Part shown: positions 1 through 64,000 of the stretch, piece by piece | How the letters are laid out: each line of letters opens with the position of its first letter | How positions within the stretch are numbered: the stretch's first letter is position 1 | Source: Candidatus Thiovulum imperiosus | Lineage (GTDB): Bacteria; Campylobacterota; Campylobacteria; Campylobacterales; Thiovulaceae | DNA: 64,000 nucleotides | Direction: 5' to 3' | Assembly: GCA_024281175.1 (NCBI GenBank) | Contig: JAMJTW010000008.1 | Location: forward strand, 159,309-223,308 | Notes under the pieces: model-generated | Seen by the model: the letters and a program-made list of their open reading frames with translations, nothing else | Told to the model about the DNA's origin: nothing | The model's database searches: none | Made by a program: the position numbers and the translations under genes

Positions 1-323
1 CACTGATATTTGTAAAGAGGGTCATTTAAATCTTTTAACTCCACTTCCACAACTTCGTTATCAAGAATTTTAGTTTGAGATTCTTCAGAAATTTGAATAG
101 TTTCAGAATCTTGGGAAGTTTCGGTTTCCAAATCTTGGGAAATTTCAGAATCTTGGGAAGTTTCAGTTTCAGAATCTTGCGGTGTTTCGGTTTCTAAATC
201 TTCGGAATCTTGCGGTGTTTCGGTTTCAGAAATTTCTACTTCAGAATTTTCTGAACCACTTGAATTTGAGCTACTACTTTGGCAACCGTAAAATAGTAGA
301 AAAATAGGTATATATTTAAACAT
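1..323 (-). CDS. Lipoprotein with acidic tandem repeats, 3' end cut by the window edge
   Basis: Not in the ORF track because it runs off the window. Minus-strand ATG at 323..321 reads MFKYIPIFLLFYGCQSSSSNSSGSENSEVEISETETPQDSEDLETETPQDSETETSQDSEISQDLETETSQDSETIQ... It has a lipobox-like LFYGC. ETETPQDSE-type units are visible as DNA repeats at ~100..235. Confidence 0.6.
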   Translation of the reverse strand, partial: MFKYIPIFLLFYGCQSSSSNSSGSENSEVEISETETPQDSEDLETETPQDSETETSQDSEISQDLETETSQDSETIQISEESQTKILDNEVVEVELKDLNDPLYKYQ

Positions 324-331
324 GTAATTTC

Positions 332-1129
332 CTAATTTAGTATATTGGCGAGAACAACTTCGTTCCACCCTTTGCTACCGTTCTCTTTTGAGAGAACGAG
401 TTTTTCTAAGTAGATATCTTCATAACTACCATTGAATTTGCGAATTAGAAAAGGGTAATCTACACTTTTCAACATTGGAATATCATTTTTGCTATCTCCC
501 AATCCAAAGGTGACTACTCTTTCAAAACCGCTTTTCATATAGAGGTTGGTTGTTTTTCGAACTGCTACACCTTTATCTTGCTCTTTGGCGATGAGGTGGT
601 AGAAACGACCTCCTTTTGTAATTTTATAAGGAGAGTTTTCAACAATTTGAAGAACCTCATCAATAGATACATCAGGTTTTAGAATAAATGGTTCACTAAA
701 CTCTCTGCTTTTTGAAAGAGAGGCTTCTTCCTCTTTTAAGTTTGTGAGTTCCATAACTTTGTGAATTGAAAAATCTCCAAATCCCTCTATATGTTTACTC
801 AAGTTTTTAGAAATAAAATTTCTAATTACACTTATCGGTTTTCCAAAAGGAAGCAAGTAGTAATTTCCAAGTTTCTGCATCTCTGGAGTTATAATTTCAA
901 AATCGTAATCTTCAGGAATGTAGAGTCCTCCACCATTCTCAACAATAAATGGTGCAAAAAGTTTTAACTTTCTTTGAAGTTTTACCACCTCATCATAAGT
1001 TTTTGAAGTAACTATTATAAGTGGAATTTTTAAAGATGAGAGCATAGAAACACTCTCTTTCGCACCATCAAAAGAGTAGTTCTCATGGTCTAATAGTGTT
1101 CCATCTAAATCTGTAAATACAATTTTCAA
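332..1129 (-). CDS. HAD-IIB family phosphatase (mannosyl/glucosyl-3-phosphoglycerate phosphatase-like)
   Basis: HAD motif I FTDLDGTLL, motif II IVTSKT, C-terminal GDSKND; 265 aa Cof/YedP-like length. Confidence 0.75.
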   Translation of the reverse strand: MKIVFTDLDGTLLDHENYSFDGAKESVSMLSSLKIPLIIVTSKTYDEVVKLQRKLKLFAPFIVENGGGLYIPEDYDFEIITPEMQKLGNYYLLPFGKPISVIRNFISKNLSKHIEGFGDFSIHKVMELTNLKEEEASLSKSREFSEPFILKPDVSIDEVLQIVENSPYKITKGGRFYHLIAKEQDKGVAVRKTTNLYMKSGFERVVTFGLGDSKNDIPMLKSVDYPFLIRKFNGSYEDIYLEKLVLSKENGSKGWNEVVLANILN

Positions 1130-1220
1130 TAAAACTCCTTTTTTTTTAATTGTACAAAATTTAGATAGAACTAAAAAAAGATTTAGATGATAGAATCCAG
1201 CAAAAAATTATTAGGTAATA

Positions 1221-1415
1221 ATGAAAAGTTTTGAGCCAAATTTACATCATATTGATGATTACAATGGAAATGAGAGTAGAGAAAAGAGAAAGACAATTAG
1301 ACTTGTAGTAGTGGGACTACTACTTGCAGGTGGAGTTTATGCAGGATTTCATCACTATTTTGGAACTGTGGAAGACCAAATTCCAGAAGCTCCATATCTT
1401 CTTAAAAGGTTCTAA
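1221..1415 (+). CDS. Small single-pass membrane protein, hypothetical
   Basis: 64-aa ORF with one hydrophobic helix (LVVVGLLLAGGVYAGF). Its stop lies 3 nt before the next gene start, suggesting co-translation with the oxidoreductase. Confidence 0.4.
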   Translation: MKSFEPNLHHIDDYNGNESREKRKTIRLVVVGLLLAGGVYAGFHHYFGTVEDQIPEAPYLLKRF

Positions 1416-1418
1416 TTT

Positions 1419-2597
1419 ATGCTAAGAAAACATATTGTTATTTTAGGTGGAGGATTTGCTGGAGTTGAAGCAGCAATAAACTTAGCGAAAGAGAGATATT
1501 TCAAAGTTACTCTAATTTCCAACAGACCATATATGTACATCTATCCAACTTCTATCTGGGTACCAACTGGAGAGAGTAAGTTTTCAAGTAATTTAATTCC
1601 TCTGAAAAAATTAGCTGAAAGAAGAAATTTCAATTTCTTAGAAGAGGAAGTTTCTGAATTTTTTGGTACTGAGAAGTATCTGATACTATCAAATGGTGAA
1701 AAGATAGATTTTGATTACGGTATTGTGGCAATTGGTGCTGGAAAGTTAAAAACAAAAGGGTCTGAAAATACGCTTTCTATTTGTAGTGAACCTGAAGAAG
1801 CTCTCGATATCCAAAAAAGATTAGAACTACTTATTGCAAAAGGTAGCGGAAAAATTGCTGTTGGTTTTGGAACAAATCCAAAAGATAAGTCAGCTGTACG
1901 AGGCGGTCCTGGTTTTGAACTTCTTTTCAATATTCATAACAACTTAAAAAGACTTGGAATTCGAGATAGTTTTGAACTGACACTTTTCTCTCCTAACCCT
2001 GTTCCAGGTGCTAGAATGGGAAAGAAGCCAGTAGCTATTATGGAAAAGATGTTTAAATCTATGAATTTAAAACAGAGGTATGGCAAGAGAGTTAAAGAGT
2101 TTCTTGAAGATGGTATTATTTTTGATGATGACTCCAAATTAGATAGTGATTTAATTATCTATATTCCAGCAAATGGTGGTCATAAAAATCTTCTCAAATC
2201 TGACTTGCCACTTGATGATAGTGGATTTGTGAAAATCAATGAGTTTTGTGAAGTTCAGGGGTTTGAAAATATTTACGCTATTGGAGATGTAGCTAAACTT
2301 GAAGGTCCAGACTGGAAAGCAAAACAGGGTCATATAGCAGAAGTTATGGCTAAAAATGTGGCAAAGAATATTGTAATTCAGGAAAATGTTTTACCATTCA
2401 AAAAAGAGAGTTATATTCATCATATAAATATATTGTGTGTAATGGATACTGGAAATGGTGCCGCTTTTCTCTTAAGAGATGATAAGAGGCAGATACTACT
2501 ACCTATGCCTATTTTCGGACACTGGCTTAAAAAGGCTTGGGGACTCTACTTTAAATGGTCAAAACTTGGCTACATTCCTCGAATTCCAGGAATGTAA
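1419..2597 (+). CDS. FAD-dependent pyridine nucleotide-disulfide oxidoreductase (sulfide:quinone oxidoreductase / NDH-2-like)
   Basis: N-terminal Rossmann motif IVILGGGFAGVEAA, second nucleotide-binding segment KIAVGFG, C-terminal YAIGDVA flavin motif. Confidence 0.8.
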   Translation: MLRKHIVILGGGFAGVEAAINLAKERYFKVTLISNRPYMYIYPTSIWVPTGESKFSSNLIPLKKLAERRNFNFLEEEVSEFFGTEKYLILSNGEKIDFDYGIVAIGAGKLKTKGSENTLSICSEPEEALDIQKRLELLIAKGSGKIAVGFGTNPKDKSAVRGGPGFELLFNIHNNLKRLGIRDSFELTLFSPNPVPGARMGKKPVAIMEKMFKSMNLKQRYGKRVKEFLEDGIIFDDDSKLDSDLIIYIPANGGHKNLLKSDLPLDDSGFVKINEFCEVQGFENIYAIGDVAKLEGPDWKAKQGHIAEVMAKNVAKNIVIQENVLPFKKESYIHHINILCVMDTGNGAAFLLRDDKRQILLPMPIFGHWLKKAWGLYFKWSKLGYIPRIPGM

Positions 2598-2613
2598 ATT
2601 ACGGGGAGGCTCT

Positions 2614-3531
2614 TTATACTTCCATACTCAAACAGTGAAGAGAACCTCCTTGCTGAATAAAGAGAGATGAGTCTATTGGAACTATCTCTCTTTCTGGAAA
2701 CTCTTCTCTGAAAATTTGAAGTGCTACCTCATCTTCAGAAATATTATAAATTGGAACTAAAACAGCACCTTTTACAAATATGAAATTCAGATAGGTTGCT
2801 GGAAAATCTCTAAATTCTGGATTTGGTAGTTTTCGAAAAGAGGCTTTCTCAAGTTTCTTCTCCAACTCTTTTCCAACTTCTAGTAAAGAGTAGAGAACTC
2901 TATCTTCTCTGGAAAATCGTGCTAACATATCGATATGTCCATCTGTATCGTCCCCTTTTAAAAAACTATTTTTAAGCCAAACTATTTTTGAAATACCAAA
3001 GTATTTTCTAAAGCTCTCTTCAACTTCACTTCTCGAATTTAGAGGTCTATTTGAATTTAGAATAGAGGTCTCTGTTACAAGTAGAGTTTTTCCATCTGTT
3101 TCAATAGCTCCACCCTCAACTATTAGAGGGACTTCTATTTTTGGAATTTCTCCAAAGAACCCTTTTTTGTATAGATTTTCCGTAATTCTATTATCATCTT
3201 CAAATTCAAATTTTCCTCCCCAACCGTTGAATTGGTAATTCAAAATTGCATTGCTCACAAAAAGTCCAACACTATCTCTAGCCCAGCTATCATTATAAGG
3301 AATTCCAGAAATTGTCTCTCCAATTCCGAAATCCTCTTCTGAAATTATGTAGAGCTTCTCTCTCTTTTCTATCTCTTTTGCAAAAGCTAGAAAATGTTCC
3401 ATAACTTTTTCAAAACAGCACCAACCAACACTTTTCTTTGGAGCAATGAGAATTTTCCCACCCTCTCTACTCCATTCAGGTATATATTTCACTCTTCTCA
3501 ATCTCCAAAACAAATTTTGAATTATCTTCAA
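2614..3531 (-). CDS. Agmatine deiminase family protein (PAD_porph type)
   Basis: Family motifs SWARDSVG, EGGAIETDGKTLLVTE, DDTDGHIDMLARF and C-terminal GGSLHC. The ORF-track start is TTG and overlaps the upstream kinase by 56 nt. An in-frame GTG at ~3492 is an alternative start. Confidence 0.8.
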   Translation of the reverse strand: MKIIQNLFWRLRRVKYIPEWSREGGKILIAPKKSVGWCCFEKVMEHFLAFAKEIEKREKLYIISEEDFGIGETISGIPYNDSWARDSVGLFVSNAILNYQFNGWGGKFEFEDDNRITENLYKKGFFGEIPKIEVPLIVEGGAIETDGKTLLVTETSILNSNRPLNSRSEVEESFRKYFGISKIVWLKNSFLKGDDTDGHIDMLARFSREDRVLYSLLEVGKELEKKLEKASFRKLPNPEFRDFPATYLNFIFVKGAVLVPIYNISEDEVALQIFREEFPEREIVPIDSSLFIQQGGSLHCLSMEV

Positions 3532-5440
3532 GATATAGTTTTCCGTCCATATTTACTTCAACTATCATTTTTGCCATATAAAGTCCAATTCCAGTACCAA
3601 ACGACTCATGTTTTGTTGTAAAGTATGGTTGAAAAATCTTATCTTTCAACTCTTCTGGAACTCCATTTCCACTATCTTTTATAGAGAGAATACAGATTTC
3701 ATTCTCCTCTTTCGCCTCTATCCAAACTCTTTTATCTTCAACACTTTTCAGAGCCTCAATTGCATTATTTAGTAGAATTAGAAGAGTCTCCTGAAACTCA
3801 TATTTGTATCCATTTATTAACATCTTTCCGTGACATGAAAAGTGTAGAGTCTCTGCACCATTTATAAAAACTCGAATACCTTTCTCTCTAAATATATTTT
3901 TCTCTAAATCTATTGCTTCTAACAGAGTTTCACAAATCGAAAACTCGGTCTTCTCTTTATCTGGTTTAAAAAAGTATCTAAATTTGTCTATGGTTTTTGA
4001 CATCATCTGAACTGTACTGTTTACACTTTCATACCTCTCTTCAAGATACTCTTTTGAGAGTTCATCATACTCATAAGTTTCTAAAATATCATAAATGTAA
4101 TTAGAGATAGAGGTTAGTGGCTGTCTCCACTGATGAGCAATCATTCCAACAATTTCAGAAACAGCACTAATTTTTGCTTCACCCATTCTTTTCTGAGTCT
4201 CTATATTTTCTCCAATAGAGACAATCATCGCATTAAAAGAACTGGAGAGCATTCCTATCTCATCTTTTGAAGAGATATTACTTCTGATATTGTAATTTCC
4301 TCGTTTCACCTCATCAGAAAGAGTTGCAAGATAGTTTATTGGAAATATAACTGTTTTTGAGATATAGATAACAAAAAAGAGAATTAGAAAGAGAATTATA
4401 ATAGAGTTCCAGATAAGTATCTCTTTAAGAGTATCACCACCTTTTTGAAGTTCACTCAAATAGGCACTTGAACCTATATACCAATGTAGAGGTTTATAGT
4501 GTTCAACCCAAGAGACTTTTTGATAGATAAAGTTTCCAGTATCATCTGGTCTATCCCATAAATAGTAAAGTGTTTTTGAAGCAGACTCACCAGCCTTTTG
4601 TAAAGACTCTGCCATTGTGTATTGTGTATTTGGATTTGGATAATTTTTAAAGTCTTTGCCGATGAGGTATCTATTTGGGTGAAAAAGCATCTCATGTTCT
4701 CTGTTGAAAATGTAGATATATCCTGTATCTCCTATCTTTGTCTTCTCAAGAATAGTTTGAATTTTCTCAGTAAGTTCTCTCTCTCTTTCTACTATTTTGC
4801 TATTTCTATCATCAAGGTAAACTCCTGTTCCAATTACTAAATCCCACTCTGGAATATATTTGAAATAGGAAATCTTTCTCTCTATCTGATTAGAGTTGAA
4901 GTTTTTCCAATAGTACTGATAATATCCCTCTCCATCTCTTTTTGCAATATCAACCATATTTGCAACAACACTATTGCCTTTGATATCTTTTACCTCTTTT
5001 CCATCTTTCAAAGAGTCCTTATCTGGATGCACTTTAGCCACATAATCACCATCAATTATCCAGATATAGTTCTCTTTCTCATATCTAAAATCTTGGAAAT
5101 ATTGGAATGCTCTACTTTTTGCCTCTGCCTCACTCAAAATTCCACTTTTAGAAATATTTATATACTCTCTAATTGTATTGGCAGAAAAGTCTACAATTTG
5201 TTCTGCATCTTCTTTTAGGTGTTCCAAAGAGTCCTTTTTAAAACTCTCCAGTTCAGAGTGGTAGATATCTACAATTTGATAAATTTTAGCAAGAGCCTCT
5301 TTGCCCTGTTTTTCAACAAGAGAGAAGTTGTAGTTCTGATTGAATGGAAGAATATAGAAATAGAAAATAACTATTTCAGCTAAGATGAGAACTAATAGAG
5401 TTACGATTGTTTTTTTTAGAAGAATAGAAGAACTTATCAT
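3476..5440 (-). CDS. Sensor histidine kinase with periplasmic Cache-like domains and HAMP
   Basis: N-terminal TM helix; two Cache-like segments (YIWIIDGDYVAKVHPD, GYIYIFNREHEMLFHPN); second TM; HAMP-like linker; H-box IAHQWRQPL; ATPase boxes LLNNAIEA, DSGNGVP, GTGIGLYMAK. Confidence 0.85.
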   Translation of the reverse strand: MISSSILLKKTIVTLLVLILAEIVIFYFYILPFNQNYNFSLVEKQGKEALAKIYQIVDIYHSELESFKKDSLEHLKEDAEQIVDFSANTIREYINISKSGILSEAEAKSRAFQYFQDFRYEKENYIWIIDGDYVAKVHPDKDSLKDGKEVKDIKGNSVVANMVDIAKRDGEGYYQYYWKNFNSNQIERKISYFKYIPEWDLVIGTGVYLDDRNSKIVERERELTEKIQTILEKTKIGDTGYIYIFNREHEMLFHPNRYLIGKDFKNYPNPNTQYTMAESLQKAGESASKTLYYLWDRPDDTGNFIYQKVSWVEHYKPLHWYIGSSAYLSELQKGGDTLKEILIWNSIIILFLILFFVIYISKTVIFPINYLATLSDEVKRGNYNIRSNISSKDEIGMLSSSFNAMIVSIGENIETQKRMGEAKISAVSEIVGMIAHQWRQPLTSISNYIYDILETYEYDELSKEYLEERYESVNSTVQMMSKTIDKFRYFFKPDKEKTEFSICETLLEAIDLEKNIFREKGIRVFINGAETLHFSCHGKMLINGYKYEFQETLLILLNNAIEALKSVEDKRVWIEAKEENEICILSIKDSGNGVPEELKDKIFQPYFTTKHESFGTGIGLYMAKMIVEVNMDGKLYLEDNSKFVLEIEKSEIYT

Positions 5441-5458
5441 TTTAGAACACCAGTTTTA

Positions 5459-5479
5459 TTAGACCCTTTTTGGGTCTAA
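5459..5479 (-). terminator. Hairpin downstream of eno (possible terminator)
   Basis: TTAGACCC-TTTTT-GGGTCTAA, 8-bp stem, 9 nt after the eno stop. There is no clear U-tract, so confidence is moderate to low. Confidence 0.4.
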
Positions 5480-5487
5480 AATAGAAT

Positions 5488-6756
5488 TTAAAAGAGACTA
5501 TTTCCTAAATACTCTCCGTATAAAATTTCACTTTCAATATCAAGAAGTCTATTATATTTAGCTGTTCTTTCACCTCTAGCAGTTGAACCAGTTTTGATTT
5601 CACCTGTATTTAAAGCCACGGCAAAATCTGCAATAAAACTATCTTCACTCTCACCGCTACGGTGACTCATAACACATTTATACCCATTTCTCTGAGCAAG
5701 TCGAACAGTCTGCATAGTTTCAGAAACTGAACCAATTTGGTTTGGTTTAATTAGAATAGCGTTTCCAACACCTTTCTGAATTCCAAGATTTAGAATAGAA
5801 GCGTTTGTAACAAAAAGGTCATCTCCAACAAGTTGTACTCTATTTCCAAGTTTTTCTGTCAAAAGTTTCCAGCCGTCCCAATCATCTTCAGAAAGACCAT
5901 CTTCGATAGATACAATTGGATATTTCTCACAAAGGTCTGCATAATACTCCACAAGCTCTTCAGATGTTAAAGTTCGATTTTCAGAAGCTAAGTGGTATTT
6001 TCCATCTTCTGTAACAAACTCACTACTTGCAACATCTAAAGCTAAAACTATCTCTTCTCCAAGTTTATATCCACTCTTTTCTACTGCTTCAATTATCACC
6101 TGTATCGGCTCTTCATTTGAACCTAAATCTGGTGCAAATCCACCCTCATCACCAAGAGCTGTTGCAAGTTTTTTCTCTTTTAAAATCTTTTTCAAATTTT
6201 GATATATCTCTGAAGATGCTCTTAACGCTTCTGAAAATTCAGTGAAACCTGTTGGCATTATCATATACTCTTGAAAATCTACTGAGTTATCAGCATGAGA
6301 ACCACCATTGATAATATTGAACATCGGCACCGGTAGAACCATTCCGTTAGAACCACCCAAATATCTGTAAAGAGGCATGTTTAAAGATTGTGCAGAAGCT
6401 CGTGCAACAGCCATTGATACACCAAGAACAGCGTTTGCACCTAAATTACTATAATTATCAGTTCCGTCTAACTCTTTCATTTTTGCATCAACAATGGCTT
6501 GATTGTAAGGAGTTAAACCAACCAGAACTTCAGAAATTTTCAAATTAACATTTTCACAAGCCTGAAGAACACCTTTTCCACCATATCGTGTTCCACCATC
6601 TCGAAGCTCAAGTGCTTCTCTTTTTCCAGTAGATGCCCCGCTTGGAACTATTGCGTTAGCTTCTGTTCCATCACTTAAACTAACTCTTGCTCGAACAGTT
6701 GGGTTCCCTCTGCTGTCAAGAACCTCATCGGCAAATATGTTTTCAATAAATACCAC
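5488..6756 (-). CDS. eno: Enolase (phosphopyruvate hydratase)
   Basis: Full-length 422 aa. N-terminus [27 protein letters not shown] and other canonical enolase blocks. Confidence 0.97.
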
Positions 6757-6850
6757 AAATTACCTCAAATAAAACAGATTATACCAACAAAAATATATTA
6801 CTTCAAATTTGACATCGGAAAATTTTTTGAGTAGAATTCCGCTCAAGTTT

Positions 6851-6926
6851 GGGGAATTAGCTCAGCTGGGAGAGCGCCTGCTTTGCACGCAGGAGGTCAG
6901 CGGTTCGATCCCGCTATTCTCCACCA
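6851..6926 (+). tRNA. tRNA-Ala (anticodon UGC), CCA encoded
   Basis: GGGGAATTAGCTCAGCTGGGAGAGCGCCTGCTTTGCACGCAGGAGGTCAGCGGTTCGATCCCGCTATTCTCCACCA. Cloverleaf with G3:U70 Ala identity pair, anticodon loop CTTTGCACG, T-loop GGTTCGATCC. Confidence 0.95.
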
Positions 6927-6929
6927 CTC

Positions 6930-8672
6930 TTAATTTACTTTCCTACTAATATACAATTCAGAAAGTCTCGAAATATAGTCTAAAATTATCATAACTGCTC
7001 TACCTTTATGGTCATTAGATTTTAAATCATGATTTAATAAAACAGCAGATAGTGTCTCTAACTCATCTTCACTTGGAACTCTACCAATTACAAATAGAAA
7101 AAGGTCCTCAATTAGAGCTTCATGACTACTAAAATTTAGAGCAAAAAGAAATTCAGAACCCCAACCAGCGTCCCAATCTGAAAACATATTTGTCTTCTGG
7201 TCTAAAAACATTGTCTCCCGAATTGTTTTTGTAAGTTGGCTAAAAGAGAGTGTATCTGATGGATTTTCTACACCTCTACCAAGTTTATAGAACATTGGAG
7301 GTTGGTTGCTATTGTGAGCTTGGCTTATCCAATTTATAAATGTGCTATTTCCTGCATAAAAATTTATCTTTTTTGCAATCGGTAGATATAGCTCTTCAAA
7401 AGATTTAAATCTCTCACTATTTGCTACAAAATCATCAGAAAAGATAATATTTAAAAAGATATCTTGATAGTTAGTTGCTCCAACTTCATAAAGGTCAGCC
7501 ATAAATTCTGCCTTCTCTTCAGCACTATAATTTGGAAAGTAAAAATCCAACCAATTTAGAATAAACCAATCTGTAAGAAGTGGATTATCTGCAACTATTT
7601 CTCGATAGAAATCTTTACATCTCATAATTTCTGTACCGTTGATTTCTAAAATTTCTGTGTTGTAATCAAAAGATATTTCTAAGTTTTGGTCTCGTTCATT
7701 GTAGGAGAAATCTTTACAAGCCTGTGACGCTATTGGAACAATACTATCATCAAAAACTCCTACCATAAGTTCTAAAGACTCTCTTGTATTATCTTCTGGA
7801 CTTCTAAATCTTCTCCAATACTCTTCAGAAAGAAGATAGTTATAAACCATTGAGTCCATTGTATATCCACCATCTAACTGTTCATACAGTTCTCTTAGAA
7901 GATTTGAACCAGTAGACATATTTACAGTAGAGAGTTCAAGAGAAGCTGAATAGAATTTAGAGTTTACCAACATATATGCTGTCCAGAAATTTAGATACTC
8001 TTTGCTTGGTTCTAACGAAAAGAGTCTTGCTAAAGCTCTTTCAGGAGTTTTTCTATTCCAAGAGTAGTTATATTTCTGAGTAGCTTTTTCGGCTTGTTCA
8101 AAGTTTCCAACTTTTACTTTAAGCAATCTATTTTTGATATAAGTGATAGGTCTATCCATCTGAATAACCATCTCAAACTCATTTTTTGGTAAACCGATAA
8201 AAAACGCACTAAGAATTTTGTCCAAAACAACATACTGCTCTTCAATAGAGAGTTTTTTAAACTCCTCATCACTGTAAGCTCTTGAAAATAGAGGAAGCTC
8301 TTCTGATGGAACTCCAAGAGTAAAACCATCTCTTTCGACTTTTGTAATTTCTACATTTCGGATTTCAACTATTTTCTTCTCTAATGGAATTTCTAAAGTT
8401 GTTGGTGCTTTTGTAAGTATCCAAACACCTTCAAATCGGGAAAGGTCTAATATATCACCTCTATCTAATCTGTTGCTATGGTACTGCCACATTTCAGCAT
8501 CATATTTCCAGACAAGGTCAATCTTACTATTCTCTTTTAAAATATCAAGATTTGGAATATTTCCAACGAGATTCCAACCCTGAATTAGCTGAATAGTTTG
8601 TGTTTCATTGGAAACATTCTCTTCACTAAAAAGAGAAGAGAATGTAGCCAACATTAGAAAAATAAAACGCAT
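6930..8672 (-). CDS. Hypothetical secreted protein
   Basis: 580-aa ORF with signal-like N-terminus MRFIFLMLATFSSLFSEE. No family recognised by eye. Confidence 0.5.
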   Translation of the reverse strand: MRFIFLMLATFSSLFSEENVSNETQTIQLIQGWNLVGNIPNLDILKENSKIDLVWKYDAEMWQYHSNRLDRGDILDLSRFEGVWILTKAPTTLEIPLEKKIVEIRNVEITKVERDGFTLGVPSEELPLFSRAYSDEEFKKLSIEEQYVVLDKILSAFFIGLPKNEFEMVIQMDRPITYIKNRLLKVKVGNFEQAEKATQKYNYSWNRKTPERALARLFSLEPSKEYLNFWTAYMLVNSKFYSASLELSTVNMSTGSNLLRELYEQLDGGYTMDSMVYNYLLSEEYWRRFRSPEDNTRESLELMVGVFDDSIVPIASQACKDFSYNERDQNLEISFDYNTEILEINGTEIMRCKDFYREIVADNPLLTDWFILNWLDFYFPNYSAEEKAEFMADLYEVGATNYQDIFLNIIFSDDFVANSERFKSFEELYLPIAKKINFYAGNSTFINWISQAHNSNQPPMFYKLGRGVENPSDTLSFSQLTKTIRETMFLDQKTNMFSDWDAGWGSEFLFALNFSSHEALIEDLFLFVIGRVPSEDELETLSAVLLNHDLKSNDHKGRAVMIILDYISRLSELYISRKVN

Positions 8673-8752
8673 TTCTACTCCTGTTTTTTTGTATTATCGA
8701 CTAAATTTTAAGGAACTGACCAAGTAGTCGTCCCTTCTTAAACAAAGAAATT

Positions 8753-9712
8753 CTAATAGAGAATTCCATTCTTATATAGCTCTTTTCTTATCTTCCCAAA
8801 ACTACTCTGCTTATTAAAACACCAATCTGGAGAAATCAGAGTGGAGTTTTCAACTCCTGCTGTAACTCTCTGAATTGAAATATCTTCTGGAAGTTTCTTA
8901 AAAGAATCAACTATATTTTTTATATATGTTTCTTCAGAAATTGGAGAAAATTCACCTTTTCTATACTGATTTGCGAGAGCTGTTCTCTCAACAACATAGA
9001 GAGGGTGAATTTTTATAGAATTTACTCCAAGTTCTACGGTTTTATCAAAACTCTGTTGCATCATCTCATCACTCTCATCTGGAAGTCCATAAATAAGGTG
9101 TCCACAAACATTCAAATTTCGCTCTCTACTTTTCAAAATAGCCTCTTCCACATTTTGAAAATTGTGTCCTCTATTTATCTTCTCTAAAGTTTCATCAAAA
9201 ATAGATTGAATTCCAAACTCAATCCAAATTTCATGTTTTTTTGAGAGAGTTTCTAAGAAGTCTAAAACCTCATCAGATACAGAGTCACTTCGAGTTCCAA
9301 TACTTAAACCAACAACATTTGGTAGAGAGAGGGCTTTCAAATAGAGTTTTTTCAGGGTCTCTATTGGAGCATAAGTATTTGTAAATGCTTGAAAATAGAC
9401 AAGAAATTTTGAAGCATCATAATCTCTCTCTAACTTTTTAGAAAGTGTTTGAAATTGAAACTGAAGTTCTTGTAATTGCTTTTCTAAAAGAGGATTCTCT
9501 TTTGAATTCAAATTTAAAGTTATACCTTTTATCTTCTCAACTTGATTTAAAATAGGATTGAAGGAGTCATTTTCACAAAAAGTGCAACCTCCTCTTGCAA
9601 CGCTACCATCGATGTTTGGACATGTAAATCCTGAAAGAGCAATTGGGACTTTATAAACTCTTTCTCCAAACTTATCTTTTAAATACTCTCCAAATGTCAA
9701 TATCTTTTTCAA
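8753..9712 (-). CDS. TIGR01212-family radical SAM protein (YhcC-like)
   Basis: N-terminus with KVPIALSGFTCPNIDGSVARGGCTFC cysteine motif characteristic of this radical SAM subfamily; 319 aa. Confidence 0.85.
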   Translation of the reverse strand: MKKILTFGEYLKDKFGERVYKVPIALSGFTCPNIDGSVARGGCTFCENDSFNPILNQVEKIKGITLNLNSKENPLLEKQLQELQFQFQTLSKKLERDYDASKFLVYFQAFTNTYAPIETLKKLYLKALSLPNVVGLSIGTRSDSVSDEVLDFLETLSKKHEIWIEFGIQSIFDETLEKINRGHNFQNVEEAILKSRERNLNVCGHLIYGLPDESDEMMQQSFDKTVELGVNSIKIHPLYVVERTALANQYRKGEFSPISEETYIKNIVDSFKKLPEDISIQRVTAGVENSTLISPDWCFNKQSSFGKIRKELYKNGILY

Positions 9713-9844
9713 GAGTTATGTTCTCCATAATTTTCCCTTGACAATATCAAATCTTTAATAAAAGAAGATAATTATCTTCTTTAAAATATAAATTTAAGAA
9801 ATAGTATTCTACAATACAAAGATAAATTCTTTTTAGGAGAGGTA

Positions 9845-11233
9845 ATGAAGAGTTTAAAGTTAAGTATTGTTACTGCAGTAGCTTTAGGAAGTAGTGCATT
9901 TGCAAATGAAGAGTCAAAAGGTGTTTTCCTTGACAATCTAAAAATTAGTGGTCAAGCAACACTTTACTATCAGACAATGACAAATAGTGTACACGCACCT
10001 TGGTATGGATTGGATGGTGTTTTAAGCAGAGATCGTGAAACTAATGAAAATATTGATGATGATAAAGGACTCTTTCACAAAGACCAATCAAGAGCCAATG
10101 TTGGTCTAAGTTTTAAAGTAGAGTCTGATTTAGGAAACGGTTTTGGTTTTGGAGCTAGACTTAATATTCTTGAAACTCTTGGACTTGAACATAATTTAGT
10201 TTCTGGAACTATGCAAAATGTAAATGGTGTTGATGACCATGATGATGTAACAGTTAGAACTTCTATGGCAGGACCTTCTGGTTACAATATGGGTCAAAGT
10301 GATGATGAGTGGTATTTTGGTGAGGCGTATATTACTAAAACACTTGGTGCTACTACAATCAAAGCTGGACGACAAGAATTAAATACTCCACTTGTATACT
10401 CAGAAAAGTGGAATGTTCTTCCAAATACTTTTGATGCCGTTGTTCTCTTAAACCAAGATTTAGCTGACCAAGGTATTACCCTTGTTGGTGCTTATGTGAG
10501 TAAAAGAAACCACCATAAACATCTTGGACAATTTAACTCTATGCCAAGTCCAGATGGTGCTTACGCAGCTGCTGCTGTTTATAACAACAGTGATATAAGT
10601 GGACAAGCGTGGTTCTATAATGTTCCATCAGTAGCCAACGCTTACTGGATGGACGCAAATTATGGTCTTGAAGTTGCTGATGGTCAAAAAGTTGCTATTA
10701 CTGCTCAACTTGCTGGTTTTATGTTAGATGATGACCCAGCAGATGGTAGTGATACAGACTCGATGGCTGCTGCTCTACAAGGTTCTTATGATATAGTTGA
10801 AGGAACAAAAGTTTGCTTGGCAGCGTCATTGACAACAGGAGAAAAATCTAGTCACGCAATTTCAAATGTTGGAACAGGTATTAAAACAAAAATAGCTACT
10901 CACACAATTTCTGCTGATGGTCCAGTAGCAGGTGCAACTGATACAAAAAGTTATAAACTTACTCTAAAACAAGATTTGAGTTCTATTGCTGAAAACACTT
11001 CTTTAAAAGTTGATTTTGCCCAATTTATGCATGGTGAAGATAGTTCTTCTAATTATGCTGATGAGACAGCAACTGCTTTTGAGACTGTTTTAAAGTCTAA
11101 AGTTTCTGGTATGGATGTTATGTTGGCATACATCATGGCTCAAAATATTCATAACTGGACAGTTAAAAAAACAACTGAAACAGAGTCAGAAACATCTCAC
11201 ACAGTTCGAGTTGTAGCAAGATATAACTTCTAA
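9845..11233 (+). CDS. Outer-membrane porin (Campylobacter MOMP/PorA-like)
   Basis: Signal peptide MKSLKLSIVTAVALGSSAFA, alternating beta-strand pattern, C-terminal aromatic ...VVARYNF, strong SD (AGGAGAGG) upstream. Confidence 0.7.
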   Translation: MKSLKLSIVTAVALGSSAFANEESKGVFLDNLKISGQATLYYQTMTNSVHAPWYGLDGVLSRDRETNENIDDDKGLFHKDQSRANVGLSFKVESDLGNGFGFGARLNILETLGLEHNLVSGTMQNVNGVDDHDDVTVRTSMAGPSGYNMGQSDDEWYFGEAYITKTLGATTIKAGRQELNTPLVYSEKWNVLPNTFDAVVLLNQDLADQGITLVGAYVSKRNHHKHLGQFNSMPSPDGAYAAAAVYNNSDISGQAWFYNVPSVANAYWMDANYGLEVADGQKVAITAQLAGFMLDDDPADGSDTDSMAAALQGSYDIVEGTKVCLAASLTTGEKSSHAISNVGTGIKTKIATHTISADGPVAGATDTKSYKLTLKQDLSSIAENTSLKVDFAQFMHGEDSSSNYADETATAFETVLKSKVSGMDVMLAYIMAQNIHNWTVKKTTETESETSHTVRVVARYNF

Positions 11234-11250
11234 ACTCTCTAAAACTTTAG

Positions 11251-11269
11251 CCCTGAATATATTTCAGGG
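11251..11269 (+). terminator. Hairpin after the porin gene
   Basis: CCCTGAA-TATAT-TTCAGGG followed by TTTCCC. The same CCCTGAA..TTCAGGG arms recur at 55531..55549. Confidence 0.5.
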
Positions 11270-11320
11270 TTTCCCTAAAAAAAAATGCTAGAATATTCCA
11301 AATATTTTTAAGGGGTCTTT

Positions 11321-11608
11321 ATGGCTGTATATATTAATGATACTTGTATAAATTGTGGAGCTTGTATTGACGAGTGTCCAACAGAGGCTATTGTTGATGA
11401 GGATGATAACCCAACAGACGAAGAGTATCACTATGTTTATGGTGATAAGTGTGTTGAGTGTGTAGGTCATCACGATGTTCCAGCTTGTGCTACTGCTTGT
11501 CCAACAGAAGGTTGTATTGTTTGGGATGCTATTGGTGACTCTCCAGAGCATAGAGAAGATATTACAGCTGAGATGAGAGCAGAAAAAGCTAATATTATAG
11601 AGGAGTAA
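11321..11608 (+). CDS. 4Fe-4S dicluster ferredoxin
   Basis: CINCGACIDECP plus a second cluster CVECVGHHDVPACATACP; 95 aa. Confidence 0.85.
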   Translation: MAVYINDTCINCGACIDECPTEAIVDEDDNPTDEEYHYVYGDKCVECVGHHDVPACATACPTEGCIVWDAIGDSPEHREDITAEMRAEKANIIEE

Positions 11609-11614
11609 AATCCC

Positions 11615-13384
11615 CTATTCTGGTGGTGCTTCTGGTGGAGCATCATCAGTGTCTAGCTCAATTGCTTCTTCTATTTCTACAAGATATCTTTCTGGAAAAG
11701 TTCCTGAAAGACACTGAAACTGTTCACCAATCTTCTGATATTTAACTGTAAAATCTTCAAACTCTAAATCTTCTGATATTTTTAACATTCCAAAACTAGT
11801 AGAACTTGTTGTTTCAGAAAAAGAGATAGCATCACTACTATTTGATAGATGTATAAGATTTTGCTGATTGTCTAAACTTCGATAAGTTCCTTTTCTGTAA
11901 AAGAGTGTTACATCTTCAAAACCCATTTTTGCCAGAAGATATACCGCTCCATTTTCACAAGGAGTTCGAGAGTCATCACTGCTACAAATCTCATAATCAC
12001 TACTATTTAAACCACACATTGAAGTATCAAGATATACAGTCAAGTTGTTAGAGATAGAAGTACCAACTATTCTAAAAGTGACAACTTCTACTCCACTGGA
12101 TAAGCCTTTGAATTTTGTTCTAAAGATGTATCGGTCTGTTCTATTATCACCATCTTGAGTGTGAGAAACTATTTCTAATTTATCACCTCGAATTAATACT
12201 TCAACTTTTGAGTTGTATCTTTCTGGATAGTTTAGAGTTGATACGACAAAGAACTCTTCCCCCTCAACTGTATTGAAGTTTTCACTAGTTTGAGTTTCAG
12301 TAGAGATGGAAAGAGACATATCACCACTCTGTTCTAAACTCTCATTGCTATCAAAAATGTGTGCTTCTAAAACAGAAATTTCTACTTCTAAAGGTTCTGT
12401 ATCTTTTCCAACAACTCCAATAGATATCTGCTCTGTTCCTGCAGAAATCCCTTTAATTTGAGTTGTACAAACCTCATCAACACAAGTTGGTTTTAATAGA
12501 GCTACAATACCACCAGTTTGTAGAGAGAGTGAAAATTCCGTATCATCAACAATATTTTCAACTCTAAAACTTAAATCTTTTGTCTCATCAATTTCCAATT
12601 CAAAAGGGATTTCTGAAATCAGAGATAGAACCTCATCTGGTTCGGGAGGTTCTGTAACAGTTACAGTTGTTGAAATTGTAGAGACAGCAGTTTTTATATA
12701 GATGGTTTCTGTTCCCACTCGGCTTCCTGTAACTTCAAAAGAGCAGAGTTGCTCTCCTGTATAAAGTTGAGTTGGACATATTGGCGATGAGGTTTCCAAT
12801 ATGTTTCCAGTTTGATGTTGAACAGATAATGAAGTTGAACTTGAGAAATTTGCCACTTTAAAAGAGATATAATCTGTTTCTCCAACTTCAATATTTAAAA
12901 ATTGTCCACTCTGAAAAGAGAGAACTTCATTCAATTTGGGAACTTCTACAACAACTTCTTCTTCCTCTACAACAGCTTCTAAAACAGTAATTTCAAACTC
13001 TAAAGGAGTTACACTTTTCCCCAAAACAGAAATAGATAGTGTTGTTGTTCCTGAGGATAGTGCTGTAATTTTAGTTGAACACAATCTTTTTGTTGAACTT
13101 ATAGTTTGACATGTTGGAATTGGAATTGAGACTATATTTTGAAAAGAGAGAGAGAGATTTGTATCATTGTAATTTTCAACAAAGAAAGCTAAATACCTAT
13201 TTGTATCTATCTCCATATCAAAAGAGGTCTCATAAGTTGAAGAAGTTAAAAATAGAACTTCATCTAAATTCTCTGTCTCTTCAACTGTTTCACTCTCTGA
13301 TGGCAACATTAAAAGAGGTGTCGCTTCATCTTCTGTACCGCAACTCCAAAAAAGAAGTGGTATTAAAAATACTATTTTTTTCAT
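11615..13384 (-). CDS. Lipoprotein with three Ig-like ~95-aa internal repeats
   Basis: Lipobox LLFWSC. Three paralogous modules (aa ~41-137, 152-245, 250-341), each with a conserved Cys pair and an ...E(F/V)EI(T/S)VLEA end. The start overlaps the upstream gene by 4 nt. Confidence 0.6.
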   Translation of the reverse strand: MKKIVFLIPLLFWSCGTEDEATPLLMLPSESETVEETENLDEVLFLTSSTYETSFDMEIDTNRYLAFFVENYNDTNLSLSFQNIVSIPIPTCQTISSTKRLCSTKITALSSGTTTLSISVLGKSVTPLEFEITVLEAVVEEEEVVVEVPKLNEVLSFQSGQFLNIEVGETDYISFKVANFSSSTSLSVQHQTGNILETSSPICPTQLYTGEQLCSFEVTGSRVGTETIYIKTAVSTISTTVTVTEPPEPDEVLSLISEIPFELEIDETKDLSFRVENIVDDTEFSLSLQTGGIVALLKPTCVDEVCTTQIKGISAGTEQISIGVVGKDTEPLEVEISVLEAHIFDSNESLEQSGDMSLSISTETQTSENFNTVEGEEFFVVSTLNYPERYNSKVEVLIRGDKLEIVSHTQDGDNRTDRYIFRTKFKGLSSGVEVVTFRIVGTSISNNLTVYLDTSMCGLNSSDYEICSSDDSRTPCENGAVYLLAKMGFEDVTLFYRKGTYRSLDNQQNLIHLSNSSDAISFSETTSSTSFGMLKISEDLEFEDFTVKYQKIGEQFQCLSGTFPERYLVEIEEAIELDTDDAPPEAPPE

Positions 13385-14097
13385 TCTTCTACTCTTAAAA
13401 CTCTACTTCTAAACTTTAGACTTCCCAAAATGTAGAGAAAAGTTGAAAATATTAGAAAGTGAAATAGAGCTTCTATTTTGAACTCTTCGAAAAGATAGAA
13501 ATTTGGAACAACTAGAGAGACTATCTCAAAAAGAAGTTGTAAATTTCTATCAGGTTCTAACTTGTAAGCGTAAAAATAGAGTTCATCAAGACCATTTCCA
13601 ATAAAGAAAATTATAATTGAGTAGATAGTTGCTTTAATTGTTGAACTATATTGAGCTAAAACCAAAATTAGAGTAGCTAAAAGAGAAGCCGAAAGAGACA
13701 AAAGCAGAGTGTGAGTTATAAGTTCAAAACTGAAACCTAAAAGTAGAATGGCGATGAGGTTTGGAACTATAAAAAGTAGAGTTTGGAAAAGTAGAAGTAG
13801 TGAAATAGAAATTAGAAGTGAAAGGAAGTAGAAATTCCTACTAACTCCAATAGAGAGTGGAACTATAAAAAGTCCTCCCCGCTTCTCTTTTCCAAGAAAG
13901 TGTAATGAGTAGAAAACAGCAAAAATATTTAGTAGGAAACCTTGAAGAGCCACTGTTACACTGCTAAAAAGTCTCTGCTCTTCTCCAATATCAATTCCAC
14001 TAATTGAGAGTGCTAATAGAGTTGAAATTAGAGAGAGAGAGACAAAAAGAAAAAAGAGCTTTTCTCGAAAAGCGATTTGAAGAAAAAATTTAATCAT
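13381..14097 (-). CDS. Polytopic membrane protein (ABC-2 permease-like)
   Basis: 238 aa with ~6 hydrophobic helices. ATGA overlap with the RloB-like gene stop upstream, and a 4-nt overlap with the lipoprotein gene downstream. Confidence 0.5.
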   Translation of the reverse strand: MIKFFLQIAFREKLFFLFVSLSLISTLLALSISGIDIGEEQRLFSSVTVALQGFLLNIFAVFYSLHFLGKEKRGGLFIVPLSIGVSRNFYFLSLLISISLLLLFQTLLFIVPNLIAILLLGFSFELITHTLLLSLSASLLATLILVLAQYSSTIKATIYSIIIFFIGNGLDELYFYAYKLEPDRNLQLLFEIVSLVVPNFYLFEEFKIEALFHFLIFSTFLYILGSLKFRSRVLRVEE

Positions 14098-14759
14098 TTT
14101 ATATCCACCAATTTAGAAACTAAACTTCCTATATTTGAACCCAAATTATCTAATATTTTTTCTATATCTTGATGCTCAAAAAGTTTTTCTTGCTCTACTG
14201 CTCTTTCTATATTCTCTAAAGTAACCATCTCTTTTGGAAACTTATTTCTCTTTTTTATATAAGTTTTCTTAGGCAGTTTTTTTGCTAACTCTTCAGTTAT
14301 GAAATCTCTTCCATTCTTTTCATTTAAAAACAGTTTTGTACTATCGTATTTTTTTATATCTTGGAAGTGGAGCAATAGCCAAAATTCAAAAATAGGATTT
14401 GTTAAAGCGATGTGATACGCAGGTTTCTCTTTTACTTTCTGAAAAATATTTAAAATCTTATCTCTCTGCTTTTCACTTTTTTCTCTATCTAAAACCAGCC
14501 AACAGCTATCAAAAACATCTCTAAAATCATATTTTTCTTGGAGATGTTTTTCCAAATCATTAAAAACACACTCTGGAGAACTACAATTGCTATTTTTTTG
14601 AATTACATCTATCTCAACTAATTTTGAAGAAAATCTATCTTTTATCAAATTGAAATATTCAGGTTCTGTATTTCTTCCTTCAGTAGATATTACTAAAAAT
14701 GGTTTAGCTAATTCACTCTCTTCAGGGATTTCTTCTTGATTTCTATTTTTAAAGCCCAT
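14094..14759 (-). CDS. RloB-like protein (partner of AAA_21 ATPase; AbiLii-like)
   Basis: N-terminal FLVISTEGRNTEPEYF matches the RloB hallmark (C/S)EGxxTEpxYF; 221 aa; overlaps the ATPase gene by 11 nt. Confidence 0.7.
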   Translation of the reverse strand: MGFKNRNQEEIPEESELAKPFLVISTEGRNTEPEYFNLIKDRFSSKLVEIDVIQKNSNCSSPECVFNDLEKHLQEKYDFRDVFDSCWLVLDREKSEKQRDKILNIFQKVKEKPAYHIALTNPIFEFWLLLHFQDIKKYDSTKLFLNEKNGRDFITEELAKKLPKKTYIKKRNKFPKEMVTLENIERAVEQEKLFEHQDIEKILDNLGSNIGSLVSKLVDIK

Positions 14760-16032
14760 CTAAATTCCTGAAATATGGAACAGCTCCAAATCTACCTAAA
14801 AGGTACGCCTTTTCTAATTTAGAATCAAATCTACTTTCGAACTTTCTAAAAGGTACTATTTTTGATGCACCACTATCATCTTTTTCAATCAAATTTATCT
14901 CATCTCTTCTAACTAAATCTAAATTTAAGAGAGTAGATTCATGAGCTGAAACAATTAGTTGAGATTTGGAATCTTCCGATAATTTGTAGAATATTTCAAA
15001 AAATTTTCTTGTCAAGTTTGGATGTAAACTTCTGTCAAACTCATCAATAATAATTGTGAAATTCTCTTCAAATACAGGAATAAGAGGAATAAAATCAAAA
15101 AGCCTTTTTGTTCCATCAGATTCATCTTGGAGTTCAAAGTTATCTATATTTCTACCACGATGTTGTAACACAAGTTTTTCAACTAAAATATCTTTATCAT
15201 CTCTAATAAAACTATACAGAGTCTCATTGTGTCTTAAAAAAGAGACAAAGTTCTCTTTTTCTATATCAAGTCTTATCTCTTTTGGAAGTTTCTGAATTAC
15301 CTCTTCATAATCTTCAGACACATTTGCAATATCAACTATTCCAGTATCAAATTTCTGTAAATACTTTTTAAAAAGGTCTTTAAGTGTTTTGTCTCTTGCA
15401 ATAATTGGAATTAAATCAAACTTTGTATCTGGGTATAAAACAGCTAATTTTGTATCGAACCAGTTCCAAATCTGGTTAACAATCTTTAGATTCTCCAACT
15501 CTTTTTTTGCCACATCAGATAGAAATAGGGTTCTATTCTGTCTTGCTATATCTTCAGCATAAATTTGCAATCTATCCAATACTGTATCTTCAAAAATAGT
15601 TTTCGAGACACATGTTTTCTTATACTTTCTTTCAAAATACATTTCTGGTTCATCTGTATCAATTCGATATAGCCACTCTTCGAGAACAGTTTTATTTCTT
15701 AATTCAAGAGAAATACCGTAAGAGAAAAGTTTATTATTTAAAAAAATTTCAAACTCAAAATTTGTTGGCTTATTTAAATATTCATAATCCAATCTAAAAT
15801 ATTTTTTGTATGTTTCAACGCTATCAAAACCATCTACAATAATTGCTTTAGCAAAACTAATCGCTTTTATAATATTTGACTTTCCAGAAGCATTTGCACC
15901 ATATAAAATTGAACTTTTTAAGATATTGTGAGCTGTATGACTTTCAAGCTCTTTTCTTTTTCCAGCAGTTAAATCCAAAATTGTCTCATCTTTATAAGAC
16001 AAAAAATTTGAAACTATAAATTTTTTTAACAT
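14749..16032 (-). CDS. AAA_21/ABC-type ATPase (RloA/AbiLi-like)
   Basis: Walker A GANASGKSN, Walker B IIIDEFDRSLHP, H-loop-like VSAHES; 427 aa. The N-terminal SNFLSYKDETILDL is typical of SMC/ABC-like defence ATPases. Confidence 0.8.
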   Translation of the reverse strand: MLKKFIVSNFLSYKDETILDLTAGKRKELESHTAHNILKSSILYGANASGKSNIIKAISFAKAIIVDGFDSVETYKKYFRLDYEYLNKPTNFEFEIFLNNKLFSYGISLELRNKTVLEEWLYRIDTDEPEMYFERKYKKTCVSKTIFEDTVLDRLQIYAEDIARQNRTLFLSDVAKKELENLKIVNQIWNWFDTKLAVLYPDTKFDLIPIIARDKTLKDLFKKYLQKFDTGIVDIANVSEDYEEVIQKLPKEIRLDIEKENFVSFLRHNETLYSFIRDDKDILVEKLVLQHRGRNIDNFELQDESDGTKRLFDFIPLIPVFEENFTIIIDEFDRSLHPNLTRKFFEIFYKLSEDSKSQLIVSAHESTLLNLDLVRRDEINLIEKDDSGASKIVPFRKFESRFDSKLEKAYLLGRFGAVPYFRNLDGL

Positions 16033-16152
16033 CTTGAATTATATCGAAGAGAATAGTATTTGTATTGCCCTGCTTCTTTAGAGTTTTTCCTTTGGAAAGA
16101 GTCTCCAGTCAAATTTAGCATTTTGATACACTTTGATAAAAAAGGTTGCAAA

Positions 16153-16974
16153 ATGGTAACAGTTGGAATTATTGGATTGGGGCTTATGGGAGGCTCTTTA
16201 GGTTTAGCTTTAAAAGGTAAGTATAGAGTTGTTGGATACGATAGAAATGAGAAGCATGTAGTGGAAGCCTTAGAAATTGGTATTGTTGATGAGGTGGTCT
16301 CTTTCGAAGAAGTTCAAAAAGTAGACATTCTCTTTTTAGCAATTCCAGTAGAGGGTATTATCTCTGCAATAGAGAGTTTCTCAAATTTAGGAAAAGAGAC
16401 AACTATTATCGATTTAGGTAGTACAAAAGAGAAGATTGTAGAGAAAGTTCCAGCAGAGATAAGAGAGAACTTTATTCCTGCTCACCCTATGGCTGGAACT
16501 GAAAAGAGTGGACCAACTGCAAGTATAAAAGAGCTTTATAGAGATAGGGTTGTTGTTTTATGTGATTTAGAGAAATCAGGAGAAAAGCAGAAGAAAGATG
16601 CTTTTGAGATATTTAACTTTTTGGAAATGAGAATAGTTGAGATGAATTCTAAAGAGCATGATAAACATACAGCTTGGATAAGTCACCTTCCCCACCTCAT
16701 CAGCTTCTCTTTGGCGAATAGTGTTATGGCACAAGAGAATAGAGAGAGTATTTTAAATCTTTCAGCTGGAGGATTTCGAGATATGAGTCGTCTTGCTAAA
16801 AGTTCTCCAAATATGTGGAGAGATATCTTCTATCAAAATCGAGAAAACCTTTTAGAGTCAGTAGAGCTGTTTCAGAAAGAGCTAAATCATATGAAAATTC
16901 TTCTACAAAATTTAGAGATGGATAGAGTTAAAGAGAGAATGGTTAGTGCTAATAGACTCCATGACATTCTTTAA
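16153..16974 (+). CDS. tyrA: Prephenate dehydrogenase
   Basis: MVTVGIIGLGLMGGSLGLALK Rossmann start; HPMAGTE and SHLPH motifs. The ORF-track start at 16060 adds 31 non-homologous residues, so ATG 16153 is preferred. Confidence 0.85.
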   Translation: MVTVGIIGLGLMGGSLGLALKGKYRVVGYDRNEKHVVEALEIGIVDEVVSFEEVQKVDILFLAIPVEGIISAIESFSNLGKETTIIDLGSTKEKIVEKVPAEIRENFIPAHPMAGTEKSGPTASIKELYRDRVVVLCDLEKSGEKQKKDAFEIFNFLEMRIVEMNSKEHDKHTAWISHLPHLISFSLANSVMAQENRESILNLSAGGFRDMSRLAKSSPNMWRDIFYQNRENLLESVELFQKELNHMKILLQNLEMDRVKERMVSANRLHDIL

Positions 16975-17004
16975 ATCTAGTAAAATTTCAAAAAAAGGTA
17001 ATAT

Positions 17005-17802
17005 ATGAAATATGTGCTGGTTTTAACTACACTCTTTACAACTCTATTTGGAGATATTTTAAATGGTGTAGCTATTAGAGTTAATGATGGGGTCATCACT
17101 CTTTACGATTTAGAAACTGCTCAAAAAGAGTTTCAGAAATCAAAGAGTGAAGTTAAAGAGATTTTAATTCACAAACTATTAGAAGATAGTGAAATTAAAA
17201 AATATAAACTTGAAGTTTCAAATAGTGAATTTGAAACTTTTATAAATAGAGTTCTTCAACAGAGAGGTATTCCCTCAAAAGAGCTTCTTTTTAGAACTTT
17301 TCCAAAAGAGAAATTGAGAAGAGAAGCAACAATTCCAAAACTTTACCAACTTCTCTCTTCACAAAGTATGGAAAATCCAACTGAAGAAGATTTAAAAGAG
17401 TTCTTTGAAAAGAATTTAGAAAGATATCAAGCCTCAAGCGAATTTGATATAACAATATACTCTTCCAGAAGTCCAGTAGAACTTCAAAAAAAGATTTACA
17501 ACCCACTTTTAAATAGTAAATTTGTTCGAGTTGAGAAACAGAAAGTTCAAAGAGATAAATTACCACCCCAACTATCTCAAGTGTTACAAGATTTAAAAGA
17601 GAGAGAGTTTTCACCAATTTTTCAGATGGGAACTCTTTCTGTATCTATATTTCTAAATGAGAAGAGTGGTGGAAAAGATATCTCGTTTGAAACTGTAAAA
17701 GATAGAGTTCGAGGTGAGTACTATTTTGAGCAACAGCAGAAAATAGTTCAGAAACATTTTCAGAAACTTCGAGAGGAGGCGATAATTGAGTACATTCGCT
17801 AA
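17005..17802 (+). CDS. Periplasmic SurA-N-like chaperone
   Basis: Signal peptide and an N-terminal AIRVNDGVITLYDLE segment typical of the SurA N-terminal domain. Size is similar to Campylobacter SurA-like chaperones. Confidence 0.6.
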   Translation: MKYVLVLTTLFTTLFGDILNGVAIRVNDGVITLYDLETAQKEFQKSKSEVKEILIHKLLEDSEIKKYKLEVSNSEFETFINRVLQQRGIPSKELLFRTFPKEKLRREATIPKLYQLLSSQSMENPTEEDLKEFFEKNLERYQASSEFDITIYSSRSPVELQKKIYNPLLNSKFVRVEKQKVQRDKLPPQLSQVLQDLKEREFSPIFQMGTLSVSIFLNEKSGGKDISFETVKDRVRGEYYFEQQQKIVQKHFQKLREEAIIEYIR

Positions 17803-18943
17803 ATTACTATTTCCAATTTTACTAATTGGTTGTGGCAGTGAAGTCACTTTAGAAGGTGAAGAGAGTGATGTTATTGTACAGAGAAATTTATACACTCTCT
17901 TTTCTGATAGATATAACACCTATCTGATAGATGAAGAGAAAGAGTTAGAAAGGAGTTGGGAAAGTAGTAACCCTATCTGGAAAGCGAAACTTGTTGATAA
18001 GGATATATTTCTCTACTACAACAACTACTCATTTTCACTTCTGTTACGAGGTGTCACCGCTTCTGAAAATCCATTTTATGACACTTTGGAACTTGTTGAT
18101 TGGGAGGGAAAAACTATCTGGAGTTATAGTGGAATAGGTGATGAGGTTCTCTATGGAGATTTCATTCCTCTTCGAAATGGAAATATTCTAATTCAAGTTT
18201 TTGAAAGAGTTTCAGATTTTGATTTAAGAAATCTTGGAATGGAAGAGAGAAGATTTGAACTTAATGGAGAAATCCTCTTTCCAAAGATAGTTGAGATTAG
18301 ACCAAATATTATTGAGGGTTCAACAAAAATTATGTGGGAGTGGAAACTTTCTGAACATATGGTTCAAAATGAGTTTCCAAGTTTAGGAAACTACTCTGAA
18401 GATATAGCTCTTGAAGAGGATAAGTTTGATATAAACTTTGATATAAATTACTCTTCAGATGGTTGGGGTGGAATTGAAGATATTAGTTATAACTCTGATA
18501 GAAATCATATCGCTTTTACAATGAGTGGATTTAAAGAGATAATTATTTTAGACAAAAGTAGTGAAGAGATACTTTTGAGACAAGACTTACAAGTTCCACC
18601 AATATATATCAAGTGGATAGAAAACTCGCTTTCTCTCTTAAGTAGAGTTGATGAGGTTAGTTTAAGATTTGATATCTTAACTCCAAAATATTCAGAAGGC
18701 AAATATCTGCTAAATTGGAATTTGTATGATATTGAAATAGAAGAGACAGTTATAATTGAAGATGTTCCTCAAGAAGCCACTATCTATTTTGATGTTTTAG
18801 AAAGTGGTGATTTTCTAATTACAGATAGCTGGAAAAGAGATATATATAAAATATCTAATGGAAAACGAGTTTGGGAATATCTCCACAATAGTTCTATTTC
18901 CGAAGCATCTCTATACTGGAATAGTTATATCGGAATAAAATAA
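17786..18943 (+). CDS. Hypothetical lipoprotein (beta-propeller-like, weak arylsulfotransferase-family resemblance)
   Basis: TTG start; lipobox LLIGCGS. The WEWKLSEH segment resembles ASST-family propellers, but the functional call is weak. Confidence 0.5.
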   Translation: MSTFAKLLFPILLIGCGSEVTLEGEESDVIVQRNLYTLFSDRYNTYLIDEEKELERSWESSNPIWKAKLVDKDIFLYYNNYSFSLLLRGVTASENPFYDTLELVDWEGKTIWSYSGIGDEVLYGDFIPLRNGNILIQVFERVSDFDLRNLGMEERRFELNGEILFPKIVEIRPNIIEGSTKIMWEWKLSEHMVQNEFPSLGNYSEDIALEEDKFDINFDINYSSDGWGGIEDISYNSDRNHIAFTMSGFKEIIILDKSSEEILLRQDLQVPPIYIKWIENSLSLLSRVDEVSLRFDILTPKYSEGKYLLNWNLYDIEIEETVIIEDVPQEATIYFDVLESGDFLITDSWKRDIYKISNGKRVWEYLHNSSISEASLYWNSYIGIK

Positions 18944-19042
18944 ACCTTTCATCTTAAGATTTCTCGGGACTTACTAAAATCTTCTACTTAGCTAGTCCCT
19001 CAAATTTGATAAAATTAAGAAAAGTAGATTTAAGGAATAGAA

Positions 19043-19966
19043 ATGAAAAAGTATAGATTAGTAACAAGAAGTGATATGGACGGTCTTGTTTCTGCAGTGA
19101 TTTTAAAAGAGCTGGGAATAATAAATAGTATTAAATTTGTTCACCCAAAAGATATGCAAGATGGACGAATAAAGATAGGAGAGAGTGATATAACAACAAA
19201 TTTACCTTATAACTCAAACGCATATTTGGTGTTTGACCATCATGAAAGCGAAACTATCAGAAATAAAGGTCGAAAAGATAATCATATTATAGATGCATCT
19301 GCACCATCTGCGGCAAGAGTGGTTTATGACTATTATGGAGGAAAAGAGGCACTGCCTAATATTACAGATGATATGATGAATGCTGTTGATAAAGCAGACT
19401 CTGCTCAATTCAATATCGATGATATTTTAAATCCAAAAGGGTGGGAACTGCTCTCTTTTCTAATGGACTCAAGAACAGGATTGGGAAGATTTCGAGAATT
19501 TAGAGTTTCGAATTATGAACTGATGATGAATTTGATTGACTATTGTAGAAATCACTCCATAGAAGAAATTCTTTCTCTACCAGATGTAAAAGAGAGAGTT
19601 GATTTATATAAAAGATATGAGGATAAATTTAAAGAGCAGATAAAGAGATGTTCTCGAGTTTATGGAGAACTTGTTATTTTAGATTTAAGAAAAGAGGAGA
19701 TTATATATCCAGGGAATAGATTTATGATTTATGCTCTTTTCCCAAAAGTCAATATTTCAATTCATCACATTTGGGGTTTTAAAAAACAGAACCAAGTTTT
19801 CGCTGTTGGAAAATCTATTTTGAATAAGAGTTCTAAAATAAATATTGGAGAGCTGATGTTGAAGTATGAGGGTGGTGGTCACCGAAACGCTGGAACTTGT
19901 CAAATTGCCAATGAACAAGCCGAATATGTTCTTGAAGAGCTAGTTTCTGAAATTACAAAAAAGTAA
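19043..19966 (+). CDS. DHH-family phosphoesterase-like protein
   Basis: N-terminal TRSDMDGLVSA (DxD motif) and FDHHESE (DHH motif); 307 aa. Confidence 0.6.
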   Translation: MKKYRLVTRSDMDGLVSAVILKELGIINSIKFVHPKDMQDGRIKIGESDITTNLPYNSNAYLVFDHHESETIRNKGRKDNHIIDASAPSAARVVYDYYGGKEALPNITDDMMNAVDKADSAQFNIDDILNPKGWELLSFLMDSRTGLGRFREFRVSNYELMMNLIDYCRNHSIEEILSLPDVKERVDLYKRYEDKFKEQIKRCSRVYGELVILDLRKEEIIYPGNRFMIYALFPKVNISIHHIWGFKKQNQVFAVGKSILNKSSKINIGELMLKYEGGGHRNAGTCQIANEQAEYVLEELVSEITKK

Positions 19967-19969
19967 GAA

Positions 19970-20053
19970 AGTCCCAATTTTTAGGGGAGTGGCTAAATAC
20001 TTTTTTGAGAAAAACTCTTTGAGTTTTTACTATATTTAGCCATTTTTGGGACT
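19970..20053. terminator. Nested triple inverted repeat between convergent genes (bidirectional terminator candidate)
   Basis: Outer arms AGTCCCAA (19970-77) / TTGGGACT (20046-53). Middle arms GGCTAAATA (19991-99) / TATTTAGCC (20033-41). Inner arms AAAAACTC-TTT-GAGTTTTT (20010-28). Confidence 0.5.
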
Positions 20054-20058
20054 CTGCT

Positions 20059-21249
20059 CTACTTTACCAAAGCCTTAACTCCAGGTAGAGTTTTTCCTTC
20101 AATAAGTTCAAGAGAAGCTCCTCCTCCAGTTGAGATGAATGTGATATCTTCATCAAGACCTGTTCGCTTGATGAGGTCAGCAGTATCTCCACCTCCAACA
20201 ACAGTTGTTGCAAAACTCTCAGCAACTGTGTGAGCCAATTTGAAACTACCTCGAGAAAACTTCTCAATTTCATAAACTCCCATTGGTCCATTCCAGAGAA
20301 TTGTTTGAGAGTCTCTAATTGCAAGTTGGAAAAGTTTTACAGAAGCTGGTCCAATATCAAGTCCCATCCACTTTTCAGGAATATCTTGAATTGTCACCTC
20401 TTTAATTGTTGCATGGTCAGAAAATTTGTCAGAAGCGATAACATCAACTGGCAAAAAGAGTTTTACACCCAATCTTCTAGCCTCTTCAACTATACTTAAT
20501 GCTTCATGAATAAGTTCATTCTCAACAATCGAATTCCCAACATTGTAACCAAACGCTTTTAAGAAAGTGAAAGCCATTCCTCCACCAATAATAAGTCTAT
20601 CAACTCTTGGGAGTAGATTTTGAAGAGCTTGTAACTTTCCAGAAACTTTACTACCACCAACAATTGCTGTAAATGGTCTTGCTGGAGCATTTAACAGTTT
20701 TGAGAAAAATGCTATCTCTTTTTGAAGAAGAAAACCTGCTGATTTACTATTTTTATCAAAAAACTTTGTAATTCCATAAACAGAAGCGTGAGCTCTATGA
20801 CTAACACCAAAAGCATCATTTACATAAACATCAGCAAAACTTGCTAACTTTTCTGAAAGAACCTCATCATTCTTAGTTTCCCCATTTTCAAAACGGAGAT
20901 TTTCTAAAAGAAGTACACCTCCAGCTTGTAAATTCTTTACTCTTTTTGTTGCATTTTCTCCAACAACATCAGAAGCGAGTTGAATGTCTCTTCTTAATAG
21001 AGAGTGCAATCTTTTTTGAATAGGTTTTAAAGTGTATTTAGGGTCTACTTTTCCTTTTGGTCTGCCAAGATGTGAAGCTAAAATTACAGAAGCATCTTCG
21101 TCTAAACAGTACTCAATTGTTGCTAATGCTGAACGAATTCTTCGGTCATCTGTAATGTTTCCAAACTCATCTAATGGAACATTGAAATCACACCTAATAA
21201 ATACTTTTTTCCCACTAAGTTCTAAATTTTTTAAATCTAATAGTTCCAT
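20059..21249 (-). CDS. pgk: Phosphoglycerate kinase
   Basis: 396 aa; [24 protein letters not shown] motifs; immediately downstream of gap. Confidence 0.97.
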
Positions 21250-22251
21250 CTATCTCCCACTTACAAAAAGAGCCATATCTACAAGTCGGCTACTATATCC
21301 CCACTCATTATCATACCACGCCATAACTTTCACCATATTTCCATCAACAACTTGAGTAAGGTCTTCCGCAACTATCGAGGAGTTGCTATTTCCAACAAAA
21401 TCTTCTGAAACTCTCATCTCGGTATCAATTGCAATTACACCCTGCAACTCACCATCTGCTTTTTCCCGAAGAATTCTATTTACTTCCTCTTTTGAAGTAT
21501 TCTTCTTAACTACAACATTCAAATCCACCATTGATACATTTGGTGTTGGAACTCTTACAGATTGTCCATGCATTTTTCCAACAAGTTGTGGTAGAACAAG
21601 ACCAATAGCTTTTGCTGCTCCTGTTGTTGTTGGTATCATATTCACTGCAGCAGCTCTTGCTCTTCGTCTATCTTTTCTATGTTTTACATCTAAGATGTTC
21701 TGGTCATTTGTATAACTGTGAATAGTTGTCATGAGACCTTTTTCAATACCAAAAGCGTCATCAATCACTTTTGCAACTGGTGCAAGACAGTTTGTTGTAC
21801 AACTTGCATTTGAGACTATATCTTGTCCAGCATACTCTTCACTATTTACACCTATCACAAATGTATCTGTATCATCTTTTGCTGGAGCTGAAAAAACAAC
21901 TTTCTTAACACCATCTCTTAAATGAACTTTTGCCTTCTCTTTTGTTAAGAAAACTCCTGTACACTCTAAAACAACTTCAGCACCCTCTTTTCCAAAATGG
22001 ACATTTTCAGGGTCTTTATCTGAAAAGATTTTAACTTTTGTTTCTCCAATTCTCAAATAGGAATCTTCCAAAATTTCCGTTTTAATTCCAAAATTTCCAT
22101 GAACAGAGTCATTGTCAAGAAGATATTTAATCATCTCTGGTTCAGTTAAGTCGTTAATAGCGACAAGTTCTACATCGCTTCGATTTGCAATAATTCTAGC
22201 TACGCTTCGTCCAATTCTTCCAAATCCATTTATAGCTACTTTTAATGCCAT
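21250..22251 (-). CDS. gapA: Glyceraldehyde-3-phosphate dehydrogenase
   Basis: 333 aa; INGFGRIGR NAD motif, active-site SNASCTTNCL, WYDNEWGYS. Confidence 0.97.
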   Translation of the reverse strand: MALKVAINGFGRIGRSVARIIANRSDVELVAINDLTEPEMIKYLLDNDSVHGNFGIKTEILEDSYLRIGETKVKIFSDKDPENVHFGKEGAEVVLECTGVFLTKEKAKVHLRDGVKKVVFSAPAKDDTDTFVIGVNSEEYAGQDIVSNASCTTNCLAPVAKVIDDAFGIEKGLMTTIHSYTNDQNILDVKHRKDRRRARAAAVNMIPTTTGAAKAIGLVLPQLVGKMHGQSVRVPTPNVSMVDLNVVVKKNTSKEEVNRILREKADGELQGVIAIDTEMRVSEDFVGNSNSSIVAEDLTQVVDGNMVKVMAWYDNEWGYSSRLVDMALFVSGR

Positions 22252-22305
22252 ATTTTTCTCTTTTAAATTTTTTCTGATTTTACCAGAAAGATAAGTATTG
22301 GTTTT

Positions 22306-23535
22306 ATGAATAGTATAATTTTTAGAAAGAGAGAAATGGGACAGGGATTTTATCCATATATTGCAATGATGTTTCTAAATGCGATGACAGATTTAGGGCA
22401 TAAAATTGCAATTCAAAATACGATATTTAAAATATATGATGGTTCTGAACAGATAATTTTTACAGCTATCATAAATGCTTCAATTCTATTACCTTACATT
22501 CTCTTTTTCTCAACAGCTGGATATATTTCAGATAGATTTTCAAAAGAGGTGGTGATGAGGTATTCAGCACTTTTTGCTGTTGGAATTACAGCTATGATTA
22601 CAGCTTCTTACTACTTTGGAGAGTTCTGGTTAGCTTTTGGACTCACTCTACTTTTAGCAACTCAAAGTGCTATCTACTCTCCAGCAAAATATGGATATAT
22701 TCGTGAACTTTTGGGAGATAGCAGAGTTGTAGTTGGAAATAGTTGGGTTCAAGCCACAACAATTGTTGCTATTCTTTTTGGAACTCTTTTCTACTCTATT
22801 CTTTTTGAAACTCTTTTAGGAGACTTTGAAACAGAAAAAGAGATTTTGCAATTTCTTGTTCCAATTGGATTTCTACTTTTTACTGCTTCAATTTTTGAAT
22901 TTCTACTCTCTTTTAAACTTCCAAAAAAGAGAGCTGGAGAGAGAAGTAACCGTCCAAAAATTAGTGAGACTTTGAAACCTATTTTTGAAAATAGAGAAAT
23001 TCTGAATTCAATTCTCTTTTTGGCTCTATTTTTCAGTATTGCTCAAGTTATTTTAGTTGTTTTTGGAGCTTTCATAAAAGCGAATTTGAAAGAGACAAAT
23101 ACTATTGTAGTTCAAGGTTTAATGGCTTTGAGTGGAATTGGTATTGTTATCGGTTCAGCTATTTCTGGAAAACTATTTTCCAAGAAGTTGGAACTCAAAA
23201 CAGTACATTTTGCATTTTTCACAATTGTTATACTTGTAATTCTAATTCCATTTGCAAACTCTACATTTCTCTTTGCACTCATATTTCTCTCTTTTGGAAT
23301 TTCTGGAGGTCTTATTGTTGTTCCCCTAAATTCCTATATCCAATTACATAGCAACTCAGAAAATATGGGAAAAGTTCTCGCTTCAAACAATCTAATTCAA
23401 AATATTTTTATGATATCTTTTCTTGGAATTACAACACTTTTTAGTCTCTTAGAAATAGATGAAATCTATATCTTCTATATCTTAAGTGGAGTGGCTTTTC
23501 TAAGTGCATTTTTTGCTTTTAGAAATAGAGCTTAA
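22306..23535 (+). CDS. MFS transporter (LplT-like)
   Basis: ~12 predicted TM helices, with an MFS loop motif GYISDRFSK between TM2 and TM3. Confidence 0.75.
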   Translation: MNSIIFRKREMGQGFYPYIAMMFLNAMTDLGHKIAIQNTIFKIYDGSEQIIFTAIINASILLPYILFFSTAGYISDRFSKEVVMRYSALFAVGITAMITASYYFGEFWLAFGLTLLLATQSAIYSPAKYGYIRELLGDSRVVVGNSWVQATTIVAILFGTLFYSILFETLLGDFETEKEILQFLVPIGFLLFTASIFEFLLSFKLPKKRAGERSNRPKISETLKPIFENREILNSILFLALFFSIAQVILVVFGAFIKANLKETNTIVVQGLMALSGIGIVIGSAISGKLFSKKLELKTVHFAFFTIVILVILIPFANSTFLFALIFLSFGISGGLIVVPLNSYIQLHSNSENMGKVLASNNLIQNIFMISFLGITTLFSLLEIDEIYIFYILSGVAFLSAFFAFRNRA

Positions 23536-23540
23536 AAGCT

Positions 23541-23831
23541 CTAATTCCAATTTGTTTCTAGTAAGTTTCGGATTTCAAAAAAGTTTTGTGGAGAATCTTC
23601 GCTGAAAAGTTTCATAAATTTTTCAAAAGTTTTCCAAACTTTTTCGCTACTCTCTACTCTACCAAGTTTTCGGAGTTGTAGAGCCGTAGCACCATTTATA
23701 AAACCTTTTAAGATTTTGCCTTCAACACTATCTCTATTTTTTCTCCAAGTATCTTCAAGAACTTCATGAGCTTCTCCAAACTCTTTAGAGAGTATAAGTT
23801 CTCGAAACTCTTCTAACTCTTTATAAAACAT
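23541..23831 (-). CDS. DUF309-like small protein
   Basis: 96 aa with FGEAHEVLEDTWR, matching the DUF309 HE..E..W signature. Confidence 0.55.
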   Translation of the reverse strand: MFYKELEEFRELILSKEFGEAHEVLEDTWRKNRDSVEGKILKGFINGATALQLRKLGRVESSEKVWKTFEKFMKLFSEDSPQNFFEIRNLLETNWN

Positions 23832-24195
23832 CTTCTTTCCGAATTGCCATCAAGATAAATATTTCACCATCACCACTTATCCAATACTCTTTTACAAAAA
23901 GATATTTCAAAACATTTTTAGAAGTTTGAATAACTTCATAAGAGATATCTTTCTCCATTTTACTTCCAGAGTTTTTTTCAAACTTAGATTCTATTTGAAC
24001 TTTTATATTTTCACTTAAACTTGCTCTTGCCAACATTTTTGCAACTCTAAGTTGTCTGGAAAAGCTGTTTTGTTTTGGTGCTGAACCGATACCGTAGATG
24101 TAATTTTCATCTTCATTTATGCCAAAGACCCACTGAGGAGGCATTTCACTATATAGTGATGAAATCATAAATAGGAAAATAGCTATTTTTCTCAT
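23821..24195 (-). CDS. LPP20-like periplasmic/lipoprotein
   Basis: Signal peptide. YIYGIGSAP and ARASLSENIKVQIES resemble the LPP20 family found in Helicobacter and Campylobacter. Confidence 0.5.
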   Translation of the reverse strand: MRKIAIFLFMISSLYSEMPPQWVFGINEDENYIYGIGSAPKQNSFSRQLRVAKMLARASLSENIKVQIESKFEKNSGSKMEKDISYEVIQTSKNVLKYLFVKEYWISGDGEIFILMAIRKEDVL

Positions 24196-24270
24196 GAGAT
24201 TCCTTTTTTTGAATGGAAATCGACTCTTTTCTGAATCTGATAGAATTTCTCTTTTGAGAAAGGGAAAAAT

Positions 24271-25593
24271 ATAAAACAGATAGCAATTATTGGAAAGCCA
24301 AATGTTGGGAAAAGCTCTCTATTTAATAGATTTGCAAAAGAGAGAGATGCGATAACATCGGAGGTTTCTGGAACAACTAGAGATGTTAAAAAGAGAGAGA
24401 TAGAGTTAGGTGGAGAGAGAGCAATTCTGATAGATACAGGAGGATTTGACACCTCATCAGAACTGTTTCAGAAAGTTACAGAAAAAGCGATAGATACGGC
24501 GATGAAATCTGATATTGTTCTCTATATGGTTGATGGTAGAGGTGTTTCAGAAGAGAGTGACAGAGAGATATTTTATAAAATCAAGAAAAAAAATCCGAAC
24601 ATAGCTCTTGTTGTAAATAAGTTAGATAATGATAAATTAGAAGAGAATGTTTGGGATTTTGCAAATTTTGGAGTTGATGAGGTTTTTCCAATTTCTCTTT
24701 CTCATAACCGAAAAGTAACAAGACTCTTAGAGTGGGTCTTTGACAAAATGGAGACTGGAGAAGTTGTTGAAGATGTTGAGAGTGAGAGAGTTTCAAAAGA
24801 GAGTGAGATAAATATCGCAATCATCGGTAGAGTTAATGTTGGAAAAAGTTCTCTACTGAATGCACTATCAAAATCTGACCGCTCAATAGTTAGTCCAATA
24901 GCTGGAACAACAATTGACCCAATTGATGAAGTTGTTGAAGTTTCTGGAAATAGAATTCGTTTTGTAGATACAGCTGGAATTCGGAGACGAGGAAAAATTG
25001 AGGGAATTGAGAAATATGCACTTCAGAGAACAGAGAAGATGTTAGAGAGAAGTGATATTGCTGTTCTTGTTTTAGATGGTAGTGAAGGTTTCCATGAACT
25101 TGATGAGAAAATCGCTGGTCTTGTCGATAAACACGCTCTTGCAACTATTATTGTCATCAATAAATGGGATAAAAGAATTTATGAGTATGAGGAAGCTGTT
25201 CAAATTGTTAGAGACAAGTTCAAGTTTCTATACTTTGCTCCAATAGTTACTATTTCTGCATTAACTCACCAAAGAGTTCACAAAATTTATGATTTGATTT
25301 TTAAAGTTTTTAGAAACTACACTCAGAGAATTCCAACTTCAGAAGTGAATAGAATAGTTGAAACTGCTGTTGCCAAACACTCTCTTCCTGCTCCAAAAGG
25401 TAATGTTTTAAAAATCTATTATGCAACTCAATTTGGAGAAGCTCCACCAAAAATATCTCTTGTGATGAATAGACCAAAACTCCTCCATTTCAGCTACAAG
25501 AGATATCTTATTAGAGAATTTAGAAAAGAGTTCAATTTTGAAGGTTCTCCAATTCTAATTCTCACAAGAGATAGAAAAAACGAGAAATCTTAA
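24271..25593 (+). CDS. der: Ribosome-biogenesis GTPase Der (EngA), apparent ATA start
   Basis: The ORF track reports only the C-terminal part (24502..). The same frame is open from 24244 and encodes the first G-domain, (I/M)KQIAIIGKPNVGKSSLFNRF...TTRD...DTGG. The second G-domain IAIIGRVNVGKSS and a KH-like C-terminus follow. No ATG, GTG or TTG lies upstream of the P-loop. ATA at 24271 is preceded by GAGAAAGGGA. Confidence 0.85.
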   Translation: MKQIAIIGKPNVGKSSLFNRFAKERDAITSEVSGTTRDVKKREIELGGERAILIDTGGFDTSSELFQKVTEKAIDTAMKSDIVLYMVDGRGVSEESDREIFYKIKKKNPNIALVVNKLDNDKLEENVWDFANFGVDEVFPISLSHNRKVTRLLEWVFDKMETGEVVEDVESERVSKESEINIAIIGRVNVGKSSLLNALSKSDRSIVSPIAGTTIDPIDEVVEVSGNRIRFVDTAGIRRRGKIEGIEKYALQRTEKMLERSDIAVLVLDGSEGFHELDEKIAGLVDKHALATIIVINKWDKRIYEYEEAVQIVRDKFKFLYFAPIVTISALTHQRVHKIYDLIFKVFRNYTQRIPTSEVNRIVETAVAKHSLPAPKGNVLKIYYATQFGEAPPKISLVMNRPKLLHFSYKRYLIREFRKEFNFEGSPILILTRDRKNEKS

Positions 25594-26864
25594 ATCAGAT
25601 ATTTCACCCTTTTTTCAAAAGCAGAGAGAGAGTAGCCAAGATATTTTGCACTCTCTCTCTTATCAAATTCAAATTTCTCTAAAACTTTTTGAAGCAACTC
25701 TTTCTCTAAACTTTCCAACTCTTTTTCATTCACCTCATCAAGAAGTAGGTTTTCAGGTTCTATGATTTCATCATCTGTAAGAATTGTAGCTCTCTCAACA
25801 ACAGAGAGAAGTTCACGAATATTTCCACTCCAGTAGTGATTTTCCAGAATATCTTTTGTCTTTTCTGAAAAGCTCTTTTTCCCAACTTTGTACTTTTCAC
25901 AAAACTCTTTCAAACTCTTTTCAGCAATCTCTAAAATCTCATCTCTTCGTTCTCGAAGTGGAGGAATATGAATTGGAACTGTATTGAGTCGATAGTACAA
26001 ATCTTTTCGGAAATTATCACTATCTCTTATATTTGAGTTTGTAGCAGAGATAATACGAACATCAATTGGAATAATCTTCTTTCCCCCGAGTCGCCTAACC
26101 TCTCGTTCTTGAATTGCTCTCAAAAGTTTAGCTTGAAGTGGATAAGGCATATCTCCAATCTCATCGAAAAAGAGTGTTCCTCCATTTGCTAATTCAAAAT
26201 GTCCCTCTTTTTGAGAAACAGCATCTGTGAAAGCCCCTTTCTCATATCCAAAAAGTTCAGACTCAAGAAGATTTTCTGGAATTGAAGCCATATTTATAGC
26301 AATAAAAGGCTTCCCTTTTCTATTTGAGTTGTTGTGGATATATCGGGCAAAAAGCTCTTTTCCAACTCCACTCTCTCCAAGTAGAAGAACCGTAGCATCA
26401 GTTTTTGCACTTCGATTTGCAAATTTTAAAACTCTCTCTAATGCTGATGAGGTACTACTAAATTCCTGATTTGGAACTTTCACTTTTTTTACAACTTTTC
26501 TCTTCTCCTCTTTTTTCACCTCTACTTTCGCTCTGTCTATTGCTGAAACAAGTTCATCTATCTCAAAAGGTTTTACTAGAAAATCTTTAACTCCAAATTT
26601 TATAGAGTCTAAAGCTCTTTGAAGAGAAGGATTTCCAGTGATGATAATAACTGGATATCTTCCATTCAGCTTTTTTATAAACTCCATTCCATCAAGTTTT
26701 GGCATCGAAAGGTCTGTAATTACTACATCATAACTATCATCCAACTGTTTTAGTGCATCAACTGGATTTTTAAATGTATCTACGGCAAATTGTGGATAGT
26801 CTCCCATCGCAATCTCAAGAGACTTTCTAACATTTATATCATCTTCAATAATTGCTATTTTAAT
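25590..26864 (-). CDS. Sigma-54-dependent Fis-family response regulator (NtrC-like), apparent ATT start
   Basis: AAA+ sigma-54 activator core (GESGVGKE, ESELFGYEKGAFTDA, GTLFFDEIG) and a C-terminal HTH. The receiver domain needs the upstream in-frame (I/M)KIAIIEDD, beyond the ORF-track ATG at 26807. The frame closes at TAA 26877-79. ATT at 26864 lies 8 nt after AAGGAG. Confidence 0.85.
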   Translation of the reverse strand: MKIAIIEDDINVRKSLEIAMGDYPQFAVDTFKNPVDALKQLDDSYDVVITDLSMPKLDGMEFIKKLNGRYPVIIITGNPSLQRALDSIKFGVKDFLVKPFEIDELVSAIDRAKVEVKKEEKRKVVKKVKVPNQEFSSTSSALERVLKFANRSAKTDATVLLLGESGVGKELFARYIHNNSNRKGKPFIAINMASIPENLLESELFGYEKGAFTDAVSQKEGHFELANGGTLFFDEIGDMPYPLQAKLLRAIQEREVRRLGGKKIIPIDVRIISATNSNIRDSDNFRKDLYYRLNTVPIHIPPLRERRDEILEIAEKSLKEFCEKYKVGKKSFSEKTKDILENHYWSGNIRELLSVVERATILTDDEIIEPENLLLDEVNEKELESLEKELLQKVLEKFEFDKRESAKYLGYSLSAFEKRVKYLI

Positions 26865-26892
26865 GGTAACTTCTCCTTATAGTTGAAATTTT

Positions 26893-27801
26893 TCAACACT
26901 CTTTACTAAGTTCTAAAATAAACTTTACAAACTCTTCAGAGTCATTTTGAACTTTTAAAACTTCATACTCTATTCCAAGTTTTTCTGCAACTTCTCGATA
27001 CTCGATATCAAGTTCAAAATCTGTTTCAACATTATCTATTGTAAAAGAGATTGGATAGACCACTACACTTTCACCCTTGAATTCTTCTAATTTCTCTTCA
27101 AGAGATGGTTCAAGCCATTTTACGGGTCCAAGTTTAGATTGAAAAGCTAGAGAGATAGATTTGAATTGTGGAATTCTTTTGGAGAGTTCTTCAACTTGCT
27201 TTTCAACTTGCTCCAGATATGGGTCGCCCTTTTCTATCACTTTAACAGGTAGAGAGTGAGCTGAAAAGATAAGGTTTTTCGATTTCGTATCTTTCACTTC
27301 TCGAATTCTATTTGCAATTAGATTTAGAAACCTTTCGTCTCGATAGTAAGGTTTTACAGTCGAAATAGAAACTTCACTCCAATTCATTTCAGCTATCTTC
27401 TCAAAAATATCTTCAAAACTGGAAAGAGTGGTAGTTGTAGAGTATTGAGGATAGAGTGGAAAGAGAACCAATTTCTCTATCTTGTCTTCTTGCAACTTTT
27501 TCAGAACCTCATCAGAAAAGGGAGGTGTGTATCTATTTACTGCTTCAAATCGCTCTTTTCGATTGAGTTTTTTTAAAAGTCTCTTTGTATTTCCAACAAT
27601 TGGAGAGCGACTTCCCAATTTTTCCAAATTCTTTTTAGAACCACCTCCTCGTCTATTTGTGATGAGGTAGGAAAGCATGTATCGAAAAGGTTTTGGCATA
27701 GAGAGAATTCTTTTGTCTCTAAACATGTTTTTGAGAAAAACATCTACTTCTTCAGGGGAACTTGCCCCCCCCATATTTAAAAGTAAAGTTGCATGTTTCA
27801 T
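26893..27801 (-). CDS. hemH: Ferrochelatase
   Basis: 302 aa; N-terminal LLLNMGG, YPQYS, and SAHSLP motif. Confidence 0.9.
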   Translation of the reverse strand: MKHATLLLNMGGASSPEEVDVFLKNMFRDKRILSMPKPFRYMLSYLITNRRGGGSKKNLEKLGSRSPIVGNTKRLLKKLNRKERFEAVNRYTPPFSDEVLKKLQEDKIEKLVLFPLYPQYSTTTTLSSFEDIFEKIAEMNWSEVSISTVKPYYRDERFLNLIANRIREVKDTKSKNLIFSAHSLPVKVIEKGDPYLEQVEKQVEELSKRIPQFKSISLAFQSKLGPVKWLEPSLEEKLEEFKGESVVVYPISFTIDNVETDFELDIEYREVAEKLGIEYEVLKVQNDSEEFVKFILELSKEC

Positions 27802-29153
27802 CTTCTAATACCTTGAGGCACTTTTCCCATGTTTCCAGCACCATTCAGAAGTTCACTCATATCTTTCATTCCCTTTTTTCCTCCAAATTTCTTAGCCATT
27901 TTTGCTGCATTTTTGAACTGTTTCAAAATCTTATTTACTTCAACTTGCCCAAGTCCAGCACCAGTTGCTAACCTCTTCTTTCTACTGTTGTTTAGAACTG
28001 ATGGAAATTCTCTCTCTTTTGGAGTCATTGAACTTATCAGAGCATTTATTCTCTTAAACTCTTCAGAGTTGTCTAAATCGAAATTTTTCAACTCTTTACC
28101 CATATTCCCCATTCCAGGTATCATTCCAATTAGAGATTTTAGACCTCCCAACTTTTTAAACATCTCTATCTGCTCTAAAAAGTCGTTGAAGTTGAATTCA
28201 CCTTTTTTGATTTTCTTTGTGAGTTCATTTGCCCGTTTCTTGTCTACAACAAGAGAAGTTTTCTCCATTAGAGACTCTAAATCTCCCTCTCCAATTAGAC
28301 GATTTACAACTCTTTCTGGAATGAATGGGTCGAAATCTGGAATTTTCTCTCCAGTTCCTATAAATCGAAGTGGAACTCCAACTTGAGAAGCGATTGAGAG
28401 AGCAACTCCACCTTTCACATCACCATCATATTTTGAGAGAATTACACCATCAATTCCAATCTCCTCTTTAAATTTAGAAGCTGTTCGAACTGCATCGTGT
28501 CCTGTCATTGCATCTGCAACATAGAAAATTTCACTTACAGGAACAGAATTCCGAACCTCTTTTAACTCTTTCATAAGCTCTTCATCAATTGCAAGTCGTC
28601 CAGCTGTATCGATTAGAAGAACATCATAAAGTCCATCTTGAGCTTTTTTGTAAGCACCTTTTGTAACTTCAACTGGAGAGAGATTTTCATCAGCAAAAAG
28701 GTCTATCTCAATTTGTGAAGTGATTTGTCGAAGTTGCTCTACCGCAGCCATTCTCTGTAAATCCGCCGCAGCGATAAGAACTCTCTTTTTTCGCAATTTC
28801 AAATAGTTCGCAAGTTTCCCCGTAGTTGTTGTTTTTCCACTACCTTGAAGACCAGTCATTAAAATTATTGTTGGAGGTTTAGAAGCGAAAACAAAACCTT
28901 GATTTCCCTCCACTGTAAGAATTTCAGTAAGATTTTTCTGAATAGATTTGAGGAAAGATACTTGTCCAATTCCCTCTGCTTTTGTCTCTGTTTCAACTTT
29001 TGCAATAAGCTCTTTTACAACTTTATGATGAACATCAGCTTTGAGAAGAGATTTTTTAAGTTCAGTTAGAGCTTTTTTTAGAGTGTTCGCATTGTCAAAA
29101 CTTTTCAGTTTTTTAATTGCTCCTGTGAATGATGAGGTTAGAGACTCAAACAT
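27798..29153 (-). CDS. ffh: Signal recognition particle protein Ffh
   Basis: MFESLTSSF start (ATG 29153 preferred over the ORF-track start at 29174). G-domain GLQGSGKTTT, DTAGR; methionine-rich M-domain. Confidence 0.95.
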   Translation of the reverse strand: MFESLTSSFTGAIKKLKSFDNANTLKKALTELKKSLLKADVHHKVVKELIAKVETETKAEGIGQVSFLKSIQKNLTEILTVEGNQGFVFASKPPTIILMTGLQGSGKTTTTGKLANYLKLRKKRVLIAAADLQRMAAVEQLRQITSQIEIDLFADENLSPVEVTKGAYKKAQDGLYDVLLIDTAGRLAIDEELMKELKEVRNSVPVSEIFYVADAMTGHDAVRTASKFKEEIGIDGVILSKYDGDVKGGVALSIASQVGVPLRFIGTGEKIPDFDPFIPERVVNRLIGEGDLESLMEKTSLVVDKKRANELTKKIKKGEFNFNDFLEQIEMFKKLGGLKSLIGMIPGMGNMGKELKNFDLDNSEEFKRINALISSMTPKEREFPSVLNNSRKKRLATGAGLGQVEVNKILKQFKNAAKMAKKFGGKKGMKDMSELLNGAGNMGKVPQGIRR

Positions 29154-29874
29154 CTGAAACTCCTTTTCTTGCAATTATAAGAGAAGAGACACCCATCGAA
29201 AAAGAGAGGTTGTGAATAGTTTCAAATCCAACACTCTCTAGCTCTGCCACCATCTCTTCAGAAGAGACAAAATCTCCAATAGAGTTTGGAAGATAGGTGT
29301 ATGCTTCCCTGTTTCCAGAAATCATACCTCCAAGAATTGGAAGAATTTTGTTCATATAGAAATCTCTGCTTCTGGAGACAAGACCTCTTTTTCTATCTTT
29401 TGTAAATTCTAAAATTACAACAAGACCACCACTCTTTAGGGTCTTAAAGAACTCCACAAATGCCTTTTCTCTTTCAACAACATTTCTAATTCCATAAGCA
29501 ATAGAGATGATATCAGCACTATCACTTTCAAGTCCCATTTCAGTAGCAGATGCTATTTTAAATTCAAATTGTGGAAACTTCTTTTTCCCAACATCAACCA
29601 TTCCAACAGATGGGTCAATTCCTAAAATATGGGCAACTTCTATCTCAAGTTTTCTTGCTTCCTTTTCCCAGAAACCCATCATATCTCCAGTTCCACAGGC
29701 AACATCAACTATTAAATCTATATCCTCCTTTTGATATGTAGAGAGTGCCAGATTTATTCCCTTTTTCCGCCAATTTTTATCAACACCAAAACTTAAAATT
29801 CTATTTGCAATATCATAACTTTTTGCAATGTTGTCAAACATAGAGACAATTTTCTGCTGTTTATCCATACTCAT
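29146..29874 (-). CDS. ubiE: Demethylmenaquinone/ubiquinone C-methyltransferase
   Basis: VSMFDNIAKSYDIANRILSFG N-terminus, SAM motif VDVACGTGD. 8-nt ATGTTTGA overlap with ffh. Confidence 0.9.
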   Translation of the reverse strand: MSMDKQQKIVSMFDNIAKSYDIANRILSFGVDKNWRKKGINLALSTYQKEDIDLIVDVACGTGDMMGFWEKEARKLEIEVAHILGIDPSVGMVDVGKKKFPQFEFKIASATEMGLESDSADIISIAYGIRNVVEREKAFVEFFKTLKSGGLVVILEFTKDRKRGLVSRSRDFYMNKILPILGGMISGNREAYTYLPNSIGDFVSSEEMVAELESVGFETIHNLSFSMGVSSLIIARKGVSDV

Positions 29875-30018
29875 TCCATTTTTGGAAATTGTAACAAAGT
29901 TAAAATTGCAGACTCTTCAAATTTATTTAGCCCGATAAAACAACTATTTATCATTATAGCACAATTTTAAAACACTTTTTTAGATACAATAAATTTCTAG
30001 GAATTAAGGAGTTAAATA

Positions 30019-30516
30019 ATGTTTAGGTTTGTAGCTTTTTTTTTCTTAACATCGAAATTGCTGTTAGGAATAGAAGAGAATGAAGTTCGTATTGAGGCAA
30101 ACATCTTTGAGGCAAATGAGAAAGATAGAGTCTCTATCTTTAGTGGTAATGTTAAAATAAAAAAAGGTATTGATGAGCTGAACTCCTCAGCTGTAAAAAT
30201 ATATTTTGATGAAACACATCAACCAATAAAATATGAAGTTTTAGAGAAAGTATCTTTCAAACTCTATGTTCGTGAGGACTCAACTTATTTGGGAAAAGCT
30301 GACAAAGTTTATCTATTTCCAAACACTAAAAAATATATATTTTCAGGAGATGTCTCTATTTTAGAGATAGAGAGTGATAGAAGAATAGAGGGAAATCGAG
30401 TCTCTTTAGATGTAGAGTCTGGTAGTGCTAGAATAATTGGAAATGAGAGTAAGCCTGTTGTAATGAGTTTTAAAATCGAGGCAAAAAAGAGTGTAGGTGA
30501 AAAGAGTAGAGACTAA
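30019..30516 (+). CDS. lptA: LptA/OstA-N-like periplasmic LPS transport protein
   Basis: Signal peptide; OstA-like repeated beta pattern ([26 protein letters not shown]...); 165 aa. Confidence 0.65.
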
Positions 30517-31549
30517 AAAGATATCTGTCGGAGGTGTAGATATAGGAGGAGACTCTCCTATCTCAGTTCAGTCGATGACATTTTCTAAAACTAGAGATGT
30601 TGAAGATACAGTTTCTCAAATAAACCGACTCCATTTTGCTGGAGCAGATATAGTTAGAGTTGCTGTTCCAGATATTGAAGATGCAGAAGCTATTCCAGAA
30701 ATCCGAAAACAGACATCACTTCCTATAATTGCAGATATCCACTTCAATTATAAACTTGCTCTCATGGTTGCTCCTTTTGTTGATGGAATAAGAATAAATC
30801 CTGGAAATATAGGTTCAAAAGATAGAGTTAAAGAGGTTGTAAAAGCGTGTAAAGAGAGAAATCTTCCTATTCGAATTGGTGTAAATGGAGGTAGTTTAGA
30901 GAAAGAGTTTGAGATGAGGTATGGAGCAACTTCCCAAGGAATGGTTGCTAGTGCTGATTACAATATCAAATTTCTTGAAGATTTGGATTTTACAGATATA
31001 AAAGTCTCAATGAAAGCTAGTGATGTTGAGAGAACTGTTGAGGCCTATCGAAAACTACGACCTATGAATAACTACCCTTTTCATTTAGGAGTTACAGAGG
31101 CTGGAACTCTTTTTCATGCAACAGTGAAATCGGCAATTGGAATTGGTTCTCTTCTTTTAGATGGTATTGGAGACACAATTCGAGTCTCTATTACAGGAGA
31201 GTTGGAAGAGGAAATTCGGGTTGGTCGAGCAATTTTAAAAGACTCAGGTAGAGAGAAAAATGGAGTAAACATTATCTCTTGTCCAACTTGTGGTAGACTT
31301 GAAGCAGATTTAGTTAAAGCTGTTGAAGAGATTGAAAAAGTTACAAAAGATATTAAAAAACCACTCAACCTTTCCGTAATGGGCTGTGTTGTAAATGCGA
31401 TTGGAGAAGCCAAACACTCTGATGTAGCCATAGCTTATGGAAAAGAGAAAGGTCTTATTATGGTAAAAGGTGAAGTCGTTGCATCTCTACCCGAAGATAA
31501 ACTTGTAGATAAATTTTTAGAAGAAGTAAAAAAGTTTAAAATAAATTAA
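30497..31549 (+). CDS. ispG: 4-hydroxy-3-methylbut-2-en-1-yl diphosphate synthase
   Basis: GTG start; [16 protein letters not shown], and the C-terminal CPTCGR...GCVVN cluster motif. Confidence 0.95.
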
Positions 31550-31596
31550 AAAATGTTTTTCGATAAAATTTCAATTAAAATCCACTGGAGATAATC

Positions 31597-32733
31597 TTGA
31601 AAATAGATAGTCTTATTTTTAGGGACAGTAGATGGAAAATAGAGAAAAACAGTATTTTAGAAAAAGAGAAAGCCTCTATAATTTTCTCATTTGGAACTGT
31701 ACAAGGTATTGAGAGTTGTGATTTCTCTGAATTGCAGAAGATGTATCCAAATGCTCATTTAGTTGGCGGAAGTACAGCTGGAACTATCTATAAAGATGAG
31801 ATATTTGAAGATAGTTTTGTTGTTGCATCTGTTCTTCAACTTGAGAAGAGTAGAGTCAAAATAGCTACTGAAGAGCTTTCAGATATGGAGAGTAGTTTTA
31901 AAATTGGAGAGAGGATATATAAAAATCTTGAAGATGATGAACTCCGTCATATCGTAGTTTTATCAGATACAATAAATATTAATGGTTCTCAATTTGTTTC
32001 TGGTTTAAATTCTGCTTCAGGTAGTAAAATACCAATTTCTGGAGGTATATTAGCTGAAGAGACTAAAGAGTTTCTACAAGCCTCTGTAATAGTAGATGAT
32101 AGTATTAAATCTTTTCGAGCTGTTGGAGTGGGATTTTATGGGGAGATAGATAGTTATTTTGGTTCAGACTCAGGTTGGGAAGATTTTGGAACTTATAGAA
32201 CTGTTACAAAATCTGATGGTAATGTAGTTTATGAAATTGATGAAAAACCAGCCCTCGATTTATATAAGAAATATCTTGGTGATTTAGCAAAAGATTTACC
32301 AGTTTCAGGATTGAGATTTCCTCTAAATGTTTTGGCAAAAGGAGAGAAGAGAGCAGTTATTCGAACTCTAAGTGCTATAAATGAAAAAGAGAAGAGTTTA
32401 ACTTTTGTTGGTGATGTTCCTCAAGACTCTAAAGCGAGACTTATGAAAACAAATATAGACGGTTTAATTGATGGTGCAGAGAGTGCTATTAAAATGACCA
32501 ATTTCATCTCACAAGATAGAGAAGCCTATTGTCTTGCTATAAGTTGTATAGGAAGAAGAGTAATTTTAGACCAACTTACAGAAGAGGAACTTACAACTAT
32601 TAAAGAGTATTTAGGAGAGAAGACAGAGATAACAGGTTTTTACTCTTATGGTGAAATAGCTCCATTTTCAGATAGTTTCCACTGCCATTTTCACAACCAA
32701 ACAATGACATTAACACTATTACAAGAGAGGTAA
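31597..32733 (+). CDS. FIST-domain signal-sensing protein
   Basis: TTG start; 378 aa. FIST_N/FIST_C-like pattern (GGSTAGTI..., FYSYGEIAP near the C-terminus). Stop lies 2 nt before the kinase gene. Confidence 0.7.
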   Translation: MKIDSLIFRDSRWKIEKNSILEKEKASIIFSFGTVQGIESCDFSELQKMYPNAHLVGGSTAGTIYKDEIFEDSFVVASVLQLEKSRVKIATEELSDMESSFKIGERIYKNLEDDELRHIVVLSDTININGSQFVSGLNSASGSKIPISGGILAEETKEFLQASVIVDDSIKSFRAVGVGFYGEIDSYFGSDSGWEDFGTYRTVTKSDGNVVYEIDEKPALDLYKKYLGDLAKDLPVSGLRFPLNVLAKGEKRAVIRTLSAINEKEKSLTFVGDVPQDSKARLMKTNIDGLIDGAESAIKMTNFISQDREAYCLAISCIGRRVILDQLTEEELTTIKEYLGEKTEITGFYSYGEIAPFSDSFHCHFHNQTMTLTLLQER

Positions 32734-32735
32734 AA

Positions 32736-34103
32736 TTGCACCGCCTTTTAAAAAGACAGATGAAAAAGATATTGGGAGTTTCAAATTTTGAAGAGCTTCC
32801 AGAAGATATTGCTAAATTTGCCAAAGCAATAGAGAATACTTATGAGAGTTTTGATATAGATAAGAAACTTCTTGAAAATACTATTATTATCAATACAGAA
32901 GAGTTAAATGAGCTGAATTTAAAAATTCAACTTGAAAATGAGTTAAGACTTAAGGGTCTTATTGAACAAGCACCTTACGGTTTTGTAATTGTAGATTATG
33001 ATGGTGAAGTTGTTGATGCAAATAAGTTTGCGTCAGATACACTTGGTTATGAGAAGAGAGATTTGGTCTCTTGTAAAATAGAGTCTCTTTTTAAATCGAG
33101 AGAGAATTTTGAATTTCAAGATTTAAGAGATAAGATAATGAGAGGCGAAAAGATATCTTTTGATGAGGTTATGAAAACATCTGTAAATAGTGATATTCCC
33201 GTAGAGATAACAGCTGGAAAATTTATAATTAAAGAGACACCTCACATTCTTATCATGTTTCAAGATATTATTGAGAGAGTTCAAGCTGAAAAGATGGCTC
33301 GTCAAAAACAGTTAGAGATAGAGAATTTAAATAAACAATTAGAAGAGAGAGTTCAGCAAGAGGTTATTAAAAACCTTGAGAAAGACCAACTTCTAATTCA
33401 GCAATCAAAAATGGCAGCAATTGGAGATATGATGGGAAATATTGCTCATCAGTGGAGACAGCCTTTAAACAATTTATCTATCGCTATTCAAGATGTTGAA
33501 GAGGCTTTTCTTTTTGATGAGTTGAATGGAAACTATATTGAAGAGTTTATTGAAAACTCTATGAGCAATGTCCGTTTTATGAGTAAAACAATAGATGACT
33601 TTAGAAACTTTTTTAAACCAACAAAATCTAAAGTGGAATTTAAGTTAAAAGAGGCTATTGAAGATATTTTGAAAATAGTTTCAGCTCAACTTAAAAATAA
33701 CAATATCTCAATCTCTATTGATGGTGAAAACTACTCAGTAATAGGCTATCCAAATGAGTTCAAGCAAGTAATTTTAAATCTCACAAACAATGCAAAAGAT
33801 GCAATTATTGAAAATAGAGTAGAGGGTGGGAAGATTGAGATAGCTATTTCAGATAGTGATGATGAGAAATATAAACTTATAACTATTCAAGATAATGGTG
33901 GTGGAATTCCAAAACATGTTATATCCAGAATTTTTGAACCGTACTTCACAACAAAAAAGGGAAATAAGGGAACTGGAATTGGTCTTTATATGTCAAAAAC
34001 AATTATTGAAGGAAATATGTCTGGAGAACTTCTTGTCAAGAATGAGAATGGTGGAGCAAAATTTTATCTTTCACTGCCTCATGTTGTAAAACTTAAAAAC
34101 TAA
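32736..34103 (+). CDS. PAS-domain sensor histidine kinase
   Basis: TTG start; PAS segment (IEQAPYGFVIVDYDGEVVDANKFA...), coiled linker, H-box IAHQWRQPL, ATPase boxes NLTNNAKDA, DNGGGIP, GTGIGLYMSK. Confidence 0.85.
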   Translation: MHRLLKRQMKKILGVSNFEELPEDIAKFAKAIENTYESFDIDKKLLENTIIINTEELNELNLKIQLENELRLKGLIEQAPYGFVIVDYDGEVVDANKFASDTLGYEKRDLVSCKIESLFKSRENFEFQDLRDKIMRGEKISFDEVMKTSVNSDIPVEITAGKFIIKETPHILIMFQDIIERVQAEKMARQKQLEIENLNKQLEERVQQEVIKNLEKDQLLIQQSKMAAIGDMMGNIAHQWRQPLNNLSIAIQDVEEAFLFDELNGNYIEEFIENSMSNVRFMSKTIDDFRNFFKPTKSKVEFKLKEAIEDILKIVSAQLKNNNISISIDGENYSVIGYPNEFKQVILNLTNNAKDAIIENRVEGGKIEIAISDSDDEKYKLITIQDNGGGIPKHVISRIFEPYFTTKKGNKGTGIGLYMSKTIIEGNMSGELLVKNENGGAKFYLSLPHVVKLKN

Positions 34104-34166
34104 ATATTTTTTCTCATATTATTCAAAAGTGGCAGTTATATAATTTTATAAAAACGAGTAGAAGAG

Positions 34167-34868
34167 TTGAAACTAATTCGTCAAATCAAAAAAGATATTA
34201 AATCTGTCATAGACAATGACCCAGCTATCCACTCAAAAGTTGAACTCTTCTTCAACTACCCAGGTTTCTGGGCTATTGTCAATTACAGAATTGCAAACAG
34301 AATTTATAAATCGGGATTTAAGAGAATTGGTAGAGCTATTATGGGAATTTCTCAAATGCTCACAAATATCGATATCCACCCTGGAGCAACAATTGGAGAC
34401 GGTATTTTCATTGACCACGGTTTTGGAGTTGTTATTGGAGAAACAGCAATTCTTGAAAACAATATTCTTATCTATCAAGGTGTTACTCTTGGAGGAGTTA
34501 GTTTAAATAAGGGAAAACGACACCCAACTATAAAAAGTGGAGTTGTAATTGGTGCTGGAGCTAAAATTCTTGGAGATATTACAATTGGAGAAAATAGTAA
34601 AGTTGGTGCAAATTCGGTCGTTGTAAAAGATGTCCCAAATAACTCTACTGCAATTGGAATTCCAGCAAGAGTCATCAATAGAGGAAGATGTGGAAATCCT
34701 CTATCTCACAACAAACTTCCAGATATAGATAAAGAACTATTTGAATATCTAATAAAGAGAGTTGCTGTTTTAGAGCATGTTCTTATGCAAGACAATAGAG
34801 ATATTGTTGAAAAAGATTTAGAATTAGATGCTATTTATGATACTTTCTTGAAAAGTGTTAAAACTTAA
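34167..34868 (+). CDS. cysE: Serine O-acetyltransferase
   Basis: TTG start; DPAIHSKVELFFNYPGF, hexapeptide repeats IHPGATIGDGIFIDHGFGVVIGETA. Confidence 0.9.
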   Translation: MKLIRQIKKDIKSVIDNDPAIHSKVELFFNYPGFWAIVNYRIANRIYKSGFKRIGRAIMGISQMLTNIDIHPGATIGDGIFIDHGFGVVIGETAILENNILIYQGVTLGGVSLNKGKRHPTIKSGVVIGAGAKILGDITIGENSKVGANSVVVKDVPNNSTAIGIPARVINRGRCGNPLSHNKLPDIDKELFEYLIKRVAVLEHVLMQDNRDIVEKDLELDAIYDTFLKSVKT

Positions 34869-34948
34869 AATATCTACTTTTTAAAACGATTTGTGAAAAT
34901 AGCAAGGAGTGTTCAAAATGAACGACTCTATTTTTACAAAGGTTAGTA

Positions 34949-37018
34949 ATGCAGTTTATATTTCTCTTTCTTCCAATTTTTCTCTATGGAGATATTGGAA
35001 CTCTCATCTCCAAAACAGTTTCTGATATTGGAGCAAAAACCATAGATGAAACTTCACTAGAGTATTCTGAAGCAAAAAAGATTTTTGATGAAACAAATTT
35101 AAAACTTGAAGAGCAAAAGAGTCGCTTTAAATCTCAAACTTTAAAACTCTCCATAGATGCTTCTTATCTTCATAGAACTCTATCTGAAAAAGAGAGAGAT
35201 ATAGAGTCTCTCTCTTCAACTCTAAATAGAAAACGGGCGAAACTTGAACAGATAGAAGCTGATATTAGAGCTGAGAAGAGTTATGTAAAAGAGTTGCAAA
35301 AACTTCTAAATCGGAAACTCTCTTTCAACTCAAATATCTCAACTCAAGGATATCTTTTCGCTTTTGTTGAAGATAAACGGTCAGTAAGTCGAGACATTTT
35401 TATAGATAGAGCAGTTCAAAGTATAAATCGAGAAGCGATTGAACAGCTTAATGGAATTTTCATAGAGTCAATTTCCAAATTCAATAAAACTCTTTCTCAA
35501 AGAGTTCGCGAAACCTCATCAGGAACAGCGATTTCTGATAGTTCTGAAACAACAATAAAACTCTTCTTTTCAAATAGTCGTAGCAACTCAGTAATGATTT
35601 ACGGAACAACTGTTGATGTCTACCCTTTTGAGAAAGGTGAAGTTATCTCCAGACATAAAAGAAAAAATTTTAAAGAGAGTTTTGTAACTCTAGTTCGAGA
35701 TGGTAGAGATATTCCACGAATTTTAAAAGAGATTTCAAAAAAATATCCAAAACTCGAGATTCCCACAGATTTAGAATCTAAACTAAAATCTGCTTTGGAT
35801 TCCATCTCAAAACATAACTCCAAAAGTGAAGATGCAATTCGAAATATCTCCTCTTCTCAAGATGAGTTTCAGAAAAAGATTCAAAATAGAATCTCTTCTC
35901 GAAAAGATGTTTTAATAGTTTTAGAGAGTCATCAGAAGTTGGCGAAAAGTGAAGTTGAGGATTTAGAGATAGATTTGAAAATTCTTCATAGTGAAAGAGA
36001 GAATCTCGAAAATGAATTTATCTCTCTTCAGAGAAAATTAGTAAAATTGAAACGAAGTATAACTTTTCAGAGAGCTGAAATGTATGATAGAAAGCATTCC
36101 AACGCAGTTGAAGAGACGAAGAGTATAGCAAAAGAACTTCTTTTAGATATAGACAAATCTCTTTTAAAAACTTCAAAAAGTATGGAGACAGTTTTCAATG
36201 GTTCAGAAATTTTGAAAGATGTTGTAAATGAAGTTGAGTATGAGAAGATATATGTTGGAGCTACGGTTACACCATATTTTGTAAGTGGAACAGACCGAAC
36301 AGGAGCTTTAGTCTCTTTGGAGATAGAGTTTCGAGACAAAAGGTTACCTGAGATTTCAGAACTTGAAGAGGAGCGATTTGTAAAAATTCCAAAAGGGAAG
36401 TTTCGTTTTGGTTCAAATTCTGGAGAGAGTGATGAGAAGCCAGAAATTGAAATTGAGATTTCAAAAGAGTTTTACATTGGAAAGTATGAAGTTACTCGAA
36501 AAGAGTATATGGAGTTTGCAAATGCTGTAAATGGACATTATCCAAAAAAGTATAGAGATGGTTGTATTGAAGATACATGTCCAATTGTTGGTATCTCTTG
36601 GATTGATGCTGTAGCTTATACAGAGTGGCTCTCTAAAAAGAGTGGTGAGAAATATCGACTTCCAACAGAAATTGAGTGGGAGTATGTAGCAAAAGGAGAT
36701 TTAAATTTAGATTTTGGTTTTCTTTATGGAAAATTATCAGACCACGCTTGGTATTTTGAAAATAGTATTGATGAGGTTCACGCTGTCGGTCTAAAAAAGC
36801 CTAATCTATTTGGAGCTTATGATATGAATGGAAATATTTGGGAGCTTTGTGGAGATAGTTATAACTACAATTTTCGAACAAAACGGTATAGCACTTATAA
36901 AGTTATGAGAGGTGGAGATTTCAAAAGTCGAAAGTTCTATGTTCGCTCTTCAAATCGTGCCAAATTTCGCCAAGATAGAAAAAGTCCATCTGTCGGTTTC
37001 CGACTTGTAAAAGAGTAG
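34949..37018 (+). CDS. Secreted coiled-coil protein with C-terminal FGE-sulfatase (SUMF1/EgtB/PvdO-type) domain
   Basis: Signal-like N-terminus, ~440 aa of heptad-rich sequence, then FVKIPKGKFRFGS...EKPEIEIEISKEFYIGKYEVT...GISWIDAVAYTEWLS...YRLPTEIEWEY...NGNIWELCGD...MRGGDF...VGFRLV. Confidence 0.75.
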   Translation: MQFIFLFLPIFLYGDIGTLISKTVSDIGAKTIDETSLEYSEAKKIFDETNLKLEEQKSRFKSQTLKLSIDASYLHRTLSEKERDIESLSSTLNRKRAKLEQIEADIRAEKSYVKELQKLLNRKLSFNSNISTQGYLFAFVEDKRSVSRDIFIDRAVQSINREAIEQLNGIFIESISKFNKTLSQRVRETSSGTAISDSSETTIKLFFSNSRSNSVMIYGTTVDVYPFEKGEVISRHKRKNFKESFVTLVRDGRDIPRILKEISKKYPKLEIPTDLESKLKSALDSISKHNSKSEDAIRNISSSQDEFQKKIQNRISSRKDVLIVLESHQKLAKSEVEDLEIDLKILHSERENLENEFISLQRKLVKLKRSITFQRAEMYDRKHSNAVEETKSIAKELLLDIDKSLLKTSKSMETVFNGSEILKDVVNEVEYEKIYVGATVTPYFVSGTDRTGALVSLEIEFRDKRLPEISELEEERFVKIPKGKFRFGSNSGESDEKPEIEIEISKEFYIGKYEVTRKEYMEFANAVNGHYPKKYRDGCIEDTCPIVGISWIDAVAYTEWLSKKSGEKYRLPTEIEWEYVAKGDLNLDFGFLYGKLSDHAWYFENSIDEVHAVGLKKPNLFGAYDMNGNIWELCGDSYNYNFRTKRYSTYKVMRGGDFKSRKFYVRSSNRAKFRQDRKSPSVGFRLVKE

Positions 37019-37020
37019 TT

Positions 37021-38826
37021 TTGTCAAATCTTTTAAATTTTCTTAGTGGAATTCACCCATTTGAACTACTTTCTGAAAGTGAGTTAGAAGAGACTCTTTC
37101 TCATATAGATATTGGATATTACAAAAGGGGAGAGACTCTAATCTCCATAGACTCCTCTCCAGAAAAACTCTATATGATTTTAAAAGGTAGAGTTCTTGAG
37201 TTTGAAGAAGAGAAAGTTGTCTCAATTTATAATGAACGCGAGAGTTTAGATGCCAAATCTATTTTAGATGGAGTCTCTAAAAACAGATTTGTAGTTGATG
37301 AAGAGTTGCTCTGTTATGAACTTTCAAAAGAGAAGTTTCTAAAACTTCTTCAAACACATCAAAGTTTTAAAAACTACTACATGGAGAGTTTTGTTAAAAA
37401 GATTGGTTCTATTAGAAAAGGTGGAGCATTATCTCTTTTTATGGTTGCAAAAGTCTCTAATATATTTCTCCACTCTGTAACTTTTGCAAAACCAGATGAG
37501 AGTTTGCAAAGTGCTGTAAAGCGAAAAGAGAGTGAAAAGTCGAGTGCCATTCTTGTTGAAGGTAGTGAAATCTCAATTGTTACGGATACAAACATTCGAA
37601 AGAGTCTAGTTTTAGAAGAGCAACCTCTTTCAACTCCAGTTGGAGAAATTGGAATTAAACCAGTTCAAACAATAGATTTTGAGGACTTTCTTTTTAATGC
37701 TTTACTTCTAATTACAAAACATCAAATAAAGAGATTAGTGGTTTTGAAAGAGGGTAAAATAGTTGGTATTTTAGAACAGATGGATATTTTAAGTTATTTC
37801 TCAAACCACTCTCATCTTGTTATGGTTGAGATTGAAAAGGCATCTTCAGTAGAAGAGCTTCTCTCAATTTCAAATCGTTTTATCTCTCTAATTAGAACCC
37901 TGCATGAGAAAGATGTCAAAGTTCGACATAGTGCAAAACTTATAAATGAACTCAATATCAAAATATATTTCAAACTTGCAAACCTCATCTTTCCAAAAGA
38001 GCTTCATTCTCAAATTTCACTCTTTGTTATGGGTAGTGAGGGGCGTAGAGAACAGATTTTAAAAACTGACCAAGATAATGGAATTATTTTAAAAAATAGT
38101 CTAATTCGAGATGAGGTTCTGAAATATGCAAAACTATTTAGTTCTAAACTTCTTGAAATGGGATATCCAGAGTGTGACGGAAATATCATGGTTTCAAATC
38201 CATATTGGGTAGATAGTTTAGAAAATTTTAAAATTAGAATTTTAGAGTTTTTCGAAAACCCAACTCCTCAAGCTCTACTTGAACTCTCTATCATTTTTGA
38301 TGGCGAAACAGTCTTTGGAGATGAGAAACCTCTTTTGGAATTGAAAGAGCATCTTTTAAATAAGTTGCAAGATTTCCAATTTGTTCGAGATTCTCTTGCA
38401 AAAGCCTCACTCTCTTTTGAAACTCCACTCTCATTTTTTAAAAATTTCATTCTCGACTCTAAACATGACAATGAACTTGATATAAAGAAAGGTGGAATAT
38501 TTCCAATTGTTCATGGTGTCCGAATTTTAGCTATGGAGAAGAGAATCTTTCAGACAAATACAGTTGAGAGAATTAAGGAGTTAAACAATTTAGAAGTTTT
38601 TAATAGAGAATTTGCTTCTGAATTGATGGAGGCTTTTGATACATTGCTAACTCTTAGACTTAAAGCTAGACTTCAGAAAATAGATGATGAAAAGGAGTTG
38701 GATAACTATTTAAATCCAAATGATATTTCATCTTTTGAAAGGGTTTTATTAAAAGATAGTTTTCGAATTGTAGAGAGATTTAAAAAATTTATCACACACC
38801 ACTTTTCACTTGATAGGATTAGCTGA
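37021..38826 (+). CDS. cNMP-binding / CBS-pair / DUF294 nucleotidyltransferase protein
   Basis: TTG start 2 nt after the upstream stop. N-terminal cNMP-binding-like fold (GETLISIDSSPEKLYMILKGRV), CBS region, pol-beta NTase motif GSEGRREQILKTDQDNG, DUF294_C-like tail. Confidence 0.8.
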   Translation: MSNLLNFLSGIHPFELLSESELEETLSHIDIGYYKRGETLISIDSSPEKLYMILKGRVLEFEEEKVVSIYNERESLDAKSILDGVSKNRFVVDEELLCYELSKEKFLKLLQTHQSFKNYYMESFVKKIGSIRKGGALSLFMVAKVSNIFLHSVTFAKPDESLQSAVKRKESEKSSAILVEGSEISIVTDTNIRKSLVLEEQPLSTPVGEIGIKPVQTIDFEDFLFNALLLITKHQIKRLVVLKEGKIVGILEQMDILSYFSNHSHLVMVEIEKASSVEELLSISNRFISLIRTLHEKDVKVRHSAKLINELNIKIYFKLANLIFPKELHSQISLFVMGSEGRREQILKTDQDNGIILKNSLIRDEVLKYAKLFSSKLLEMGYPECDGNIMVSNPYWVDSLENFKIRILEFFENPTPQALLELSIIFDGETVFGDEKPLLELKEHLLNKLQDFQFVRDSLAKASLSFETPLSFFKNFILDSKHDNELDIKKGGIFPIVHGVRILAMEKRIFQTNTVERIKELNNLEVFNREFASELMEAFDTLLTLRLKARLQKIDDEKELDNYLNPNDISSFERVLLKDSFRIVERFKKFITHHFSLDRIS

Positions 38827-39419
38827 TGTTTCACAGCTTTTTCAAAAAATGGCAAAAGAAGAGATTAAAAGATGAGAAATATCTCTTTCTCTTTGAAGAG
38901 TGTTGTGATGATGAGGTAGTTGTTTTTGATACAGAGACAAGTGGTTTAAATCCAGAAATAGACCAGATAGTTTCAATAGGTGCTGTCAAAATAAAGGGAA
39001 ACAGAATTCTCCTTAGTGAAAAATTTCATATCTATATCAAAGGAAATTTGAAAGAAGAGGCGATAAAAATTCACCAAATTCGAAAACATGATTTACAAAA
39101 TGGAGAGAGTATTGAAAATGGAATTGAACAGTTTCTAAATTTTATAGGTTCTCGACCAGTTGTTGGATACTATCTCCAGTTTGATGTAGCCATGATAAAT
39201 AGAGAAGTTCGTCCAAAACTTGGAGTTGGACTTCCAAATAAAAAAATAGAAGTCTCAGAACTCTATTTTGACAAAATGCAGAAAAAGTTTCCTCATGGAA
39301 ATATAGATTTGAAATTTGACACAATTCTTAAAGAGTTACAAATTCCAACTTTAGGAAAACATGACGCTCTAAATGATGCCATCATGACAGCTATGATATA
39401 TCTAAAACTTAAGAAGTGA
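38826..39419 (+). CDS. DEDDh 3'-5' exonuclease (DnaQ/epsilon-like)
   Basis: Exo I VVFDTETSGL, Exo II region YYLQFDVAM, Exo III HDALNDA. TGATG overlap with the upstream gene. Confidence 0.8.
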   Translation: MFHSFFKKWQKKRLKDEKYLFLFEECCDDEVVVFDTETSGLNPEIDQIVSIGAVKIKGNRILLSEKFHIYIKGNLKEEAIKIHQIRKHDLQNGESIENGIEQFLNFIGSRPVVGYYLQFDVAMINREVRPKLGVGLPNKKIEVSELYFDKMQKKFPHGNIDLKFDTILKELQIPTLGKHDALNDAIMTAMIYLKLKK

Positions 39420-39783
39420 CTATTACTCCAATACACTCTTTTTTTAGTAATTCTAAATTTTCATCTTTTTGAAACTCTTTCCAGAATGGGAAAGTTCTGC
39501 ACTGTTGAGGTCGAACTGGATAGATGGAACATTTTCCATTTTCTAAGAAAACACAGAGATATTTACCACCAATTTTCAATTCTTTAATTGAGTAGCGATA
39601 TCCCTCTTTTCTTGTATATATCTCTAAGAACTCTTTTTCAGAGATGGAGAGAAATTTTGAAATCTCTCTCTGCTCCTCTTTTGAAAAGAAGATATTTCCA
39701 CTATCTCCTGAACAGCATTGTGCTTCACAACTGTTACAAGCCAGTGGGTCAAATTGGAACTTATATCCCTCTTCTCTTATCAA
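39409..39783 (-). CDS. YkgJ-family cysteine-cluster protein
   Basis: CNSCEAQCCSG and downstream C..C pattern typical of UPF0153/YkgJ. Confidence 0.7.
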   Translation of the reverse strand: MIREEGYKFQFDPLACNSCEAQCCSGDSGNIFFSKEEQREISKFLSISEKEFLEIYTRKEGYRYSIKELKIGGKYLCVFLENGKCSIYPVRPQQCRTFPFWKEFQKDENLELLKKECIGVIVTS

Positions 39784-40019
39784 ATCTCTATGCTGTAATC
39801 TTCAATTACGGTATTTGCAAGAAGTTCTTCACACATCTTTGTAGCCTCTTCTCTTGCTTCACTTTCTGATGAGGTGTTCAGTTGCATAACTATCTGTCTA
39901 CCAATTCTCACATCTTGGACAGATTTCTCAAATCCCAAAGAGTCAAGAGCGTGATGTACTGCTTTTCCTTGAGAGTCTAAAACTCCCTCTTTCAAAAAGA
40001 TATTTATAACTACTCTCAT
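39780..40019 (-). CDS. purS: Phosphoribosylformylglycinamidine synthase subunit PurS
   Basis: 79 aa; LKEGVLDSQGKAV motif; follows purC with a 1-nt overlap. Confidence 0.85.
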   Translation of the reverse strand: MRVVINIFLKEGVLDSQGKAVHHALDSLGFEKSVQDVRIGRQIVMQLNTSSESEAREEATKMCEELLANTVIEDYSIEI

Positions 40020-40729
40020 TATCCTAAAATCCTATTTCTAACTTCTTCGTAAGCTACTTTAATTCCACCAATACCGTGTCGAAATCTATCTTTATCCAAC
40101 TTCTCTCCACTATTTATGTCCCAAAAACGACAACTATCTGGAGAAACCTCATCAGCTAAAAGAATTTTTCCATCTCTGTCTCTACCAAACTCAAGTTTGA
40201 AATCGATAAGTCGAAGATTTTTCTCTTTGAAGAAAGGAAGTAGAATTTCATTCACTTTTCTTGCTTTAGCTTTTAGAACTTCTAACTCTTCTGAAGATGC
40301 TAATTCCATCATAGTAGCGTGGTCATCAGTAATGATTGGGTCTCCCAAATCATCATCTTTATAGTAGAATTCAACCAAAATTGGAGAGAGCACTTTTCCA
40401 TCTTCAATTCCCAATCTTTTTACAAGAGAACCTGTTGCCACATTTCTTACAACAACTTCAATTGGAATGATTTCAACTCTCTCAACCAACATCTCTATTT
40501 CAGAGAGATTTTCCACAAAATGTGTTTCAATTCCATTCTCTTCTAGCTTCTTGAAAATGATAGTGCTTATCTCATTATTTAAAGCACCTTTTCCAGTTTC
40601 ACTCGACTTCTTCTGAGCATTGAATGCTGTTAAATCATCTTTAAATTCAGCTATGATTTTTGACTCATCTCCAGCAACAGCGAAAAGTTTTTTTGCTTTT
40701 CCTTCGTAAAGTAGTTCCGATTTTTCCAT
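40019..40729 (-). CDS. purC: SAICAR synthetase
   Basis: [11 protein letters not shown]-terminus, [24 protein letters not shown]. Confidence 0.95.
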
Positions 40730-40759
40730 TTATAAACTTTTTGTAAAATAATAACAGAT

Positions 40760-41830
40760 TTACAAAAAGTAGAGAGTGAAAATAGCTAACAAGACAATAG
40801 GAAGTACAACTCCTATTTCACCTGCTATTACTCCAGTTAAAGAGAGTTTTAATAGAGCAAAAAGAACTCCCCAAGTTAAAAGAGAAATTAGAATTGCTGT
40901 AAAAATATAGAGGCTCAGATTACTAAATCTACTACTTACAGGTAGAAATTTAAAAAGTAATAAAATTAGTAGTGGTGCAAAAAATGGAAATGAGACAATT
41001 GAGTAGAAAGAGACAAGAAGTTTCTCTGTTGAAAACTCTTTTAAATTGAGTAGTGTTATCGCTTCAAAAAGTTCTTGTAAGTTGAAATTAGAACTCTTCT
41101 CATATATCTTCTCAAGTATTTTTGGTTTAAAACCTTTTAGAACAAATAGTTTGTCAAAATCTCTAATTTCGATAGCTTTCTCATTTAAGAGTAAGTTCTT
41201 TGAGTTATAGAGAAATCTTGCTGAAGAGATAACCCATCTTTTGCCATCGTAGATAGCGTGTTTTGCTCTAACAATTTCTGCCAAATGTCCATCTCTTATA
41301 GAGAACATTCTAACTCCCTCAGCAAGTTTTTGAAATGGATAGAGTTTTGAGAAAAAGATATAGTAACTCTTTTGTTCACCTTTTTCCGATGTTATATCAT
41401 ATTTAAAAAATAGATTTTCACTATTTTCAAGTTCATCTCTATCTATTATACTTTTTGCTTTAGCTTCAGAGTATGCGTAATCTGTTGTATGAAGAGCTAT
41501 TGTGAAAAGAGTTATAAAAACAGCAATAAAAAATATTGGAGATACCACACTTTTATTGCTGTATCCAACAGAGTAGAGTGCAATGAGTGTGTTGTCTCTA
41601 ACAAGTTTTGATAGTGTTAAAACAGCACCAAAAAGAAGTGCAAGAGGAGTTAAGATTGATGAAGCGTGTAGAGTTTTGTAGTAGAGATAGAGTATCTGAA
41701 CATTTGTTGATGGAGGTAGTTTTCTAGCTATCTGAATATAATCTATAATTATAAAGAAAAGCACCAATCCAGAAAGAACAATTGCAAAATATCTAAGATA
41801 TATTTTAGATATATAGATACTCTTTTCCAA
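40760..41830 (-). CDS. LptF/LptG-family LPS export permease (YjgP/YjgQ)
   Basis: 356 aa with 3 N-terminal TMs, a periplasmic beta-jellyroll-sized loop and 3 C-terminal TMs. N-terminal YISKIYLRYF matches the family start. Confidence 0.7.
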   Translation of the reverse strand: MEKSIYISKIYLRYFAIVLSGLVLFFIIIDYIQIARKLPPSTNVQILYLYYKTLHASSILTPLALLFGAVLTLSKLVRDNTLIALYSVGYSNKSVVSPIFFIAVFITLFTIALHTTDYAYSEAKAKSIIDRDELENSENLFFKYDITSEKGEQKSYYIFFSKLYPFQKLAEGVRMFSIRDGHLAEIVRAKHAIYDGKRWVISSARFLYNSKNLLLNEKAIEIRDFDKLFVLKGFKPKILEKIYEKSSNFNLQELFEAITLLNLKEFSTEKLLVSFYSIVSFPFFAPLLILLLFKFLPVSSRFSNLSLYIFTAILISLLTWGVLFALLKLSLTGVIAGEIGVVLPIVLLAIFTLYFL

Positions 41831-41832
41831 AA

Positions 41833-42639
41833 CTACAACCCTTTTATCTTTTGAACCTCATCAGCAATATTCTCTTTTCTCATAAAGTGTTCACCAATAA
41901 GAAAAGCATCAACTCCAGCTCTATTTAGTTCTATAAGCTGTTCATGTTCATAAAGACCACTTTCAGCAACTATGATTTTTCCATTTGGAATTGAGGGAAT
42001 GAGTTTGAAAGAGAGTTCGATATCCATCTCAAAAGTCTCTAAATTTCTATGATTTATCCCAATAATTTCTGCTCCAGCAAAAATTGCTTTTGTCAAATCA
42101 CTCTTATCATGTATCTCAACAAGAACATCTAAACCTAAATGTCTAGCATACTCATATAGAGATTTCAACTCTTTTCGAGATAGAGCTTTTGCAATAAGTA
42201 AAATAAAATCAGCACCATAAACTAACGCTTCAAGTATCTGATATTCTGAAACTATAAAATCTTTTCGAAGAATTGGTAGAGAGCTGTATCTTCGAATTCC
42301 TGTAAGATACTCTATATTTCCTTGAAAAAAGTGAGGCTCTGTTAAAATAGATAAAGCGTTTGCACCACCATCTTCATACTCTTGAGCTATTTTTAAAGGG
42401 TCAAAATCTTCTCGAATTACACCTTTACTTGGACTCGCTTTTTTAACTTCAGCAATAATTTTAAATTTATCTTTTTCATCACTTTTTAAAACAGATTTAA
42501 CATCTCGCGGAGCAAAAGGGTTGAAAGCAAGACTCTTTCCTAGCCAATCCATAGAAAATTGCTTCTCTCTCTTTTTAATATCCTCTTCTGTTTTTGAAAT
42601 TATCTTTTCTAATATGTCTGGAGTCTTCTCCCTAAACAA
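41833..42639 (-). CDS. trpC: Indole-3-glycerol phosphate synthase
   Basis: [39 protein letters not shown] motifs; TTG start. Confidence 0.93.
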
Positions 42640-42720
42640 ACTTATCTCCTAATCTTGAAAAAGGGATTTTACCTAAATTTAATTTGATAGAATTTCTGAA
42701 GATTTAATATAAGGAATATA

Positions 42721-44199
42721 TTGTTTGATAATAAATATGTAGAACAGAGAATTGAAAAGGGAGAAGCTCTAAAGTCACTTGGAAAAAATCCCTATGAAAA
42801 TAGAGTTTCCAGAGATGGGCTTACAGCAGATTTTATTGAAAAATTTGGGAATTTAGAAGACCGAGACGAGTCTGAAAGTTTTAGACTGATTGGAAGAATT
42901 AAGTTTCTTCGACTTATGGGAAAAGCATCTTTTATGAAAATCGAAGACTCAGAGGGTATTCTTCAAATTTATGTTTCTAAAAATCAGCTTGGAGATTGGT
43001 TTGGAGATATTAAGAATATCGTAGAAGTTGGTGACCTCATCGAAGTTGAAGGTTTTCCTTTTGTTACAAAAACTGATGAACTATCTCTAAATGTTCGAGA
43101 ATTCAAAATCGTAACAAAAGCTATCTCTCCACTACCAGAGAAGTTTCATGGATTACAGGATAAAGAGCTTCGATATCGACAAAGATATCTAGATATGATA
43201 ATGAATTCAGAAGTTAGAAAAGTTTTCAAAACTCGAAGTAGAATTGTTTCTGAAATTAGACACTTTTTTGAAAGCAGAGAGTTTTTAGAAGTTGAAACAC
43301 CAATGCTTCACCCAATTGCAGGTGGTGCGAATGCCAGACCATTTATCACTCACCACAACGCTCTTTCAGTAGATAGGTTTCTAAGAATTGCTCCTGAACT
43401 CTATTTGAAAAGACTTTTAGTTGGTGGATTTGATGGTGTTTTTGAGATAAATAGAAATTTCCGAAATGAGGGAATGGACCACACTCACAATCCAGAATTT
43501 ACGATGCTTGAGTACTATTGGGCATTTCATAGAGTAGAAGATTTGATGAAACTTACAGAAGAACTTTTTGACCACCTTTTTGAAAAATTGGAACTATCGA
43601 GAGTTTTAAAATATGATGAGAGCGAAATAGATTTTTCAACTCCTTTCCAAACTTACACTTATCGAGAAGCTCTTGTAAAAGTTGGAGAAGTTCCAGAAAA
43701 TATTCTGCTTTCTATACCTGAAATGGTCGCATATTTAGAGAAGCACGATTTAGAACTTCCTCAGACTCTTTCTCTTGGGTATCTTTGGGCAGAACTTTTT
43801 GATAACTTTGTAGAGAAGAAACTTATCAATCCAACTTTTATTACAGAGTTTCCAATTGATATAAGTCCTCTTGCTCGTCGAAATGACCAGAATTCTGAAA
43901 TTGCAGACCGTTTTGAACTCTTTATTCACGGTACTGAAGTTGCAAATGGATTTAGTGAGTTGAATGACCCAATTGACCAGTATGAAAGATTTAAAAAACA
44001 GCTTGAAGCTAAAGATGATGGAGATGATGAAGCCCATGAGATGGACGAAGATTATGTAAAAGCTCTCTCTTATGGAATGCCACCAGCAGCAGGTGAGGGA
44101 GTTGGAATTGATAGACTTGTAATGCTTCTTACAAATCAGCACTCAATTCGAGATGTTCTACTGTTCCCTGCAATGAAACCTCTACATCACGAAGAGTAG
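42721..44199 (+). CDS. lysS: Lysine--tRNA ligase (class II)
   Basis: 492 aa; OB-fold N-domain, class II motifs [24 protein letters not shown]; TTG start. Confidence 0.97.
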
Positions 44200-44204
44200 T
44201 TAGA

Positions 44205-44229
44205 AACTCCTATCTTTAGGATAGGAGTT
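44205..44229. terminator. Bidirectional terminator hairpin between lysS and rpmA
   Basis: AACTCCTATC-TTTAG-GATAGGAGTT, perfect 10-bp stem flanked by A/T runs. Confidence 0.65.
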
Positions 44230-44231
44230 AT

Positions 44232-44486
44232 TTATGCAGGAATTACAGAAACTTTTTTTCGAGTTTTATCTTTTCTCTCAAATTTAACTTCACCATCTAC
44301 AAGAGCGTAAAGAGTGTGGTCTTTTCCAATACCAACATTGTTTCCAGCGTGAACTTTTGTTCCTCTCTGTCGAATGATAATATTTCCAGCTACTACTTTT
44401 TCACCACCATTTTTCTTAACTCCAAGCCTTCTACCAGCTGAGTCCCTATTATTCTGGGTTGAACCCTGACCTTTTTTGTGTGCCAT
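44232..44486 (-). CDS. rpmA: 50S ribosomal protein L27
   Basis: [24 protein letters not shown] canonical N-terminus. Confidence 0.97.
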
Positions 44487-44498
44487 ACTTTTCTCTCC

Positions 44499-44795
44499 TT
44501 ATGCAGATATTGAAGTGATTTTTACTTTTGTATAAGTTCTTCGGAAACCTTTTTTAAGTTTACTATCTTTTCTTCTTCTCTTTTTATAGATAATAACTTT
44601 TTTAGCTCTACCCTCTTCAACAACTTCTGCTTTTACAGAACCACCATCTAAAAGTAGCTCTCCCTCTTTACTAACCGCCAATACACTAAGTTCTATTTCG
44701 TTTCCACTCTCAACATCGCTGATTTTATCAAGAAATAGGAAATCACCCTCTTGAACCCTGTACTGTTTTCCGCCATTTTTTACGACTGCATACAT
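44499..44795 (-). CDS. rplU: 50S ribosomal protein L21
   Basis: [18 protein letters not shown] canonical start at ATG 44795. The ORF-track extension to 44924 is non-homologous and overlaps era. Confidence 0.95.
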
Positions 44796-44887
44796 GGGCG
44801 ACCCTTTTTTAAAATTAAGTTTGAAATTGTATAGGAATATTGTCGAAATTTCAAATTTATCATAAAATAAATTTTTAAAGGATATAA

Positions 44888-45754
44888 ATGAAAGCTGGAT
44901 TTGTAGCTGTGGTTGGTCGTCCAAATGCTGGAAAATCTACATTAACAAATTGGCTTTTGGGTGAAAAAATAGCTATGGTTTCTCATAAAGCTAATGCCAC
45001 TCGAAAGCGAACAAATGCAATTGTAATGCATCATGAAAATCAGATAATTCTTATTGACACTCCAGGTCTGCATGAAAAAGAGAAACTCTTAAATCAGTTT
45101 ATGCTTGAAGAGGCTCTAAAGGCAATTGGAGATAGTGATGTAATTCTTTTTCTCTCTTCGGTTGAGGACTCTACTGAAAATTATGAAAAATTTCTCTCTC
45201 TTTCAAATCGTCCACACATTTTACTTCTCACACGAATAGATAGAGTCTCAAATGAGAAAATTTTGAAAAAGATTTCTCAATTTCAGAAATATTCAGATAA
45301 ATTTCTTGAACTGATTCCAGTTTCAGTTTCAAAAGGTTTAAATCGAGATTCTCTTTTAGATTCTATTTCAAAATATATTCCAGATTCTCCCTATCTTTAC
45401 AATCCTGAAGATTTGACAACAGAACATATTCGAGATATCTACAAAGAGTTTATTCGAGAAGCTATTTTTGAAGAGACAAGTGCTGAAATTCCTTATGAAA
45501 GTGATGTTGTTATCGACAAAATAGAAGAGGGAGAGCTTGAAAAGATAAGAGCAACTATTGTAGTTGAGAAACATACTCAAAAAGGAATGGTTATTGGAGA
45601 TAGAGGAAAAAGTATAAAAAGAATTGGAAAAAATGCCAGAGAAAAGATAGAAAAACTTGTTGGGAAACAAGTCTATTTAGAGCTTTTCGTCTCTGTTAAA
45701 AAAGGGTGGACAAAAAATAGGAAATCTTTAGAAGAGATGGGATACATCTTTTGA
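44888..45754 (+). CDS. era: GTPase Era
   Basis: [21 protein letters not shown]-terminal KH domain ([13 protein letters not shown]). Confidence 0.95.
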
Positions 45755-45759
45755 GAAAC

Positions 45760-46788
45760 TTAGTATAGAAACATAACTCTAGCTCCAGCAGAGTAGAATT
45801 TATCGATATAGTGATTTGGATAGACGGCACTATAATTTGTTAGAAGTTTCACATTTTTACTGATATGCCAATTCAGAGCTAAATCCCACTTTTCCTGATA
45901 CTCTTCGACAACATCTCTTAAATCCAGTCTGGAGTATCTTAAAGCTATTTCGAGGTCATCGCTATTTTTAGCATTGCTAAATTTTGCTTCACCCAATTTG
46001 AATTTCTTTTTTCCACCAAAGAGAAAGTAGCCAACTTGGGCGTAGTATCCAAAAAGTTTATACTTATCAAGATGACTTTCCAGATACTCTGCTTGAAAGT
46101 GAAAAGAATCTTTTAGGTAGAGAGTTTCAAATCCAAAATCTTCTGTATTTTCCACATTTTTGAAATTTACATTTAGAAGTTTCTCTTCTATTTCCTCAAT
46201 TCGAGATTTATGTTTATATCTTCTATTGTCATCATAAAAATCTGTATACATGTAGGAAGTTCCAATATGAACTTTCTCCCCTTTTCCAAGTTTGTATCCA
46301 TAAGTTGCTTTTACAACGCCTCTAGTTCTCTTATCATCATCATCTCTCTCTTCATCAATAGAGTTTTTAAAAACTCCGAAAAAGATATTTGTTCGATGTT
46401 TATCAACTTTTGCTGAAAGGGAAACTTCCGAACCAAGTTTTCTATTTTCTGTAAGAGTATCTACAAGAGAACTCTCCATAAAAGGAGAGTATTTGGAACT
46501 TGAGTAGGTTTCCATAGAGAAAGGAATTTTCATATTTCCAACTTTCACTCTAAATCCATTGAAGCCATATCCAAGATAGACATCTTTAAAACTTACCTCA
46601 TCAGCAAAATCCAATTCAGCTTCATAGAAGAAATCTTGTAGAGAACCTTTATGAAAAACTCTAGCTCTTCTAATTTCGCTGTTGCTTTCCTCATCTGTAT
46701 AGGTAAAATCAGCATCTAATCTAGCTCCAAATTTGAAATCTTCTCCAAATAGAAAAGAGCTAAAAAGTATGAAAACTATATATCTCAT
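45760..46788 (-). CDS. Outer-membrane beta-barrel porin (OprO/P-like)
   Basis: Signal peptide, alternating amphipathic strands, C-terminal aromatic ...ARVMFLY. The family assignment is tentative. Confidence 0.5.
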   Translation of the reverse strand: MRYIVFILFSSFLFGEDFKFGARLDADFTYTDEESNSEIRRARVFHKGSLQDFFYEAELDFADEVSFKDVYLGYGFNGFRVKVGNMKIPFSMETYSSSKYSPFMESSLVDTLTENRKLGSEVSLSAKVDKHRTNIFFGVFKNSIDEERDDDDKRTRGVVKATYGYKLGKGEKVHIGTSYMYTDFYDDNRRYKHKSRIEEIEEKLLNVNFKNVENTEDFGFETLYLKDSFHFQAEYLESHLDKYKLFGYYAQVGYFLFGGKKKFKLGEAKFSNAKNSDDLEIALRYSRLDLRDVVEEYQEKWDLALNWHISKNVKLLTNYSAVYPNHYIDKFYSAGARVMFLY

Positions 46789-48167
46789 AAATCTTCCTTA
46801 TCTAATACTATGTAGTCTGCTGGATTGTTTGGCTTTTTCCCATTATCCTCAACAAGAAGAAGTTTGGTTTTATTTCCTTTAAGTATCGCTACTCCCTCTG
46901 TAAAACCTATTTTTGGTTGGTTCTTTACAAATTCAGCTTTCCCATTATTATCTAAAAACCAGAGTTCAAAATCTTTCTTTCCTCTATCTCCAGAAGCACC
47001 AGCAACAACCCAATATCCATTTCTCTCATTATCATAAGTGAAATCTCGAATTCCAAGACCGTTCAAATTGAGAAAGATAGGTTCTCCAAACTCGAGTTTT
47101 TCCAAATCTTTTATTTCAAGTATCACCGCATTTTCTGAATGGAGTGGAGTTCTAAATCCTATATGTAGATTTTTGTTAAATGCCAATCCCTCGATATTTA
47201 TCTCATTTCCAAAAAGGTTTGGAAACTTTTCATAAAGTGCCTCTTTAAGTCCAGAGTAGGCGATGAGGTTCTCTGCTTTTCCATCGATATAGTCAAATTG
47301 CAATATCTGATTTCTTCGCTCTTTATCCAAATCTTTTCGAGTATTGCTGTGAGATGTAATTGCATAAACTCTATTTCCATCTATCGTAACAGCTTCTAAA
47401 TCATCAACCTCTTTCTTTAAAACTCTTTTAAACTCTTTTGACATAGGAAGTTTCCCATCTTCTACAATTTCACCATCTTTTGAAATGCTCAAAAGTGAAA
47501 AGCTCTTTTTTGCCTCATCTTCAACGACAAGGATTTTTCCGTCTGGAAGTTGAACTGCTCCAGATGGCTCAAATATATTTTCAAACTCATCTTTCTGATA
47601 GGGAACTGTTCCCGTTGAAATTGTGTTGAATGGGGTCTGGTCTATGAAAATAAGACCATATACTGCTAATAGCACACTTATCACTAATCCAATTGAAAAG
47701 TATGTGTAGGCTTGTCGTAGCCAAAAATATTTCTTTTTGATTTCCGCTCCTAAAATGTGAAGGTGTAGAGTTAAATTTTTTGCTGAACTATCAAAAGAGG
47801 AGATAGTTTCAGCAGTCTCCAACATAAAATCGGCAGGATGCATTTTTGCCATATCATCATAATAGAGTAGAGACTCATAATTCTCTATTTTCTCTTCCTT
47901 TTTCAAAAGTCTCTCTTTTGTTCTTGGTCGAATAGCAAAAGCTGCGAGAATGATTGAGATAAGAGCAGTTAAGATGATTGAAGCGAAAGCAAAATTCATA
48001 ATATTGTTATGAACAACAAAGCCAGAAGCCGTCATAATGACGGTAAGAATAAATCCATTGACTGAAATCAATATTCCAGCTTTTGTGTCTGCTAGTGTTG
48101 TTAAGTCAAGATTTGATTTCAGACCATTTCTGAAATATGTTCCAACTAGCTTTGTATCTTTTTTCAT
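46785..48167 (-). CDS. Membrane protein: N-terminal DUF5706/Pycsar-effector-like TM module fused to DUF3616-like beta-propeller
   Basis: N-terminal LDLTTLADTKAGILISVNGF followed by 3 TM helices. The C-terminal half has VQLPDGKILVVEDE, IEGLAF, GYWVVAGASGD, reminiscent of DUF3616. Domain calls are from memory. Confidence 0.5.
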   Translation of the reverse strand: MKKDTKLVGTYFRNGLKSNLDLTTLADTKAGILISVNGFILTVIMTASGFVVHNNIMNFAFASIILTALISIILAAFAIRPRTKERLLKKEEKIENYESLLYYDDMAKMHPADFMLETAETISSFDSSAKNLTLHLHILGAEIKKKYFWLRQAYTYFSIGLVISVLLAVYGLIFIDQTPFNTISTGTVPYQKDEFENIFEPSGAVQLPDGKILVVEDEAKKSFSLLSISKDGEIVEDGKLPMSKEFKRVLKKEVDDLEAVTIDGNRVYAITSHSNTRKDLDKERRNQILQFDYIDGKAENLIAYSGLKEALYEKFPNLFGNEINIEGLAFNKNLHIGFRTPLHSENAVILEIKDLEKLEFGEPIFLNLNGLGIRDFTYDNERNGYWVVAGASGDRGKKDFELWFLDNNGKAEFVKNQPKIGFTEGVAILKGNKTKLLLVEDNGKKPNNPADYIVLDKEDL

Positions 48168-49795
48168 CTAATTTCTGTTACGATACCCGAAACTGTGAAA
48201 TCTGTAAAAGCTGTTCCATTTAAAACTAAAGTGTAAGCTCCTGAAACCAACTCTTCAGAAGAGAAAACCACAGATTGGTAACTTTTGTTTGGCGTAAATT
48301 GGATTAGCTCATTTCCAGAACTATCCTCTATTCCAACTAGAGTTCCAGCACTTTGGAGAGATGAGAGATTTAGTAAAACAGAGTTTTGAGTCGAAGTTTC
48401 ACTTGGGGACTCTGCCATTCCAGAACTTCCAACTGCAATTAGAGTTCCACCATTTATATTAAATGTGTAATCAACATCTAAAGCACCGTTGTTATTTGCT
48501 GTTGGTCCATTTACAAAAACAGTTCCGCCATTCATTTCGATATATCCATTTGAGTCGAGACCATCTCCATCAGCATCTACATAGATTGTTCCACCATTTA
48601 TATATAGGTAATACTCTCCAGACTCAGACATCATTCCGCCAATTGCTCCTCTGTCTGGCATCTCTCCATTTGGCGGTAGCATAGCAAGTAGAGTTTGAGT
48701 TGCTGTATCAGTATTTACCATATTGATACCATCATCACTTGAGACAATATGGATTTCTCCACCATTTAAAATTCCAAGTCTTGACTCAAGCCCCTCATAA
48801 GATTTTGAGATATTTATCTCTCCGCTATTTATTTCCAAAGAGAAGTCAGCTCGAATACCGTCATCAGCTGAAGCTAGTGAGATAGAACCACCATCTATTA
48901 AAACATCACCATCACTATTGAGTGTATCATCAGCGGAGTCTATTGAGAAAGTTCCATCAATAATATGAATGCCACCATTTGATTTCAAACCTTTTGCCGA
49001 CTCTGATGAGGTAGCACTACTTCCATCGCCTGTTGAGATAGAGAATGTTCCTCCAGAAATTGTCATATTCTGCTCAGATTGGATACCATCATTTTGTGCT
49101 GTAATAGAGAAGTTTCCTCCATAAATCTCTATATATCCTCTCTCAACATCTTCCTCATTTGTAGATTTCATGCCATCTCCAGAAGCATTTATAGAGAAAT
49201 CTCCATCTTTGATGATGAGGTAATCTTTTCCAACAATTCCATCATCAACCGATGATATTTCTATACTTCCATTCTGAATTACTAAACCATCTTTGCCCTT
49301 AATTCCATCGTTGTAATTTGCCGTTACAATTAGAGAACCACTACCCTCTATACTCAAATCATCTTTGCTGTAAATTACAGAGTCCTCTTCCCTCTCGATA
49401 TTTGCATCGGAAAAGTAGTTCTCTCCACTCAAATTTAAAATTGTCTCTTTTGCACTGAGAATTGTAATTGGAGCAGTCTCTTCACTATTTATAGAAACAC
49501 CATTTAGATAGAGATTTACAACTCCATCTTCAGGAGCTTGTACAAAAATTTCACCATCAGATAGAGAACCAGAGATATTGTAGTCTCCAGCCATTGAAAG
49601 AGTGATGCGATTTCCAGAAACTGTAACTCCACTTCCTGAAGCAACTGTGTTTCCATCTTGAAGAAAGATGTTTGCAGAAGTTTCGCCTTGCTGACTTTCA
49701 ATTTCAACTTCTACTGAAGTATCTGTTTCTGTATCACTTTCACAACCAGTTAAAAGCAGAGTAGCTAAGATAGATGAGATATAGATATTTTTCAT
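48164..49795 (-). CDS. Lipoprotein, Cthe_2159-like carbohydrate-binding beta-helix family
   Basis: Lipobox LLLTGCESD. Many reiterated (S/A)(S/A)DDGI / GDG(L/M) turns typical of the PF14262-type parallel beta-helix. Confidence 0.65.
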   Translation of the reverse strand: MKNIYISSILATLLLTGCESDTETDTSVEVEIESQQGETSANIFLQDGNTVASGSGVTVSGNRITLSMAGDYNISGSLSDGEIFVQAPEDGVVNLYLNGVSINSEETAPITILSAKETILNLSGENYFSDANIEREEDSVIYSKDDLSIEGSGSLIVTANYNDGIKGKDGLVIQNGSIEISSVDDGIVGKDYLIIKDGDFSINASGDGMKSTNEEDVERGYIEIYGGNFSITAQNDGIQSEQNMTISGGTFSISTGDGSSATSSESAKGLKSNGGIHIIDGTFSIDSADDTLNSDGDVLIDGGSISLASADDGIRADFSLEINSGEINISKSYEGLESRLGILNGGEIHIVSSDDGINMVNTDTATQTLLAMLPPNGEMPDRGAIGGMMSESGEYYLYINGGTIYVDADGDGLDSNGYIEMNGGTVFVNGPTANNNGALDVDYTFNINGGTLIAVGSSGMAESPSETSTQNSVLLNLSSLQSAGTLVGIEDSSGNELIQFTPNKSYQSVVFSSEELVSGAYTLVLNGTAFTDFTVSGIVTEIR

Positions 49796-49940
49796 ATTAA
49801 TTCTTTTTCTAAAATTATATTTTGAATGTGTGCTAAAAATGTGCTGTAAAAGATAATACCTTGAAAAAATGAGTGACTAAATAGAAGATTTTTATCTTTT
49901 GGAAACTTTTGTAAGAACTTAATAAAAATTTAAAACTACT

Positions 49941-50011
49941 GTCATTTCGAGCTACTCGAGAAATCTCGGAAAGGAGACCTTTCCATTCCGCTTCGCTCTA
50001 GTCGAAATGAC
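49941..50011. repeat. Small palindromic (MITE/REP-like) element, copy 1
   Basis: 10-bp terminal inverted repeats GTCATTTCGA / TCGAAATGAC. Internal hairpins TCGAG-CTA-CTCGA and GGAAAGG-AGA-CCTTTCC. Shares GAGAAATC and CGCTTCGCTC blocks with the copy at 55418..55512. Confidence 0.75.
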
Positions 50012-50019
50012 AAGAATGG

Positions 50020-50610
50020 CTAGGTCACTTCCCAATTTAGAAGATATTTTGTCATGCTTTGAAAGTCTGGAAATTCATACTTCATAGAAAATGAAAGAGC
50101 ATTTGCGATTTTCTTTCTCTCTTCAGTTAGAGATTTACTATCTAATTTGAAGATTTGGATTGTAAACTCAGCTTTTTCAAAATCTTGTAAGTTCAAATCT
50201 TCTCTAATTAGAATATCTCCAGCCCAACTATACTCAAAGAAGTTTTCAGGGTTTTCAAGAACTGGATTTACGATTTTTACATAGTCTTCTCTTTTCAATC
50301 CAAAATTATCTTTTGTATGGGAGCAGTGAAATTTGCTATTACAAGAGACGAGTAAATTGTTGTAATTTAAAGTTTCTTCAGGAAAACGGTCTCTTGTTTT
50401 AAAGTGGTCTATATTCGAGTTTTCTGGTAAATCATCTATCTCTTTTTCGCAATAAGCACATAGAAGACTCTGCTCTTCAAGTAAAATATCGGCTCTAAGT
50501 TTAGCTCTTATCTCTCCAATCTCTTCCCAAGCCTTGCTCTCTTTTGGCTTTTTGACTTTAGCTTTTGTTTTTTGGAAATAAGAGGGTTCTTCTTTTTCAA
50601 TTTTAAACAC
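50020..50610 (-). CDS. HNH endonuclease, PtuB-like (TIGR02646-type)
   Basis: CAYCEKEI...NIDHFKTRDRFPEETLNYNNLLVSCNSKFHCSHTKDN matches the CxxC...H-F-x-P...N-L-L-x-x-C HNH pattern of Septu/retron-associated PtuB. 8-nt overlap with the upstream ATPase. Confidence 0.75.
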   Translation of the reverse strand: MFKIEKEEPSYFQKTKAKVKKPKESKAWEEIGEIRAKLRADILLEEQSLLCAYCEKEIDDLPENSNIDHFKTRDRFPEETLNYNNLLVSCNSKFHCSHTKDNFGLKREDYVKIVNPVLENPENFFEYSWAGDILIREDLNLQDFEKAEFTIQIFKLDSKSLTEERKKIANALSFSMKYEFPDFQSMTKYLLNWEVT

Positions 50611-51991
50611 CTCTTTTTCTCCGCATATCCATCTCCATTTTTAAAAGTTTTAAATCTAAATCTGTTTTTCCAAGAGAATTTTCTAGCTGTTCCCAAAAAA
50701 CTTGAAACTTTTTATCTTTAAATCTATTTGAGTAGATAAGTTCTTTAATCTCTTTTATCTCTTGTTCAATTTCTGGAGTTCTGGTTTCATCTAATCCCAT
50801 TACATCAGTCAAAACTTTTTGAAACTCTAAACCGTAACTCTTTTCAGCTGTTAAAACTCCAGTTGGCGTAAGAACTCTTATTGTTTCACTTTTTGCACTT
50901 CCAATAATATGAGGTGAATGAGTGGCTACAACTATTTGGCAATTGTTATTTTTAGCAAAATTTTCATAAAGTTTCAAAACACGATTTTGCCAACTTGGGT
51001 GAAGAGATAATTCTGGCTCATCAATTAAGATTATTTTATTTTTTATGTCTCTAAAATAGAGATACAAAACTTTGCTAACAAGAGTCTTTTCACCAGTTGA
51101 AAGCTGATTTATATTGAACTCTTTTTCACTACTATTTTTAAAATAGATGTTGTCCTCTAAATCAACTCTGCTGAAATTGAAAGTTAAATCCAATCCAGAA
51201 AAAACCTCTGAAATATATTTTTGAAGTTTCTCTGTAATTTGGTCAATATTGAGTTTCTCAATTCTGAACATTCGATTGATATAGTCTAAAATTAACTTTT
51301 CCAAATCACCAAAAACATTTACTTCAACTGGTAAATACTCTATTCGTTTCAGATATTCAGACTTCTTTTCTCTAATTCCATCAAAACTTTCGCGAAGTTC
51401 AAATATATCCAATTCACCATTTTCATCTGTTTTGAAAATTTCAACAGAGTCTCCATCTTTTAAACTATATTTTGAAAGATATTCCAAAATAGTTGTTTTT
51501 CCAGTTCCATTTTTTCCAGCAATTACAATTAGAGATAGAGGCTTTTTATCACTATCTTCAAAACTTAACTCAAAATCTTGAAACATTTTGCTGTCTTTGA
51601 TGAAGATGTTTTTGATTTTATACTCATTTGGCTTTAAGTCTTGGAACTGGCTTTGTTGGAGTTGCTTAACGCAATTATCGATATATTGGAAAAGTTCAGT
51701 TTTTGGATTTACAGATTTACTAAGTTTTACAGAAGAGAGTTTGAAATTTGGTTTAGGGCAGTTTTGATTTAAAATATTTGTTTTTCTAAAAAATTTAAAA
51801 TCTAAGTTTTTAACTTCACCAGTTACTTGGACTAAAGCAATAGGAAAAATGCCATTTTTAATAAGAACAATATCACCAATATTCATACTTTTAAATTGTT
51901 GAATTTGTGAGCTTTTCATAAAACTTTTTCTAATAGAAATATGATTTCCATTGTCACCAAAATCATAATCTATCATATGCCAATAGGTCAT
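50603..51991 (-). CDS. ABC/AAA_21-type ATPase, PtuA-like, with extra N-terminal domain
   Basis: Walker A IAGKNGTGKTT, signature-like LSTGEK, Walker B IILIDEPELSLHP, H-loop VATHSP. The ~150-aa N-terminal extension has a PUA/EVE-like pattern YW...MNIGDIVLIKNG..PIALVQVTGEV. Confidence 0.75.
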   Translation of the reverse strand: MTYWHMIDYDFGDNGNHISIRKSFMKSSQIQQFKSMNIGDIVLIKNGIFPIALVQVTGEVKNLDFKFFRKTNILNQNCPKPNFKLSSVKLSKSVNPKTELFQYIDNCVKQLQQSQFQDLKPNEYKIKNIFIKDSKMFQDFELSFEDSDKKPLSLIVIAGKNGTGKTTILEYLSKYSLKDGDSVEIFKTDENGELDIFELRESFDGIREKKSEYLKRIEYLPVEVNVFGDLEKLILDYINRMFRIEKLNIDQITEKLQKYISEVFSGLDLTFNFSRVDLEDNIYFKNSSEKEFNINQLSTGEKTLVSKVLYLYFRDIKNKIILIDEPELSLHPSWQNRVLKLYENFAKNNNCQIVVATHSPHIIGSAKSETIRVLTPTGVLTAEKSYGLEFQKVLTDVMGLDETRTPEIEQEIKEIKELIYSNRFKDKKFQVFWEQLENSLGKTDLDLKLLKMEMDMRRKRGV

Positions 51992-52085
51992 CTACTTCCC
52001 CAGTTTCACCAATCCAATTCCAACAGCGGTGAGGAGGAGAAGTCCTCCAATTGTGTAAAGTATTACTTCGGTAGTTACAGGTTCG

Positions 52086-54782
52086 CTAAACATTTACCAC
52101 CTCATCACATCTTTGGCAAAGCCCATTTTCCTCTTCAGCTCGATGTTTCCAACATCTTGGACATCTATGCTTACTTCCTAAAAGAAGTGAAAAGTTCTCT
52201 TCACCAATTTGGAAACTTGCAAGTTTCTCATCTTCATCATGTCGAAGAACTCGGCTAACCAAGAAGAAATCTTCCGCTTCAGTTCTATCTAAATCTTGTA
52301 TAAGTTTTGAGTCTGTAAAAAGGACGAGTTCCAACGAATTCTTTACAACTTTCTCTTTCTTGAGTCTATCAATTTCCGTATTCACTTTCTCTCGAACTTC
52401 TAGCAGATACTTCTCTTCAAAACCGCTTTCAATTTCTGGAAGTTTTTCATAAGTGAAATCGAAAATATCTTCTGCATCTCCTTTTACAACTTTTGGAGCA
52501 TATTCCAAAATTTCGTCAGCAGTGTAAGTTAGAATTGGGGCGATAAGACCAAGTAGAGATTTGAGAATTAGAGCCATTGCACTTTGGGAGGCTACCCGAT
52601 GGGAATTCTCTTTTCCATCACAATAGAGTCTATCTTTACAAACATCTAAATAGATACCTGAAAGTTGGGTTACAACAAAGTTTTGAAGTAGTGAAAATCC
52701 TTTTGCGAATTCGTAATTCTCAAAATCGGTATGAACCTCATCAAAAACTTTTTTAGATTTCTCTAAAATCCACTTATCTAAAATAGAGTAGTTGGTATCT
52801 AACTTTTCAAGTCCATCTATATTTGCAAGGAGGAAGCGGAAAGTATTTCGGAGTTTTTTATACTGTTCAGCACTCTGTTTTAAAATTCCATCAGAGATTT
52901 TTAAATCGTGTTGGAAGTCGGAAGTTGCTACCCAGAGTCGTAAGATTTCAGAACCGTATTGCTTTAGAACTTTGTCAGGAGCAACAACATTTCCTTTAGA
53001 TTTACTCATCTTTTCACCTTTGGCATCAACTGTAAAACCGTGAGTTAGAACAGTTTTGTAAGGTGCTTTTTTGGAGACAGCGGAACTTAAAAGTAGTGAA
53101 CTTTGAAACCAGCCTCGATGTTGGTCTGAACCCTCAAGATATAAATCTGCTTGGTAAGAACCAGCGTCGTAATCGAGAGATTTGAGAACTGCATTCCAAG
53201 TAGCTCCAGAGTCAAACCAGACATCTAAAATATCTGTAACTTGCTCTAAGTCTGCTGGATTTAGGCGGGAAGCTGGATTTACAAAATAGGAAATATCTTT
53301 TGAATACCAGACATCTGTTCCCTCATTTTCAAAAATCATAGCGATAAAATTTAGAACTTTCTCATCTAAAATTACTTCACCCGTTTTCTTATTTCGGAAA
53401 AGTGCAATTGGAACTCCCCAATCTCTCTGTCGAGAAATACACCAATCTGGACGATTTTCAACCATTGAACCAATTCGGTTTCGTCCAGTTTCAGGAACAA
53501 ATCGAGTCTTCTCTATCTCCTCTTGGGCTGTTTCTCGAAGTTTCCCATCTCCGTCCATTGCGATAAACCACTGCTTTGTAGCTCTGAAGATAAGAGGAGT
53601 GTGAGACCGCCAACAGTGAGGATATGAGTGTCGCATTTTAGAGTGTGAAAGTAGGGAGTCACCAAGAAGTTCCAAAATTTTTGGATTTGCTTTAAAGATG
53701 TGCATTCCAACAAACTCTTCTGGAAGAAGTCCTAATCTTGTAAGGGTTTCATCGTAAGTTCCATTTTCAGAAACAGGCATGATGACATCTAAACCATATT
53801 TCAGACCAATTTTGTAGTCATCTTCTCCATGCCCTGGAGCAGTATGAACAGCACCAGTTCCAGAGTCTAAAGTAACATGGTCTCCAAGAACTATTTTTGA
53901 GTCTCTACCATTTAGTGGATTTTTTGCGATGAGGTTCTCTAAACTTTTAGGGTCTATTTCCCTTTTCACTTCTCCTAAAAAGTCAAGATTTGGAAGTAGC
54001 TCTTTTGCAACGATGTATCCCTTTTCTGTCTCGACATACACCTCATCAGGATTTAAAGATATTCCAACATTTGCAGGTAGCGTCCAAGGAGTTGTAGTCC
54101 AAATTACAATACTGCTACCAATTTCAGGAACTTCAAAAGCTACAAAGATAGAGTCGCTCTCTTTCTCTTCATACTCAACTTCAGCTTCAGCAAGTGCTGT
54201 TCTCTCTGCCCAAGACCAATAGACTGGTTTGCTTCGCTCTACAAGAAGTTCCTCTTTTGCAACTCCAATTAGAGTTCGATAGATATTTGCCTCAAATTTG
54301 TAATCCATTGTGAGATATGGCTTTTCCCAATCTGCAACTACACCAAGAGATTTAAATTCCTCTTTCTGAATTTCAACAAATTTCTTTGCGTGATTCCGAC
54401 AAAGTCCTCGAATTTCTTCAGTAGTTTTCTGCTCTTTTTTTGCTTTTCCTCCGAGCTTCTTTTCGACTTGTTGCTCAATTGGTAATCCATGACAATCCCA
54501 ACCTGGAGTAAAACGAACTTTCTTGCCATCGAAGTAGTGAAACTTAACTATTACATCTTTTAAAATCTTATTTAAAGCATGTCCAATATGAGTATGTCCA
54601 TTTGCATAGGGAGGTCCATCATGAAGAGTAAAGCTACCTTCGGCAAACTCCCTATTTTTTTTCATCTTAGAATAGACATCATTTTCAAACCACTTTTTAT
54701 ATCTCTGAGGCTCTTTTTGTGGAAGCCCTCCCCTCATTGGAAAATTTGTTTTTGGAAGCAGTAAGCTATCTTTATAATCCAT
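52086..54782 (-). CDS. ileS: Isoleucine--tRNA ligase
   Basis: 898 aa; HIGH (PPYANGHTHIGH), KMSKS, C-terminal Zn-finger CPRCW...CQRC. Confidence 0.97.
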   Translation of the reverse strand: MDYKDSLLLPKTNFPMRGGLPQKEPQRYKKWFENDVYSKMKKNREFAEGSFTLHDGPPYANGHTHIGHALNKILKDVIVKFHYFDGKKVRFTPGWDCHGLPIEQQVEKKLGGKAKKEQKTTEEIRGLCRNHAKKFVEIQKEEFKSLGVVADWEKPYLTMDYKFEANIYRTLIGVAKEELLVERSKPVYWSWAERTALAEAEVEYEEKESDSIFVAFEVPEIGSSIVIWTTTPWTLPANVGISLNPDEVYVETEKGYIVAKELLPNLDFLGEVKREIDPKSLENLIAKNPLNGRDSKIVLGDHVTLDSGTGAVHTAPGHGEDDYKIGLKYGLDVIMPVSENGTYDETLTRLGLLPEEFVGMHIFKANPKILELLGDSLLSHSKMRHSYPHCWRSHTPLIFRATKQWFIAMDGDGKLRETAQEEIEKTRFVPETGRNRIGSMVENRPDWCISRQRDWGVPIALFRNKKTGEVILDEKVLNFIAMIFENEGTDVWYSKDISYFVNPASRLNPADLEQVTDILDVWFDSGATWNAVLKSLDYDAGSYQADLYLEGSDQHRGWFQSSLLLSSAVSKKAPYKTVLTHGFTVDAKGEKMSKSKGNVVAPDKVLKQYGSEILRLWVATSDFQHDLKISDGILKQSAEQYKKLRNTFRFLLANIDGLEKLDTNYSILDKWILEKSKKVFDEVHTDFENYEFAKGFSLLQNFVVTQLSGIYLDVCKDRLYCDGKENSHRVASQSAMALILKSLLGLIAPILTYTADEILEYAPKVVKGDAEDIFDFTYEKLPEIESGFEEKYLLEVREKVNTEIDRLKKEKVVKNSLELVLFTDSKLIQDLDRTEAEDFFLVSRVLRHDEDEKLASFQIGEENFSLLLGSKHRCPRCWKHRAEEENGLCQRCDEVVNV

Positions 54783-54971
54783 AATTTAAACTTTTTCAGA
54801 ATTCTACCGAAAGAGACTTTTCAGGTAGGAAATTTTATATTATGTCACTTTGACTGGATCGAAGAGGTCTACTTTCATATGTTACAAAAATTTAAACAAA
54901 TGTTAGAAATTTTTTGTTGAAAAAAGTTCTGTTTCTAAATAGAATTTTCTGAAAATATTTCAGGAGTATTT

Positions 54972-55360
54972 ATGAAGAAATTAGTTCTATTTTTTACCCT
55001 CACGCTCTCTCTTTTTGGAATTGAGAATAGTTTTATCGACTCACTACCAAAACTCCAATAAAAGAGGAACTTGAGGGGATAACTGGGTTGAATTGTGCAA
55101 TAAAAAGTATTTCAAATATTTCTGGAATAGGAAATCTTTCTAATTTGACTTACCTCTATTTGCATAACAATTCGATTTCAGAGATAGGTAGTGAAATAGG
55201 AAATCTTTCTGATTTGCAATACCTCTCTTTGCATAAAAACAACATAACAGAAATTCCATCAGCTCTAAATTCGCTTTCAAACTTGAGTAAGCATTTAAAT
55301 CTACTACAATTACCAAATCCTCTTCTGAAACCGTTGTTGAGTTCCTTGAAAGAGTTTTAG
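54972..55360 (+). pseudogene. Frameshifted small secreted leucine-rich-repeat protein
   Basis: ATG 54972 gives the signal peptide MKKLVLFFTLTLSLFG..., which stops at 55059. A different frame, open from 55031, continues as ...EELEGITGLNCAIKSISNISGIGNLSNLTYLYLHNNSISEIGSEIGNLSDLQYLSLHKNNITEIP (LxxLxLxxNxI repeats). Confidence 0.5.
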
Positions 55361-55389
55361 GCTTGTAGTTTTTTCTCTTTTCTCTTGTC

Positions 55390-55412
55390 ATGTCCGTGCT
55401 TGACACGGACAT
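55390..55412. repeat. Palindromic hairpin unit
   Basis: ATGTCCGTG-CTTGA-CACGGACAT, perfect 9-bp arms, directly abutting the next repeat element. Confidence 0.6.
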
Positions 55413-55417
55413 CTTAT

Positions 55418-55512
55418 GTCATTTCGAACCCTTTAGGGTGAGAAATCCTTGTATTGAACGAAGTGAAATATCTTTCAAGATTTCTCAATCGCTTCGCTCA
55501 TATCGAAATGAC
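55418..55512. repeat. Small palindromic (MITE/REP-like) element, copy 2
   Basis: Same termini GTCATTTCGA / TCGAAATGAC as 49941..50011. Internal long-range pair GAGAAATC (55440-47) / GATTTCTC (55479-86). Shared CGCTTCGCTC block. Confidence 0.75.
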
Positions 55513-55530
55513 GATGGTTGGCTTTTGTCC

Positions 55531-55549
55531 CCCTGAACTTGTTTCAGGG
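55531..55549. repeat. Palindromic hairpin unit CCCTGAA-N5-TTCAGGG
   Basis: CCCTGAA-CTTGT-TTCAGGG. The same arms occur at 11251..11269. Confidence 0.55.
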
Positions 55550-55575
55550 TCTCTCATTTTTGCTAAAATCTTCAA

Positions 55576-55842
55576 ATGGAAACAAAAAAGCTTAAATTAG
55601 ATGTTATAAAAACTCAAGTTGAGATTTTTCATAAAAAGATATTGGTATTTTTAGGAGTTGGAGCGGGAAGTTTCTATTATGCTGTTAAGTTTATAGGAAA
55701 CTCTGAAATCTTGGTTACATTATTTGCTCTCTTCTTAGCGTTAGTATTTGCATATGTTTCACTTGGAACAATTGTAACTCTTGTCAAATTAAATTCTTTG
55801 GAAAAAGATTTAGATATTCTTAAAAGGAGTTTAGATGAATGA
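55576..55842 (+). CDS. Small two-TM membrane protein, hypothetical
   Basis: 88 aa; hydrophobic helices ILVFLGVGAGSFYYAV and LVTLFALFLALVFAYVSLGTIV; located in the accessory islet. Confidence 0.4.
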   Translation: METKKLKLDVIKTQVEIFHKKILVFLGVGAGSFYYAVKFIGNSEILVTLFALFLALVFAYVSLGTIVTLVKLNSLEKDLDILKRSLDE

Positions 55843-55951
55843 AATCATTGATAATATCACATTTGGTATATTGATTGTCGGAATAACTGTAATTCCATTT
55901 GTCGCCTATTTTGCAGTAAAAAACAACTGGAAAATAGCTGATTTTTTCTAA
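55835..55951 (+). CDS. Very small single-TM ORF, hypothetical
   Basis: Below the ORF-track cutoff: MNEIIDNITFGILIVGITVIPFVAYFAVKNNWKIADFF. Its ATG overlaps the previous stop by 8 nt (ATGAATGA). Confidence 0.3.
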   Translation: MNEIIDNITFGILIVGITVIPFVAYFAVKNNWKIADFF

Positions 55952-56013
55952 GTAAATAAAAATAAAATATGGTAAAATTCTTTTTGGAAATTTTACTTCC
56001 ATTTTGAATTTGT

Positions 56014-56113
56014 CTTGATAAGGCTTTACCAAGTGCCTTTTTGCAAACTTAAGGCTTCCTTCGGGAAGTCTTATCAAGGTGAATTCGGAGAGTTTGCAAA
56101 TAAAACTTGGTAA
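56014..56113 (+). ncRNA. Candidate structured leader/ncRNA upstream of antirepressor cassette 1
   Basis: Nested stems: TTACCAAGT (56026-34) / ACTTGGTAA (56105-13); TTTGCAAACT (56040-49) / AGTTTGCAAA (56091-100); and a 10-bp hairpin at 56050-73 capped by C(UUCG)G. Upstream CTTGATAAGGCTT (56014-26) can alternatively pair with AAGTCTTATCAAG (56066-78). A paralogous copy with compensatory changes lies at 57022..57119. Confidence 0.55.
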
Positions 56114-56173
56114 CTTTATTTTCAGCTCTCTAAAAAAGAGGATTTCCACCAAATTTATTTTTACCGTATTTAA

Positions 56174-56974
56174 ATGAAAGAACTTATCAAAGTTTCTCAA
56201 AACAGAATAGGAGACGACGAAGTAAATTCCGTTTCTGCTAGAGAATTGCATAAAGCATTAGAGTCTAAAGACGAATTTGCACACTGGAGCAAAGCTCAAA
56301 TTAAAAGAGCTGGACTAGAAGAAAACATCGATTTTATCAAGGTTTGGAGCGATGGGGAAAAACCCATCGCTAAATTTATCCTAGAAAAAGAACTTTTAAA
56401 AAAGTTTAAGTCTGTACAACAAGCGACAGCCTCTGGTTGGCAATCTGATTACATCTTAACTATTGAAAGTGCAAAACATATTGCTATGATGTCAGGAACA
56501 CAAAAAGGAAAAGAGGTCCGAAACTATTTCATTGAGATTGAAAAGAAGTTTTGGCAAGTTTCCGAAACAAAAGTTTCTTCTTTAAAAGATTTAGATAGAG
56601 CAAAAATGAAAGAGTTGAAGTTACAAGTTCAAGATTTACAAGAACTTTCAAAACCAGTTTTAGAGTTTTCAAAAACTCTTCAAACTGAAAATCCATACAC
56701 CCTTACAGTTCTTGAAAAGATTACAAAAGAGAATTTAGGTTTTTCACTTTTTGAAACTTTTCAAATTGACTTTTCAGAAACTCTGTTTCTACCAACTGAG
56801 CTTGGAAAATTTATTGGAGTTTCAGGAGCTGAAATGAATAGGAAATTGAAAGAGAGAGGTTTTCAAATTCGAGATGGAAAAAATTGGAAACTTACAGAAA
56901 AAGGAAAAAAGTTTGGAAATGATGTTTCCGAAGATTTTCCGCAACTCAAATGGAAAATTGATGTTCTTTTGTAA
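56174..56974 (+). CDS. Phage antirepressor (AntA N-domain + KilAC/ANT C-domain), copy 1
   Basis: VNSVSARELHKAL...F..W; DYILTIESAKHIAMMSGTQKGKEVRNYFIEIEKKF (AntA-like); C-terminal LPTELGKFIGVSGAEMNRKLKERGF (KilAC-like). Confidence 0.8.
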   Translation: MKELIKVSQNRIGDDEVNSVSARELHKALESKDEFAHWSKAQIKRAGLEENIDFIKVWSDGEKPIAKFILEKELLKKFKSVQQATASGWQSDYILTIESAKHIAMMSGTQKGKEVRNYFIEIEKKFWQVSETKVSSLKDLDRAKMKELKLQVQDLQELSKPVLEFSKTLQTENPYTLTVLEKITKENLGFSLFETFQIDFSETLFLPTELGKFIGVSGAEMNRKLKERGFQIRDGKNWKLTEKGKKFGNDVSEDFPQLKWKIDVLL

Positions 56975-57021
56975 ATGTGATAAAATCCTTTTTAGAAATT
57001 TTACTTCCATTTTGAATTTGT

Positions 57022-57119
57022 CTTGATAAGGCTTTACCAGTGCCTACAACATGAACGAGGCTTTCTTCGGAAAGTCTTATCAAGGTGAATTCGGAGAGTT
57101 CATGTTGTGAAACTGGTAA
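57022..57119 (+). ncRNA. Candidate structured leader/ncRNA upstream of antirepressor cassette 2
   Basis: Same scaffold as 56014..56113: TTACCAGT (57034-41) / ACTGGTAA (57112-19); ACAACATGAAC (57046-56) / GTTCATGTTGT (57098-108); hairpin 57057-78 with C(UUCG)G; alternative pairing CTTGATAAGGCTTT (57022-35) / AAAGTCTTATCAAG (57071-84). Confidence 0.55.
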
Positions 57120-57179
57120 CTTTGCACATTTACTCTCTCAAAAGAGGATTTCCACCAAATTTATTTTTACCATATTTAA

Positions 57180-57905
57180 ATGAAAGAACTATTAAAAGTT
57201 TCTCAAAAGAGAATAGGAGATGAGTCTGTAAACTCTGTTTCTGCTAGAGAATTGCATGTAGTGTTAGGGGTGAGCAAAGATTTTTCAAGCTGGATAAAAG
57301 CACAATTGAACAGGGGTTTTTTTGTAGAAAATATTGATTACATCGTTGTTCCAATTGGCAAAAGTTTGCACCCCCAAAAAGGTGAGCAAAGAGGTGGTCA
57401 TAATAAAATAGACTATATTCTTACTCTTGAAACAGCTAAACATATTGCAATGATGTCTGGAACTCAAAAAGGAAAAGATATTCGAGATTATTTCATTGAG
57501 ATTGAAAAGAAGTTTTGGCAAATTTCTGAAACAAATGTTTCTTTAAAAGATTTAGATTTACAAAGTGTTGAGACAGACTTAGAAACTGTGAGTAGAATTC
57601 TAAAGATTTTTCAAGAACACAACTCTTTAGAAAAAACGCAATTGGATAACTTCATAAATGCTAAATTTGGCGTTTCACTTCTCCAGAGTTTTAAAATCTC
57701 TTTTCAAAACACTCTTTTTCTACCAACCGAACTTGGAAAATTTATTGGAGTTTCAGGAGCTGAAATGAATAGGAAACTGAAAGAGAAAGGTTTTCAAATT
57801 CGAGATGGCAAACATTGGAAATTGACAGAAAAAGGCGTAGAGTTTGGAAATGATGTTTCCGAAGAATTTCCACAACTCAAATGGAAAATTGATGTTCTTT
57901 TGTAG
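57180..57905 (+). CDS. Phage antirepressor (AntA + KilAC), copy 2
   Basis: Paralog of 56174..56974. The N-terminal ~25 aa, the DYILTLETAKHIAMMSGTQKGK block and the C-terminal ~60 aa are near-identical. The middle is divergent. Confidence 0.8.
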   Translation: MKELLKVSQKRIGDESVNSVSARELHVVLGVSKDFSSWIKAQLNRGFFVENIDYIVVPIGKSLHPQKGEQRGGHNKIDYILTLETAKHIAMMSGTQKGKDIRDYFIEIEKKFWQISETNVSLKDLDLQSVETDLETVSRILKIFQEHNSLEKTQLDNFINAKFGVSLLQSFKISFQNTLFLPTELGKFIGVSGAEMNRKLKEKGFQIRDGKHWKLTEKGVEFGNDVSEEFPQLKWKIDVLL

Positions 57906-57935
57906 GGAGTGACCAAATAGGAAACAAAGCAACCG

Positions 57936-57958
57936 AAGAGTCTTATTTTTAGACTCTT
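57936..57958. terminator. Hairpin between convergent ant copy 2 and frdA
   Basis: AAGAGTCT-TATTTTT-AGACTCTT, 8-bp stem. Confidence 0.45.
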
Positions 57959-57973
57959 GCATTTGAAATTGCT

Positions 57974-59950
57974 TTACTTAAATCCTATTCCAACTCTCTC
58001 ATTTTTTTCACTATACTTTTCTGGAATTGGAAATGGCATTATCTCTTTCTGAATTTCAAACCTATCTAAATCTGGTTTTGAGTTTCTAATTTCTTCCACT
58101 TCTTCAAGCCTTTTCTCACTTTCAGGATTTTCTATTGTATTTCCCTTAACTCCATAACCTCGAAAGCCTGGAGGTATCTCCATTTCTGAAATATCTAAAA
58201 ATTCATAATTTAGAGTTGGTTCTAAATCTCCATCTTTCCAAGAAGCTAAAGTTCGATTTAGCCAATTTAAATCATCTCTTTTTGGAAAATCTGTTCTGAA
58301 GTGTGCTCCTCTACTCTCTTTTCGCTCTAAAGCTCCTTTTGTAGCAGAGAGTGCTAATTTCATCATTTTTCTCATTCGGTATGCCACTCGAAGTTCAGGA
58401 TTTGCACTTTTAGACTTATTTCCAACACCTGTTTCTAGTAGAGTTTTATAAAGTTCTAAAAGTTCAGAATAGGCAGATTCCATATCTGTTCCATTTCGGA
58501 AAATTCCAACTTTCTCCATCATAATTTCTCGCATTCTATTTCGTATTTTGTAGATAGAAGTTTCTGAAACTGGTTTTGAGAGAATTTCGTCAAGTTGGGA
58601 ATCAAACTCTAAAATTGCTTTCTGAATTTCAGAAGTTGAAATCTCTGTTTCACTGCTACCTACAAAATCAGCAACATATTCACCAACAATCATTCCAGAA
58701 ACAACAGTTTCAGCAACAGAGTTTCCTCCTAATCTGTTAAAACCGTGCATATCCCAATTTGCAGCTTCACCAACAGAGAAGAGACCTTTGAGTTTACTTT
58801 CACCTTTAAAGTCGGTTCGGATACCACCCATTGAGTAGTGTTGCATTGGTCGAACTGGTATCCAGACTCCCTCATCAGCTGGATCTATGCCAAGAAAATT
58901 TTTACAAATCTCTTGAACATCTCGTAAATTCTTTTCGATATGCTCTCGTCCTAAAATTGAGATATCTAGCCAGAGATGGTCTCCATAAGGTGAGGGAACT
59001 CCTTTTCCTTTCTGAATATGTTCAAACATTCTTCGTGAAACTACATCTCGACTTGCAAGTTCTCTCTTTTCAGGTTCATAATCTGGCATAAATCGGTATC
59101 CATCAACATCTCGAAGAACTCCACCATCACCTCGACACCCCTCTGTAACAAGAATTCCAGATGGAACAATTGCTGTTGGGTGGAATTGGACTGCTTCCAT
59201 ATTTCCAAGTTCAGCAATTCCAGTTTCAAGAGCCATTCCTTGACCAGTTCCCTCACAGATGATGGCGTTTGTTGTTGCTTCATAAATTCGACCATAACCA
59301 CCAGTTGCAATTACAGTAGCTTTTGAGACATAAGCAGAGAGGTGTCCATCAACAAGGTCTACGACAACTGCACCATGGCAAACTCCATCTTTGTAAATGA
59401 GACTCACTGCCTCTTTTTTCTCTCGAATATCAACTCCCAACCTCATCGCCTCATTTGCAACAGCATAAAGCATTGTGTGTCCAGTTGCATCAGCAGTATA
59501 GTTTGTTCTCCACTTTTTAGTTCCTCCAAAGTCTCTGGAGTCGATAAGACCGTGAGAGGAGTCCGCTTCTAAGAGAACTTCCCGCTTCCCATTTCGAACT
59601 ACACTTCTTTCACCTTTTCGAACTCGACTCCAAGGAACTCCCCACGCTGAAAGTTCTCGAATAGCCTTTGGTGCAACTTGTGTAAATGCTCTTGCTACTT
59701 TCTGGTCACAACCCCAATCCGAACCTTTGACTGTATCTGCAAAATGAACATCTTCATTGTCTCCTTTCCCCATTGTGTTACTAGCAAGACTTGCTTGCAT
59801 TCCACCTTGAGCAGCAGCAGAGTGAGACCTTTTCACAGGAACCAAACTTAAAACTTTTGTATCTTGTCCCCTTTTCTGAGTAGCTATTGCTGTTCGAAGT
59901 CCAGCAAGACCACCTCCTATTACTAAAACATCACTATAAATTATTTTCAT
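57974..59950 (-). CDS. frdA: Fumarate reductase / succinate dehydrogenase flavoprotein subunit (Wolinella FrdA-type)
   Basis: 658 aa; [10 protein letters not shown], covalent-FAD region [30 protein letters not shown]. Length and C-terminal tail resemble epsilonproteobacterial FrdA. Confidence 0.9.
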
Positions 59951-60378
59951 TTCAAACCTTTAGATTTTATATTGTAGAGAATTGAAGCGATTTCATCACT
60001 TTCTGCTCTCTCTCTCTGCTCTCTCTTTTTCAACTCTTTTTTAAGTATCTCATTTTCAAGATATTTAAACTTCTTAAGCTCTCTGTCTCTATTTTGAATC
60101 TCAAGTTTTATCTCTGCGATTCTCTTTTTTGAAGAATCTTTCGCTTTTTCAAAAGTTCCAATATCACTTTTCATATTGTGCATAGCGATATTCATTTGGC
60201 GAAAGGCTGAAAAGTTTGTTCCACTATCTGGATACTCAATTTCCAAAATCTCTTCACGAACCTCATCAGCCATTCTCTCAAAACCACCTATTTTGCTATA
60301 CTCAACTTTAATTTCTCTCTCAAGAGTTTCGATTTTTTTCTCTTGAAGTTTTATCAAATCTGTAAATTTTGTCTTCAT
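59947..60378 (-). CDS. Coiled-coil protein, FliJ-like (tentative)
   Basis: 143 aa, all heptad-like. The C-terminal [15 protein letters not shown] resembles the FliJ tail. 4-nt overlaps with both neighbours. Confidence 0.45.
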
Positions 60379-61226
60379 TTTCGATGTCTAAAAAGATACT
60401 TCTCCAATAGAATTTCCAAATTCTCTTTAAGTTCCATTGGAAATAGTAGAAGTCTCTCTTCTAAATTTTTTGCCTCTTTTTCAGCTTCTTCTATCGCCTT
60501 TTGAAGACCTAAAACTGTTACAAAACTATTTTTATCACCATCATTATTTGTTGTCTTTCCAGCTTCAGCATCACTCTCCAAAACATCGAGAATATCATCT
60601 TGAATTTGAAAGAGAAGACCTAGAGAGATACCAAAGTCATAAAGCTCTTTTTCTAAATCTTTTCTATCAGAGATAATAGCTCCCATCTGCAAAGATGATG
60701 CAATGAGTTTTCCAGTCTTATATTTGTGGAGAGTTCGAATTTTCTCTATTGGCAGAGTCTCATTTTCAAAATAGCAATCTATCGCTTGTCCAATTACCAT
60801 TCCATTCAAACCACCATTTTTAGAAAGTGAGCGAACCAATTCCACTTTTACATCATCTCGAAATGGTGAGTTGGAGATAATTTCAAAAGGTAGAGTGTTT
60901 AGAGCATCTCCAACTAAAATTGCTGTTACTTCATCATATCTTTTATGTAAAGTTTCTGCTCCTCTTCTCAAATCAGCATTATCCATTGATGGCAAATCAT
61001 CATGAACAAGAGAGTAGGTGTGCAATGACTCTATTGCCATTCCAATATAAAAACTATTTTCGATGAGGTTTGGTTGAAGTGCCTTTACAACAGCAAAAAG
61101 TAGTTGCGGTCGAAATCTCTTTCCTCCAACTGTTAAAATCAATTCTAACGCATCTCGAAAATGGGGATGAAAACCATCAACTTCTGGAATATTTTCTACT
61201 ATAAATCTTTCAAACTCTACATTCAT
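60375..61226 (-). CDS. ispA: Polyprenyl (farnesyl/geranylgeranyl) diphosphate synthase
   Basis: First Asp-rich motif LVHDDLPSMDNADLRRG, second FQIQDDILD. Confidence 0.85.
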   Translation of the reverse strand: MNVEFERFIVENIPEVDGFHPHFRDALELILTVGGKRFRPQLLFAVVKALQPNLIENSFYIGMAIESLHTYSLVHDDLPSMDNADLRRGAETLHKRYDEVTAILVGDALNTLPFEIISNSPFRDDVKVELVRSLSKNGGLNGMVIGQAIDCYFENETLPIEKIRTLHKYKTGKLIASSLQMGAIISDRKDLEKELYDFGISLGLLFQIQDDILDVLESDAEAGKTTNNDGDKNSFVTVLGLQKAIEEAEKEAKNLEERLLLFPMELKENLEILLEKYLFRHRK

Positions 61227-61235
61227 TTTTATCCT

Positions 61236-63785
61236 TTAATAACCAAATTCTCCCCAAAACTTAACACTATTTCCGCCAAAAGAGTTATCTATAAACTCTA
61301 CACTTATTGGTAGCGGAACTCGATGAAGAAATAGAGGTTCAAATTTTACACCGACTATCTTTTCATCTATATAATTCATCTCTCTGTTTTCGTGAAGTAG
61401 ATAGTTATATTGAAGATAGATAGACTCTCTTCGTAGAGAAATTGGAAATTTGAAAAAGTATGTTGAGAAGTTAAAGTTCTGTTCCAATCTACTAGAAATC
61501 TTTTGTAGAGATTTTGCATATGGTGGAAAAACATCTGAAAGACCATTCATAGCTATATCTCCAATATCATCTACATCTAAAGGAGACTCAACTTCTAAAA
61601 TTGCTTCATCTTTTAAATTCTTTATTCCAGAGTAGGATAGAGAAAAATATGTCTCATCAAAAATATCTTTTGAAATTCCAATCTTTCCACCAACATTTTC
61701 ACTACCATCTATCTCTTTCCAGAAAGGTGTGATGTGAAAGTTGTAATCTGAAGAGATAGCATTTCCAAAATGTTCATTCCTTGAAAATGAAATTCCTGAA
61801 GAGAGCTCTAATCTCTCATCTTTATCAGCTTGAAAAAGAAAATTTAAACTCTCTCTACCCTCTTTGTAAAATGGAAAGTAGATGCTTCCAAAAAGTTCAC
61901 TTCTCTTCTCTTCACTCCAGTAAAGATAGGATAGTGTAAACTTCACTATATATCTAAAATTTGAGTAGGAGATAGAACCACCTTTCCCATCATTGAGAGT
62001 ATCCAAATAGGATAGGGAAAGTGTGTTGTACCCTATTGGGTCAGAAAAGAGAAAAGAGTAATATTTCTCATCTCCAAAAAGGAAAGAGAAATTTGCATAC
62101 TCCATATCTGTATACTCTCTCCAAGTTGAAATCTCTTCTCTATCTAAAGTCTCACTATCTCCTCTAAAATCATTTCCAACGCTCCAGAAAACTGGATTTT
62201 CTCTACGAAATTTCTCTATCTCAAAAATTTTGTAAGAGTATCCATCTTCTTCCAAAGTTGTCAAAACCATTTTTGTTCCAGAAATTACTTTTCCATCTAC
62301 GATATTATCGCCATCTCCAACTCGAAAAAATTTTCCCTCTTTCCAGAAATAGAGTCCAGAACCGTGTAGTGAATTTGCAATAAAGAGAATACCACCATTG
62401 AATGTGTCAAGAACTCTGGAGTAGAAACCTTTAAAAGAGAATAGCTCCTTACCATCTTTCATTAAAACTCTACTCTCTCCAATCTGTTTAAAATAGAGAA
62501 CTTCACCATATTTGCCAAAAATAGGATAGGAGTTTCCAACTCCAATAAACCGTTTTCCACTCCAGATATGCGGTTCTATAAAAGAGCTATTGATGTCGAA
62601 GTAGAGCCACTCATTCTGAAATTTGTCAAGATAGATTTTTGAGTCAGAAAGAAGAACCTCATCATCTCTCCAGAGACCATATCCAACTTTTTCAACTCCA
62701 ATATCTCCACTTCTTGCATGTAGCAGAGTTCCATTATCTTCAAAAACTCTACTTCCAAAACTCTTTCCAATCTCTTTCAAATTTCCATATTTTGAGAGAA
62801 AGTATAGTCTCGGTTTCTCAATTCTGTCTGATGAGGTTAGATAAACTCCACCTTCTCCTTTTGAAATTGGGTAGCAAGTTAGAGACTTTAAAACCTCAAA
62901 ACCACTCTGTAATTTGAAATCTCTTTTCGCTACTTCTCCAACTTTCAAAAACTCTTCAAATAGTTCATCAAAACTCTCTCCAAAATGATTTTCAAAAGAG
63001 GAGTTCAGAAATAGTGGTGTGAAAATTACGCTATTTTCAGAGTGGTTGTAAAAAAAGCTATTCACTTTATCTATTCCAAATTTCTGATAAAGATAGAAGT
63101 TGAAAAAACCTCCCACGATATATTTCTCTTCCATAAAAGGGAAATCCAAATGGTTGTTTATAAATCTCTCTTTTGTAAGTTTCGAAATTGAGTTTAGAAA
63201 TAGTGCTTTTGCTCGACCACTAAAAAGTCTACCTCCATTTCCAAATAGAGACTCGTTTAAAACCGAATTTCCCTCTAGTAAAGCGTCTGGAAGTAGCAAG
63301 TTTGGAAAAATGTGAATTAGAGAAAATGTTGGTGCTGAACCAAAAATGTCATTTGCCATTTGAGATAAAACATCTTTCTGACTATTCAGCTGAAAAGAGT
63401 GTGCTAACTCATGATACAAAAGTGTATCTATCCAACTTTTCGACGCGAAATAGTCCACCATTCCAGAACCACCATTAAATAGAACAACTCTGTTTCCAAA
63501 AACATTTGCTGTATATCCATTGTTTATCTCATCTTTTGAAGAAGCTAAAAAAATTGTAAGTCGATTTCGAAGTTTATACCCAAATGACTTCTCGTAAATT
63601 TTTAAAATCCTATCCACCTTTGAAACAACTTCATCTCTATATGGTGCATACTCTTCTGGATAGACAAAATCAAACTTCTCTAACTCTTCCGTTACATAGT
63701 TTGAATTAAAAGGCAACATATCTCCACCAAATAGTAGAACTCCTAAAAATATGTGTAGTAAAACTTTTTTCACAATATTCCCCAA
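61236..63785 (-). CDS. Large secreted/outer-membrane-associated protein with HExxH motif
   Basis: 849 aa; signal-like N-terminus (an internal GTG giving MKKVLLHIFLGVLLFG is a possible true start); HELAH zinc-metalloprotease-like motif; C-terminal half rich in beta-strands ending ...WGEFGY. Confidence 0.5.
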   Translation of the reverse strand: MGNIVKKVLLHIFLGVLLFGGDMLPFNSNYVTEELEKFDFVYPEEYAPYRDEVVSKVDRILKIYEKSFGYKLRNRLTIFLASSKDEINNGYTANVFGNRVVLFNGGSGMVDYFASKSWIDTLLYHELAHSFQLNSQKDVLSQMANDIFGSAPTFSLIHIFPNLLLPDALLEGNSVLNESLFGNGGRLFSGRAKALFLNSISKLTKERFINNHLDFPFMEEKYIVGGFFNFYLYQKFGIDKVNSFFYNHSENSVIFTPLFLNSSFENHFGESFDELFEEFLKVGEVAKRDFKLQSGFEVLKSLTCYPISKGEGGVYLTSSDRIEKPRLYFLSKYGNLKEIGKSFGSRVFEDNGTLLHARSGDIGVEKVGYGLWRDDEVLLSDSKIYLDKFQNEWLYFDINSSFIEPHIWSGKRFIGVGNSYPIFGKYGEVLYFKQIGESRVLMKDGKELFSFKGFYSRVLDTFNGGILFIANSLHGSGLYFWKEGKFFRVGDGDNIVDGKVISGTKMVLTTLEEDGYSYKIFEIEKFRRENPVFWSVGNDFRGDSETLDREEISTWREYTDMEYANFSFLFGDEKYYSFLFSDPIGYNTLSLSYLDTLNDGKGGSISYSNFRYIVKFTLSYLYWSEEKRSELFGSIYFPFYKEGRESLNFLFQADKDERLELSSGISFSRNEHFGNAISSDYNFHITPFWKEIDGSENVGGKIGISKDIFDETYFSLSYSGIKNLKDEAILEVESPLDVDDIGDIAMNGLSDVFPPYAKSLQKISSRLEQNFNFSTYFFKFPISLRRESIYLQYNYLLHENREMNYIDEKIVGVKFEPLFLHRVPLPISVEFIDNSFGGNSVKFWGEFGY

Positions 63786-64000
63786 TCCTGTTTTTAGTAA
63801 TTGTATCCTTTCTCGAAATTAACAATAGAACCACTCCTCTCAATTTGAGTTGCTCTTGGAAAAAATAATATTACTTTAATAAATTTTTAAGGAGTGTCAA
63901 AAAGAGGTGCAAAATTACTATGAAACTCTAAGCAAAACTTCAGTTTGGACTCAAAAAGTCGGGTTTCTTATACTTTTTTTGTCGTAACCTCCAAAAATGA

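Follow-up and report, generated by a model that had tools for sequence, protein, structure and literature searches.

An apparently intact AbiL-type ATPase–RloB gene pair among the housekeeping genes of an AT-rich bacterium

A minus-strand gene pair divergent from tyrA

Within the window, that is, the whole stretch of 64,000 nucleotides that was analysed, two overlapping genes on the minus strand code for an ABC ATPase and an RloB-family protein. Two genes for envelope proteins follow directly downstream, and tyrA lies on the other side in divergent orientation. The features of the locus are as follows.

14749..16032, minus strand: AbiLi-type ABC (SMC/Rad50/OLD-like) ATPase, 427 aa
14094..14759, minus strand: AbiLii/RloB-family protein, presumed nuclease effector, 221 aa
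14749..14759, minus strand: 11 nt shared by the end of the ATPase gene and the beginning of the RloB gene, ATGGGCTTTAA (from the ORF list and the sequence)
13381..14097, minus strand: multi-pass membrane protein, 238 aa, its start overlapping the RloB stop by 4 nt (ATGA)
11615..13384, minus strand: predicted lipoprotein, 589 aa, with internal repeats, overlapping the membrane-protein gene by 4 nt
16033..16149, no strand assigned: divergent intergenic region between the ATPase gene and tyrA (read from the sequence)
16038..16043, minus strand: perfect TATAAT hexamer, 5 nt upstream of the ATPase ATG
16060/16150..16974, divergent from the pair: tyrA (PDH_N/PDH_C; from the ORF list and Pfam)

An earlier note on this DNA had described a 427-aa ATPase ORF sharing 11 nt with a 221-aa ORF, and tyrA divergent from the two; both statements were borne out, the former by the ORF list and the sequence, the latter by the ORF list together with the PDH_N and PDH_C matches. 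The two ORFs are distinct and use different reading frames, and the ATPase–RloB junctions of homologous loci are similarly tight. Transcription of the pair probably starts in the tyrA-divergent intergenic region, where the TATAAT hexamer represents its putative promoter. In addition, the minus strand from 16032 to 11615 showed no intrinsic terminator; the membrane-protein gene is probably co-transcribed with the pair, and transcription probably reads through into both of the unrelated envelope genes. A defence cassette would not usually be packed so closely against two envelope genes.

As regards the wider surroundings, no hsd genes were found within about 10 kb on either side of the pair, where the neighbours are metabolic and envelope genes, nor among the other large ORFs scanned in the 64-kb window, which are housekeeping or other defence genes, so that the lack of adjacent hsd genes pointed out in the earlier note holds over this whole range. 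The home of the pair is a housekeeping-gene environment in an AT-rich, poorly sampled bacterium. No rRNA gene is present in the window. A Septu (PtuA/PtuB) pair is found elsewhere in the window, at 50020..51991, 35 kb from the AbiL pair.

Conserved motifs and predicted folds of the two proteins

Searches with the Pfam and PADLOC models matched the ATPase to AAA_21 (3.3e-33) and AAA_15 (1.3e-11), both above the gathering scores, and, as the best PADLOC match, to AbiLi (3e-78), the AriA models scoring far more poorly (1.4e-31 and 2.1e-15); ABC_tran was sought in Pfam and gave no match. The 221-aa protein matched Pfam RloB over model positions 2-195 of 195 (2.4e-30; 106.6 bits, with a cut-off of 31.5), and its best PADLOC match was AbiLii (6e-16). 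All four models, AAA_21, RloB, AbiLi and AbiLii, were thus matched in the HMM check that had been proposed, upholding the suggested AbiL-type layout of an ATPase plus RloB. Outside the species, the nearest homologues, from Sulfuricurvum and Sulfurospirillum, reach only about 52% identity, and the RloB family comprises 9,195 clusters at 50% identity. The following motifs were mapped onto the two genes.

15877..15900, minus strand: ATPase Walker A/P-loop, G45-ANASGK51-S52, conserved in 25 homologues
15109..15123, minus strand: ATPase ABC signature-like motif, E304-S-D-G-T308 (homologue alignment)
15019..15054, minus strand: ATPase Walker B and D-loop, I327-IIDEFDRSLHP338, with D330, catalytic E331 and H337 (alignments)
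14941..14943, minus strand: ATPase H-loop histidine H364 (SAHES), invariant in two homologue alignments
14679..14681, minus strand: RloB E27 of the EG..TE motif, candidate Toprim glutamate at the C-terminus of strand 1
14481..14489, minus strand: RloB candidate metal site of DxD type, D91-R92-E93, where strand 3 ends
14367..14399, minus strand: RloB signature N121-P-x-F-E-F-W-L-L-x-H131, after strand 4 (alignment)

The motifs by which the AAA_21 ATPase had originally been recognised, GANASGKSN, IIDEFDRSLHP and SAHES, are present at residues 45-53, 328-338 and 362-366, respectively. Within Walker A, residues G45, A46, N47, A48, G50 and K51 are invariant in the 25 homologues, phage and plasmid copies included, with S49 and S52 conserved in at least 90%; all eight are invariant in alignment A3. 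The same holds for E304, S305, G307 and T308 of the signature motif in the homologue alignment, where D306 is nearly invariant, and for D330, E331, L336 and H337 of the Walker B/D-loop stretch in two homologue alignments. With every ABC motif intact, the ATPase is predicted from its sequence to be catalytically competent.

The AF2 model of the ATPase (pLDDT 85.7) found its best solved-structure matches in Septu PtuA, Thermus scotoductus (Ts) OLD 6P74, Rad50 and SMC heads, with E values of 1e-10 to 1e-9. By sequence, Ts OLD 6P74 was the only PDB match (E 0.001), and the C-lobe could be aligned with P2 Old (hhalign E 5.5e-5); the signature motif lies within this alignable region, and the Walker B/D-loop stretch is paired with FIDEPELYLHP of P2 Old. 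The first gene of the pair encodes an SMC/Rad50/OLD/PtuA-class ABC ATPase. Its insertion, at residues about 232-299 of the AF2 model, is predicted to be rich in beta-strands and to have no long coiled coil.

The N-terminus of the 221-aa protein had been regarded as an RloB hallmark; the stretch in question, STEGRNTEPEYF, corresponds to residues 25-36, and this assignment agrees with the Pfam match. The AF2 model of RloB (pLDDT 90, pTM 0.86) has a four-stranded alpha/beta core of the order b-a-b-a-b-a-b, with strand 1 at residues 21-26 and strand 3 at residues 85-91. Alignments of 53 and of 70 homologues show E27, G28, T31 and E32 as invariant or nearly so. At the second acidic site, D91 never varies, R92 is nearly invariant, and the third residue is D or E among the alignment rows listed. 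In the signature following strand 4, N121, P122, F126, W127, L128, L129 and H131 are invariant and F124 and E125 nearly invariant, while in a wider alignment H131 is still invariant and the remaining signature residues are nearly invariant. As positioned in the model, behind strands 1 and 3 respectively, the invariant acidic residues of E27 and D91-x-E93 would occupy candidate Toprim metal-binding positions.

A structure prediction of the RloB-like protein had been proposed with a Toprim-type nuclease fold in mind; when it was run, no significant Toprim match emerged from Foldseek, hhalign or Pfam. Specifically, the best Foldseek match in the PDB (E 0.011) was to unrelated Rossmann-like folds, the comparison with PARIS AriB (8UX9_A) gave E 0.14 and TM 0.25, and the sole significant structural match in the PDB and BFVD searches was a phage RloB-like protein. 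At the profile level, no relevant match for RloB was found among PDB sequences, nor any Toprim-clan match in lenient Pfam scans of 53 family members. The hhalign probabilities for RloB against P2 Old were below 1%; the best local match places the E27 motif on VEGKTE of P2 Old, at a non-significant E of 0.074. A tblastn search of plasmids with the P2 Old Toprim region, made for an OLD profile, returned no match. In published analyses, RloB has been related to OLD_TOPRIM by HHpred (PMC10440598) and a superposition of AbiLii on the OLD nuclease 6NJV has been presented (PMC13064643). A Toprim fold for RloB, although not significant in our own searches, is thus supported by the literature.

Relation to known systems and to homologous loci

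The window pair shares with AbiL of Lactococcus lactis, for which PADLOC and DefenseFinder have models, the arrangement of overlapping or adjacent genes, an AAA_21/AAA_15 ATPase and then an RloB-family protein, as well as the best PADLOC models. In a Lactococcus prophage locus, both genes carry the annotation of abortive phage resistance protein; the alignment covers 98% of the ATPase, and the two proteins are 26-30% identical to the window pair. Unlike AbiL of Lactococcus, the window pair is chromosomal, lies amid housekeeping genes, abuts two envelope genes and belongs to an AT-rich host. With RloA/RloB of the Campylobacter jejuni type I R-M loci it has in common the full-model RloB family, the ATPase plus RloB layout and, probably, the host phylum. 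The first description of the RloB family came from the hsd loci of C. jejuni (Miller 2005, as cited in PMC10440598 and PMC13064643), whereas the window pair is neither embedded in nor adjoining hsd genes.

The analogy drawn in the earlier note to ABC-ATPase plus Toprim pairs such as PARIS stands for the architecture only. An ABC ATPase with a separate small nuclease-type partner, and presumably a sensor ATPase that restrains a toxic effector, are common to both; in the window, however, the partner is RloB, without DUF4435, the ATPase insertion is beta-rich rather than a long coiled coil, and AbiLi scores far above AriA. The pair was rejected as a PARIS system on the lack of a Pfam match to DUF4435, the poor structural match to 8UX9_A and the AriA models falling below AbiLi. 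Moreover, the authors of the PARIS study call AbiL and RloAB structurally distinct from PARIS (bioRxiv 10.1101/2024.01.02.573835), and the analogy may therefore fail in details.

Members of the OLD family (P2 Old, Ts OLD, GajA) share the ATPase fold and motifs. In P2 Old and GajA the ATPase and Toprim parts are fused in one chain, whereas the window has two genes, and a class 1/2 OLD nuclease was rejected because two ORFs are present instead of a single polypeptide. PtuA of Septu is, along with Ts OLD, a top structural match of the ATPase, but the Septu partner is an HNH nuclease; no PtuB or HNH match was found for the RloB partner in Pfam or PADLOC, and Septu was rejected on this basis.

The ATPase and RloB genes lie side by side in every one of the eight independent loci examined, of which five are on chromosomes, two in phages and one on a plasmid, and identity to the window proteins drops in parallel for both genes, from 52/49% down to 28/27%. 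These loci include the Lactococcus prophage, a P2-like Klebsiella phage, in which the pair sits between the replication genes and the portal gene, and a Fusobacterium mobilizable plasmid; further loci are integrase-rich or toxin-antitoxin-rich islands. No hsd genes were found within 7-8 kb of the five chromosomal loci, hsd genes are absent from all eight, and the surroundings are unrelated to one another. Since the pairing is kept in eight unrelated, hsd-free contexts, sequence comparison identifies the pair as an independent mobile module within the AbiL/RloAB family. An ancestral transport operon, which the earlier note had named as an outcome contrary to its own reading, is contradicted by this recurrence without the downstream genes. 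Membership of a transporter was likewise rejected, the ATPase having no ABC_tran match and the membrane-protein gene being absent from the eight loci.

The claim that the pair is a stand-alone insertion, more AT-rich than its flanks, fared unevenly. No coding sequence in the window is richer in AT than the pair: its two genes have GC contents of 0.278 and 0.282, while the 45 window ORFs of at least 200 aa average 0.336 (sd 0.024) and the downstream genes have normal GC. The GC3 of the pair (0.19-0.20) is, however, within the normal window range, and the low GC would accordingly derive from amino-acid composition rather than from foreign codon usage; furthermore, no meaningful direct or inverted repeats or other mobile-element scars flank the pair. 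The comparison between strains, suggested for the tyrA-proximal locus, could be made within the population: the pair is present in 24/24 contigs (those carrying the exact membrane protein), and one related contig, L002, is 99.6% identical to the window with zero differences across 12656..19480, and for that reason carries no information on selection specific to the pair. A tyrA-based scan of genome contigs revealed no empty site, giving only distant Bacillota/Bacteroidota matches (33-39% identity) and no relative of the host, and a scan of metagenome contigs with the membrane protein gave no match, the source contigs themselves being likewise unmatched. The case for an insertion beside tyrA is circumstantial.

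In conclusion, the pair is an ordinary, seemingly intact copy of the known two-gene AbiL-type anti-phage module.

Proposed function and alternative readings

We consider it probable, at about 85%, that the two genes together are an independent defence module of the AbiL family (RloA/RloB type), which entered the genome by horizontal transfer at some earlier time. AbiL has been grouped with ABC ATPase plus TOPRIM systems (PMC11464382), acts after phage transcription (PMC13064643), and its AbiLii component has been described as a toxic effector (PMC10440598). The parallels with PARIS, OLD, Gabija and Septu, together with the phenotype of AbiL in Lactococcus, lead us to infer for the window pair a sensor and restrainer ATPase, a nuclease effector and abortive infection. 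An ATPase oligomer would keep the RloB nuclease inactive and serve as the infection sensor; a phage-derived trigger would alter its ATP-dependent conformation; the nuclease, then released or activated, might cut RNA/tRNA or DNA, and phage development would be halted at the expense of host growth. The 11-nt overlap may couple translation of the two genes, in which case their stoichiometry would stay fixed, as expected if the effector is toxic alone.

It is unlikely that the pair acts mainly as an addiction-type toxin-antitoxin system, with RloB as toxin and the ATPase as antitoxin, persisting selfishly or stabilising the surrounding DNA without a real anti-phage role here. AAA-type ATPases and TOPRIM_OLD/RloB do appear as antitoxin and toxin nodes in NetFlax, some of them validated as pairs of a toxic and a neutralising protein (PMC10440598), homologous pairs adjoin classical toxin-antitoxin modules in three loci (L006, L023 and L024), and the pair is fixed, occurring in each of the 24 population contigs. 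Abortive infection is, however, compatible with such behaviour, PARIS being both (bioRxiv 10.1101/2024.01.02.573835); the family's founding member makes its host phage-resistant (Deng 1999, as cited in PMC13064643), and the phage and prophage accessory positions occupied by the pair are typical of defence cargo.

The successive overlaps of 11, 4 and 4 nt, the lack of a terminator-like site on the minus strand and the identical arrangement in all contigs of the population could also be read as a sign that the four genes at 11615..16032 (ATPase, RloB, 238-aa membrane protein, 589-aa lipoprotein) are one functional unit, either an envelope-linked AbiL or a transport-type operon. The 238-aa protein, which is lineage-specific, has no match in Pfam, PADLOC or PHROG and the 589-aa lipoprotein no family match in Pfam or PADLOC; among 5.8 billion proteins the former has a single relative, in a different context, the alignment to which supports its N-terminus. 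This sole relative adjoins a fused ABC exporter gene, a point in favour of such a unit, but it has no AbiL pair nearby. Neither downstream protein is encoded near the pair in the 8 other loci, the ATPase matches the defence-type AAA_21/AbiLi models and not ABC_tran, the RloB gene intervenes between the ATPase and membrane-protein genes, and the pair alone departs from the normal window GC. The membrane protein and the lipoprotein are not conserved partners of the pair, and a single functional unit of four genes is very unlikely. We give equally little credence to an AbiL pair that, in this lineage, is wired into a four-gene operon such that envelope events, for instance phage adsorption or DNA injection, feed into, or are acted on by, the ATPase–nuclease module, which, if true, would be an envelope-coupled AbiL variant undescribed so far.

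A decaying or domesticated remnant without current activity is highly improbable: the ATPase, at 427 aa against about 445 aa in its homologues, is some 18 aa short and is missing a segment of 7 residues around position 35, but both reading frames are intact, the catalytic motifs and family-invariant residues are retained, and both AF2 models are confident. A type I R-M accessory of the RloA/RloB kind, with its hsd genes elsewhere and perhaps firing on restriction inhibition, is barely credible, given the absence of hsd genes among the window ORFs scanned and within 7-8 kb at the homologous chromosomal loci, even though the family was first described in C. jejuni and the host is Campylobacterota-like, with a Campylo_MOMP-like porin, a Cj1289-like PPIase and the Sulfuricurvum and Sulfurospirillum homologues.

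Taken as an AbiL-family defence module, the pair is one more divergent member, at about 52% identity to its nearest relatives, of a very large family that tools recognise; PADLOC-type tools would call it, and a specialist would find nothing surprising in it. The presence of this pair and of the Septu pair at a distance of 35 kb indicates that this bacterium scatters small ATPase–nuclease modules among its core genes, with no single island. Diverse intact orthologues such as this one are useful for comparative and structural work on the trigger, target and assembly of AbiL/RloAB.

Layout of the gene pair and properties of the ATPase

By combining an ORF scan with inspection of the sequence, we found two minus-strand genes with an 11-nt overlap (ATGGGCTTTAA):

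14749..16032, minus strand, ATPase, 427 aa
14094..14759, minus strand, RloB protein, 221 aa

These sizes and the overlap bear out the earlier note, and all the motifs it quoted could be located: GANASGKSN (residues 45-53), IIDEFDRSLHP (328-338) and SAHES (362-366) in the ATPase, and STEGRNTEPEYF at RloB residues 25-36. As it also described, the pair lies divergently from tyrA, which is recognised by PDH_N (4e-39) and PDH_C (6e-30) and most likely starts at M31 (16150), and it is AT-rich: the GC contents of 0.278 and 0.282 are the lowest among the 45 window ORFs of at least 200 aa (mean 0.336, sd 0.024). The corresponding GC3 values, 0.198 and 0.187, fall inside the normal range of the window (0.224, sd 0.027); therefore, the GC dip reflects the Lys/Asn/Ile/Phe/Glu-rich composition of the two proteins, and not foreign codon usage. 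In addition, a perfect TATAAT was read on the minus strand at 16038..16043, 5 nt ahead of the ATG (16032) of the ATPase gene, with no apparent Shine-Dalgarno-like sequence in between, which suggests that the transcript of the pair may be leaderless or near-leaderless.

The AAA_21 assignment proposed for the first protein was confirmed by Pfam (AAA_21, 3.3e-33; AAA_15, 1.3e-11). Its best PADLOC-DB model is AbiLi, the ATPase component of AbiL (3e-78), while the AriA, PtuA, HEC-01A, PDC-M07A and MADS3 models gave far weaker matches. NCBIfam holds no specific model for either protein of the pair, and both are assigned to function-unknown PHROGs families. In homologue alignments, the following ATPase elements are invariant or nearly so:

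Walker A, G45-ANASGK51-S52
Signature-like motif, E304-SDGT308
Walker B and catalytic glutamate, D330 and E331
D-loop, S335-L-H337
H-loop, H364

The AlphaFold2 model (pLDDT 85.7, pTM 0.85) resembles the ABC heads of Septu PtuA (8SUX, 8EE4, 8EEA), Thermus scotoductus (Ts) OLD (6P74), Rad50 and SMC, with E values from 1e-10 to 1e-9. Ts OLD is also the sole PDB match by sequence (E 0.001), and the C-lobe aligns with P2 Old (hhalign, E 5.5e-5). The inter-lobe insertion (about 140-300) is predicted to be helical at first and then to form a beta-rich module (232-299), with no long coiled coil. All together, these data show that the product of the first gene is an intact ABC ATPase that belongs to the same class as OLD, PtuA and Rad50.

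The RloB partner and its possible Toprim relationship

As anticipated, the second protein belongs to Pfam RloB, with a match that spans the complete model (2.4e-30), and its best PADLOC-DB model is AbiLii, the RloB-type component of AbiL (6e-16). In alignments of the family, E27-G28, T31-E32, Y35-F36, D84, D91-R92 and N121-P-x-F-E-F-W-L-L-x-H131 are invariant or nearly so. The earlier note had suggested examining a predicted structure for a Toprim-type nuclease fold. The AlphaFold2 model is confident (pLDDT 90, pTM 0.86) and shows a b1(21-26)-a-b2(49-52)-a-b3(85-91)-a-b4(115-121) core, after which the C-terminal half is helical. E27 directly follows strand 1 and D91-x-E93 lies at the end of strand 3; in the model, these residues stand where Toprim proteins have their glutamate and DxD motifs, as reportedly defined by Aravind and colleagues in 1998.

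Statistical support for the fold, however, did not emerge. Foldseek against the PDB returned only generic Rossmann-like matches (best E 0.011), the comparison with PARIS AriB (8UX9_A) gave E 0.14, and the single significant match in BFVD was a phage RloB-like protein (6e-6). A profile search of PDB sequences found nothing relevant, and lenient Pfam scans of 53 RloB-family members gave no Toprim-clan match. The hhalign comparison with P2 Old was likewise not significant; its best local alignment placed RloB 23-43 (VISTEGRNTEPEYF...) on the Toprim glutamate motif of Old at 394-413 (VLLVEG-KTETN...), with a non-significant E of 0.074.

Distribution of the module and the question of insertion

The nearest ATPase homologues outside the species show about 52% identity and have a patchy distribution: Sulfuricurvum, Sulfurospirillum, Candidatus Parabeggiatoa, Mariprofundaceae, Cognaticolwellia and other Gammaproteobacteria. 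The RloB family is very large, with 9,195 clusters at 50% identity (E <=1e-3). Eight independent homologous loci were compared:

L005, Sulfurospirillum diekertiae chromosome, pair present
L006, Sulfuricurvum MAG, pair present
L014, Lactococcus prophage proPhi7, both genes annotated 'abortive phage resistance protein'
L015, mobilizable Fusobacterium varium plasmid, pair present
L016, P2-like Klebsiella phage ST13-OXA48phi12.1, 3001..4987, pair between replication genes and portal gene
L023, Cognaticolwellia beringensis chromosome, pair adjoining integrases, HipA and Mob_Pre
L024, metagenomic contig rich in toxin-antitoxin genes, pair present
L025, second metagenomic contig, pair with housekeeping neighbours

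Each of the eight has the RloB gene immediately behind the ATPase gene, and the identities of both products to the window proteins drop in parallel. The pair is thus conserved as a unit on phages, a plasmid and genomic islands. None of the eight carries hsd genes or relatives of the genes that follow the pair in the window. Such a pattern marks the pair as a mobile, self-contained two-gene defence cassette. It also rules out that the pair belonged ancestrally to a transport operon.

In phage P2, the defence genes old and tin sit after replication gene A, a site to which that of the pair in the Klebsiella phage presumably corresponds, given the P2 gene order; it looks as if one ABC-ATPase/nuclease defence cargo had been swapped for another.

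The description of the pair as a stand-alone insertion is upheld as regards an autonomous module; at this locus, the case for an insertion is circumstantial, and no flanking repeats, integrase genes or transposase genes were found around the pair. The strain comparison at tyrA revealed the same order (tyrA, ATPase, RloB, membrane protein, lipoprotein) in 24 of 24 contigs with identical proteins, and no pair-free site among them. Horizontal acquisition is well supported by the family distribution; in the present genome, the event is old or ameliorated. No tyrA match above 39% identity, hence no close relative, was detected in 185,579 species-representative genomes, and a metagenome-contig scan with the membrane protein gave no match; the host lineage seems very poorly sampled.

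A 99.6%-identical strain (L002/L003) differs from the window by 41 substitutions over 11 kb, concentrated in the radical-SAM, porin, ferredoxin, lipoprotein and 307-aa genes. None falls in the 6.8-kb stretch 12656..19480, which takes in the membrane gene, the defence pair and tyrA as well as the PPIase-like gene and the one after it; this may reflect a sweep or a recent recombination tract.

Neighbouring genes, family membership and a possible mechanism

Two genes follow the pair:

13381..14097, minus strand, multi-pass membrane protein, 238 aa
11615..13384, minus strand, lipoprotein with internal repeats, 589 aa

The RloB stop overlaps the membrane-protein start (ATGA), the next overlap is 4 nt, and no terminator-like site was found on the minus strand of this run. 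A search of 5.8 billion proteins gave a single relative of the membrane protein, 51% identical to it. Alignment with this relative backs the N-terminus of the membrane protein; the relative itself lies in another context (L013), where its neighbours are a fused ABC exporter and a large PAS sensor kinase. The lipoprotein matched no family in any library. Both genes appear to be lineage-specific, and transcription of these two unrelated envelope genes now seems to be driven by the cassette, or at least to come after it. This seamless packing is the only slightly unusual feature of the pair, and a functional link with either product is very improbable.

The 33.6% GC of the window, its Campylo_MOMP/OprD-like porin and its Cj1289-like PPIase suggest that the host may belong to the Campylobacterota. 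Elsewhere in the window, other genes were recorded:

50020..51991, minus strand, Septu pair (PtuA 1.3e-78, PtuB 7.1e-44)
50603..51991, minus strand, PtuA, 462 aa (PADLOC PDLC00289 1.3e-78; Pfam AAA_21 2.4e-26)
50020..50610, minus strand, PtuB/HNH protein, 196 aa (PtuB/HNH models 7.1e-44)
46785..48167, minus strand, PycTM-like protein, 460 aa (Pfam PF18967 2.1e-15; PADLOC PycTM 6e-19)

The Septu genes overlap by 8 nt, adjoin a class I aminoacyl-tRNA synthetase gene and are also low in GC, PtuA being third-lowest in the window (0.287); they form its second ABC-ATPase and nuclease defence pair. The PycTM-like protein, whose gene is flanked by those for a phosphate-selective porin and a Cthe_2159-family protein, fuses an N-terminal two-transmembrane (2TM) effector domain to DUF3616/DUF6929-like regions, and may not represent a Pycsar system. 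Several large ORFs have no Pfam match: 61236..63785 (849 aa), 6930..8672 (580 aa) and 19043..19966 (307 aa).

Regarding membership, the AbiLi-type ATPase, the adjoining AbiLii/RloB gene and the intact ATPase motifs are those that operationally define AbiL, the architecture originally proposed. The pair differs from R-M-embedded RloAB, since hsd genes are not adjacent, as had been noted, and none occurs within 10 kb or among the other large window ORFs scanned. It differs from Septu in its partner, which is not an HNH nuclease, and from single-chain OLD nucleases in that its two domains are encoded by separate genes. PARIS is ruled out by an effector that is not DUF4435 and an ATPase whose best match is not AriA; the authors of a PARIS study also regard AbiL and RloAB as structurally distinct (bioRxiv 10.1101/2024.01.02.573835). 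An ABC transporter operon is dismissed, as its defining features are missing.

In conclusion, the earlier note was right on the contents of the locus and on the family: the pair is new but ordinary, and its defence family is known and very widespread. Translation of its ATPase is coupled to that of an RloB protein whose conserved acidic residues lie where Toprim proteins carry theirs. By analogy with PARIS (bioRxiv 10.1101/2024.01.02.573835; PMC11464382), OLD, Gabija, Septu and the lactococcal AbiL phenotype, in which action falls later than phage transcription (PMC13064643), an assembly of the ATPase would hold the nuclease in check and detect infection; a trigger would then free or switch on RloB, which may cut RNA/tRNA or DNA, so that the infection would be aborted.

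Follow-up and report, generated by a model that had tools for sequence, protein, structure and literature searches.

The three genes examined here probably do not form one functional system, and correspond rather to two independent things lying side by side: a known gene pair, encoding a nucleotidyltransferase (NTase) and an exonuclease, and an unrelated secreted protein. All three are on the plus strand of the window (the whole 64,000-nucleotide stretch of DNA that was analysed, from a contig of Candidatus Thiovulum imperiosus). Gene 1 (34949..37018, +) encodes a protein of 689 aa with a signal sequence, a rare N-terminal stalk/globular module and a C-terminal domain of the FGE-sulfatase fold. 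Gene 2 (37021..38826, +), with a TTG start, encodes the DUF294-type NTase of 601 aa, composed of a CNB-like domain, a CBS pair, DUF294 and DUF294_C. Gene 3 (38826..39419, +) encodes a DEDDh 3′-5′ exonuclease of 197 aa, from the NF006601 family. The ORF calls and the junction sequences bear out the arrangement given in a preliminary description of this DNA, with a 2-nt gap between genes 1 and 2 (TAG-tt-TTG), and a 1-nt overlap between genes 2 and 3 (TGATG, the exonuclease start and the NTase stop sharing one nucleotide). The "tightly coupled operon" that had been deduced from it holds insofar as the junctions are real, but the tightness is no more than the default of this genome, and is uninformative on function: among the 39 co-directional neighbour pairs of the window, 54% are spaced by 5 nt or less and 44% overlap, and an unrelated pair, trpC and lptF/G, is likewise separated by 2 nt. 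Zero terminators were found between genes 1, 2 and 3, the promoter and terminator scan giving counts close to those expected from shuffled sequence. An Rfam scan of positions 33500-40500 detected no riboswitch or leader, its sole match being sub-threshold and attributable to chance. Given the 2-nt gap, co-transcription of genes 1 to 3 is likely, so that a lineage-specific functional recruitment of gene 1 to the pair is formally possible.

When the linkage was profiled across relatives, adjacency of the trio was found in the present species only. Six independent orthologues of the FGE gene (47-64% identity) all occur in unrelated contexts (secDF-FGE-thyX, nusA, folE, moaA and others), with DUF294 or RNase_T genes in none of the six. 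In the nearest relative, the FGE orthologue (64%) and the DUF294-exonuclease pair (62%) are on separate contigs of one genome; both contigs come from the same sample, and their GC contents (36.9 versus 36.8%) and tetranucleotide profiles (r = 0.988) agree. The three closest DUF294 relatives have kept the exonuclease, with different genes upstream. Finally, 80 reference-genome loci holding a DUF294 gene were inspected, and an FGE domain was present in one and absent from 79. The FGE gene, first described as part of a unit with the pair, is unlinked to it in all these sets of contexts. Gene 1 is an incidental neighbour of the pair, and as a three-gene system the trio is without importance, its linkage being an accident of one species with a compact genome.

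These results bear directly on the "signalling-nuclease logic" that had been suspected in the trio, whereby the secreted FGE-fold protein would sense an external ligand or invader, and signal to a nucleotide-sensing NTase and a nuclease effector. The use of FGE/FGS domains as binders or effectors in conflict systems, to which the suspicion appealed, is indeed found in the literature (PMC7159879). The co-directional genes with their 2-nt gap and 1-nt overlap also speak for it, as do a related FGE domain fused to TIR in P0018, and a distant relative of the protein 1 N-terminal module that adjoins kinase-WD40 and TIR genes. However, gene spacing is the genome default, and the linkage is missing in 6/6 FGE orthologue contexts, 3/3 closest DUF294 contexts and 79/80 reference loci. 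The compartments differ as well: protein 1 carries a signal sequence, the NTase and the exonuclease carry none, and a transmembrane transducer is absent. PADLOC models gave no defence-system assignment for the trio: the NTase drew no match, and the exonuclease matched a generic DEDDh domain only. The genes surrounding the trio in the window are housekeeping genes. The FGE domain itself is conserved rather than hypervariable, and the window holds no template repeat. With FGS conflict systems (vWA-MoxR, iSTAND or DGR-linked) and with CBASS-like NTase-nuclease defence, the trio has only domain types in common; it differs from them in its housekeeping setting and split compartments, and shares neither conserved linkage, nor hypervariability, nor a match to a defence model. 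The lack of conserved linkage largely refutes a conflict function, to which we give hardly any credence.

As judged from sequence, genes 2 and 3 are a member of the known, mechanistically unsolved operon typified by PP_0354/PP_0353 of Pseudomonas putida/alloputida KT2440 (Pflu5625 in P. fluorescens; WP_003091544.1/WP_003091543.1 in P. aeruginosa), a direct target of ErdR within the MxtR/ErdR (CrbS/CrbR) acetate two-component system. The Pseudomonas pair has the same make-up, a four-domain NTase followed by an NF006601-type exonuclease at an overlapping junction. The 80 loci surveyed belong to Campylobacterota, Gamma- and Alphaproteobacteria, and 76 of them could be assessed for the exonuclease, which was found directly downstream of the DUF294 gene and on the same strand in 65. 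Among the GTDB representatives matched, the best identity was 46%, and the nearest named homologues are from Sulfuricurvum and Nitrosophilus. By these homologues and by gene content in relatives, the organism, a low-GC bacterium, is Campylobacterota-like. The view of the NTase and epsilon-like exonuclease as a widely conserved duo was correct, as annotated Pseudomonas and Methylocella records also attest. In these records the gene order is DUF485, cation/acetate symporter, cNMP/CBS protein, 3′-5′ exonuclease. Similar neighbours recur in the reference loci: SSF/ActP in 56 (47 of these directly upstream), DUF485 in 33, a Cache histidine kinase in 28, a regulator in 26 and Acs in 22. The P. aeruginosa protein encoded beside actP aligns with the NTase at 31.1% identity over residues 1-598 (100% coverage, E 2e-88, tblastn).

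In published genetic work, the pair is part of the short-chain carboxylate regulon governed by MxtR/ErdR (PMC9927547; bioRxiv 10.64898/2026.09.07.749794). The promoter bound by ErdR is that of pp_0354, whose operon also includes pp_0353, and a pyruvate phenotype was reported (PMC9927547); deletion of PP_0354 or PP_0353 reduced growth on propionate (bioRxiv 10.64898/2026.09.07.749794). The phenotypes of these mutants are only moderate, and there is none on acetate. Our literature search found no publication joining actP, acetyl-CoA synthetase, a cyclic nucleotide-binding protein and an exonuclease. Together with the 80 loci, the regulon ties the pair to acetate uptake and activation genes and to short-chain carboxylates, that is, to the metabolic role which the preliminary description had opposed to its own proposal.

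Genes 2 and 3 differ from the usual pair in that they are not beside actP, yjcH or acs. The same is seen in the three closest DUF294 contexts, and tblastn with representatives of ActP, DUF485 and Acs gave no match anywhere within the 64-kb window, so that the link of the pair to acetate uptake or activation in the present organism is made by homology only. Such adjacency is frequent, not universal: the P. putida pair is near glcB, and not beside actP, yjcH or acs. With more than 4,000 clusters of NTase homologues, and lying within the acetate/pyruvate/propionate regulon in Pseudomonas as in many other bacteria, the pair is a widespread known unknown. The present analysis adds its detachment from actP/acs in one Campylobacterota lineage, and the two features of the NTase described below, all of which sharpen the biochemical hypotheses on the pair.

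Pfam assigns to protein 2, all above gathering cut-offs, cNMP_binding (33-113), CBS (207-261), DUF294 (287-417) and DUF294_C (458-595). The catalytic half, made of the pol-beta-type NTase domain and the helical DUF294_C (37879..38805, +; Pfam and Foldseek), carries the GS...DxD motif, which shows no variation across 69 sequences at G338, S339, D350 and D352; the reported domain composition was accurate. The CBS pair region (aa ~143-261; 37447..37803, +) is delimited by PF00571 at 207-261 and by AF2 secondary structure, and CBS-pair proteins of the PDB align to aa ~143-263. The first added feature concerns the CNB-like domain (aa 33-113; 37117..37359, +; PF00027, E 1.7e-7), in which the phosphate-binding cassette is degenerate: upon alignment with PKG, the F-G-E...R-S-A of the latter is replaced by F-D-A followed by a variable segment in the DUF294 NTase family. 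Because this "cNMP" domain is devoid of the canonical cyclic-nucleotide contacts, the description of the NTase as "nucleotide-sensing" is not established.

The second feature is the fold of the catalytic half. A phmmer search with aa 270-601 against the PDB returned no solved homologue, and the matches of the whole DUF294 profile were dominated by CNB and CBS domains; since the sequence search was empty, the comparison was made by predicted structure (AF2, pLDDT 86.6, and Foldseek). The best matches were DrrA (6yx5_B, 4.1e-9, TM target 0.66) and both GlnE domains (3k7d, 1.9e-7; 1v4a, 1.5e-6). In its model, the catalytic half thus appears to resemble the protein-AMPylase fold of DrrA and GlnE. 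GlnE and the Legionella AMPylase DrrA/SidM have, as the NTase, a G-S...D-x-D motif followed by a helical domain of the KNTase_C clan, and DUF294_C has been classed with the C-terminal domains of GlnD and GlnE (PMC3710099; PMC3412718 is also relevant to DUF294). The NTase nevertheless has no sequence-level match to GlnE, GlnD or DrrA, Pfam giving only DUF294 and DUF294_C. It also differs from them in its regulatory modules, a CBS pair with a CNB-like domain instead of tandem NTase domains or a GEF domain, and its partner is a DEDDh exonuclease, in place of a second NTase-type domain for removal. No biochemical assay of any member of the DUF294 NTase family was found in the literature searched.

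Protein 3 matches RNase_T and NCBIfam NF006601 (274.6 bits, cut-off 189), and the alignment places the DEDDh residues at D35, E37, D120, H179 and D184. It had rightly been called a DEDDh epsilon-like exonuclease, and by these residues it is predicted to be catalytically intact. Most likely, the pair would operate a modification cycle. The NTase, presumably cytoplasmic, would have its GlnE/DrrA-fold catalytic half under the control of the N-terminal CNB-like domain and CBS pair, and would be translationally coupled to an intact DEDDh 3′-5′ exonuclease. The sensor domains may read an adenylate or metabolite signal, upon which the NTase would covalently NMP-ylate a target tied to the uptake or activation of short-chain carboxylates, and its DEDDh partner would hydrolyse a phosphodiester of the same NMP-ylation cycle. 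Across Proteobacteria and Campylobacterota, the usual locus is of the form yjcH-actP-[pair]-acs, with a Cache histidine kinase and a regulator. The Pseudomonas pair is part of the MxtR/ErdR regulon and affects growth on propionate and pyruvate. In the present organism, as in those closest to it, the pair has been relocated away from actP/acs.

With an exonuclease as partner, one would more naturally expect the substrate to be a nucleic acid than a protein, which counts against protein NMP-ylation. NTases of the pol-beta superfamily include RNA tailing enzymes. The pair could then act post-transcriptionally, the NTase adding non-templated 3′ nucleotides to a specific RNA (a carboxylate-regulon mRNA, a tRNA or an sRNA) and the exonuclease trimming them. 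The RNase T-type partner, apparently intact and almost always co-encoded, and the existence of tailing enzymes within the superfamily are in favour of this scheme, and nuclease-mediated mRNA control was raised as a possibility by the authors of PMC9927547. We nonetheless consider it rather unlikely: structurally, the catalytic half comes closest to the protein AMPylases DrrA and GlnE, and the best 50 Foldseek matches listed include neither a CCA-adding enzyme, nor a poly(A) polymerase, nor a CD-NTase; DUF294_C is grouped with the C-terminal domains of GlnD and GlnE; and Pfam detected no RNA-binding domain. Far less probable still is the production by the NTase, upon metabolite binding, of a linear or cyclic oligonucleotide that the exonuclease would degrade, as Orn-type DEDDh enzymes do with pGpG. 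The association of a sensor-NTase with a DEDDh enzyme is superficially compatible with it, but the best 50 Foldseek matches listed show no likeness to CD-NTases or GGDEF, no PADLOC or CBASS model matched, and no conserved nearby effector with a messenger-binding domain was present in the reference loci.

A bolder proposal, which we hold to be improbable, goes further than the NMP-ylation cycle preferred above: the DEDDh "exonuclease" would not act on nucleic acids in the cell and would be the eraser of the NTase mark, a DnaQ-fold phosphodiesterase taking AMP or UMP off a protein tied to carboxylate uptake or activation, such as ActP, YjcH or Acs, and, separately, the gene 1 module would found a new family of envelope presenters. 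If true, the eraser would amount to a new writer/eraser chemistry, with protein nucleotidylylation made reversible and gated through the CNB-like domain and the CBS pair. The DrrA/GlnE-like fold, the intact DEDDh site, the tight coupling and the conserved actP/acs synteny are compatible with an eraser.

Turning to protein 1, all 16 orthologues begin with a hydrophobic Sec-type signal, and its description as exported is reasonable on that account. The FGE/SUMF1-type domain at its C-terminus was correctly recognised (PF03781 at aa 475-688, E 2.6e-39; 36371..37012, +). Its best solved relatives are PvdO (7.9e-29), TvpA (2.7e-22) and PorK/GldK (~5e-19), true FGEs scoring 1e-17 or weaker. Mean identity across orthologues is 62% for the domain, and 58% over its C-terminal 50 aa. 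In FGEs, the catalytic cysteine pair lies in a C-terminal RGG...C-x4-C segment (C336/C341 in the human enzyme). Protein 1 has two invariant cysteines, C539 and C544, and its last 55 residues are Cys-free in all 16 orthologues; given this motif, the FGE catalytic pair appears to be missing from the C-terminal segment, which matches TvpA, PvdO and PorK, and not FGEs. The domain, C-type-lectin-like in fold, is probably non-catalytic, a reading founded on the Cys-free segment and the FGE motif. Neither the neighbouring genes of the window nor the six orthologue contexts include a partner sulfatase. Treponema TvpA, PvdO and PorK/GldK are, like protein 1, extracytoplasmic proteins of the FGE-sulfatase fold with a cysteine-free C-terminal segment, to which protein 1 adds a preceding stalk/globular module of ~470 aa. 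Gene 1 has no pyoverdine, T9SS or DGR genes in its vicinity. DGR diversification of a TvpA-like FGE domain was considered and rejected, the window containing no template repeat of the domain DNA and the domain showing no hypervariability.

The "~440 aa" of coiled coil attributed to protein 1 were overstated. In the AF2 model, of moderate confidence (pLDDT 65.8), long helix totals ~175 aa, in two segments (aa 39-120, 35063..35308, +, pLDDT ~85-95; aa 275-369, 35771..36055, +, pLDDT ~80-95; DSSP). Conservation is highest in two blocks outside the coiled coil (aa 125-232 and 373-465), with 72-74% mean column identity versus 40-54% for the helices. Block A (aa 125-232; 35321..35644, +; 72%) is globular and poorly modelled by AF2, with the motifs NISTQGY, SSGTA and IYGTxVDVYPFE kept in relatives at 20-28% identity. 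Block B (aa 370-465; 36056..36343, +; 74%) is a beta/alpha block whose strands and helix are confidently modelled, with the motifs RAEMYDRKHSNAV, IPYFV and TGALVxLE kept in distant relatives. Foldseek matches of protein 1 to SMC, Lamassu, chemoreceptors and Tc toxins were discarded as coiled-coil noise, only PvdO being significant; a marginal PADLOC match of the coiled coil to LmuB (E 6e-4) was discarded likewise. The module preceding the FGE domain is represented by only 12 representative clusters among 1.84 billion proteins, and bears FGE, TPR or Ivy heads according to the lineage. It might stand for a novel family of "presenter" proteins of the envelope, and in protein 1 would present, at the cell surface or in the periplasm, a binding domain of non-catalytic FGE fold. 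As a minor curiosity, gene 1 documents an extracytoplasmic module that is very rare and whose binding heads are interchangeable.

The three plus-strand genes lie where the preliminary description placed them: gene 1 (34949-37018, ATG start) encodes a 689-aa FGE-sulfatase-domain protein, gene 2 (37021-38826, TTG start) a 601-aa DUF294 nucleotidyltransferase (NTase) and gene 3 (38826-39419, ATG start) a 197-aa DEDDh exonuclease. The first junction reads TAG-tt-TTG, the second TGATG. These open reading frames and junctions stand, as do the domain calls, with which Pfam agrees for all three proteins; the coiled-coil estimate and the weight given to the junctions do not. Tight junctions are ordinary for this genome, as 54% of the 39 co-directional neighbour pairs in the window are at most 5 nt apart and 44% overlap, for a coding fraction of about 93%. 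The functionally unrelated trpC and lptF/G are likewise separated by 2 nt. Between the three genes no terminator-like site was found. The number of promoter-like matches is near shuffle expectation, GC content is even (about 33%), and no Rfam family is present.

Housekeeping genes surround the three. Upstream, in the same orientation, are an lptA-like gene, ispG and genes for a FIST protein, a PAS histidine kinase and a hexapeptide acyltransferase; downstream, convergent, are a gene for a CxxCxxCC protein, purS/purC, lptF/G, trpC and then lysS. The FIST and PAS histidine kinase genes (31597-34103) are 2 nt apart with no response regulator adjoining them, and are a possible sensor pair. Elsewhere in the window, a tandem duplication at 55965-57904 (period about 1 kb, four repeat families, 78-94% identity) indicates two adjoining paralogous genes, and 69-nt direct repeats at 55123-55254 (78% identity) look like leucine-rich-repeat coding units.

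Linkage of gene 1 to the NTase-exonuclease pair was examined from both sides. The full-length gene 1 family is small (17 clusters, 47-100% identity). Six independent orthologue contexts were inspected, with flanks of up to 8 kb, and no DUF294 or RNase_T gene was found near gene 1 in any of them (6/6). The contexts vary: yajC-secD-secF-FGE-thyX for P0016 and P0015 (47% and 50% identity), next to nusA for P0013 (54%), behind folE for P0004 (59%), behind moaA for P0010 (54%), and isolated for P0002 (64%). The order seen in the window was found again only on contigs carrying an identical protein 1. As for the pair, the three closest DUF294 relatives (63, 62 and 53% identity) all have the exonuclease directly downstream, and upstream they have a glycosyltransferase, an ExbBD cluster and a divergent EamA gene. 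The FGE orthologue P0002 and the DUF294 relative P0021 (62%) were both obtained from one JGI sample, on contigs of near-equal GC content (36.9 vs 36.8%) whose tetranucleotide correlation is 0.988, against 0.44-0.93 for the other positive pairings, so the nearest relative carries both genes, unlinked. Finally, 80 reference-genome loci were gathered with the DUF294 profile and their neighbours checked by tblastn. Four loci stop at the NTase gene; in 65 of the 76 assessable ones the exonuclease is directly 3′ of it. An FGE domain was present in one of the 80, from Thiomargarita, where it lies 2.5 kb off on the opposite strand and has domain-only similarity. With the FGE gene unlinked in the six orthologue contexts, the three closest DUF294 contexts including the nearest relative, and 79 of the 80 reference loci, the proposal of a conserved three-gene unit has to be given up, and the position of the FGE gene beside the pair is a species-specific accident.

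Some other genes were noted in these loci. In one relative, a gene 4.6 kb from a DUF294-exonuclease pair (L094, 13475-15109, minus strand) encodes a protein of 544 aa that has an FGE-sulfatase domain and a weak ZorA-like_t1 match. An unannotated 544-aa gene (L005, 10212-11846) abuts the orthologue P0013. The thyX gene downstream of P0015 (L003, 10212-12458) is split by an intein (Thy1, Intein_splicing, Thy1), and its equivalent in L001 is without it.

The pair itself is real, widespread and mechanistically unsolved, as the preliminary description had it. Clustering of the neighbours in all 80 loci, with annotation of the cluster representatives, gave a canonical locus made of a Cache histidine kinase, an OmpR-type regulator, an OprD porin, DUF485 (yjcH), an SSF symporter (actP), DUF294, the exonuclease and then acetyl-CoA synthetase. 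ActP is near the DUF294 gene in 56 of the 80 loci (directly upstream in 47), DUF485 in 33, the Cache histidine kinase in 28, the regulator in 26 and Acs in 22. Depositor annotation in P. aeruginosa and Methylocella tundrae reads DUF485, cation/acetate symporter, cNMP/CBS/NTase protein and 3′-5′ exonuclease, and residues 1-598 of the window NTase align to the Pseudomonas protein (31% identity, E 2e-88). In two loci from Halarcobacter and Campylobacteraceae MAGs (L077 and L078), the whole ActP-DUF294(-exonuclease) module is duplicated in tandem, in the order ActP, NT, EXO, DUF485, ActP, NT. A DUF294-dnaQ operon is recorded in Bacilli too (PMC3412718).

The pair is already described experimentally as a member of a short-chain carboxylate regulon. 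In P. fluorescens, pflu5625 was discussed among the genes of the CrbS/R acetate regulon, and its mutant had no phenotype (PMC5715377). In P. putida, the regulator ErdR binds the promoter of pp_0354 (the NTase gene), and pp_0353 (the exonuclease gene) is in the same operon; both are dispensable on acetate or succinate, and pp_0353 is important on pyruvate (PMC9927547). Deletion of either gene of the pair lowers growth on propionate, and the authors suggest a role in sensing cNMPs and energy, together with modification of proteins (bioRxiv 10.64898/2026.09.07.749794). The preliminary description had set its signalling reading against a metabolic role such as regulation of acetate metabolism; the conserved actP/DUF485/acs synteny, together with these carboxylate genetics, decides substantially for the latter. 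The window carries the same pair as PP_0354/PP_0353, but without adjoining actP/yjcH/acs: no actP, DUF485 or acs homologue was found within the 64 kb, and actP does not adjoin the pair in any of the three closest DUF294 relatives. The pair is separated from its usual actP/acs partners in this sub-lineage, which is one of the points added here to the published work.

Two further additions concern the NTase, whose Pfam domains are cNMP_binding, CBS, DUF294 and DUF294_C. The first is a degenerate CNB cassette. In an alignment of the cNMP-binding-like domain (37117-37359, plus strand) with PKG, the phosphate-binding cassette F-G-E...R-S-A faces F-D-A...variable: across the DUF294 family, a nearly invariant Phe-Asp-Ala stands where the canonical Gly-Glu would be, and the Arg position varies. 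It is therefore doubtful that the domain binds cAMP or cGMP in the canonical way, and the replacement suggests another ligand. The second is a DrrA/GlnE-like fold for the catalytic half, whose pol-beta motif (G338-S339...D350-x-D352) does not vary across 69 homologues and for which no homologous solved structure was found by sequence. The AF2 model of the NTase is confident (pLDDT 86.6). Its closest structure is that of Legionella DrrA bound to Rab8a (E 4.1e-9, target TM-score 0.66), followed by the adenylylation (1.9e-7) and deadenylylation (1.5e-6) domains of E. coli GlnE; the remaining top matches are all CNB or CBS domains. The Pfam clan assignment also puts DUF294_C with the GlnD/GlnE C-terminal domains (PMC3710099).

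Judging from the modelled fold, the NTase would most likely move an NMP onto a protein side chain, most likely under control of the CNB-like and CBS modules, and its target would probably lie within carboxylate uptake or activation. Protein 3 has an RNase_T domain, belongs to the NCBIfam equivalog NF006601 (274.6 bits, cut-off 189), and its DEDDh residues D35, E37, D120, H179 and D184 align with the PolC exonuclease domain. The most novel possibility is that the exonuclease erases the mark left on the protein by the NTase, by cleaving its phosphodiester. Alternatively, under an RNA-tailing scheme, it may act on nucleic acid.

Protein 1 has an FGE-sulfatase domain at its C-terminus (aa 475-688, E 2.6e-39). 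A coiled coil of about 440 aa had been proposed ahead of it. The AlphaFold2 model (16-sequence alignment, mean pLDDT 65.8) has two long helices instead, 39-120 and 275-369, both predicted with confidence. Conservation is highest in two stretches that are not helical, aa 125-232 and 373-465 (mean column identity 72-74%, vs 40-54% in the helical parts). The FGE-fold domain scores best with PvdO (7.9e-29), Treponema TvpA (2.7e-22) and PorK/GldK (about 5e-19), true FGEs scoring lower, and a search limited to the C-terminal segment gives only TvpA, PvdO and PorK. The last 55 residues, the stretch in which the catalytic cysteine pair of an FGE is located, are cysteine-free in all orthologues, and no sulfatase gene was found among the window neighbours or in the six orthologue contexts. 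On this evidence the domain would have a binding or structural role, like the non-FGE proteins PvdO, TvpA and PorK that are its nearest matches, and not an FGE.

The N-terminal module (34949-36358, aa 1-470) is a further modest addition: among 1.84 billion proteins, an exhaustive phmmer search with this part of the sequence brought up only 12 representative clusters. Distant members (20-28% identity) keep the globular motifs QGY, SSGxA, IYGTxVDVYPFE, RAEM, IPYF and TGAxVxL, and their C-terminal heads differ. Besides FGE-sulfatase, there are TPR repeats after a hydrophobic, TM-like segment (P0145, P0150, P0151) and a domain of the Ivy lysozyme-inhibitor type (P0147), and P0146 has no recognisable domain. 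We read this module as a rare, putative extracytoplasmic stalk or scaffold showing interchangeable binding domains.

It is correct, as the preliminary description had it, that the FGE/FGS domain figures in the conflict-system literature; there it occurs in the cytoplasm, is in many cases hypervariable, and has links to DGRs or vWA-MoxR systems (PMC7159879). In contrast, the domain of protein 1 is a secreted one and is conserved, with a mean identity of 62% over its length and 58% in the part that corresponds to the variable region, and no DGR-type template repeat was found in the window. All protein 1 orthologues have a signal sequence, the NTase and the exonuclease have none, and no gene for a membrane transducer lies between them and gene 1. 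PADLOC returned nothing for the NTase. For the exonuclease it gave a generic DEDDh domain model, and for protein 1 a coiled-coil match of marginal score (LmuB, E 6e-4). The housekeeping setting, the lack of a defence-model match for the NTase and the different compartments all speak against a conflict-style signalling nuclease; no evidence supports a conflict-system reading of the three genes, and we consider it very unlikely. Among the distant relatives of the N-terminal module, the TPR-headed P0145 (L096, 1-9885) adjoins genes for an FHA-kinase, a kinase-WD40 protein of 1451 aa and a protein with a TIR_2 domain, a setting reminiscent of conflict systems. Another protein, P0018, is a fusion of FGE-sulfatase and TIR_2 domains, its FGE domain being 37% identical to that of the window.

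Follow-up and report, generated by a model that had tools for sequence, protein, structure and literature searches.

Does the gene pair beside ileS in Candidatus Thiovulum imperiosus constitute a Septu anti-phage system and, if so, of which form? A sequence-only reading of the 64,000-nucleotide stretch of DNA analysed here (the window) had described two overlapping minus-strand genes for an ATPase and an HNH protein, and had assigned them to Septu (PtuA/PtuB). Septu is widespread, one paper citing a figure of about 4% of genomes (PMC6765204), and its infection sensing and substrate choice are debated, with a tail-fibre trigger, the ATP level, DNA nicking and tRNA-Tyr cleavage all under discussion. 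Judged by homology, the pair is a genuine Septu system, ordinary in kind. As Septu itself is already known, what is new here is a Septu PtuA with an uncharacterised, degenerate N-terminal domain of reader fold.

The gene pair and its family membership

The gene designated ptuA (50603..51991, minus strand) has an ATG start and encodes an ABC/SMC-type ATPase of Septu of 462 aa, and ptuB (50020..50610, minus strand) has a GTG start and encodes a TIGR02646-family HNH nuclease of 196 aa. The ORF coordinates agreed exactly with those described earlier, and the overlap of the two ORFs spans 8 nt (GTGTTTAA, 50603..50610, minus strand). The two genes are thus adjacent, co-oriented and overlapping on the minus strand, which is the operon arrangement of Septu, and the genes of homologous ptuA/ptuB pairs likewise abut or overlap; the overlap is consistent with translational coupling. 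A Shine-Dalgarno-like motif, GGGGAAG, lies 5 nt upstream of the ptuA start, and M1 (MTYWHM) agrees with the family consensus MTYWHMQLHP. For ptuB, the alignment to PtuB profiles begins at residue 1.

PtuA consists of an N-terminal domain (aa 1-124, 51620..51991), an ABC ATPase core containing Walker A, signature, Walker B and H-loop (aa 125-385, 50837..51619) and a C-terminal extension of four predicted helices (aa 386-462, 50606..50836), all encoded on the minus strand. Every motif quoted in the sequence-only reading was recovered, namely Walker A GKNGTGKT (aa 159-166), LSTGEK (297-302), Walker B LIDEPELSLHP (322-332, with D324/E325) and ATHSP (356-360, with H358 as the H-loop) in PtuA, and CAYCE (51-55), DHF (68-70) and NLLVSC (85-90) in PtuB. 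The HNH (beta-beta-alpha-Me) core of PtuB (aa 43-102, 50305..50484, minus strand) contains a Cys4 knuckle made up of C51, C54, C90 and C96, and the catalytic residues H69 and N85. These six PtuB residues were invariant in the family alignment, as were columns K165, D324, E325, H358 and S298-E301 in that of PtuA; PtuB K100 and D101 are conserved. In E. coli Septu, intact ATPase motifs and the H-N-H/zinc knuckle of PtuB are both needed for defence (PMC13096335).

Both proteins matched their PADLOC models, PtuA with 1.3e-78 (PDLC00289) and PtuB with 7.1e-44 (PDLC00326). In HMMER searches, PtuA exceeded the Pfam cut-offs of AAA_21 (93.9 bits) and AAA_15 (77.5 bits), and PtuB scored 91.7 bits against TIGR02646 (cut-off 52.15). 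Among solved structures, the PtuA sequence matched PtuA 8ee4 and the PtuA of retrons Ec83/Ec78, and the PtuB sequence matched PDB chains 9n69_F and 8ee7_C, the matches to PtuB chains ranging from 1.6e-14 to 4.6e-9. The full-length PtuA model (pLDDT 84.3) showed the four C-terminal helices, and its best 39 Foldseek matches in the PDB were without exception PtuA, E. coli Septu 8eea among them, with TM values of 0.36-0.44 over the whole chain and only about 15-20% sequence identity to solved PtuA. Taken together, the HMMs, the sequence matches to solved structures and the predicted fold of PtuA support the earlier assignment to Septu. We consider it highly probable that the locus is a stand-alone type I Septu of a Thiovulum-related member of the Campylobacterota, with a PtuA of a subfamily that bears an extra N-terminal PUA-like domain (DUF8426). 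In the genome annotation, the pair should read Septu.

Surroundings and distribution

The pair is flanked by ileS and by a gene for a Cthe_2159 lipoprotein. It had been said to sit alone, and indeed no further gene of a Septu or retron adjoins it, but the neighbouring envelope operon encodes a PycTM-type effector domain. The 94-nt spacer between ileS and ptuA (51992..52085, minus strand, GC 46%) contains no terminator-like site, significant structure or convincing promoter, and co-transcription of ptuAB with ileS is therefore possible. Promoter and terminator consensus scans generated fewer sites than shuffled controls and none that was convincing upstream of ptuA, the sigma-70 consensus being a poor fit to Campylobacterota.

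Directly past the ptuB stop lies a repeat element (49940..50012) with 11-nt terminal inverted repeats, the perfect arms of which, TGTCATTTCGA and TCGAAATGACA, are located at 49940-49950 and 50002-50012. As RNA, the element is predicted to form a hairpin of -29.3 kcal/mol (z -2.8), after which comes a U-rich tract, and it is probably the terminator of an ileS-ptuAB or a ptuAB transcript. The hairpin reported in the sequence-only reading is thus real and repeated, though it begins 7-8 nt after the stop, not 9 nt. A 20-base motif of the element had 2 matches against 0 expected, and a second full copy (55418..55512) lies next to the remnant of an LRR gene upstream of ileS; the two copies bracket ileS-ptuA-ptuB, which is recorded here as context only.

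GC content was 28.7% for ptuA (z = -2.0, 48 ORFs), 32.5% for ptuB, 37.9% for ileS and 33.6% for the window. The pair had appeared more AT-rich than its neighbours; the GC content of ptuA is low, but the deviation is modest and GC3 of ptuA is ordinary (z = -0.46). Since GC3 is normal despite the low GC, composition argues only weakly for horizontal transfer, a weakness of AT-richness as transfer evidence that had been overlooked.

Homologous ATPase and HNH proteins are the effectors of type I-A retrons, and ptuAB could be conceived as such an effector (Ec78/Ec83-like), orphaned from an RT and ncRNA that were lost or lie elsewhere. The retron I-A models indeed match (ATPase_I-A, 5.2e-39; HNH_I-A, 9.5e-34) and the best PDB matches by sequence and fold are retron PtuA and PtuB, but the retron models reach only about half the score of their stand-alone PtuA/PtuB counterparts, and the scores for the NCBIfam retron Ec78 equivalogs fell far below cut-off (119.7 bits vs 500 for NF041760, 111.2 vs 150 for NF041761). 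No RT-sized ORF adjoins ptuAB, its neighbours being ileS and the lipoprotein gene, and every ORF of 150 aa or more in the region from 44 to 60 kb is accounted for. In the search for an msr/msd RNA, the only RNA family detected by Rfam at the gathering threshold in the 64-kb window was one tRNA, Rfam coverage of retron RNAs being incomplete. The N-terminal region of PtuA is moreover PUA-like, whereas retron PtuA has an RT-binding helix extension there (PMC12819146). Given the lack of an adjacent RT and the equivalog scores below cut-off, a retron origin was rejected as very improbable; that this alternative could be excluded had been overlooked in the sequence-only reading. A DNA-repair or RNA-processing ATPase-nuclease pair with a housekeeping role tied to ileS would accord with the position of ptuAB downstream of ileS, from which it is separated by 94 nt that contain no terminator, and with an ABC ATPase fold common to RecF, RecN, SMC and Rad50. 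Such a role is contradicted by the distribution and is scarcely credible: in the comparison of ileS neighbourhoods that had been proposed as a check, the pair was beside ileS at none of 160 loci from related Campylobacterota, and is thus not universally conserved. The closest homologue of PtuA is 51% identical and that of PtuB 61%, the homologues of PtuA are scattered patchily across unrelated metagenomes, and those of PtuA/PtuB occur in defence contexts, i.e. defence islands and cas operons. Scans of genome and metagenome contigs with the ileS protein generated no relative above 74% identity and showed that synteny around ileS is not conserved, and an exact 27-mer from the 3′ end of ileS had no match in metagenome contigs.

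The N-terminal domain of PtuA

The extra domain at the N terminus of PtuA had been overlooked in the sequence-only reading. Residues 1-124 belong to Pfam DUF8426 (PF28530), and the model of this region (pLDDT 91.5, pTM 0.83) is a mixed beta-sheet pseudobarrel of the PUA-like (EVE/YTH-type) fold. The best Foldseek match was the 5hmC-reading domain of VcaM4I (6yex; E 1.4e-3, TM 0.56-0.59), and other PDB matches included the EVE proteins 1zce, 2gbs and 2eve and the YTH domains of Mmi1 and YTHDF2; probabilities were 0.95-1.0 and TM values 0.5-0.59, with marginal E-values of which that of VcaM4I was the best. A profile search of the domain against PDB sequences generated nothing even at E<=10. EVE (PF01878) was the only Pfam family recurring among members of the N-domain family, with weak matches in 6 of 42 (best E 0.009) that were never above threshold, and the window domain did not match it at all.

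The same domain was found heading McrB-type GTPases, a McrB-McrC fusion, KAP NTPases and another AAA_21 protein, and its conserved residues are common to the PtuA, McrB, McrB-McrC and KAP versions. DUF8426 is thus probably a modular nucleic-acid sensor. The window copy is degenerate: the EKELLE helix and the conserved W of the DWF motif are deleted, Q, G and W are replaced by I, S and C, respectively, and 8 of 29 highly conserved positions are missing, among them the Q, the G and two W retained in every architecture. Its score against the domain profile was 95.5 bits, compared with 120-200 for typical members. Many functional-looking PtuA homologues of about 310-360 aa are devoid of the domain, and it therefore appears dispensable for the core machine. 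Stand-alone PtuA has been described as being without an N-terminal extension (PMC12819146), and no description of a DUF8426 or PUA-like domain on Septu PtuA was found in the literature. Tentatively, DUF8426 might represent an undescribed clade of PUA-like readers fitted interchangeably to Septu PtuA, McrB, McrB-McrC fusions and KAP, in which case DUF8426-PtuA would be a reader-equipped Septu that is activated or targeted via a modified base or structured RNA and that, in some Campylobacterota, sits between cas8 and cas7 as a built-in part of type I cas operons.

The domain invites two further explanations of the locus. If it read modified bases of phage DNA, PtuA and PtuB might cut foreign DNA directly as a modification-dependent restriction variant, instead of acting by abortive infection or tRNA cleavage. 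The fold matches to the VcaM4I reader and to EVE/YTH domains agree with this, as does the presence of the identical domain, with the same conserved residues, on McrB-type GTPases and a McrB-McrC fusion, the classical type IV scaffold; PUA-HNH enzymes are known to restrict 5hmC/5mC phage DNA (PMC6765204). We nevertheless regard it as unlikely, as the fold match is marginal, the window copy is without the conserved tryptophans, Q and G, and apart from the domain the system is canonical Septu, which is not reported to depend directly on modification. The same erosion could suggest a decaying or silent remnant, with intact ORFs and a defence that is no longer effective; the deletions and lost invariant residues, the reduced profile score and the fragmented ptuB of a related locus would fit. 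Both ORFs are, however, full length with all ATPase and HNH catalytic residues intact, the N-terminal domain is still predicted to fold confidently, several independent assemblies agree exactly in sequence, and functional-looking homologues do without the domain, making a remnant decidedly improbable.

Mechanism and comparison with known systems

For a stand-alone type I Septu, the reading preferred here, we infer the oligomeric state, trigger and substrate by homology with the E. coli Septu complex, the structure of which is solved, and from published work on the mechanism (PMC12819146, PMC13096335, PMC12065111). The PtuB HNH nuclease would be held between the C-terminal helices of PtuA dimers or oligomers, and by analogy aa 386-462 of PtuA would be the counterpart of the PtuB-clamping region of solved complexes. 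[quoted passage not shown] Published Septu systems conflict both on whether DNA is nicked or tRNA-Tyr is cut and on whether the ATPase is required. The DUF8426 domain would most likely serve as a recognition or sensor module for nucleic acid, with a modified base as a possible ligand, because McrB-type and KAP NTPases, too, carry it at the N terminus. The window copy is shortened and without several family-invariant residues, and the added function may therefore be weakened or changed.

A natural PtuA subfamily with a PUA-like reader domain common to McrB-type restriction enzymes opens a direct way into Septu sensing and substrate choice, and raises the questions of what the domain binds and whether it gates the nuclease. 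The window PtuA provides a natural eroded-reader variant for comparison, and the locus adds Septu to a Thiovulum-like lineage that is uncultured and little studied.

Stand-alone Septu type I (E. coli Septu 8EE4/8EE7/8EEA; Septu EcB88) is likewise a two-gene operon of an ATPase and a TIGR02646 HNH protein, with the same catalytic motifs, C-terminal PtuA helices (predicted for the window PtuA) and no RT, whereas the window PtuA has the additional 124-aa PUA-like domain. The ATPase core is also shorter, about 340 aa against 465 aa in stand-alone Septu and 465-550 aa across solved PtuAs, the shortening lying between Walker A and the signature, and the geometry of the oligomer may therefore differ. 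The type I-A retron effectors (Ec78/Eco7, Ec83 PtuAB) are homologous, but the window system has no adjacent RT and no long helical flap insertion, Rfam detected no retron ncRNA, and the N-terminal extension is an RT-binding helix in the retron proteins and a beta-barrel reader fold in the window PtuA.

PARIS (AriA/AriB) and Gabija (GajA/GajB) likewise use ABC/OLD-type ATPases to scaffold a nuclease partner, but that partner is Toprim AriB or UvrD-like GajB and not an HNH protein. PARIS was rejected, as AriA models matched PtuA far more weakly (7.7e-29) than the PtuA model did and in place of Toprim/DUF4435 AriB the partner here is an HNH protein of the TIGR02646 family. Type IV restriction systems (McrBC with EVE/YTH-like N-terminal domains; PUA-HNH enzymes VcaM4I/TspA15I) likewise place an N-terminal PUA-like reader before the NTPase, and the effector of the PUA-HNH enzymes is an HNH nuclease, as in the window system. 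McrB-like proteins share the DUF8426-type domain with the window PtuA, this being the only part in common. An McrBC-type system was rejected, since the window ATPase is of the ABC type (AAA_21/AAA_15) and not an AAA+ (AAA_5) McrB, and its partner is HNH, not McrC. Type IV systems combine an AAA+ McrB GTPase with McrC, or carry a fused HNH, whereas the window system pairs an ABC ATPase with a separate TIGR02646 protein, and the putative pocket residues are missing in the window copy of the domain.

A stand-alone Septu pair beside ileS

The genes ptuA (50603..51991, minus strand, 462 aa, ATG start) and ptuB (50020..50610, minus strand, 196 aa, GTG start) overlap by 8 nt (GTGTTTAA). The positions assigned to both ORFs in the sequence-only reading were exact, and all the ATPase and HNH motifs quoted there were found on invariant columns of the family alignments. 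These include G159, N161, G162, G164, K165 and T166 of Walker A, signature S298-E301, D324 and E325 of Walker B and H-loop H358 in PtuA, and C51, C54, H69, N85, C90, C96, K100 and D101 in PtuB. Gene calls for PtuA differ at 51977-51991, the NCBI copy (P0242) having 462 aa and the JGI copies (P0001 and P0241) 457 aa, from M6. The M1 start (MTYWHM) agrees with the family consensus MTYWHMQLHP, and the consensus and the NCBI copy favour the 462-aa product over a start at M6.

The pair had been interpreted as Septu (PtuA/PtuB), with PADLOC and the Pfam AAA_21, Pfam AAA_15 and TIGR02646 HMMs proposed as checks, and all of these were positive: PADLOC assigned PtuA to PDLC00289 (1.3e-78) and PtuB to PDLC00326 (7.1e-44), AAA_21 and AAA_15 both exceeded the cut-off in PtuA, and PtuB scored 91.7 bits against TIGR02646 (cut-off 52.15). 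Both proteins also matched in sequence the solved PtuA/PtuB chains of Septu (8ee4/8ee7) and of the Ec78/Eco7 and Ec83 retron complexes. Fold comparison gave further support, as the best 39 matches of the full-length PtuA AlphaFold model (pLDDT 84.3) in a Foldseek search of PDB were all PtuA chains, E. coli Septu 8eea among them. Retron I-A, which combines a reverse transcriptase (RT) with PtuA/PtuB-like effectors, was rejected as an alternative identity: no RT-sized gene adjoins ptuAB, which lies 94 nt downstream of ileS and is itself followed by a Cthe_2159 lipoprotein gene, both proteins scored well under the cut-offs of the retron Ec78 equivalogs, and the PADLOC retron I-A models reached about half the bits of the PtuA/PtuB models. 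An Rfam scan of the window found one tRNA and nothing else. Given the solved-structure and HMM matches, the lack of an adjacent RT and the lone Rfam tRNA, the ptuAB locus is therefore a stand-alone Septu, not retron I-A.

Neighbourhood of the pair and the repeat element

The pair is identical across four assemblies of the same organism, and no strain-level relative was found in the genome and metagenome collections. The closest ileS matches were from a Campylobacterales MAG (74% identity) and Ca. Thiovulum stygium (72%), which places the source of the window among Thiovulum-related Campylobacterota. The nearest non-identical homologues of PtuA and PtuB shared 51% and 61% identity, respectively, and gene order around ileS is not conserved. 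The sequence-only reading had proposed comparing this neighbourhood; ptuA/ptuB were found at none of 80 reference-genome and none of 80 metagenome ileS-anchored loci (0/160), so the pair is not universally conserved. This patchy distribution fits an accessory defence gene. The greater AT-richness noted by eye was real in overall GC (ptuA 28.7%, z -2.0 among 48 ORFs; ptuB 32.5%; ileS 37.9%; window 33.6%) but modest, with an ordinary ptuA GC3 (z -0.46), and is poor evidence for recent transfer.

As neither a terminator nor significant structure was detected between ileS and ptuA, co-transcription of ileS and ptuAB is possible. A 33-aa ORF called over the ileS stop in L001 (9884-9985), a contig near-identical to the window, is probably spurious. 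The hairpin repeat reported after ptuB is real: the ptuB-proximal copy (49940-50012) has perfect 11-nt arms at 49940-49950 and 50002-50012, and the window holds a second full copy at 55418-55512 and a half-site at 43878-43887. The element, which ends in the inverted repeats GTCATTTCGA ... CGCTTCGCTCnnnTCGAAATGAC, was found only in contigs of this organism, and a 20-base motif common to both full copies has two occurrences where chance predicts 0. The ptuB-proximal hairpin, with a folding energy of -29.3 kcal/mol as RNA (z -2.8) and a U-rich tract after it, is a plausible terminator. The two full copies flank ileS-ptuA-ptuB on either side in the same orientation; in L001 the upstream copy is inverted and lies elsewhere, pointing to mobility of the element or recombination at it.

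Other features lie nearby. Upstream of ileS, an LRR locus is represented by a 90-aa fragment in the window (55088-55360, plus strand) and in contig L002, and by an intact 571-aa protein in L001 (5150-6865), which is otherwise near-identical to the window. This locus adjoining the ileS-Septu block is strain-variable. Tandem paralogous AntA/KilAC antirepressor-like genes at 56174-56974 and 57180-57905 (both plus strand; AntA 2e-19 and 4e-22) are phage-derived or mobile-element-like, and their divergence between L001 and L002 (63-96% identity) is another sign of a variable region. Within the operon at 45760-49795, a 460-aa protein (46785-48167, minus strand) has at its N-terminus a genuine domain of the PycTM/2TM-effector type (Pfam PF18967, 57.5 bits vs cut-off 27.2; PADLOC PycTM, 6e-19), fused to a C-terminal DUF3616/DUF6929. 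Its gene is flanked by Cthe_2159 lipoprotein and Porin_O_P genes with no adjoining cyclase gene, and the product may act in defence as an effector or may be a membrane protein sharing the fold.

The N-terminal domain of PtuA

Residues 1-124 of PtuA form an extra domain ahead of the ATPase that the sequence-only reading did not include. Among the best matches listed, it is common to 82 of 119 non-identical homologues (~480-530 aa), and the others (~310-360 aa) begin straight at the ATPase. The source database tags it PF28530 (DUF8426), and no paper mentioning DUF8426 was found. For the window's domain, AlphaFold gave from a 42-sequence alignment a confident prediction of a mixed beta-barrel with two helices (pLDDT 91.5, pTM 0.83), and its Foldseek matches in PDB were nearly all of one superfamily, the PUA-like folds, with marginal E-values: the EVE-HNH enzyme VcaM4I (E 1.4e-3, TM 0.56-0.59), EVE proteins 1zce, 2gbs and 2eve, and YTH m6A readers. 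EVE was also the sole recurrent Pfam family among the 42 domain sequences (6/42, best E 0.009, never over threshold).

An exhaustive profile search of 1.84 billion proteins found 467 representatives of the DUF8426-type domain. Ten longer proteins headed by it (P0268, P0297, P0315, P0323, P0339, P0359, P0371, P0287, P0303 and P0274) comprised six McrB-type AAA_5 proteins, one McrB-McrC fusion, two KAP NTPases and one other AAA_21 ATPase, and the signature W-H-x-Q, I-G, G-D-I/V-V, A-L, D-W-F...R, I..W is retained across these architectures. In McrB-family type IV restriction enzymes, modified-DNA readers sit at this same N-terminal position, from which we infer that DUF8426 serves as a modular domain for nucleic-acid sensing or targeting. 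PUA-HNH proteins provide examples of modified-DNA readers (PMC6765204).

The window's copy is an eroded, degenerate example. Two parts are missing, the conserved EKELLE helix and the stretch that bears the DWF motif's near-invariant W. The copy also carries Q->I, L->D, G->S, Y->F and W->C substitutions at highly conserved positions, 8/29 of which are lost in all, and scores 95.5 bits against the domain profile (typical members, 120-200). The core beta-strands are kept and fold well in the model. Nothing is lost from the ATPase and HNH parts. As many homologues do without the domain altogether, the core of the Septu system is expected to work here; the reader function may be weakened or altered.

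Homologous pairs, expected mechanism and known systems

Pairs homologous to DUF8426-PtuA and PtuB occur in diverse settings. L170 has the pair flanked by housekeeping genes. L085 places it in a defence island, immediately followed by a 780-aa gene that has no annotation and by an EcoRV-like endonuclease (10192-13613, plus strand), with a second AAA_15/AAA_21 ATPase (504 aa, 1346-2860) and 223-aa partner (675-1346) on the opposite, minus strand beside SbcCD. At L087/L088 it adjoins a HigB toxin and ptuB is fragmented: at 9445-10056 it was called as 67- and 122-aa pieces, tblastn aligns 176 residues over 9445-9966, and the split suggests an internal stop or frameshift in a decaying Septu copy. 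In L086 (5574-16927), L169 (2615-11536) and L171 (2600-11524), the pair occupies the identical position in a type I cas operon, cas6-cas8-ptuA-ptuB-cas7-cas5-cas3, running on to cas4 in L086 and L169 and to cas1-cas2 in L086. This arrangement is recurrent (3 loci). Identity between these loci is 41-54% for PtuA and 71-87% for cas7, and L086 PtuB shares only 28% with those of L169/L171, suggesting a long-standing, possibly functional Septu-CRISPR association. No description of ptuAB within a cas operon was found in the literature searched.

In E. coli Septu, PtuA forms a hexamer of three dimers, two of which each clamp one PtuB between C-terminal domains (PMC12065111). DNA nicking by stand-alone PtuAB drops as ATP rises, and stand-alone Septu is reportedly sensitised by phage tail fibre (PMC12819146). 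Septu EcB88 requires its Walker A/B and H-N-H residues, shows abortive-infection behaviour and cuts the tRNA-Tyr variable loop upon T6 infection (PMC13096335). From these data, and because matching C-terminal helices are predicted in the window's PtuA (aa 387-459) and the conserved C-terminal region is present in its PtuB, PtuA would be expected to form an ATP-gated scaffold, with release or activation of the PtuB nuclease upon infection. The short ATPase core (~340 aa) may change the oligomer.

Published structural work describes stand-alone PtuA as having no N-terminal extension, and that of retron PtuA as helical and RT-binding (PMC12819146). No description of a reader-equipped PtuA was found in the literature searched, and as far as this literature shows it is thus an undescribed variant. 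The locus belongs to a known kind of system, from which the PUA-like reader on PtuA sets it apart as a variant.

Follow-up and report, generated by a model that had tools for sequence, protein, structure and literature searches.

A previously undescribed leader RNA family with two mutually exclusive folds upstream of AntA-type genes in uncultured Campylobacterales

Each of the two tandem ant genes in the 64-kb window (that is, the whole stretch of DNA analysed) is preceded by a member of a previously undescribed leader RNA family that can form two mutually exclusive folds, referred to here as A and B. The family comprises 10 distinct sequences, all directly 5′ of AntA-type genes from uncultured Campylobacterales. 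Because the two folds exclude each other and both carry compensatory mutations in relatives, an RNA switch acting on the downstream gene is the most likely interpretation, and the leader very probably operates in cis as a two-state element. In the full explanation that we favor, to which we assign a probability of about 0.6, each ant gene has its own promoter and its own cis-acting two-state leader, with fold B serving as an attenuator.

The leaders and their relatives

The first gene, ant1 (56174..56974, + strand), encodes an AntA-domain protein of 266 aa (Pfam AntA, E = 2e-19; PHROGs 'anti-repressor Ant'), and the second, ant2 (57180..57905, + strand), encodes one of 241 aa (Pfam AntA, E = 4e-22; also assigned through PHROGs). 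The regions upstream of these genes (55973-56173 and 56981-57179) are near-identical apart from one stem, the middle stem of fold B, and a short linker. Conserved leader blocks occur at only these two places in the window, versus 0 expected by chance, and the leaders fold with z-scores of −4.3 (copy 1) and −4.4 (copy 2), none of 200 shuffles being as stable in either case.

An extended −10 promoter can be read directly from the sequence ahead of copy 1 (55970..55978, + strand; TGGTAAAAT). Its spacing suggests that transcription starts near G55986, which would give a leader RNA of ~188 nt that runs from this start up to the base preceding the ant1 AUG (55986..56173, + strand). The corresponding promoter of copy 2 (56978..56986, + strand; TGATAAAAT, TTGATG-17-TAAAAT with an upstream TG) begins 4 nt past the ant1 stop codon; with a predicted transcription start near 56994, the second leader would span 56994..57179 on the + strand. 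A TGnTA(A/T)AAT box lies at the same place in nine of the 10 family members. A possible pairing of the −10 region itself (55965-78) with sequence just ahead of the AUG (56158-71) was considered and set aside, since the 13-14 bp reached among close members are not conserved in distant ones.

The family was collected via protein relatives and a covariance model, R1 (E = 1e-8 to 1e-37), which scores the window leaders at 247 bits (copy 1) and 227 bits (copy 2). The earlier note on this DNA had not recognized the element as any known RNA family, and searches of Rfam at permissive thresholds with the window region, the whole window, and four relatives returned nothing relevant. Four DNA patterns had no match in IMG/VR, and the element was absent from a sample of 14 of the 39 IMG/VR Ant relatives. 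The Ant proteins recovered by a protein scan of genome contigs were all distant (at most 48% identical), and a pattern scan of metagenome contigs yielded four matches, all of which proved to be chance on inspection.

The genes downstream of the family leaders encode AntA-domain proteins of 241-292 aa. These ant cassettes occupy different chromosomal places, and their genes and leaders are mosaic. Copy 2 of locus L009, for example, encodes a protein 96% identical to Ant2 yet carries the copy-1 stem; the stem variant is therefore not tied to its downstream gene. The same locus counters the idea that each Ant protein specifically recognizes its own stem. At another locus, L014, the cassette is flanked by two similar hairpins.

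Two mutually exclusive folds

Fold B is a long composite hairpin of outer, middle, and apical stems, and the same architecture is predicted for all 10 sequences (−31 to −40 kcal/mol). Inspection of the sequence bore out the outer stem as TTACCAAGT/ACTTGGTAA in copy 1 (56026-34/56105-13) and TTACCAGT/ACTGGTAA in copy 2 (57034-41/57112-19). In copy 1, its 5′ arm (56026..56034, + strand; UUACCAAGU) is partnered by 56105-56113, and this 3′ arm (56105..56113, + strand; ACUUGGUAA) forms the loop of a hairpin, P3b, in fold A. The sequence of the outer stem is conserved in every member, and the stem thus provides no covariation information. The paired 1-nt deletion described for its arms holds between the window copies but not throughout the family, since copy 1 of L009 has arms AAGT versus ACTGG that leave a bulge.

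The middle stem differs between the window copies and is nevertheless self-complementary in each, as had been claimed: TTTGCAAACT/AGTTTGCAAA in copy 1, where the 5′ arm (56040..56050, + strand) pairs with 56090-56100 and the 3′ arm (56090..56100, + strand) reads GAGUUUGCAAA, and ACAACATGAAC/GTTCATGTTGT in copy 2. Nine distinct self-complementary variants are found among the 10 members, with compensatory double changes at 10 of 12 aligned pairs. The apical hairpin (copy 1, 56051..56072, + strand; AAGGCUUCC UUCG GGAAGUCUU) is closed by C(UUCG)G in both copies, and the replacement of the pair C56058-G56065 in copy 1 by T57064-A57071 in copy 2 was confirmed in the sequence. In L032, L036, and L040 the hairpin is altered in length and loop, with pairing kept. 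The long hairpin of copy 2 (57034..57119, + strand; predicted −34.0 kcal/mol) is built as in copy 1, with the outer stem at 57034-41/57112-19, the middle stem at 57045-56/57098-109, and the apical hairpin at 57057-78. In an alignment anchored by hand, 96.2% of the cells in the middle and apical stems are paired, many of the pairs in fold B being G·U; double changes occur at 11 pairs, a result matched by at most one of 500 shuffles.

In fold A, an upstream segment forms a 21-bp helix with the 3′ apical arm together with the loop that had been called invariant; a hairpin, P3, follows. The earlier note had proposed such an alternative pairing over 13-14 bp; the pairing is real and longer, joining 56006..56026 (+ strand; GAAUUUGUCUUGAUAAGGCUU) to 56066..56086 (+ strand) in copy 1 over 21 bp with four G·U pairs. 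The second of these segments consists of the 3′ arm of the apical hairpin and most of the 'invariant loop'. In copy 2, helix A joins 57014..57034 to 57072..57092 (both + strand), supported by pairing and by covariation in the family. In the alignment of 10 sequences, pairing holds in 207 of 210 cells, 39 (19%) of which are G·U, and compensatory double changes occur at four pairs; no other duplex in the leader reaches at least 20 bp. The loop TCAAGGTGAATTCGGAG is identical in the two window copies, in keeping with its description as invariant, but it varies in distant relatives, where it co-varies with its helix A partner.

The P3 hairpin begins with P3a, in which 56087..56094 (+ strand; GGAGAGUU) pairs with 56124..56131 (+ strand; AGCUCUCU) in copy 1. 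This helix co-varies across the family, appearing as GGAGAG/CUCUCU, GAAGAG/CUCUUC, GAAGGG/CUCUUC, and GAAGAA/UUCUUC. Within it lies P3b (56100..56119, + strand), formed by AUAAA (56100-04) and UUUAU (56115-19) around the loop ACUUGGUAAC; its closing pair is A-U in some members and G-C in others, and the single mismatch falls in the recombinant copy 2 of L009. The P3 hairpin of copy 2 (57093..57138, + strand) comprises P3a (57093-100/57131-138) and P3b (GUGAA, 57107-11, with UUUGC, 57121-25). Pairing of the linker with the 3′ variable arm over its whole length was not upheld (cognate mean −2.9 versus −1.6 kcal/mol), being convincing only for the 5-bp P3b. For fold A together with P3, 97.6% of cells are paired and eight pairs show compensatory double changes; none of 500 shuffles matched this, and slid controls gave at most one.

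Because the 3′ arm of helix A is shared with fold B, the two folds are mutually exclusive, and the compensatory changes for both among the 10 members bear out the earlier note's view of two competing structures. A structured + strand RNA element with true stem covariation is likewise supported. As only 10 distinct sequences enter the covariation statistics and seven of these are closely related, the statistics lean on few lineages.

The pairing is specific to the + strand, since 19% of helix A pairs are G·U, and the + strand is more stable than the − strand by ~11 kcal/mol on average across the family. These properties bear on whether the inverted repeats act only as DNA (an integron attC-like site, a transposon end, or an operator), the match of the arms then being due to template switching and not to RNA-level selection. 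The scattered chromosomal positions of the cassettes, the mosaicism of genes and leaders, and the placement of the L014 cassette between two similar hairpins would all fit such a site. However, the G·U pairs of helix A and the many in fold B become A·C mismatches on the other strand, which folds 11 kcal/mol worse; the second fold and P3 also co-vary, an observation that a single DNA hairpin leaves unexplained. Neither an integrase nor a transposase was called within ~4 kb of any locus, and inspection by eye revealed no GTTRRRY/RYYYAAC core sites. We therefore regard an exclusively DNA-level function, which had been named as grounds for refutation, as extremely improbable.

The predicted ensemble energies of the two folds are nearly equal. 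At full length they lie 0-8 kcal/mol apart, with fold A the more stable in six of the 10 and the two roughly level in the other four; when the transcript is cut at the end of the hairpin, the gap is likewise 0-8 kcal/mol and fold B is favored in six of 10. Such values could also be expected if one fold were a mere folding intermediate or processing substrate and no regulated choice were made. Fold B is local and should therefore form first during transcription; the RNA might later settle into A and P3. Alternatively, RNase III could cut the 21-bp helix A (coaxially ~30 bp), the sole duplex of at least 20 bp, and thereby set the lifetime of the mRNA, in a manner resembling hok and Helicobacter pylori aapA1. 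The latter host is also a member of Campylobacterota, in which elaborate control of co-transcriptional mRNA folding is known (PMC5416894, PMC6733600), and the ant leaders share with hok and aapA1 mRNAs a succession of exclusive leader structures and a predicted pairing of the 5′ end with a downstream segment. Unlike those mRNAs, the ant leaders have no small toxin ORF, their downstream genes encoding Ant-type proteins of 241-292 aa, no conserved antisense RNA promoter was found, and there is no Shine-Dalgarno sequence to sequester. The sequence is silent on RNase III cleavage. Taken together, we consider this alternative distinctly unlikely.

Proposed switch and its output

According to the two-state cis model, each ant gene would be transcribed from its own extended −10 promoter through a leader of ~190 nt. 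The upstream segment (56006-26 in copy 1) would invade the single-stranded internal loop of fold B and next displace the apical 5′ arm, the heptamer AAGGCUU being common to both competitors, until the 21-bp helix is complete. The 3′ strands released from fold B would be captured by P3, through GGAGAG/CUCUCU and a 5-bp extension on the UUU immediately after the fold B hairpin. In this rearrangement each 3′ element has two alternative partners. Fold B would act as the attenuator, with transcripts ending or being processed just past the hairpin (~56114-56122 in copy 1 and ~57120-57128 in copy 2), whereas fold A with P3 would be the read-through form that permits ant expression; this assignment of the ON state is our inference. 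A cis attenuator, one of the options raised in the earlier note, is our leading reading of the leader sequences. That the output is termination or 3′-end formation after fold B is put forward more tentatively, at somewhat less than even odds.

Directly 3′ of the copy-1 hairpin lies CTTTATTTT. The U-tract scores after fold B are 2.2-2.5 in five members and 1.5-1.7 in the other five, and a likely terminator in the same genome (55531-49) scores 2.0. The tail is only moderately U-rich, and that in just five of the 10 members; it starts with C and follows an AU-rich stem base, which makes it weak by E. coli standards; the invariant CUUU past the hairpin is already accounted for by P3b pairing. A simple terminator scan, which is blind to composite hairpins, detected no further hairpin resembling a terminator between ant1 and ant2.

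The start region offers a second candidate output. Both ant ATGs lack a Shine-Dalgarno sequence, as had been noted and as the sequence confirms, and the same is true of nine of the 10 family genes. In its usual position stands a UACC(G/A) box, located in copy 1 at 56162..56166 (+ strand), 12 nt before the AUG, and in copy 2, as UACC(A), at 57168..57172 (+ strand), where it is identified by family conservation. Every one of the 10 members has the box, at a distance of 11-13 nt from the AUG in nine and 28 nt in L040, and it presumably has a role. A translation switch could be built on it: in fold A, the P3b loop (C)UUGGUAA would pair with the UUACC(G/A) box and mask the initiation region, and in fold B the same loop bases would be locked in the outer stem and the region freed. 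The conservation of UACC(G/A) in 10 of 10 leaders, exactly at the Shine-Dalgarno position in nine, the invariance of GGUAA and its location in a loop in fold A, and the nine of 10 genes without a Shine-Dalgarno sequence are consistent with this arrangement, which would also fit the recurring design of two partners per 3′ segment. However, just 5-6 bp are possible, and the sole variation, judged by eye, is U·G versus U-A. In L040, moreover, a 17-nt insertion between the leader core and the AUG moves the box to 28 nt and places a true Shine-Dalgarno sequence after it. Nested-structure predictions, which cannot model this pseudoknot, give the final ~30 nt ahead of the AUG the same openness in folds A and B. 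Such a switch is thus considered unlikely. The idea that nested structure masks the start region was discarded as well, accessibility being alike in both folds. The open ~30 nt before the AUG, the L040 insertion, and the tail scores support an output that probably lies away from the start codon.

Translational coupling was considered for a 32-aa upstream ORF (GTG 56079 to TGA 56177) that overlaps the ant1 ATG and has a counterpart in copy 2. Stop codons interrupt this ORF in eight of 10 members, and three have GTA in place of its GTG start; since the ORF is intact in the two window copies only, coupling was rejected. No upstream ORF is conserved among the 10 members that could serve as a leader-peptide sensor, and because one or the other of the two pairings explains nearly every conserved nucleotide, no ligand pocket is apparent.

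Relation to known systems and significance

The ant leaders resemble terminator/antiterminator leaders in being 5′ leaders that would act in cis, in having two exclusive folds with a common strand, and in placing a long hairpin before a U-containing tract while the other fold sequesters the 3′ strands of that hairpin. As expected of an intrinsic-terminator attenuator, the alternative fold that excludes the hairpin is under selection (helix A and P3, with double changes at eight pairs and 0 of 500 shuffles). In contrast to those leaders, no leader peptide, T-box, aptamer-like conserved pocket, or known protein site was found here, the U-tract is weak, and one helix is hypervariable. The antiterminator also differs in its target, invading an internal loop, whereas the classical one pairs with the 5′ arm of the terminator. 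With regard to riboswitches, no Rfam class matched, and the conserved 'loop' of fold B is the co-varying 3′ strand of helix A. A resemblance of this strand to the 3′ minor domain of 16S rRNA (~14 of 17 bases) was estimated to be at chance level and dismissed.

The hypervariable helix invites comparison with c4 of the phage P1/P7 immI (c4-icd-ant) operon, whose logic the earlier note had invoked; both are RNA elements 5′ of ant with variable complementary segments in a conserved scaffold. The c4 RNA is a processed RNA of 77 nt whose loops recognize targets at the ribosome-binding site through base pairing and determine hetero-immunity (PMC12197685). In the ant leaders, unlike c4, the complementary segments pair with each other within one hairpin. 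Rfam C4 gave no match in the window region at E <= 10, nor in four relatives at E <= 1, and duplex energies between the variable arms and their cognate windows (−30 to +30) were no better than with non-cognate windows. As neither variable arm matches the ribosome-binding region, the analogy fails as family membership. Antirepressor control at the RNA level is also exemplified by sar of P22, an antisense RNA (PMC12197685). That RNA derives from the opposite strand; the ant leaders have no −10 box on the opposite strand conserved across the family, and their folds are specific to the + strand.

A c4-like function might nonetheless reside in the variable helix if it were a copy-specific trans address, through which leaders of the same variant, or their terminated fragments, would pair between molecules and regulate their own kind. 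In fold A, the 5′ variable arm is predicted to form an 11-12-nt apical loop closed by GCCUU/AAGGC, with the 3′ arm half-open, and duplexes between cognate arms reach −12 to −15 kcal/mol, most non-cognate ones being weaker than −8. Between the two window copies there is no cross-pairing (−2.0 and −0.8), and the stem is wholly different between copies in which 69% of synonymous sites are identical. On the other hand, the arms lie ~40 nt apart in one molecule, and cis pairing will therefore dominate. The suggested orthogonality of the copies is only partial, as copy 2 of the window and L010, which probably share a genome, cross-pair as strongly as cognates, and so do L009 copy 1 and L014. No cognate complementarity to the arms exists in the ribosome-binding region, and other targets were not found in the window; the copy-2 arms have none, and the candidate targets of a copy-1 arm were rejected as recurrences of an AT-rich 11-mer in unrelated coding regions, with no extended pairing. 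The stem variant is uncoupled from its downstream gene, as noted for L009, and the unpaired linker is as diverged as the stem, so that drift and recombination suffice. A trans address is thus very unlikely. In the best reading, the middle stem must merely pair, its sequence having drifted and been reshuffled among paralogues via recombination. Were the trans address true, several ant cassettes in one genome would gain partly separate regulatory channels, constituting a cellular, self-contained counterpart of P1/P7 c4 hetero-immunity with a toehold-switch-like build.

The ant leaders represent a new, well-supported structured RNA family that has no Rfam entry and comes from a lineage without a cultured member. 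Apart from riboswitches and classical attenuators, compensatory mutations are seldom seen in both of two alternative conformations, and for the ant leaders no sensor was found. The element also constitutes a defined natural bistable RNA with built-in strand displacement, in which two identical AAGGCUU heptamers compete for one partner. Finally, although these Ant-type paralogues lie scattered through housekeeping neighbourhoods and have no Shine-Dalgarno sequences, a conserved control at the RNA level acts on them, which suggests that the expression of chromosomal Ant paralogues must be held tightly limited.

Leaders of the ant genes and their relatives

The two tandem antirepressor-like genes ant1 (56174–56974, + strand) and ant2 (57180–57905, + strand) encode AntA-domain proteins with a weakly KilAC-like C-terminus, and PHROGs labels both products 'anti-repressor Ant'. 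The regions before them (55965–56173 and 56973–57179) are near-identical except in a middle stem and a short linker 3' of a long hairpin, and their conserved blocks occur only at these two sites in the 64-kb window, against none expected by chance. An earlier sequence-only note had proposed a paralogous structured element here, and every feature that it described is present at its place. Extended −10 boxes were recognized from sequence on the + strand at 55970–55978 (TGGTAAAAT) and 56978–56986 (TGATAAAAT); from their spacing, transcription would start near 55986 and 56994, yielding leaders of about 188 nt (copy 1 and copy 2).

The genes flanking the island are ileS and one for a fumarate reductase/succinate dehydrogenase flavoprotein, and no phage genes adjoin it. 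The best named relative of its neighbour IleS is annotated 'Campylobacterales bacterium' (74% identity), while Nitrosophilus and Nitratiruptor proteins are 66–68% identical; these values place the host among the uncultured Campylobacterota. At 55531–55578, upstream of an 88-aa membrane-protein ORF, the hairpin CCCTGAACTTGTTTCAGGG leads into TCTCT and then an extended −10 box, TGCTAAAAT; the box ends 6 nt 5' of the ATG at 55576, and this mRNA may be leaderless. The same unit recurs at 3772–3815 of L014, a metagenome locus where it is fused straight to an ant leader. A 90-aa leucine-rich-repeat ORF (55088–55360) appears to be a gene remnant; the syntenic metagenome locus L009 carries an intact 571-aa leucine-rich-repeat protein at its position.

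Close Ant relatives were found in a set of JGI metagenomes, on contigs with the same element upstream of ant: the syntenic two-gene locus L009, and solo ant genes at two further chromosomal places (L010–L013 with L016; L014 and L015). A covariance model built from seven leaders then retrieved three distant members, L032, L036 and L040 (E 1e-8 to 1e-13), which precede Ant proteins just 39–40% identical to Ant2. The family, narrow in scope, thus comprises ten distinct leaders from a few related uncultured lineages, all ten directly 5' of AntA-type genes. The element is absent upstream of the Ant relatives at L018 and L039 and of 14 sampled IMG/VR relatives; four DNA patterns of it found no match in IMG/VR, one metagenome pattern scan gave chance matches only, and Rfam, a check that the earlier note had named, returned no relevant match at any threshold.

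On either side of the solo L014 cassette stand similar sequences, AAATTACCCTGAAC...TTCAGG hairpins (3766–3790 and about 4762–4795). They are a hint that promoter, leader and ant entered as a unit at a terminator hairpin or duplicated one; gene calls in the vicinity include no recombinase. At L018 (635–8664) and L032 (1–6227), distant Ant relatives stand in arrays with pRha, Bro-N, KilA-N and small HTH proteins, adjoining very large MmeI-like or Type ISP restriction-modification enzymes, a setting that looks like a defence island or mobile element.

Two folds that share strands

The leaders of copies 1 and 2 fold with z scores of −4.3 and −4.4, and none of 200 dinucleotide shuffles was as stable. 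All ten leaders adopt a common architecture, fold B (−31 to −40 kcal/mol), with an outer stem, a small internal loop, a middle stem of 10–15 bp, an apical hairpin and a large asymmetric loop. In a hand-anchored alignment, whose register was taken from each sequence's own fold and which is therefore biased toward structure, pairing fills 96% of the middle- and apical-stem cells against 17–53% in slid controls, and compensatory double changes fall at 10 of the 12 middle-stem pairs; such values recur in no more than 1 of 500 shuffles.

Fold A instead contains helix A, the pairing picked by both minimum-energy and consensus folds. The earlier note had seen an alternative pairing of this kind; it exists, but at 21 bp (56006–56026 with 56066–56086) it is longer than proposed, its 3' side taking in the apical 3' arm and most of the supposed 'invariant loop'. 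Across the family the helix A arms have no indels, which keeps their alignment free of bias; pairing holds in 207 of 210 cells (39 as G·U), and compensatory double changes occur at four positions, for example GAU/AUC to AGU/ACU to AGC/GCU. Directly 3' of helix A, GGAGAG (56087–56092) pairs with CUCUCU (56126–56131) to form the hairpin P3, which covaries as GAAGAG/CUCUUC, GAAGGG/CUCUUC and GAAGAA/UUCUUC. Together, helix A and P3 are 97.6% paired with double changes in eight pairs; none of 500 shuffles was as good, and slid controls gave at most one double-change pair. A further 5-bp helix, P3b, joins (A/G)U(A/G)AA, just 5' of the outer 3' arm (56105–56113), to UUU(A/G)(U/C) just 3' of it; its closing pair alternates between A-U and G-C around the loop ACU(U)GGUAAC. 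Some strands of fold A are also required by fold B, so the two exclude each other, as the earlier note had suggested, and both carry compensatory double changes in the family.

That the inverted repeats act only at the DNA level is opposed by the many G·U pairs, whose counterparts on the opposite strand would be A·C mismatches, and by + strand folding that is on average 11 kcal/mol better than that of the − strand. These features favour an RNA of the + strand over a cruciform in the DNA or a transcript in antisense. Inside the leader, the opposite strand has no conserved −10 box. With either fold enforced at full length, the ensemble energies of A and B differ by 0–8 kcal/mol, and they are likewise close in a transcript ending with the B hairpin, where B is favoured in six leaders and A in four. 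Fold B leaves the 3' half of helix A unpaired in its internal loop, and the upstream and apical 5' arms, rivals for AAGUCUU, share the heptamer AAGGCUU; in these models the design looks like strand displacement.

A variable middle stem

The middle stem (56040–56050/56090–56100 in copy 1) occurs in nine versions, each complementary to its own partner, as the earlier note had observed for two, with an occasional G·U, one bulge and two mismatches. On comparative grounds, chance cannot account for nine unrelated stems that are each perfect or nearly so. Cognate arm duplexes reach −12 to −15 kcal/mol and non-cognate ones are mostly weak. The proposed copy-specificity holds for the window, whose two copies do not cross-pair, but fails for copy 2 with L010 and for L009 copy 1 with L014, which do so at cognate strength; copy 2 and L010 are probably in one genome, because they share samples and similar contig numbers. 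L009 copy 2 combines the copy-1 stem with a gene whose product is 96% identical to Ant2 (94% identity at four-fold sites), and where the linker is unpaired it has diverged as far as the middle stem. The ant genes (56174–57905 and relatives) are themselves mosaic, the first ~30 and last ~70 codons being conserved among paralogues and the centre unalignable. Cross-pairing, uncoupling of stem and gene, linker divergence and mosaic genes all speak against stems designed as orthogonal addresses. The simplest account is that the middle helix is constrained only to pair while recombination shuffles modules, the remaining leader being held by double pairing constraints and perhaps gene conversion. Diversifying selection on the stem is also conceivable, since its divergence between the window copies exceeds that of the average synonymous site (69% identity).

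L010 and L016 are different alleles of one locus in different strains, and the C-terminal part of Ant weakly matches the PADLOC candidate family PDC-S69.

Output and known systems

About 30 nt 5' of the AUG are predicted to be unpaired in both folds, and L040 has a 17-nt insert with a true AGGAG between leader core and AUG; both argue, within these models, against simple blocking of the start region. 3' of the B hairpin come C-UUU and then a variable tract, with U-tract scores of 2.2–2.5 in five leaders and 1.5–1.7 in five (2.0 for a likely terminator in the window), and P3 with P3b pairs with just the strands and UUU that a terminator would need. We therefore tentatively favour attenuation, at a probability of roughly 0.35–0.4: fold B would stop or truncate the transcript after the hairpin, and fold A with P3 would allow read-through. 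The main alternative is translational control, in which GGUAA, part of a loop in fold A, might base-pair with a UACC(G/A) box that all leaders keep at the position of the missing Shine-Dalgarno sequence, a pairing limited to 5–6 bp. The long helix A may instead be a substrate for RNase III, or the folding pathway may be purely kinetic. No sensor was found in the leaders, and a 32-aa ORF that overlaps the AUG is intact in the two window copies but disrupted in the eight remaining family members.

Between ant1 and ant2 (56975–57179), the only terminator-like hairpin is the long hairpin of the copy-2 leader, which may for this reason also set the 3' end of the ant1 transcript. Separately, the −10 region of copy 1 (55965–55978) is complementary over 13–14 bp to the pre-AUG stretch 56158–56171, as is 56973–56986 to 57164–57177 in copy 2; this complementarity is present in the close group and absent from L014, L032, L036 and L040, and both strands come together only in transcripts entering from upstream.

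The c4 family, whose logic the earlier note had invoked, acts by matching the ribosome-binding region (PMC12197685). The ant leader is not a member: a C4 model search found no match, and the variable arms showed no cognate match to that region. Its likeness to the metastable leader structures of the Helicobacter pylori aapA1 toxin mRNA is general only (PMC5416894, PMC6733600); the ant leader lacks both a small toxin ORF and an antisense RNA gene. The closest working likeness is the terminator/antiterminator leader, from which it differs in its lack of a recognizable sensor, its weak U-tract and its hypervariable helix. Comparative support for the two alternative folds is, for sequence data, unusually good, and the leader is a real, previously undescribed cis-regulatory RNA family.
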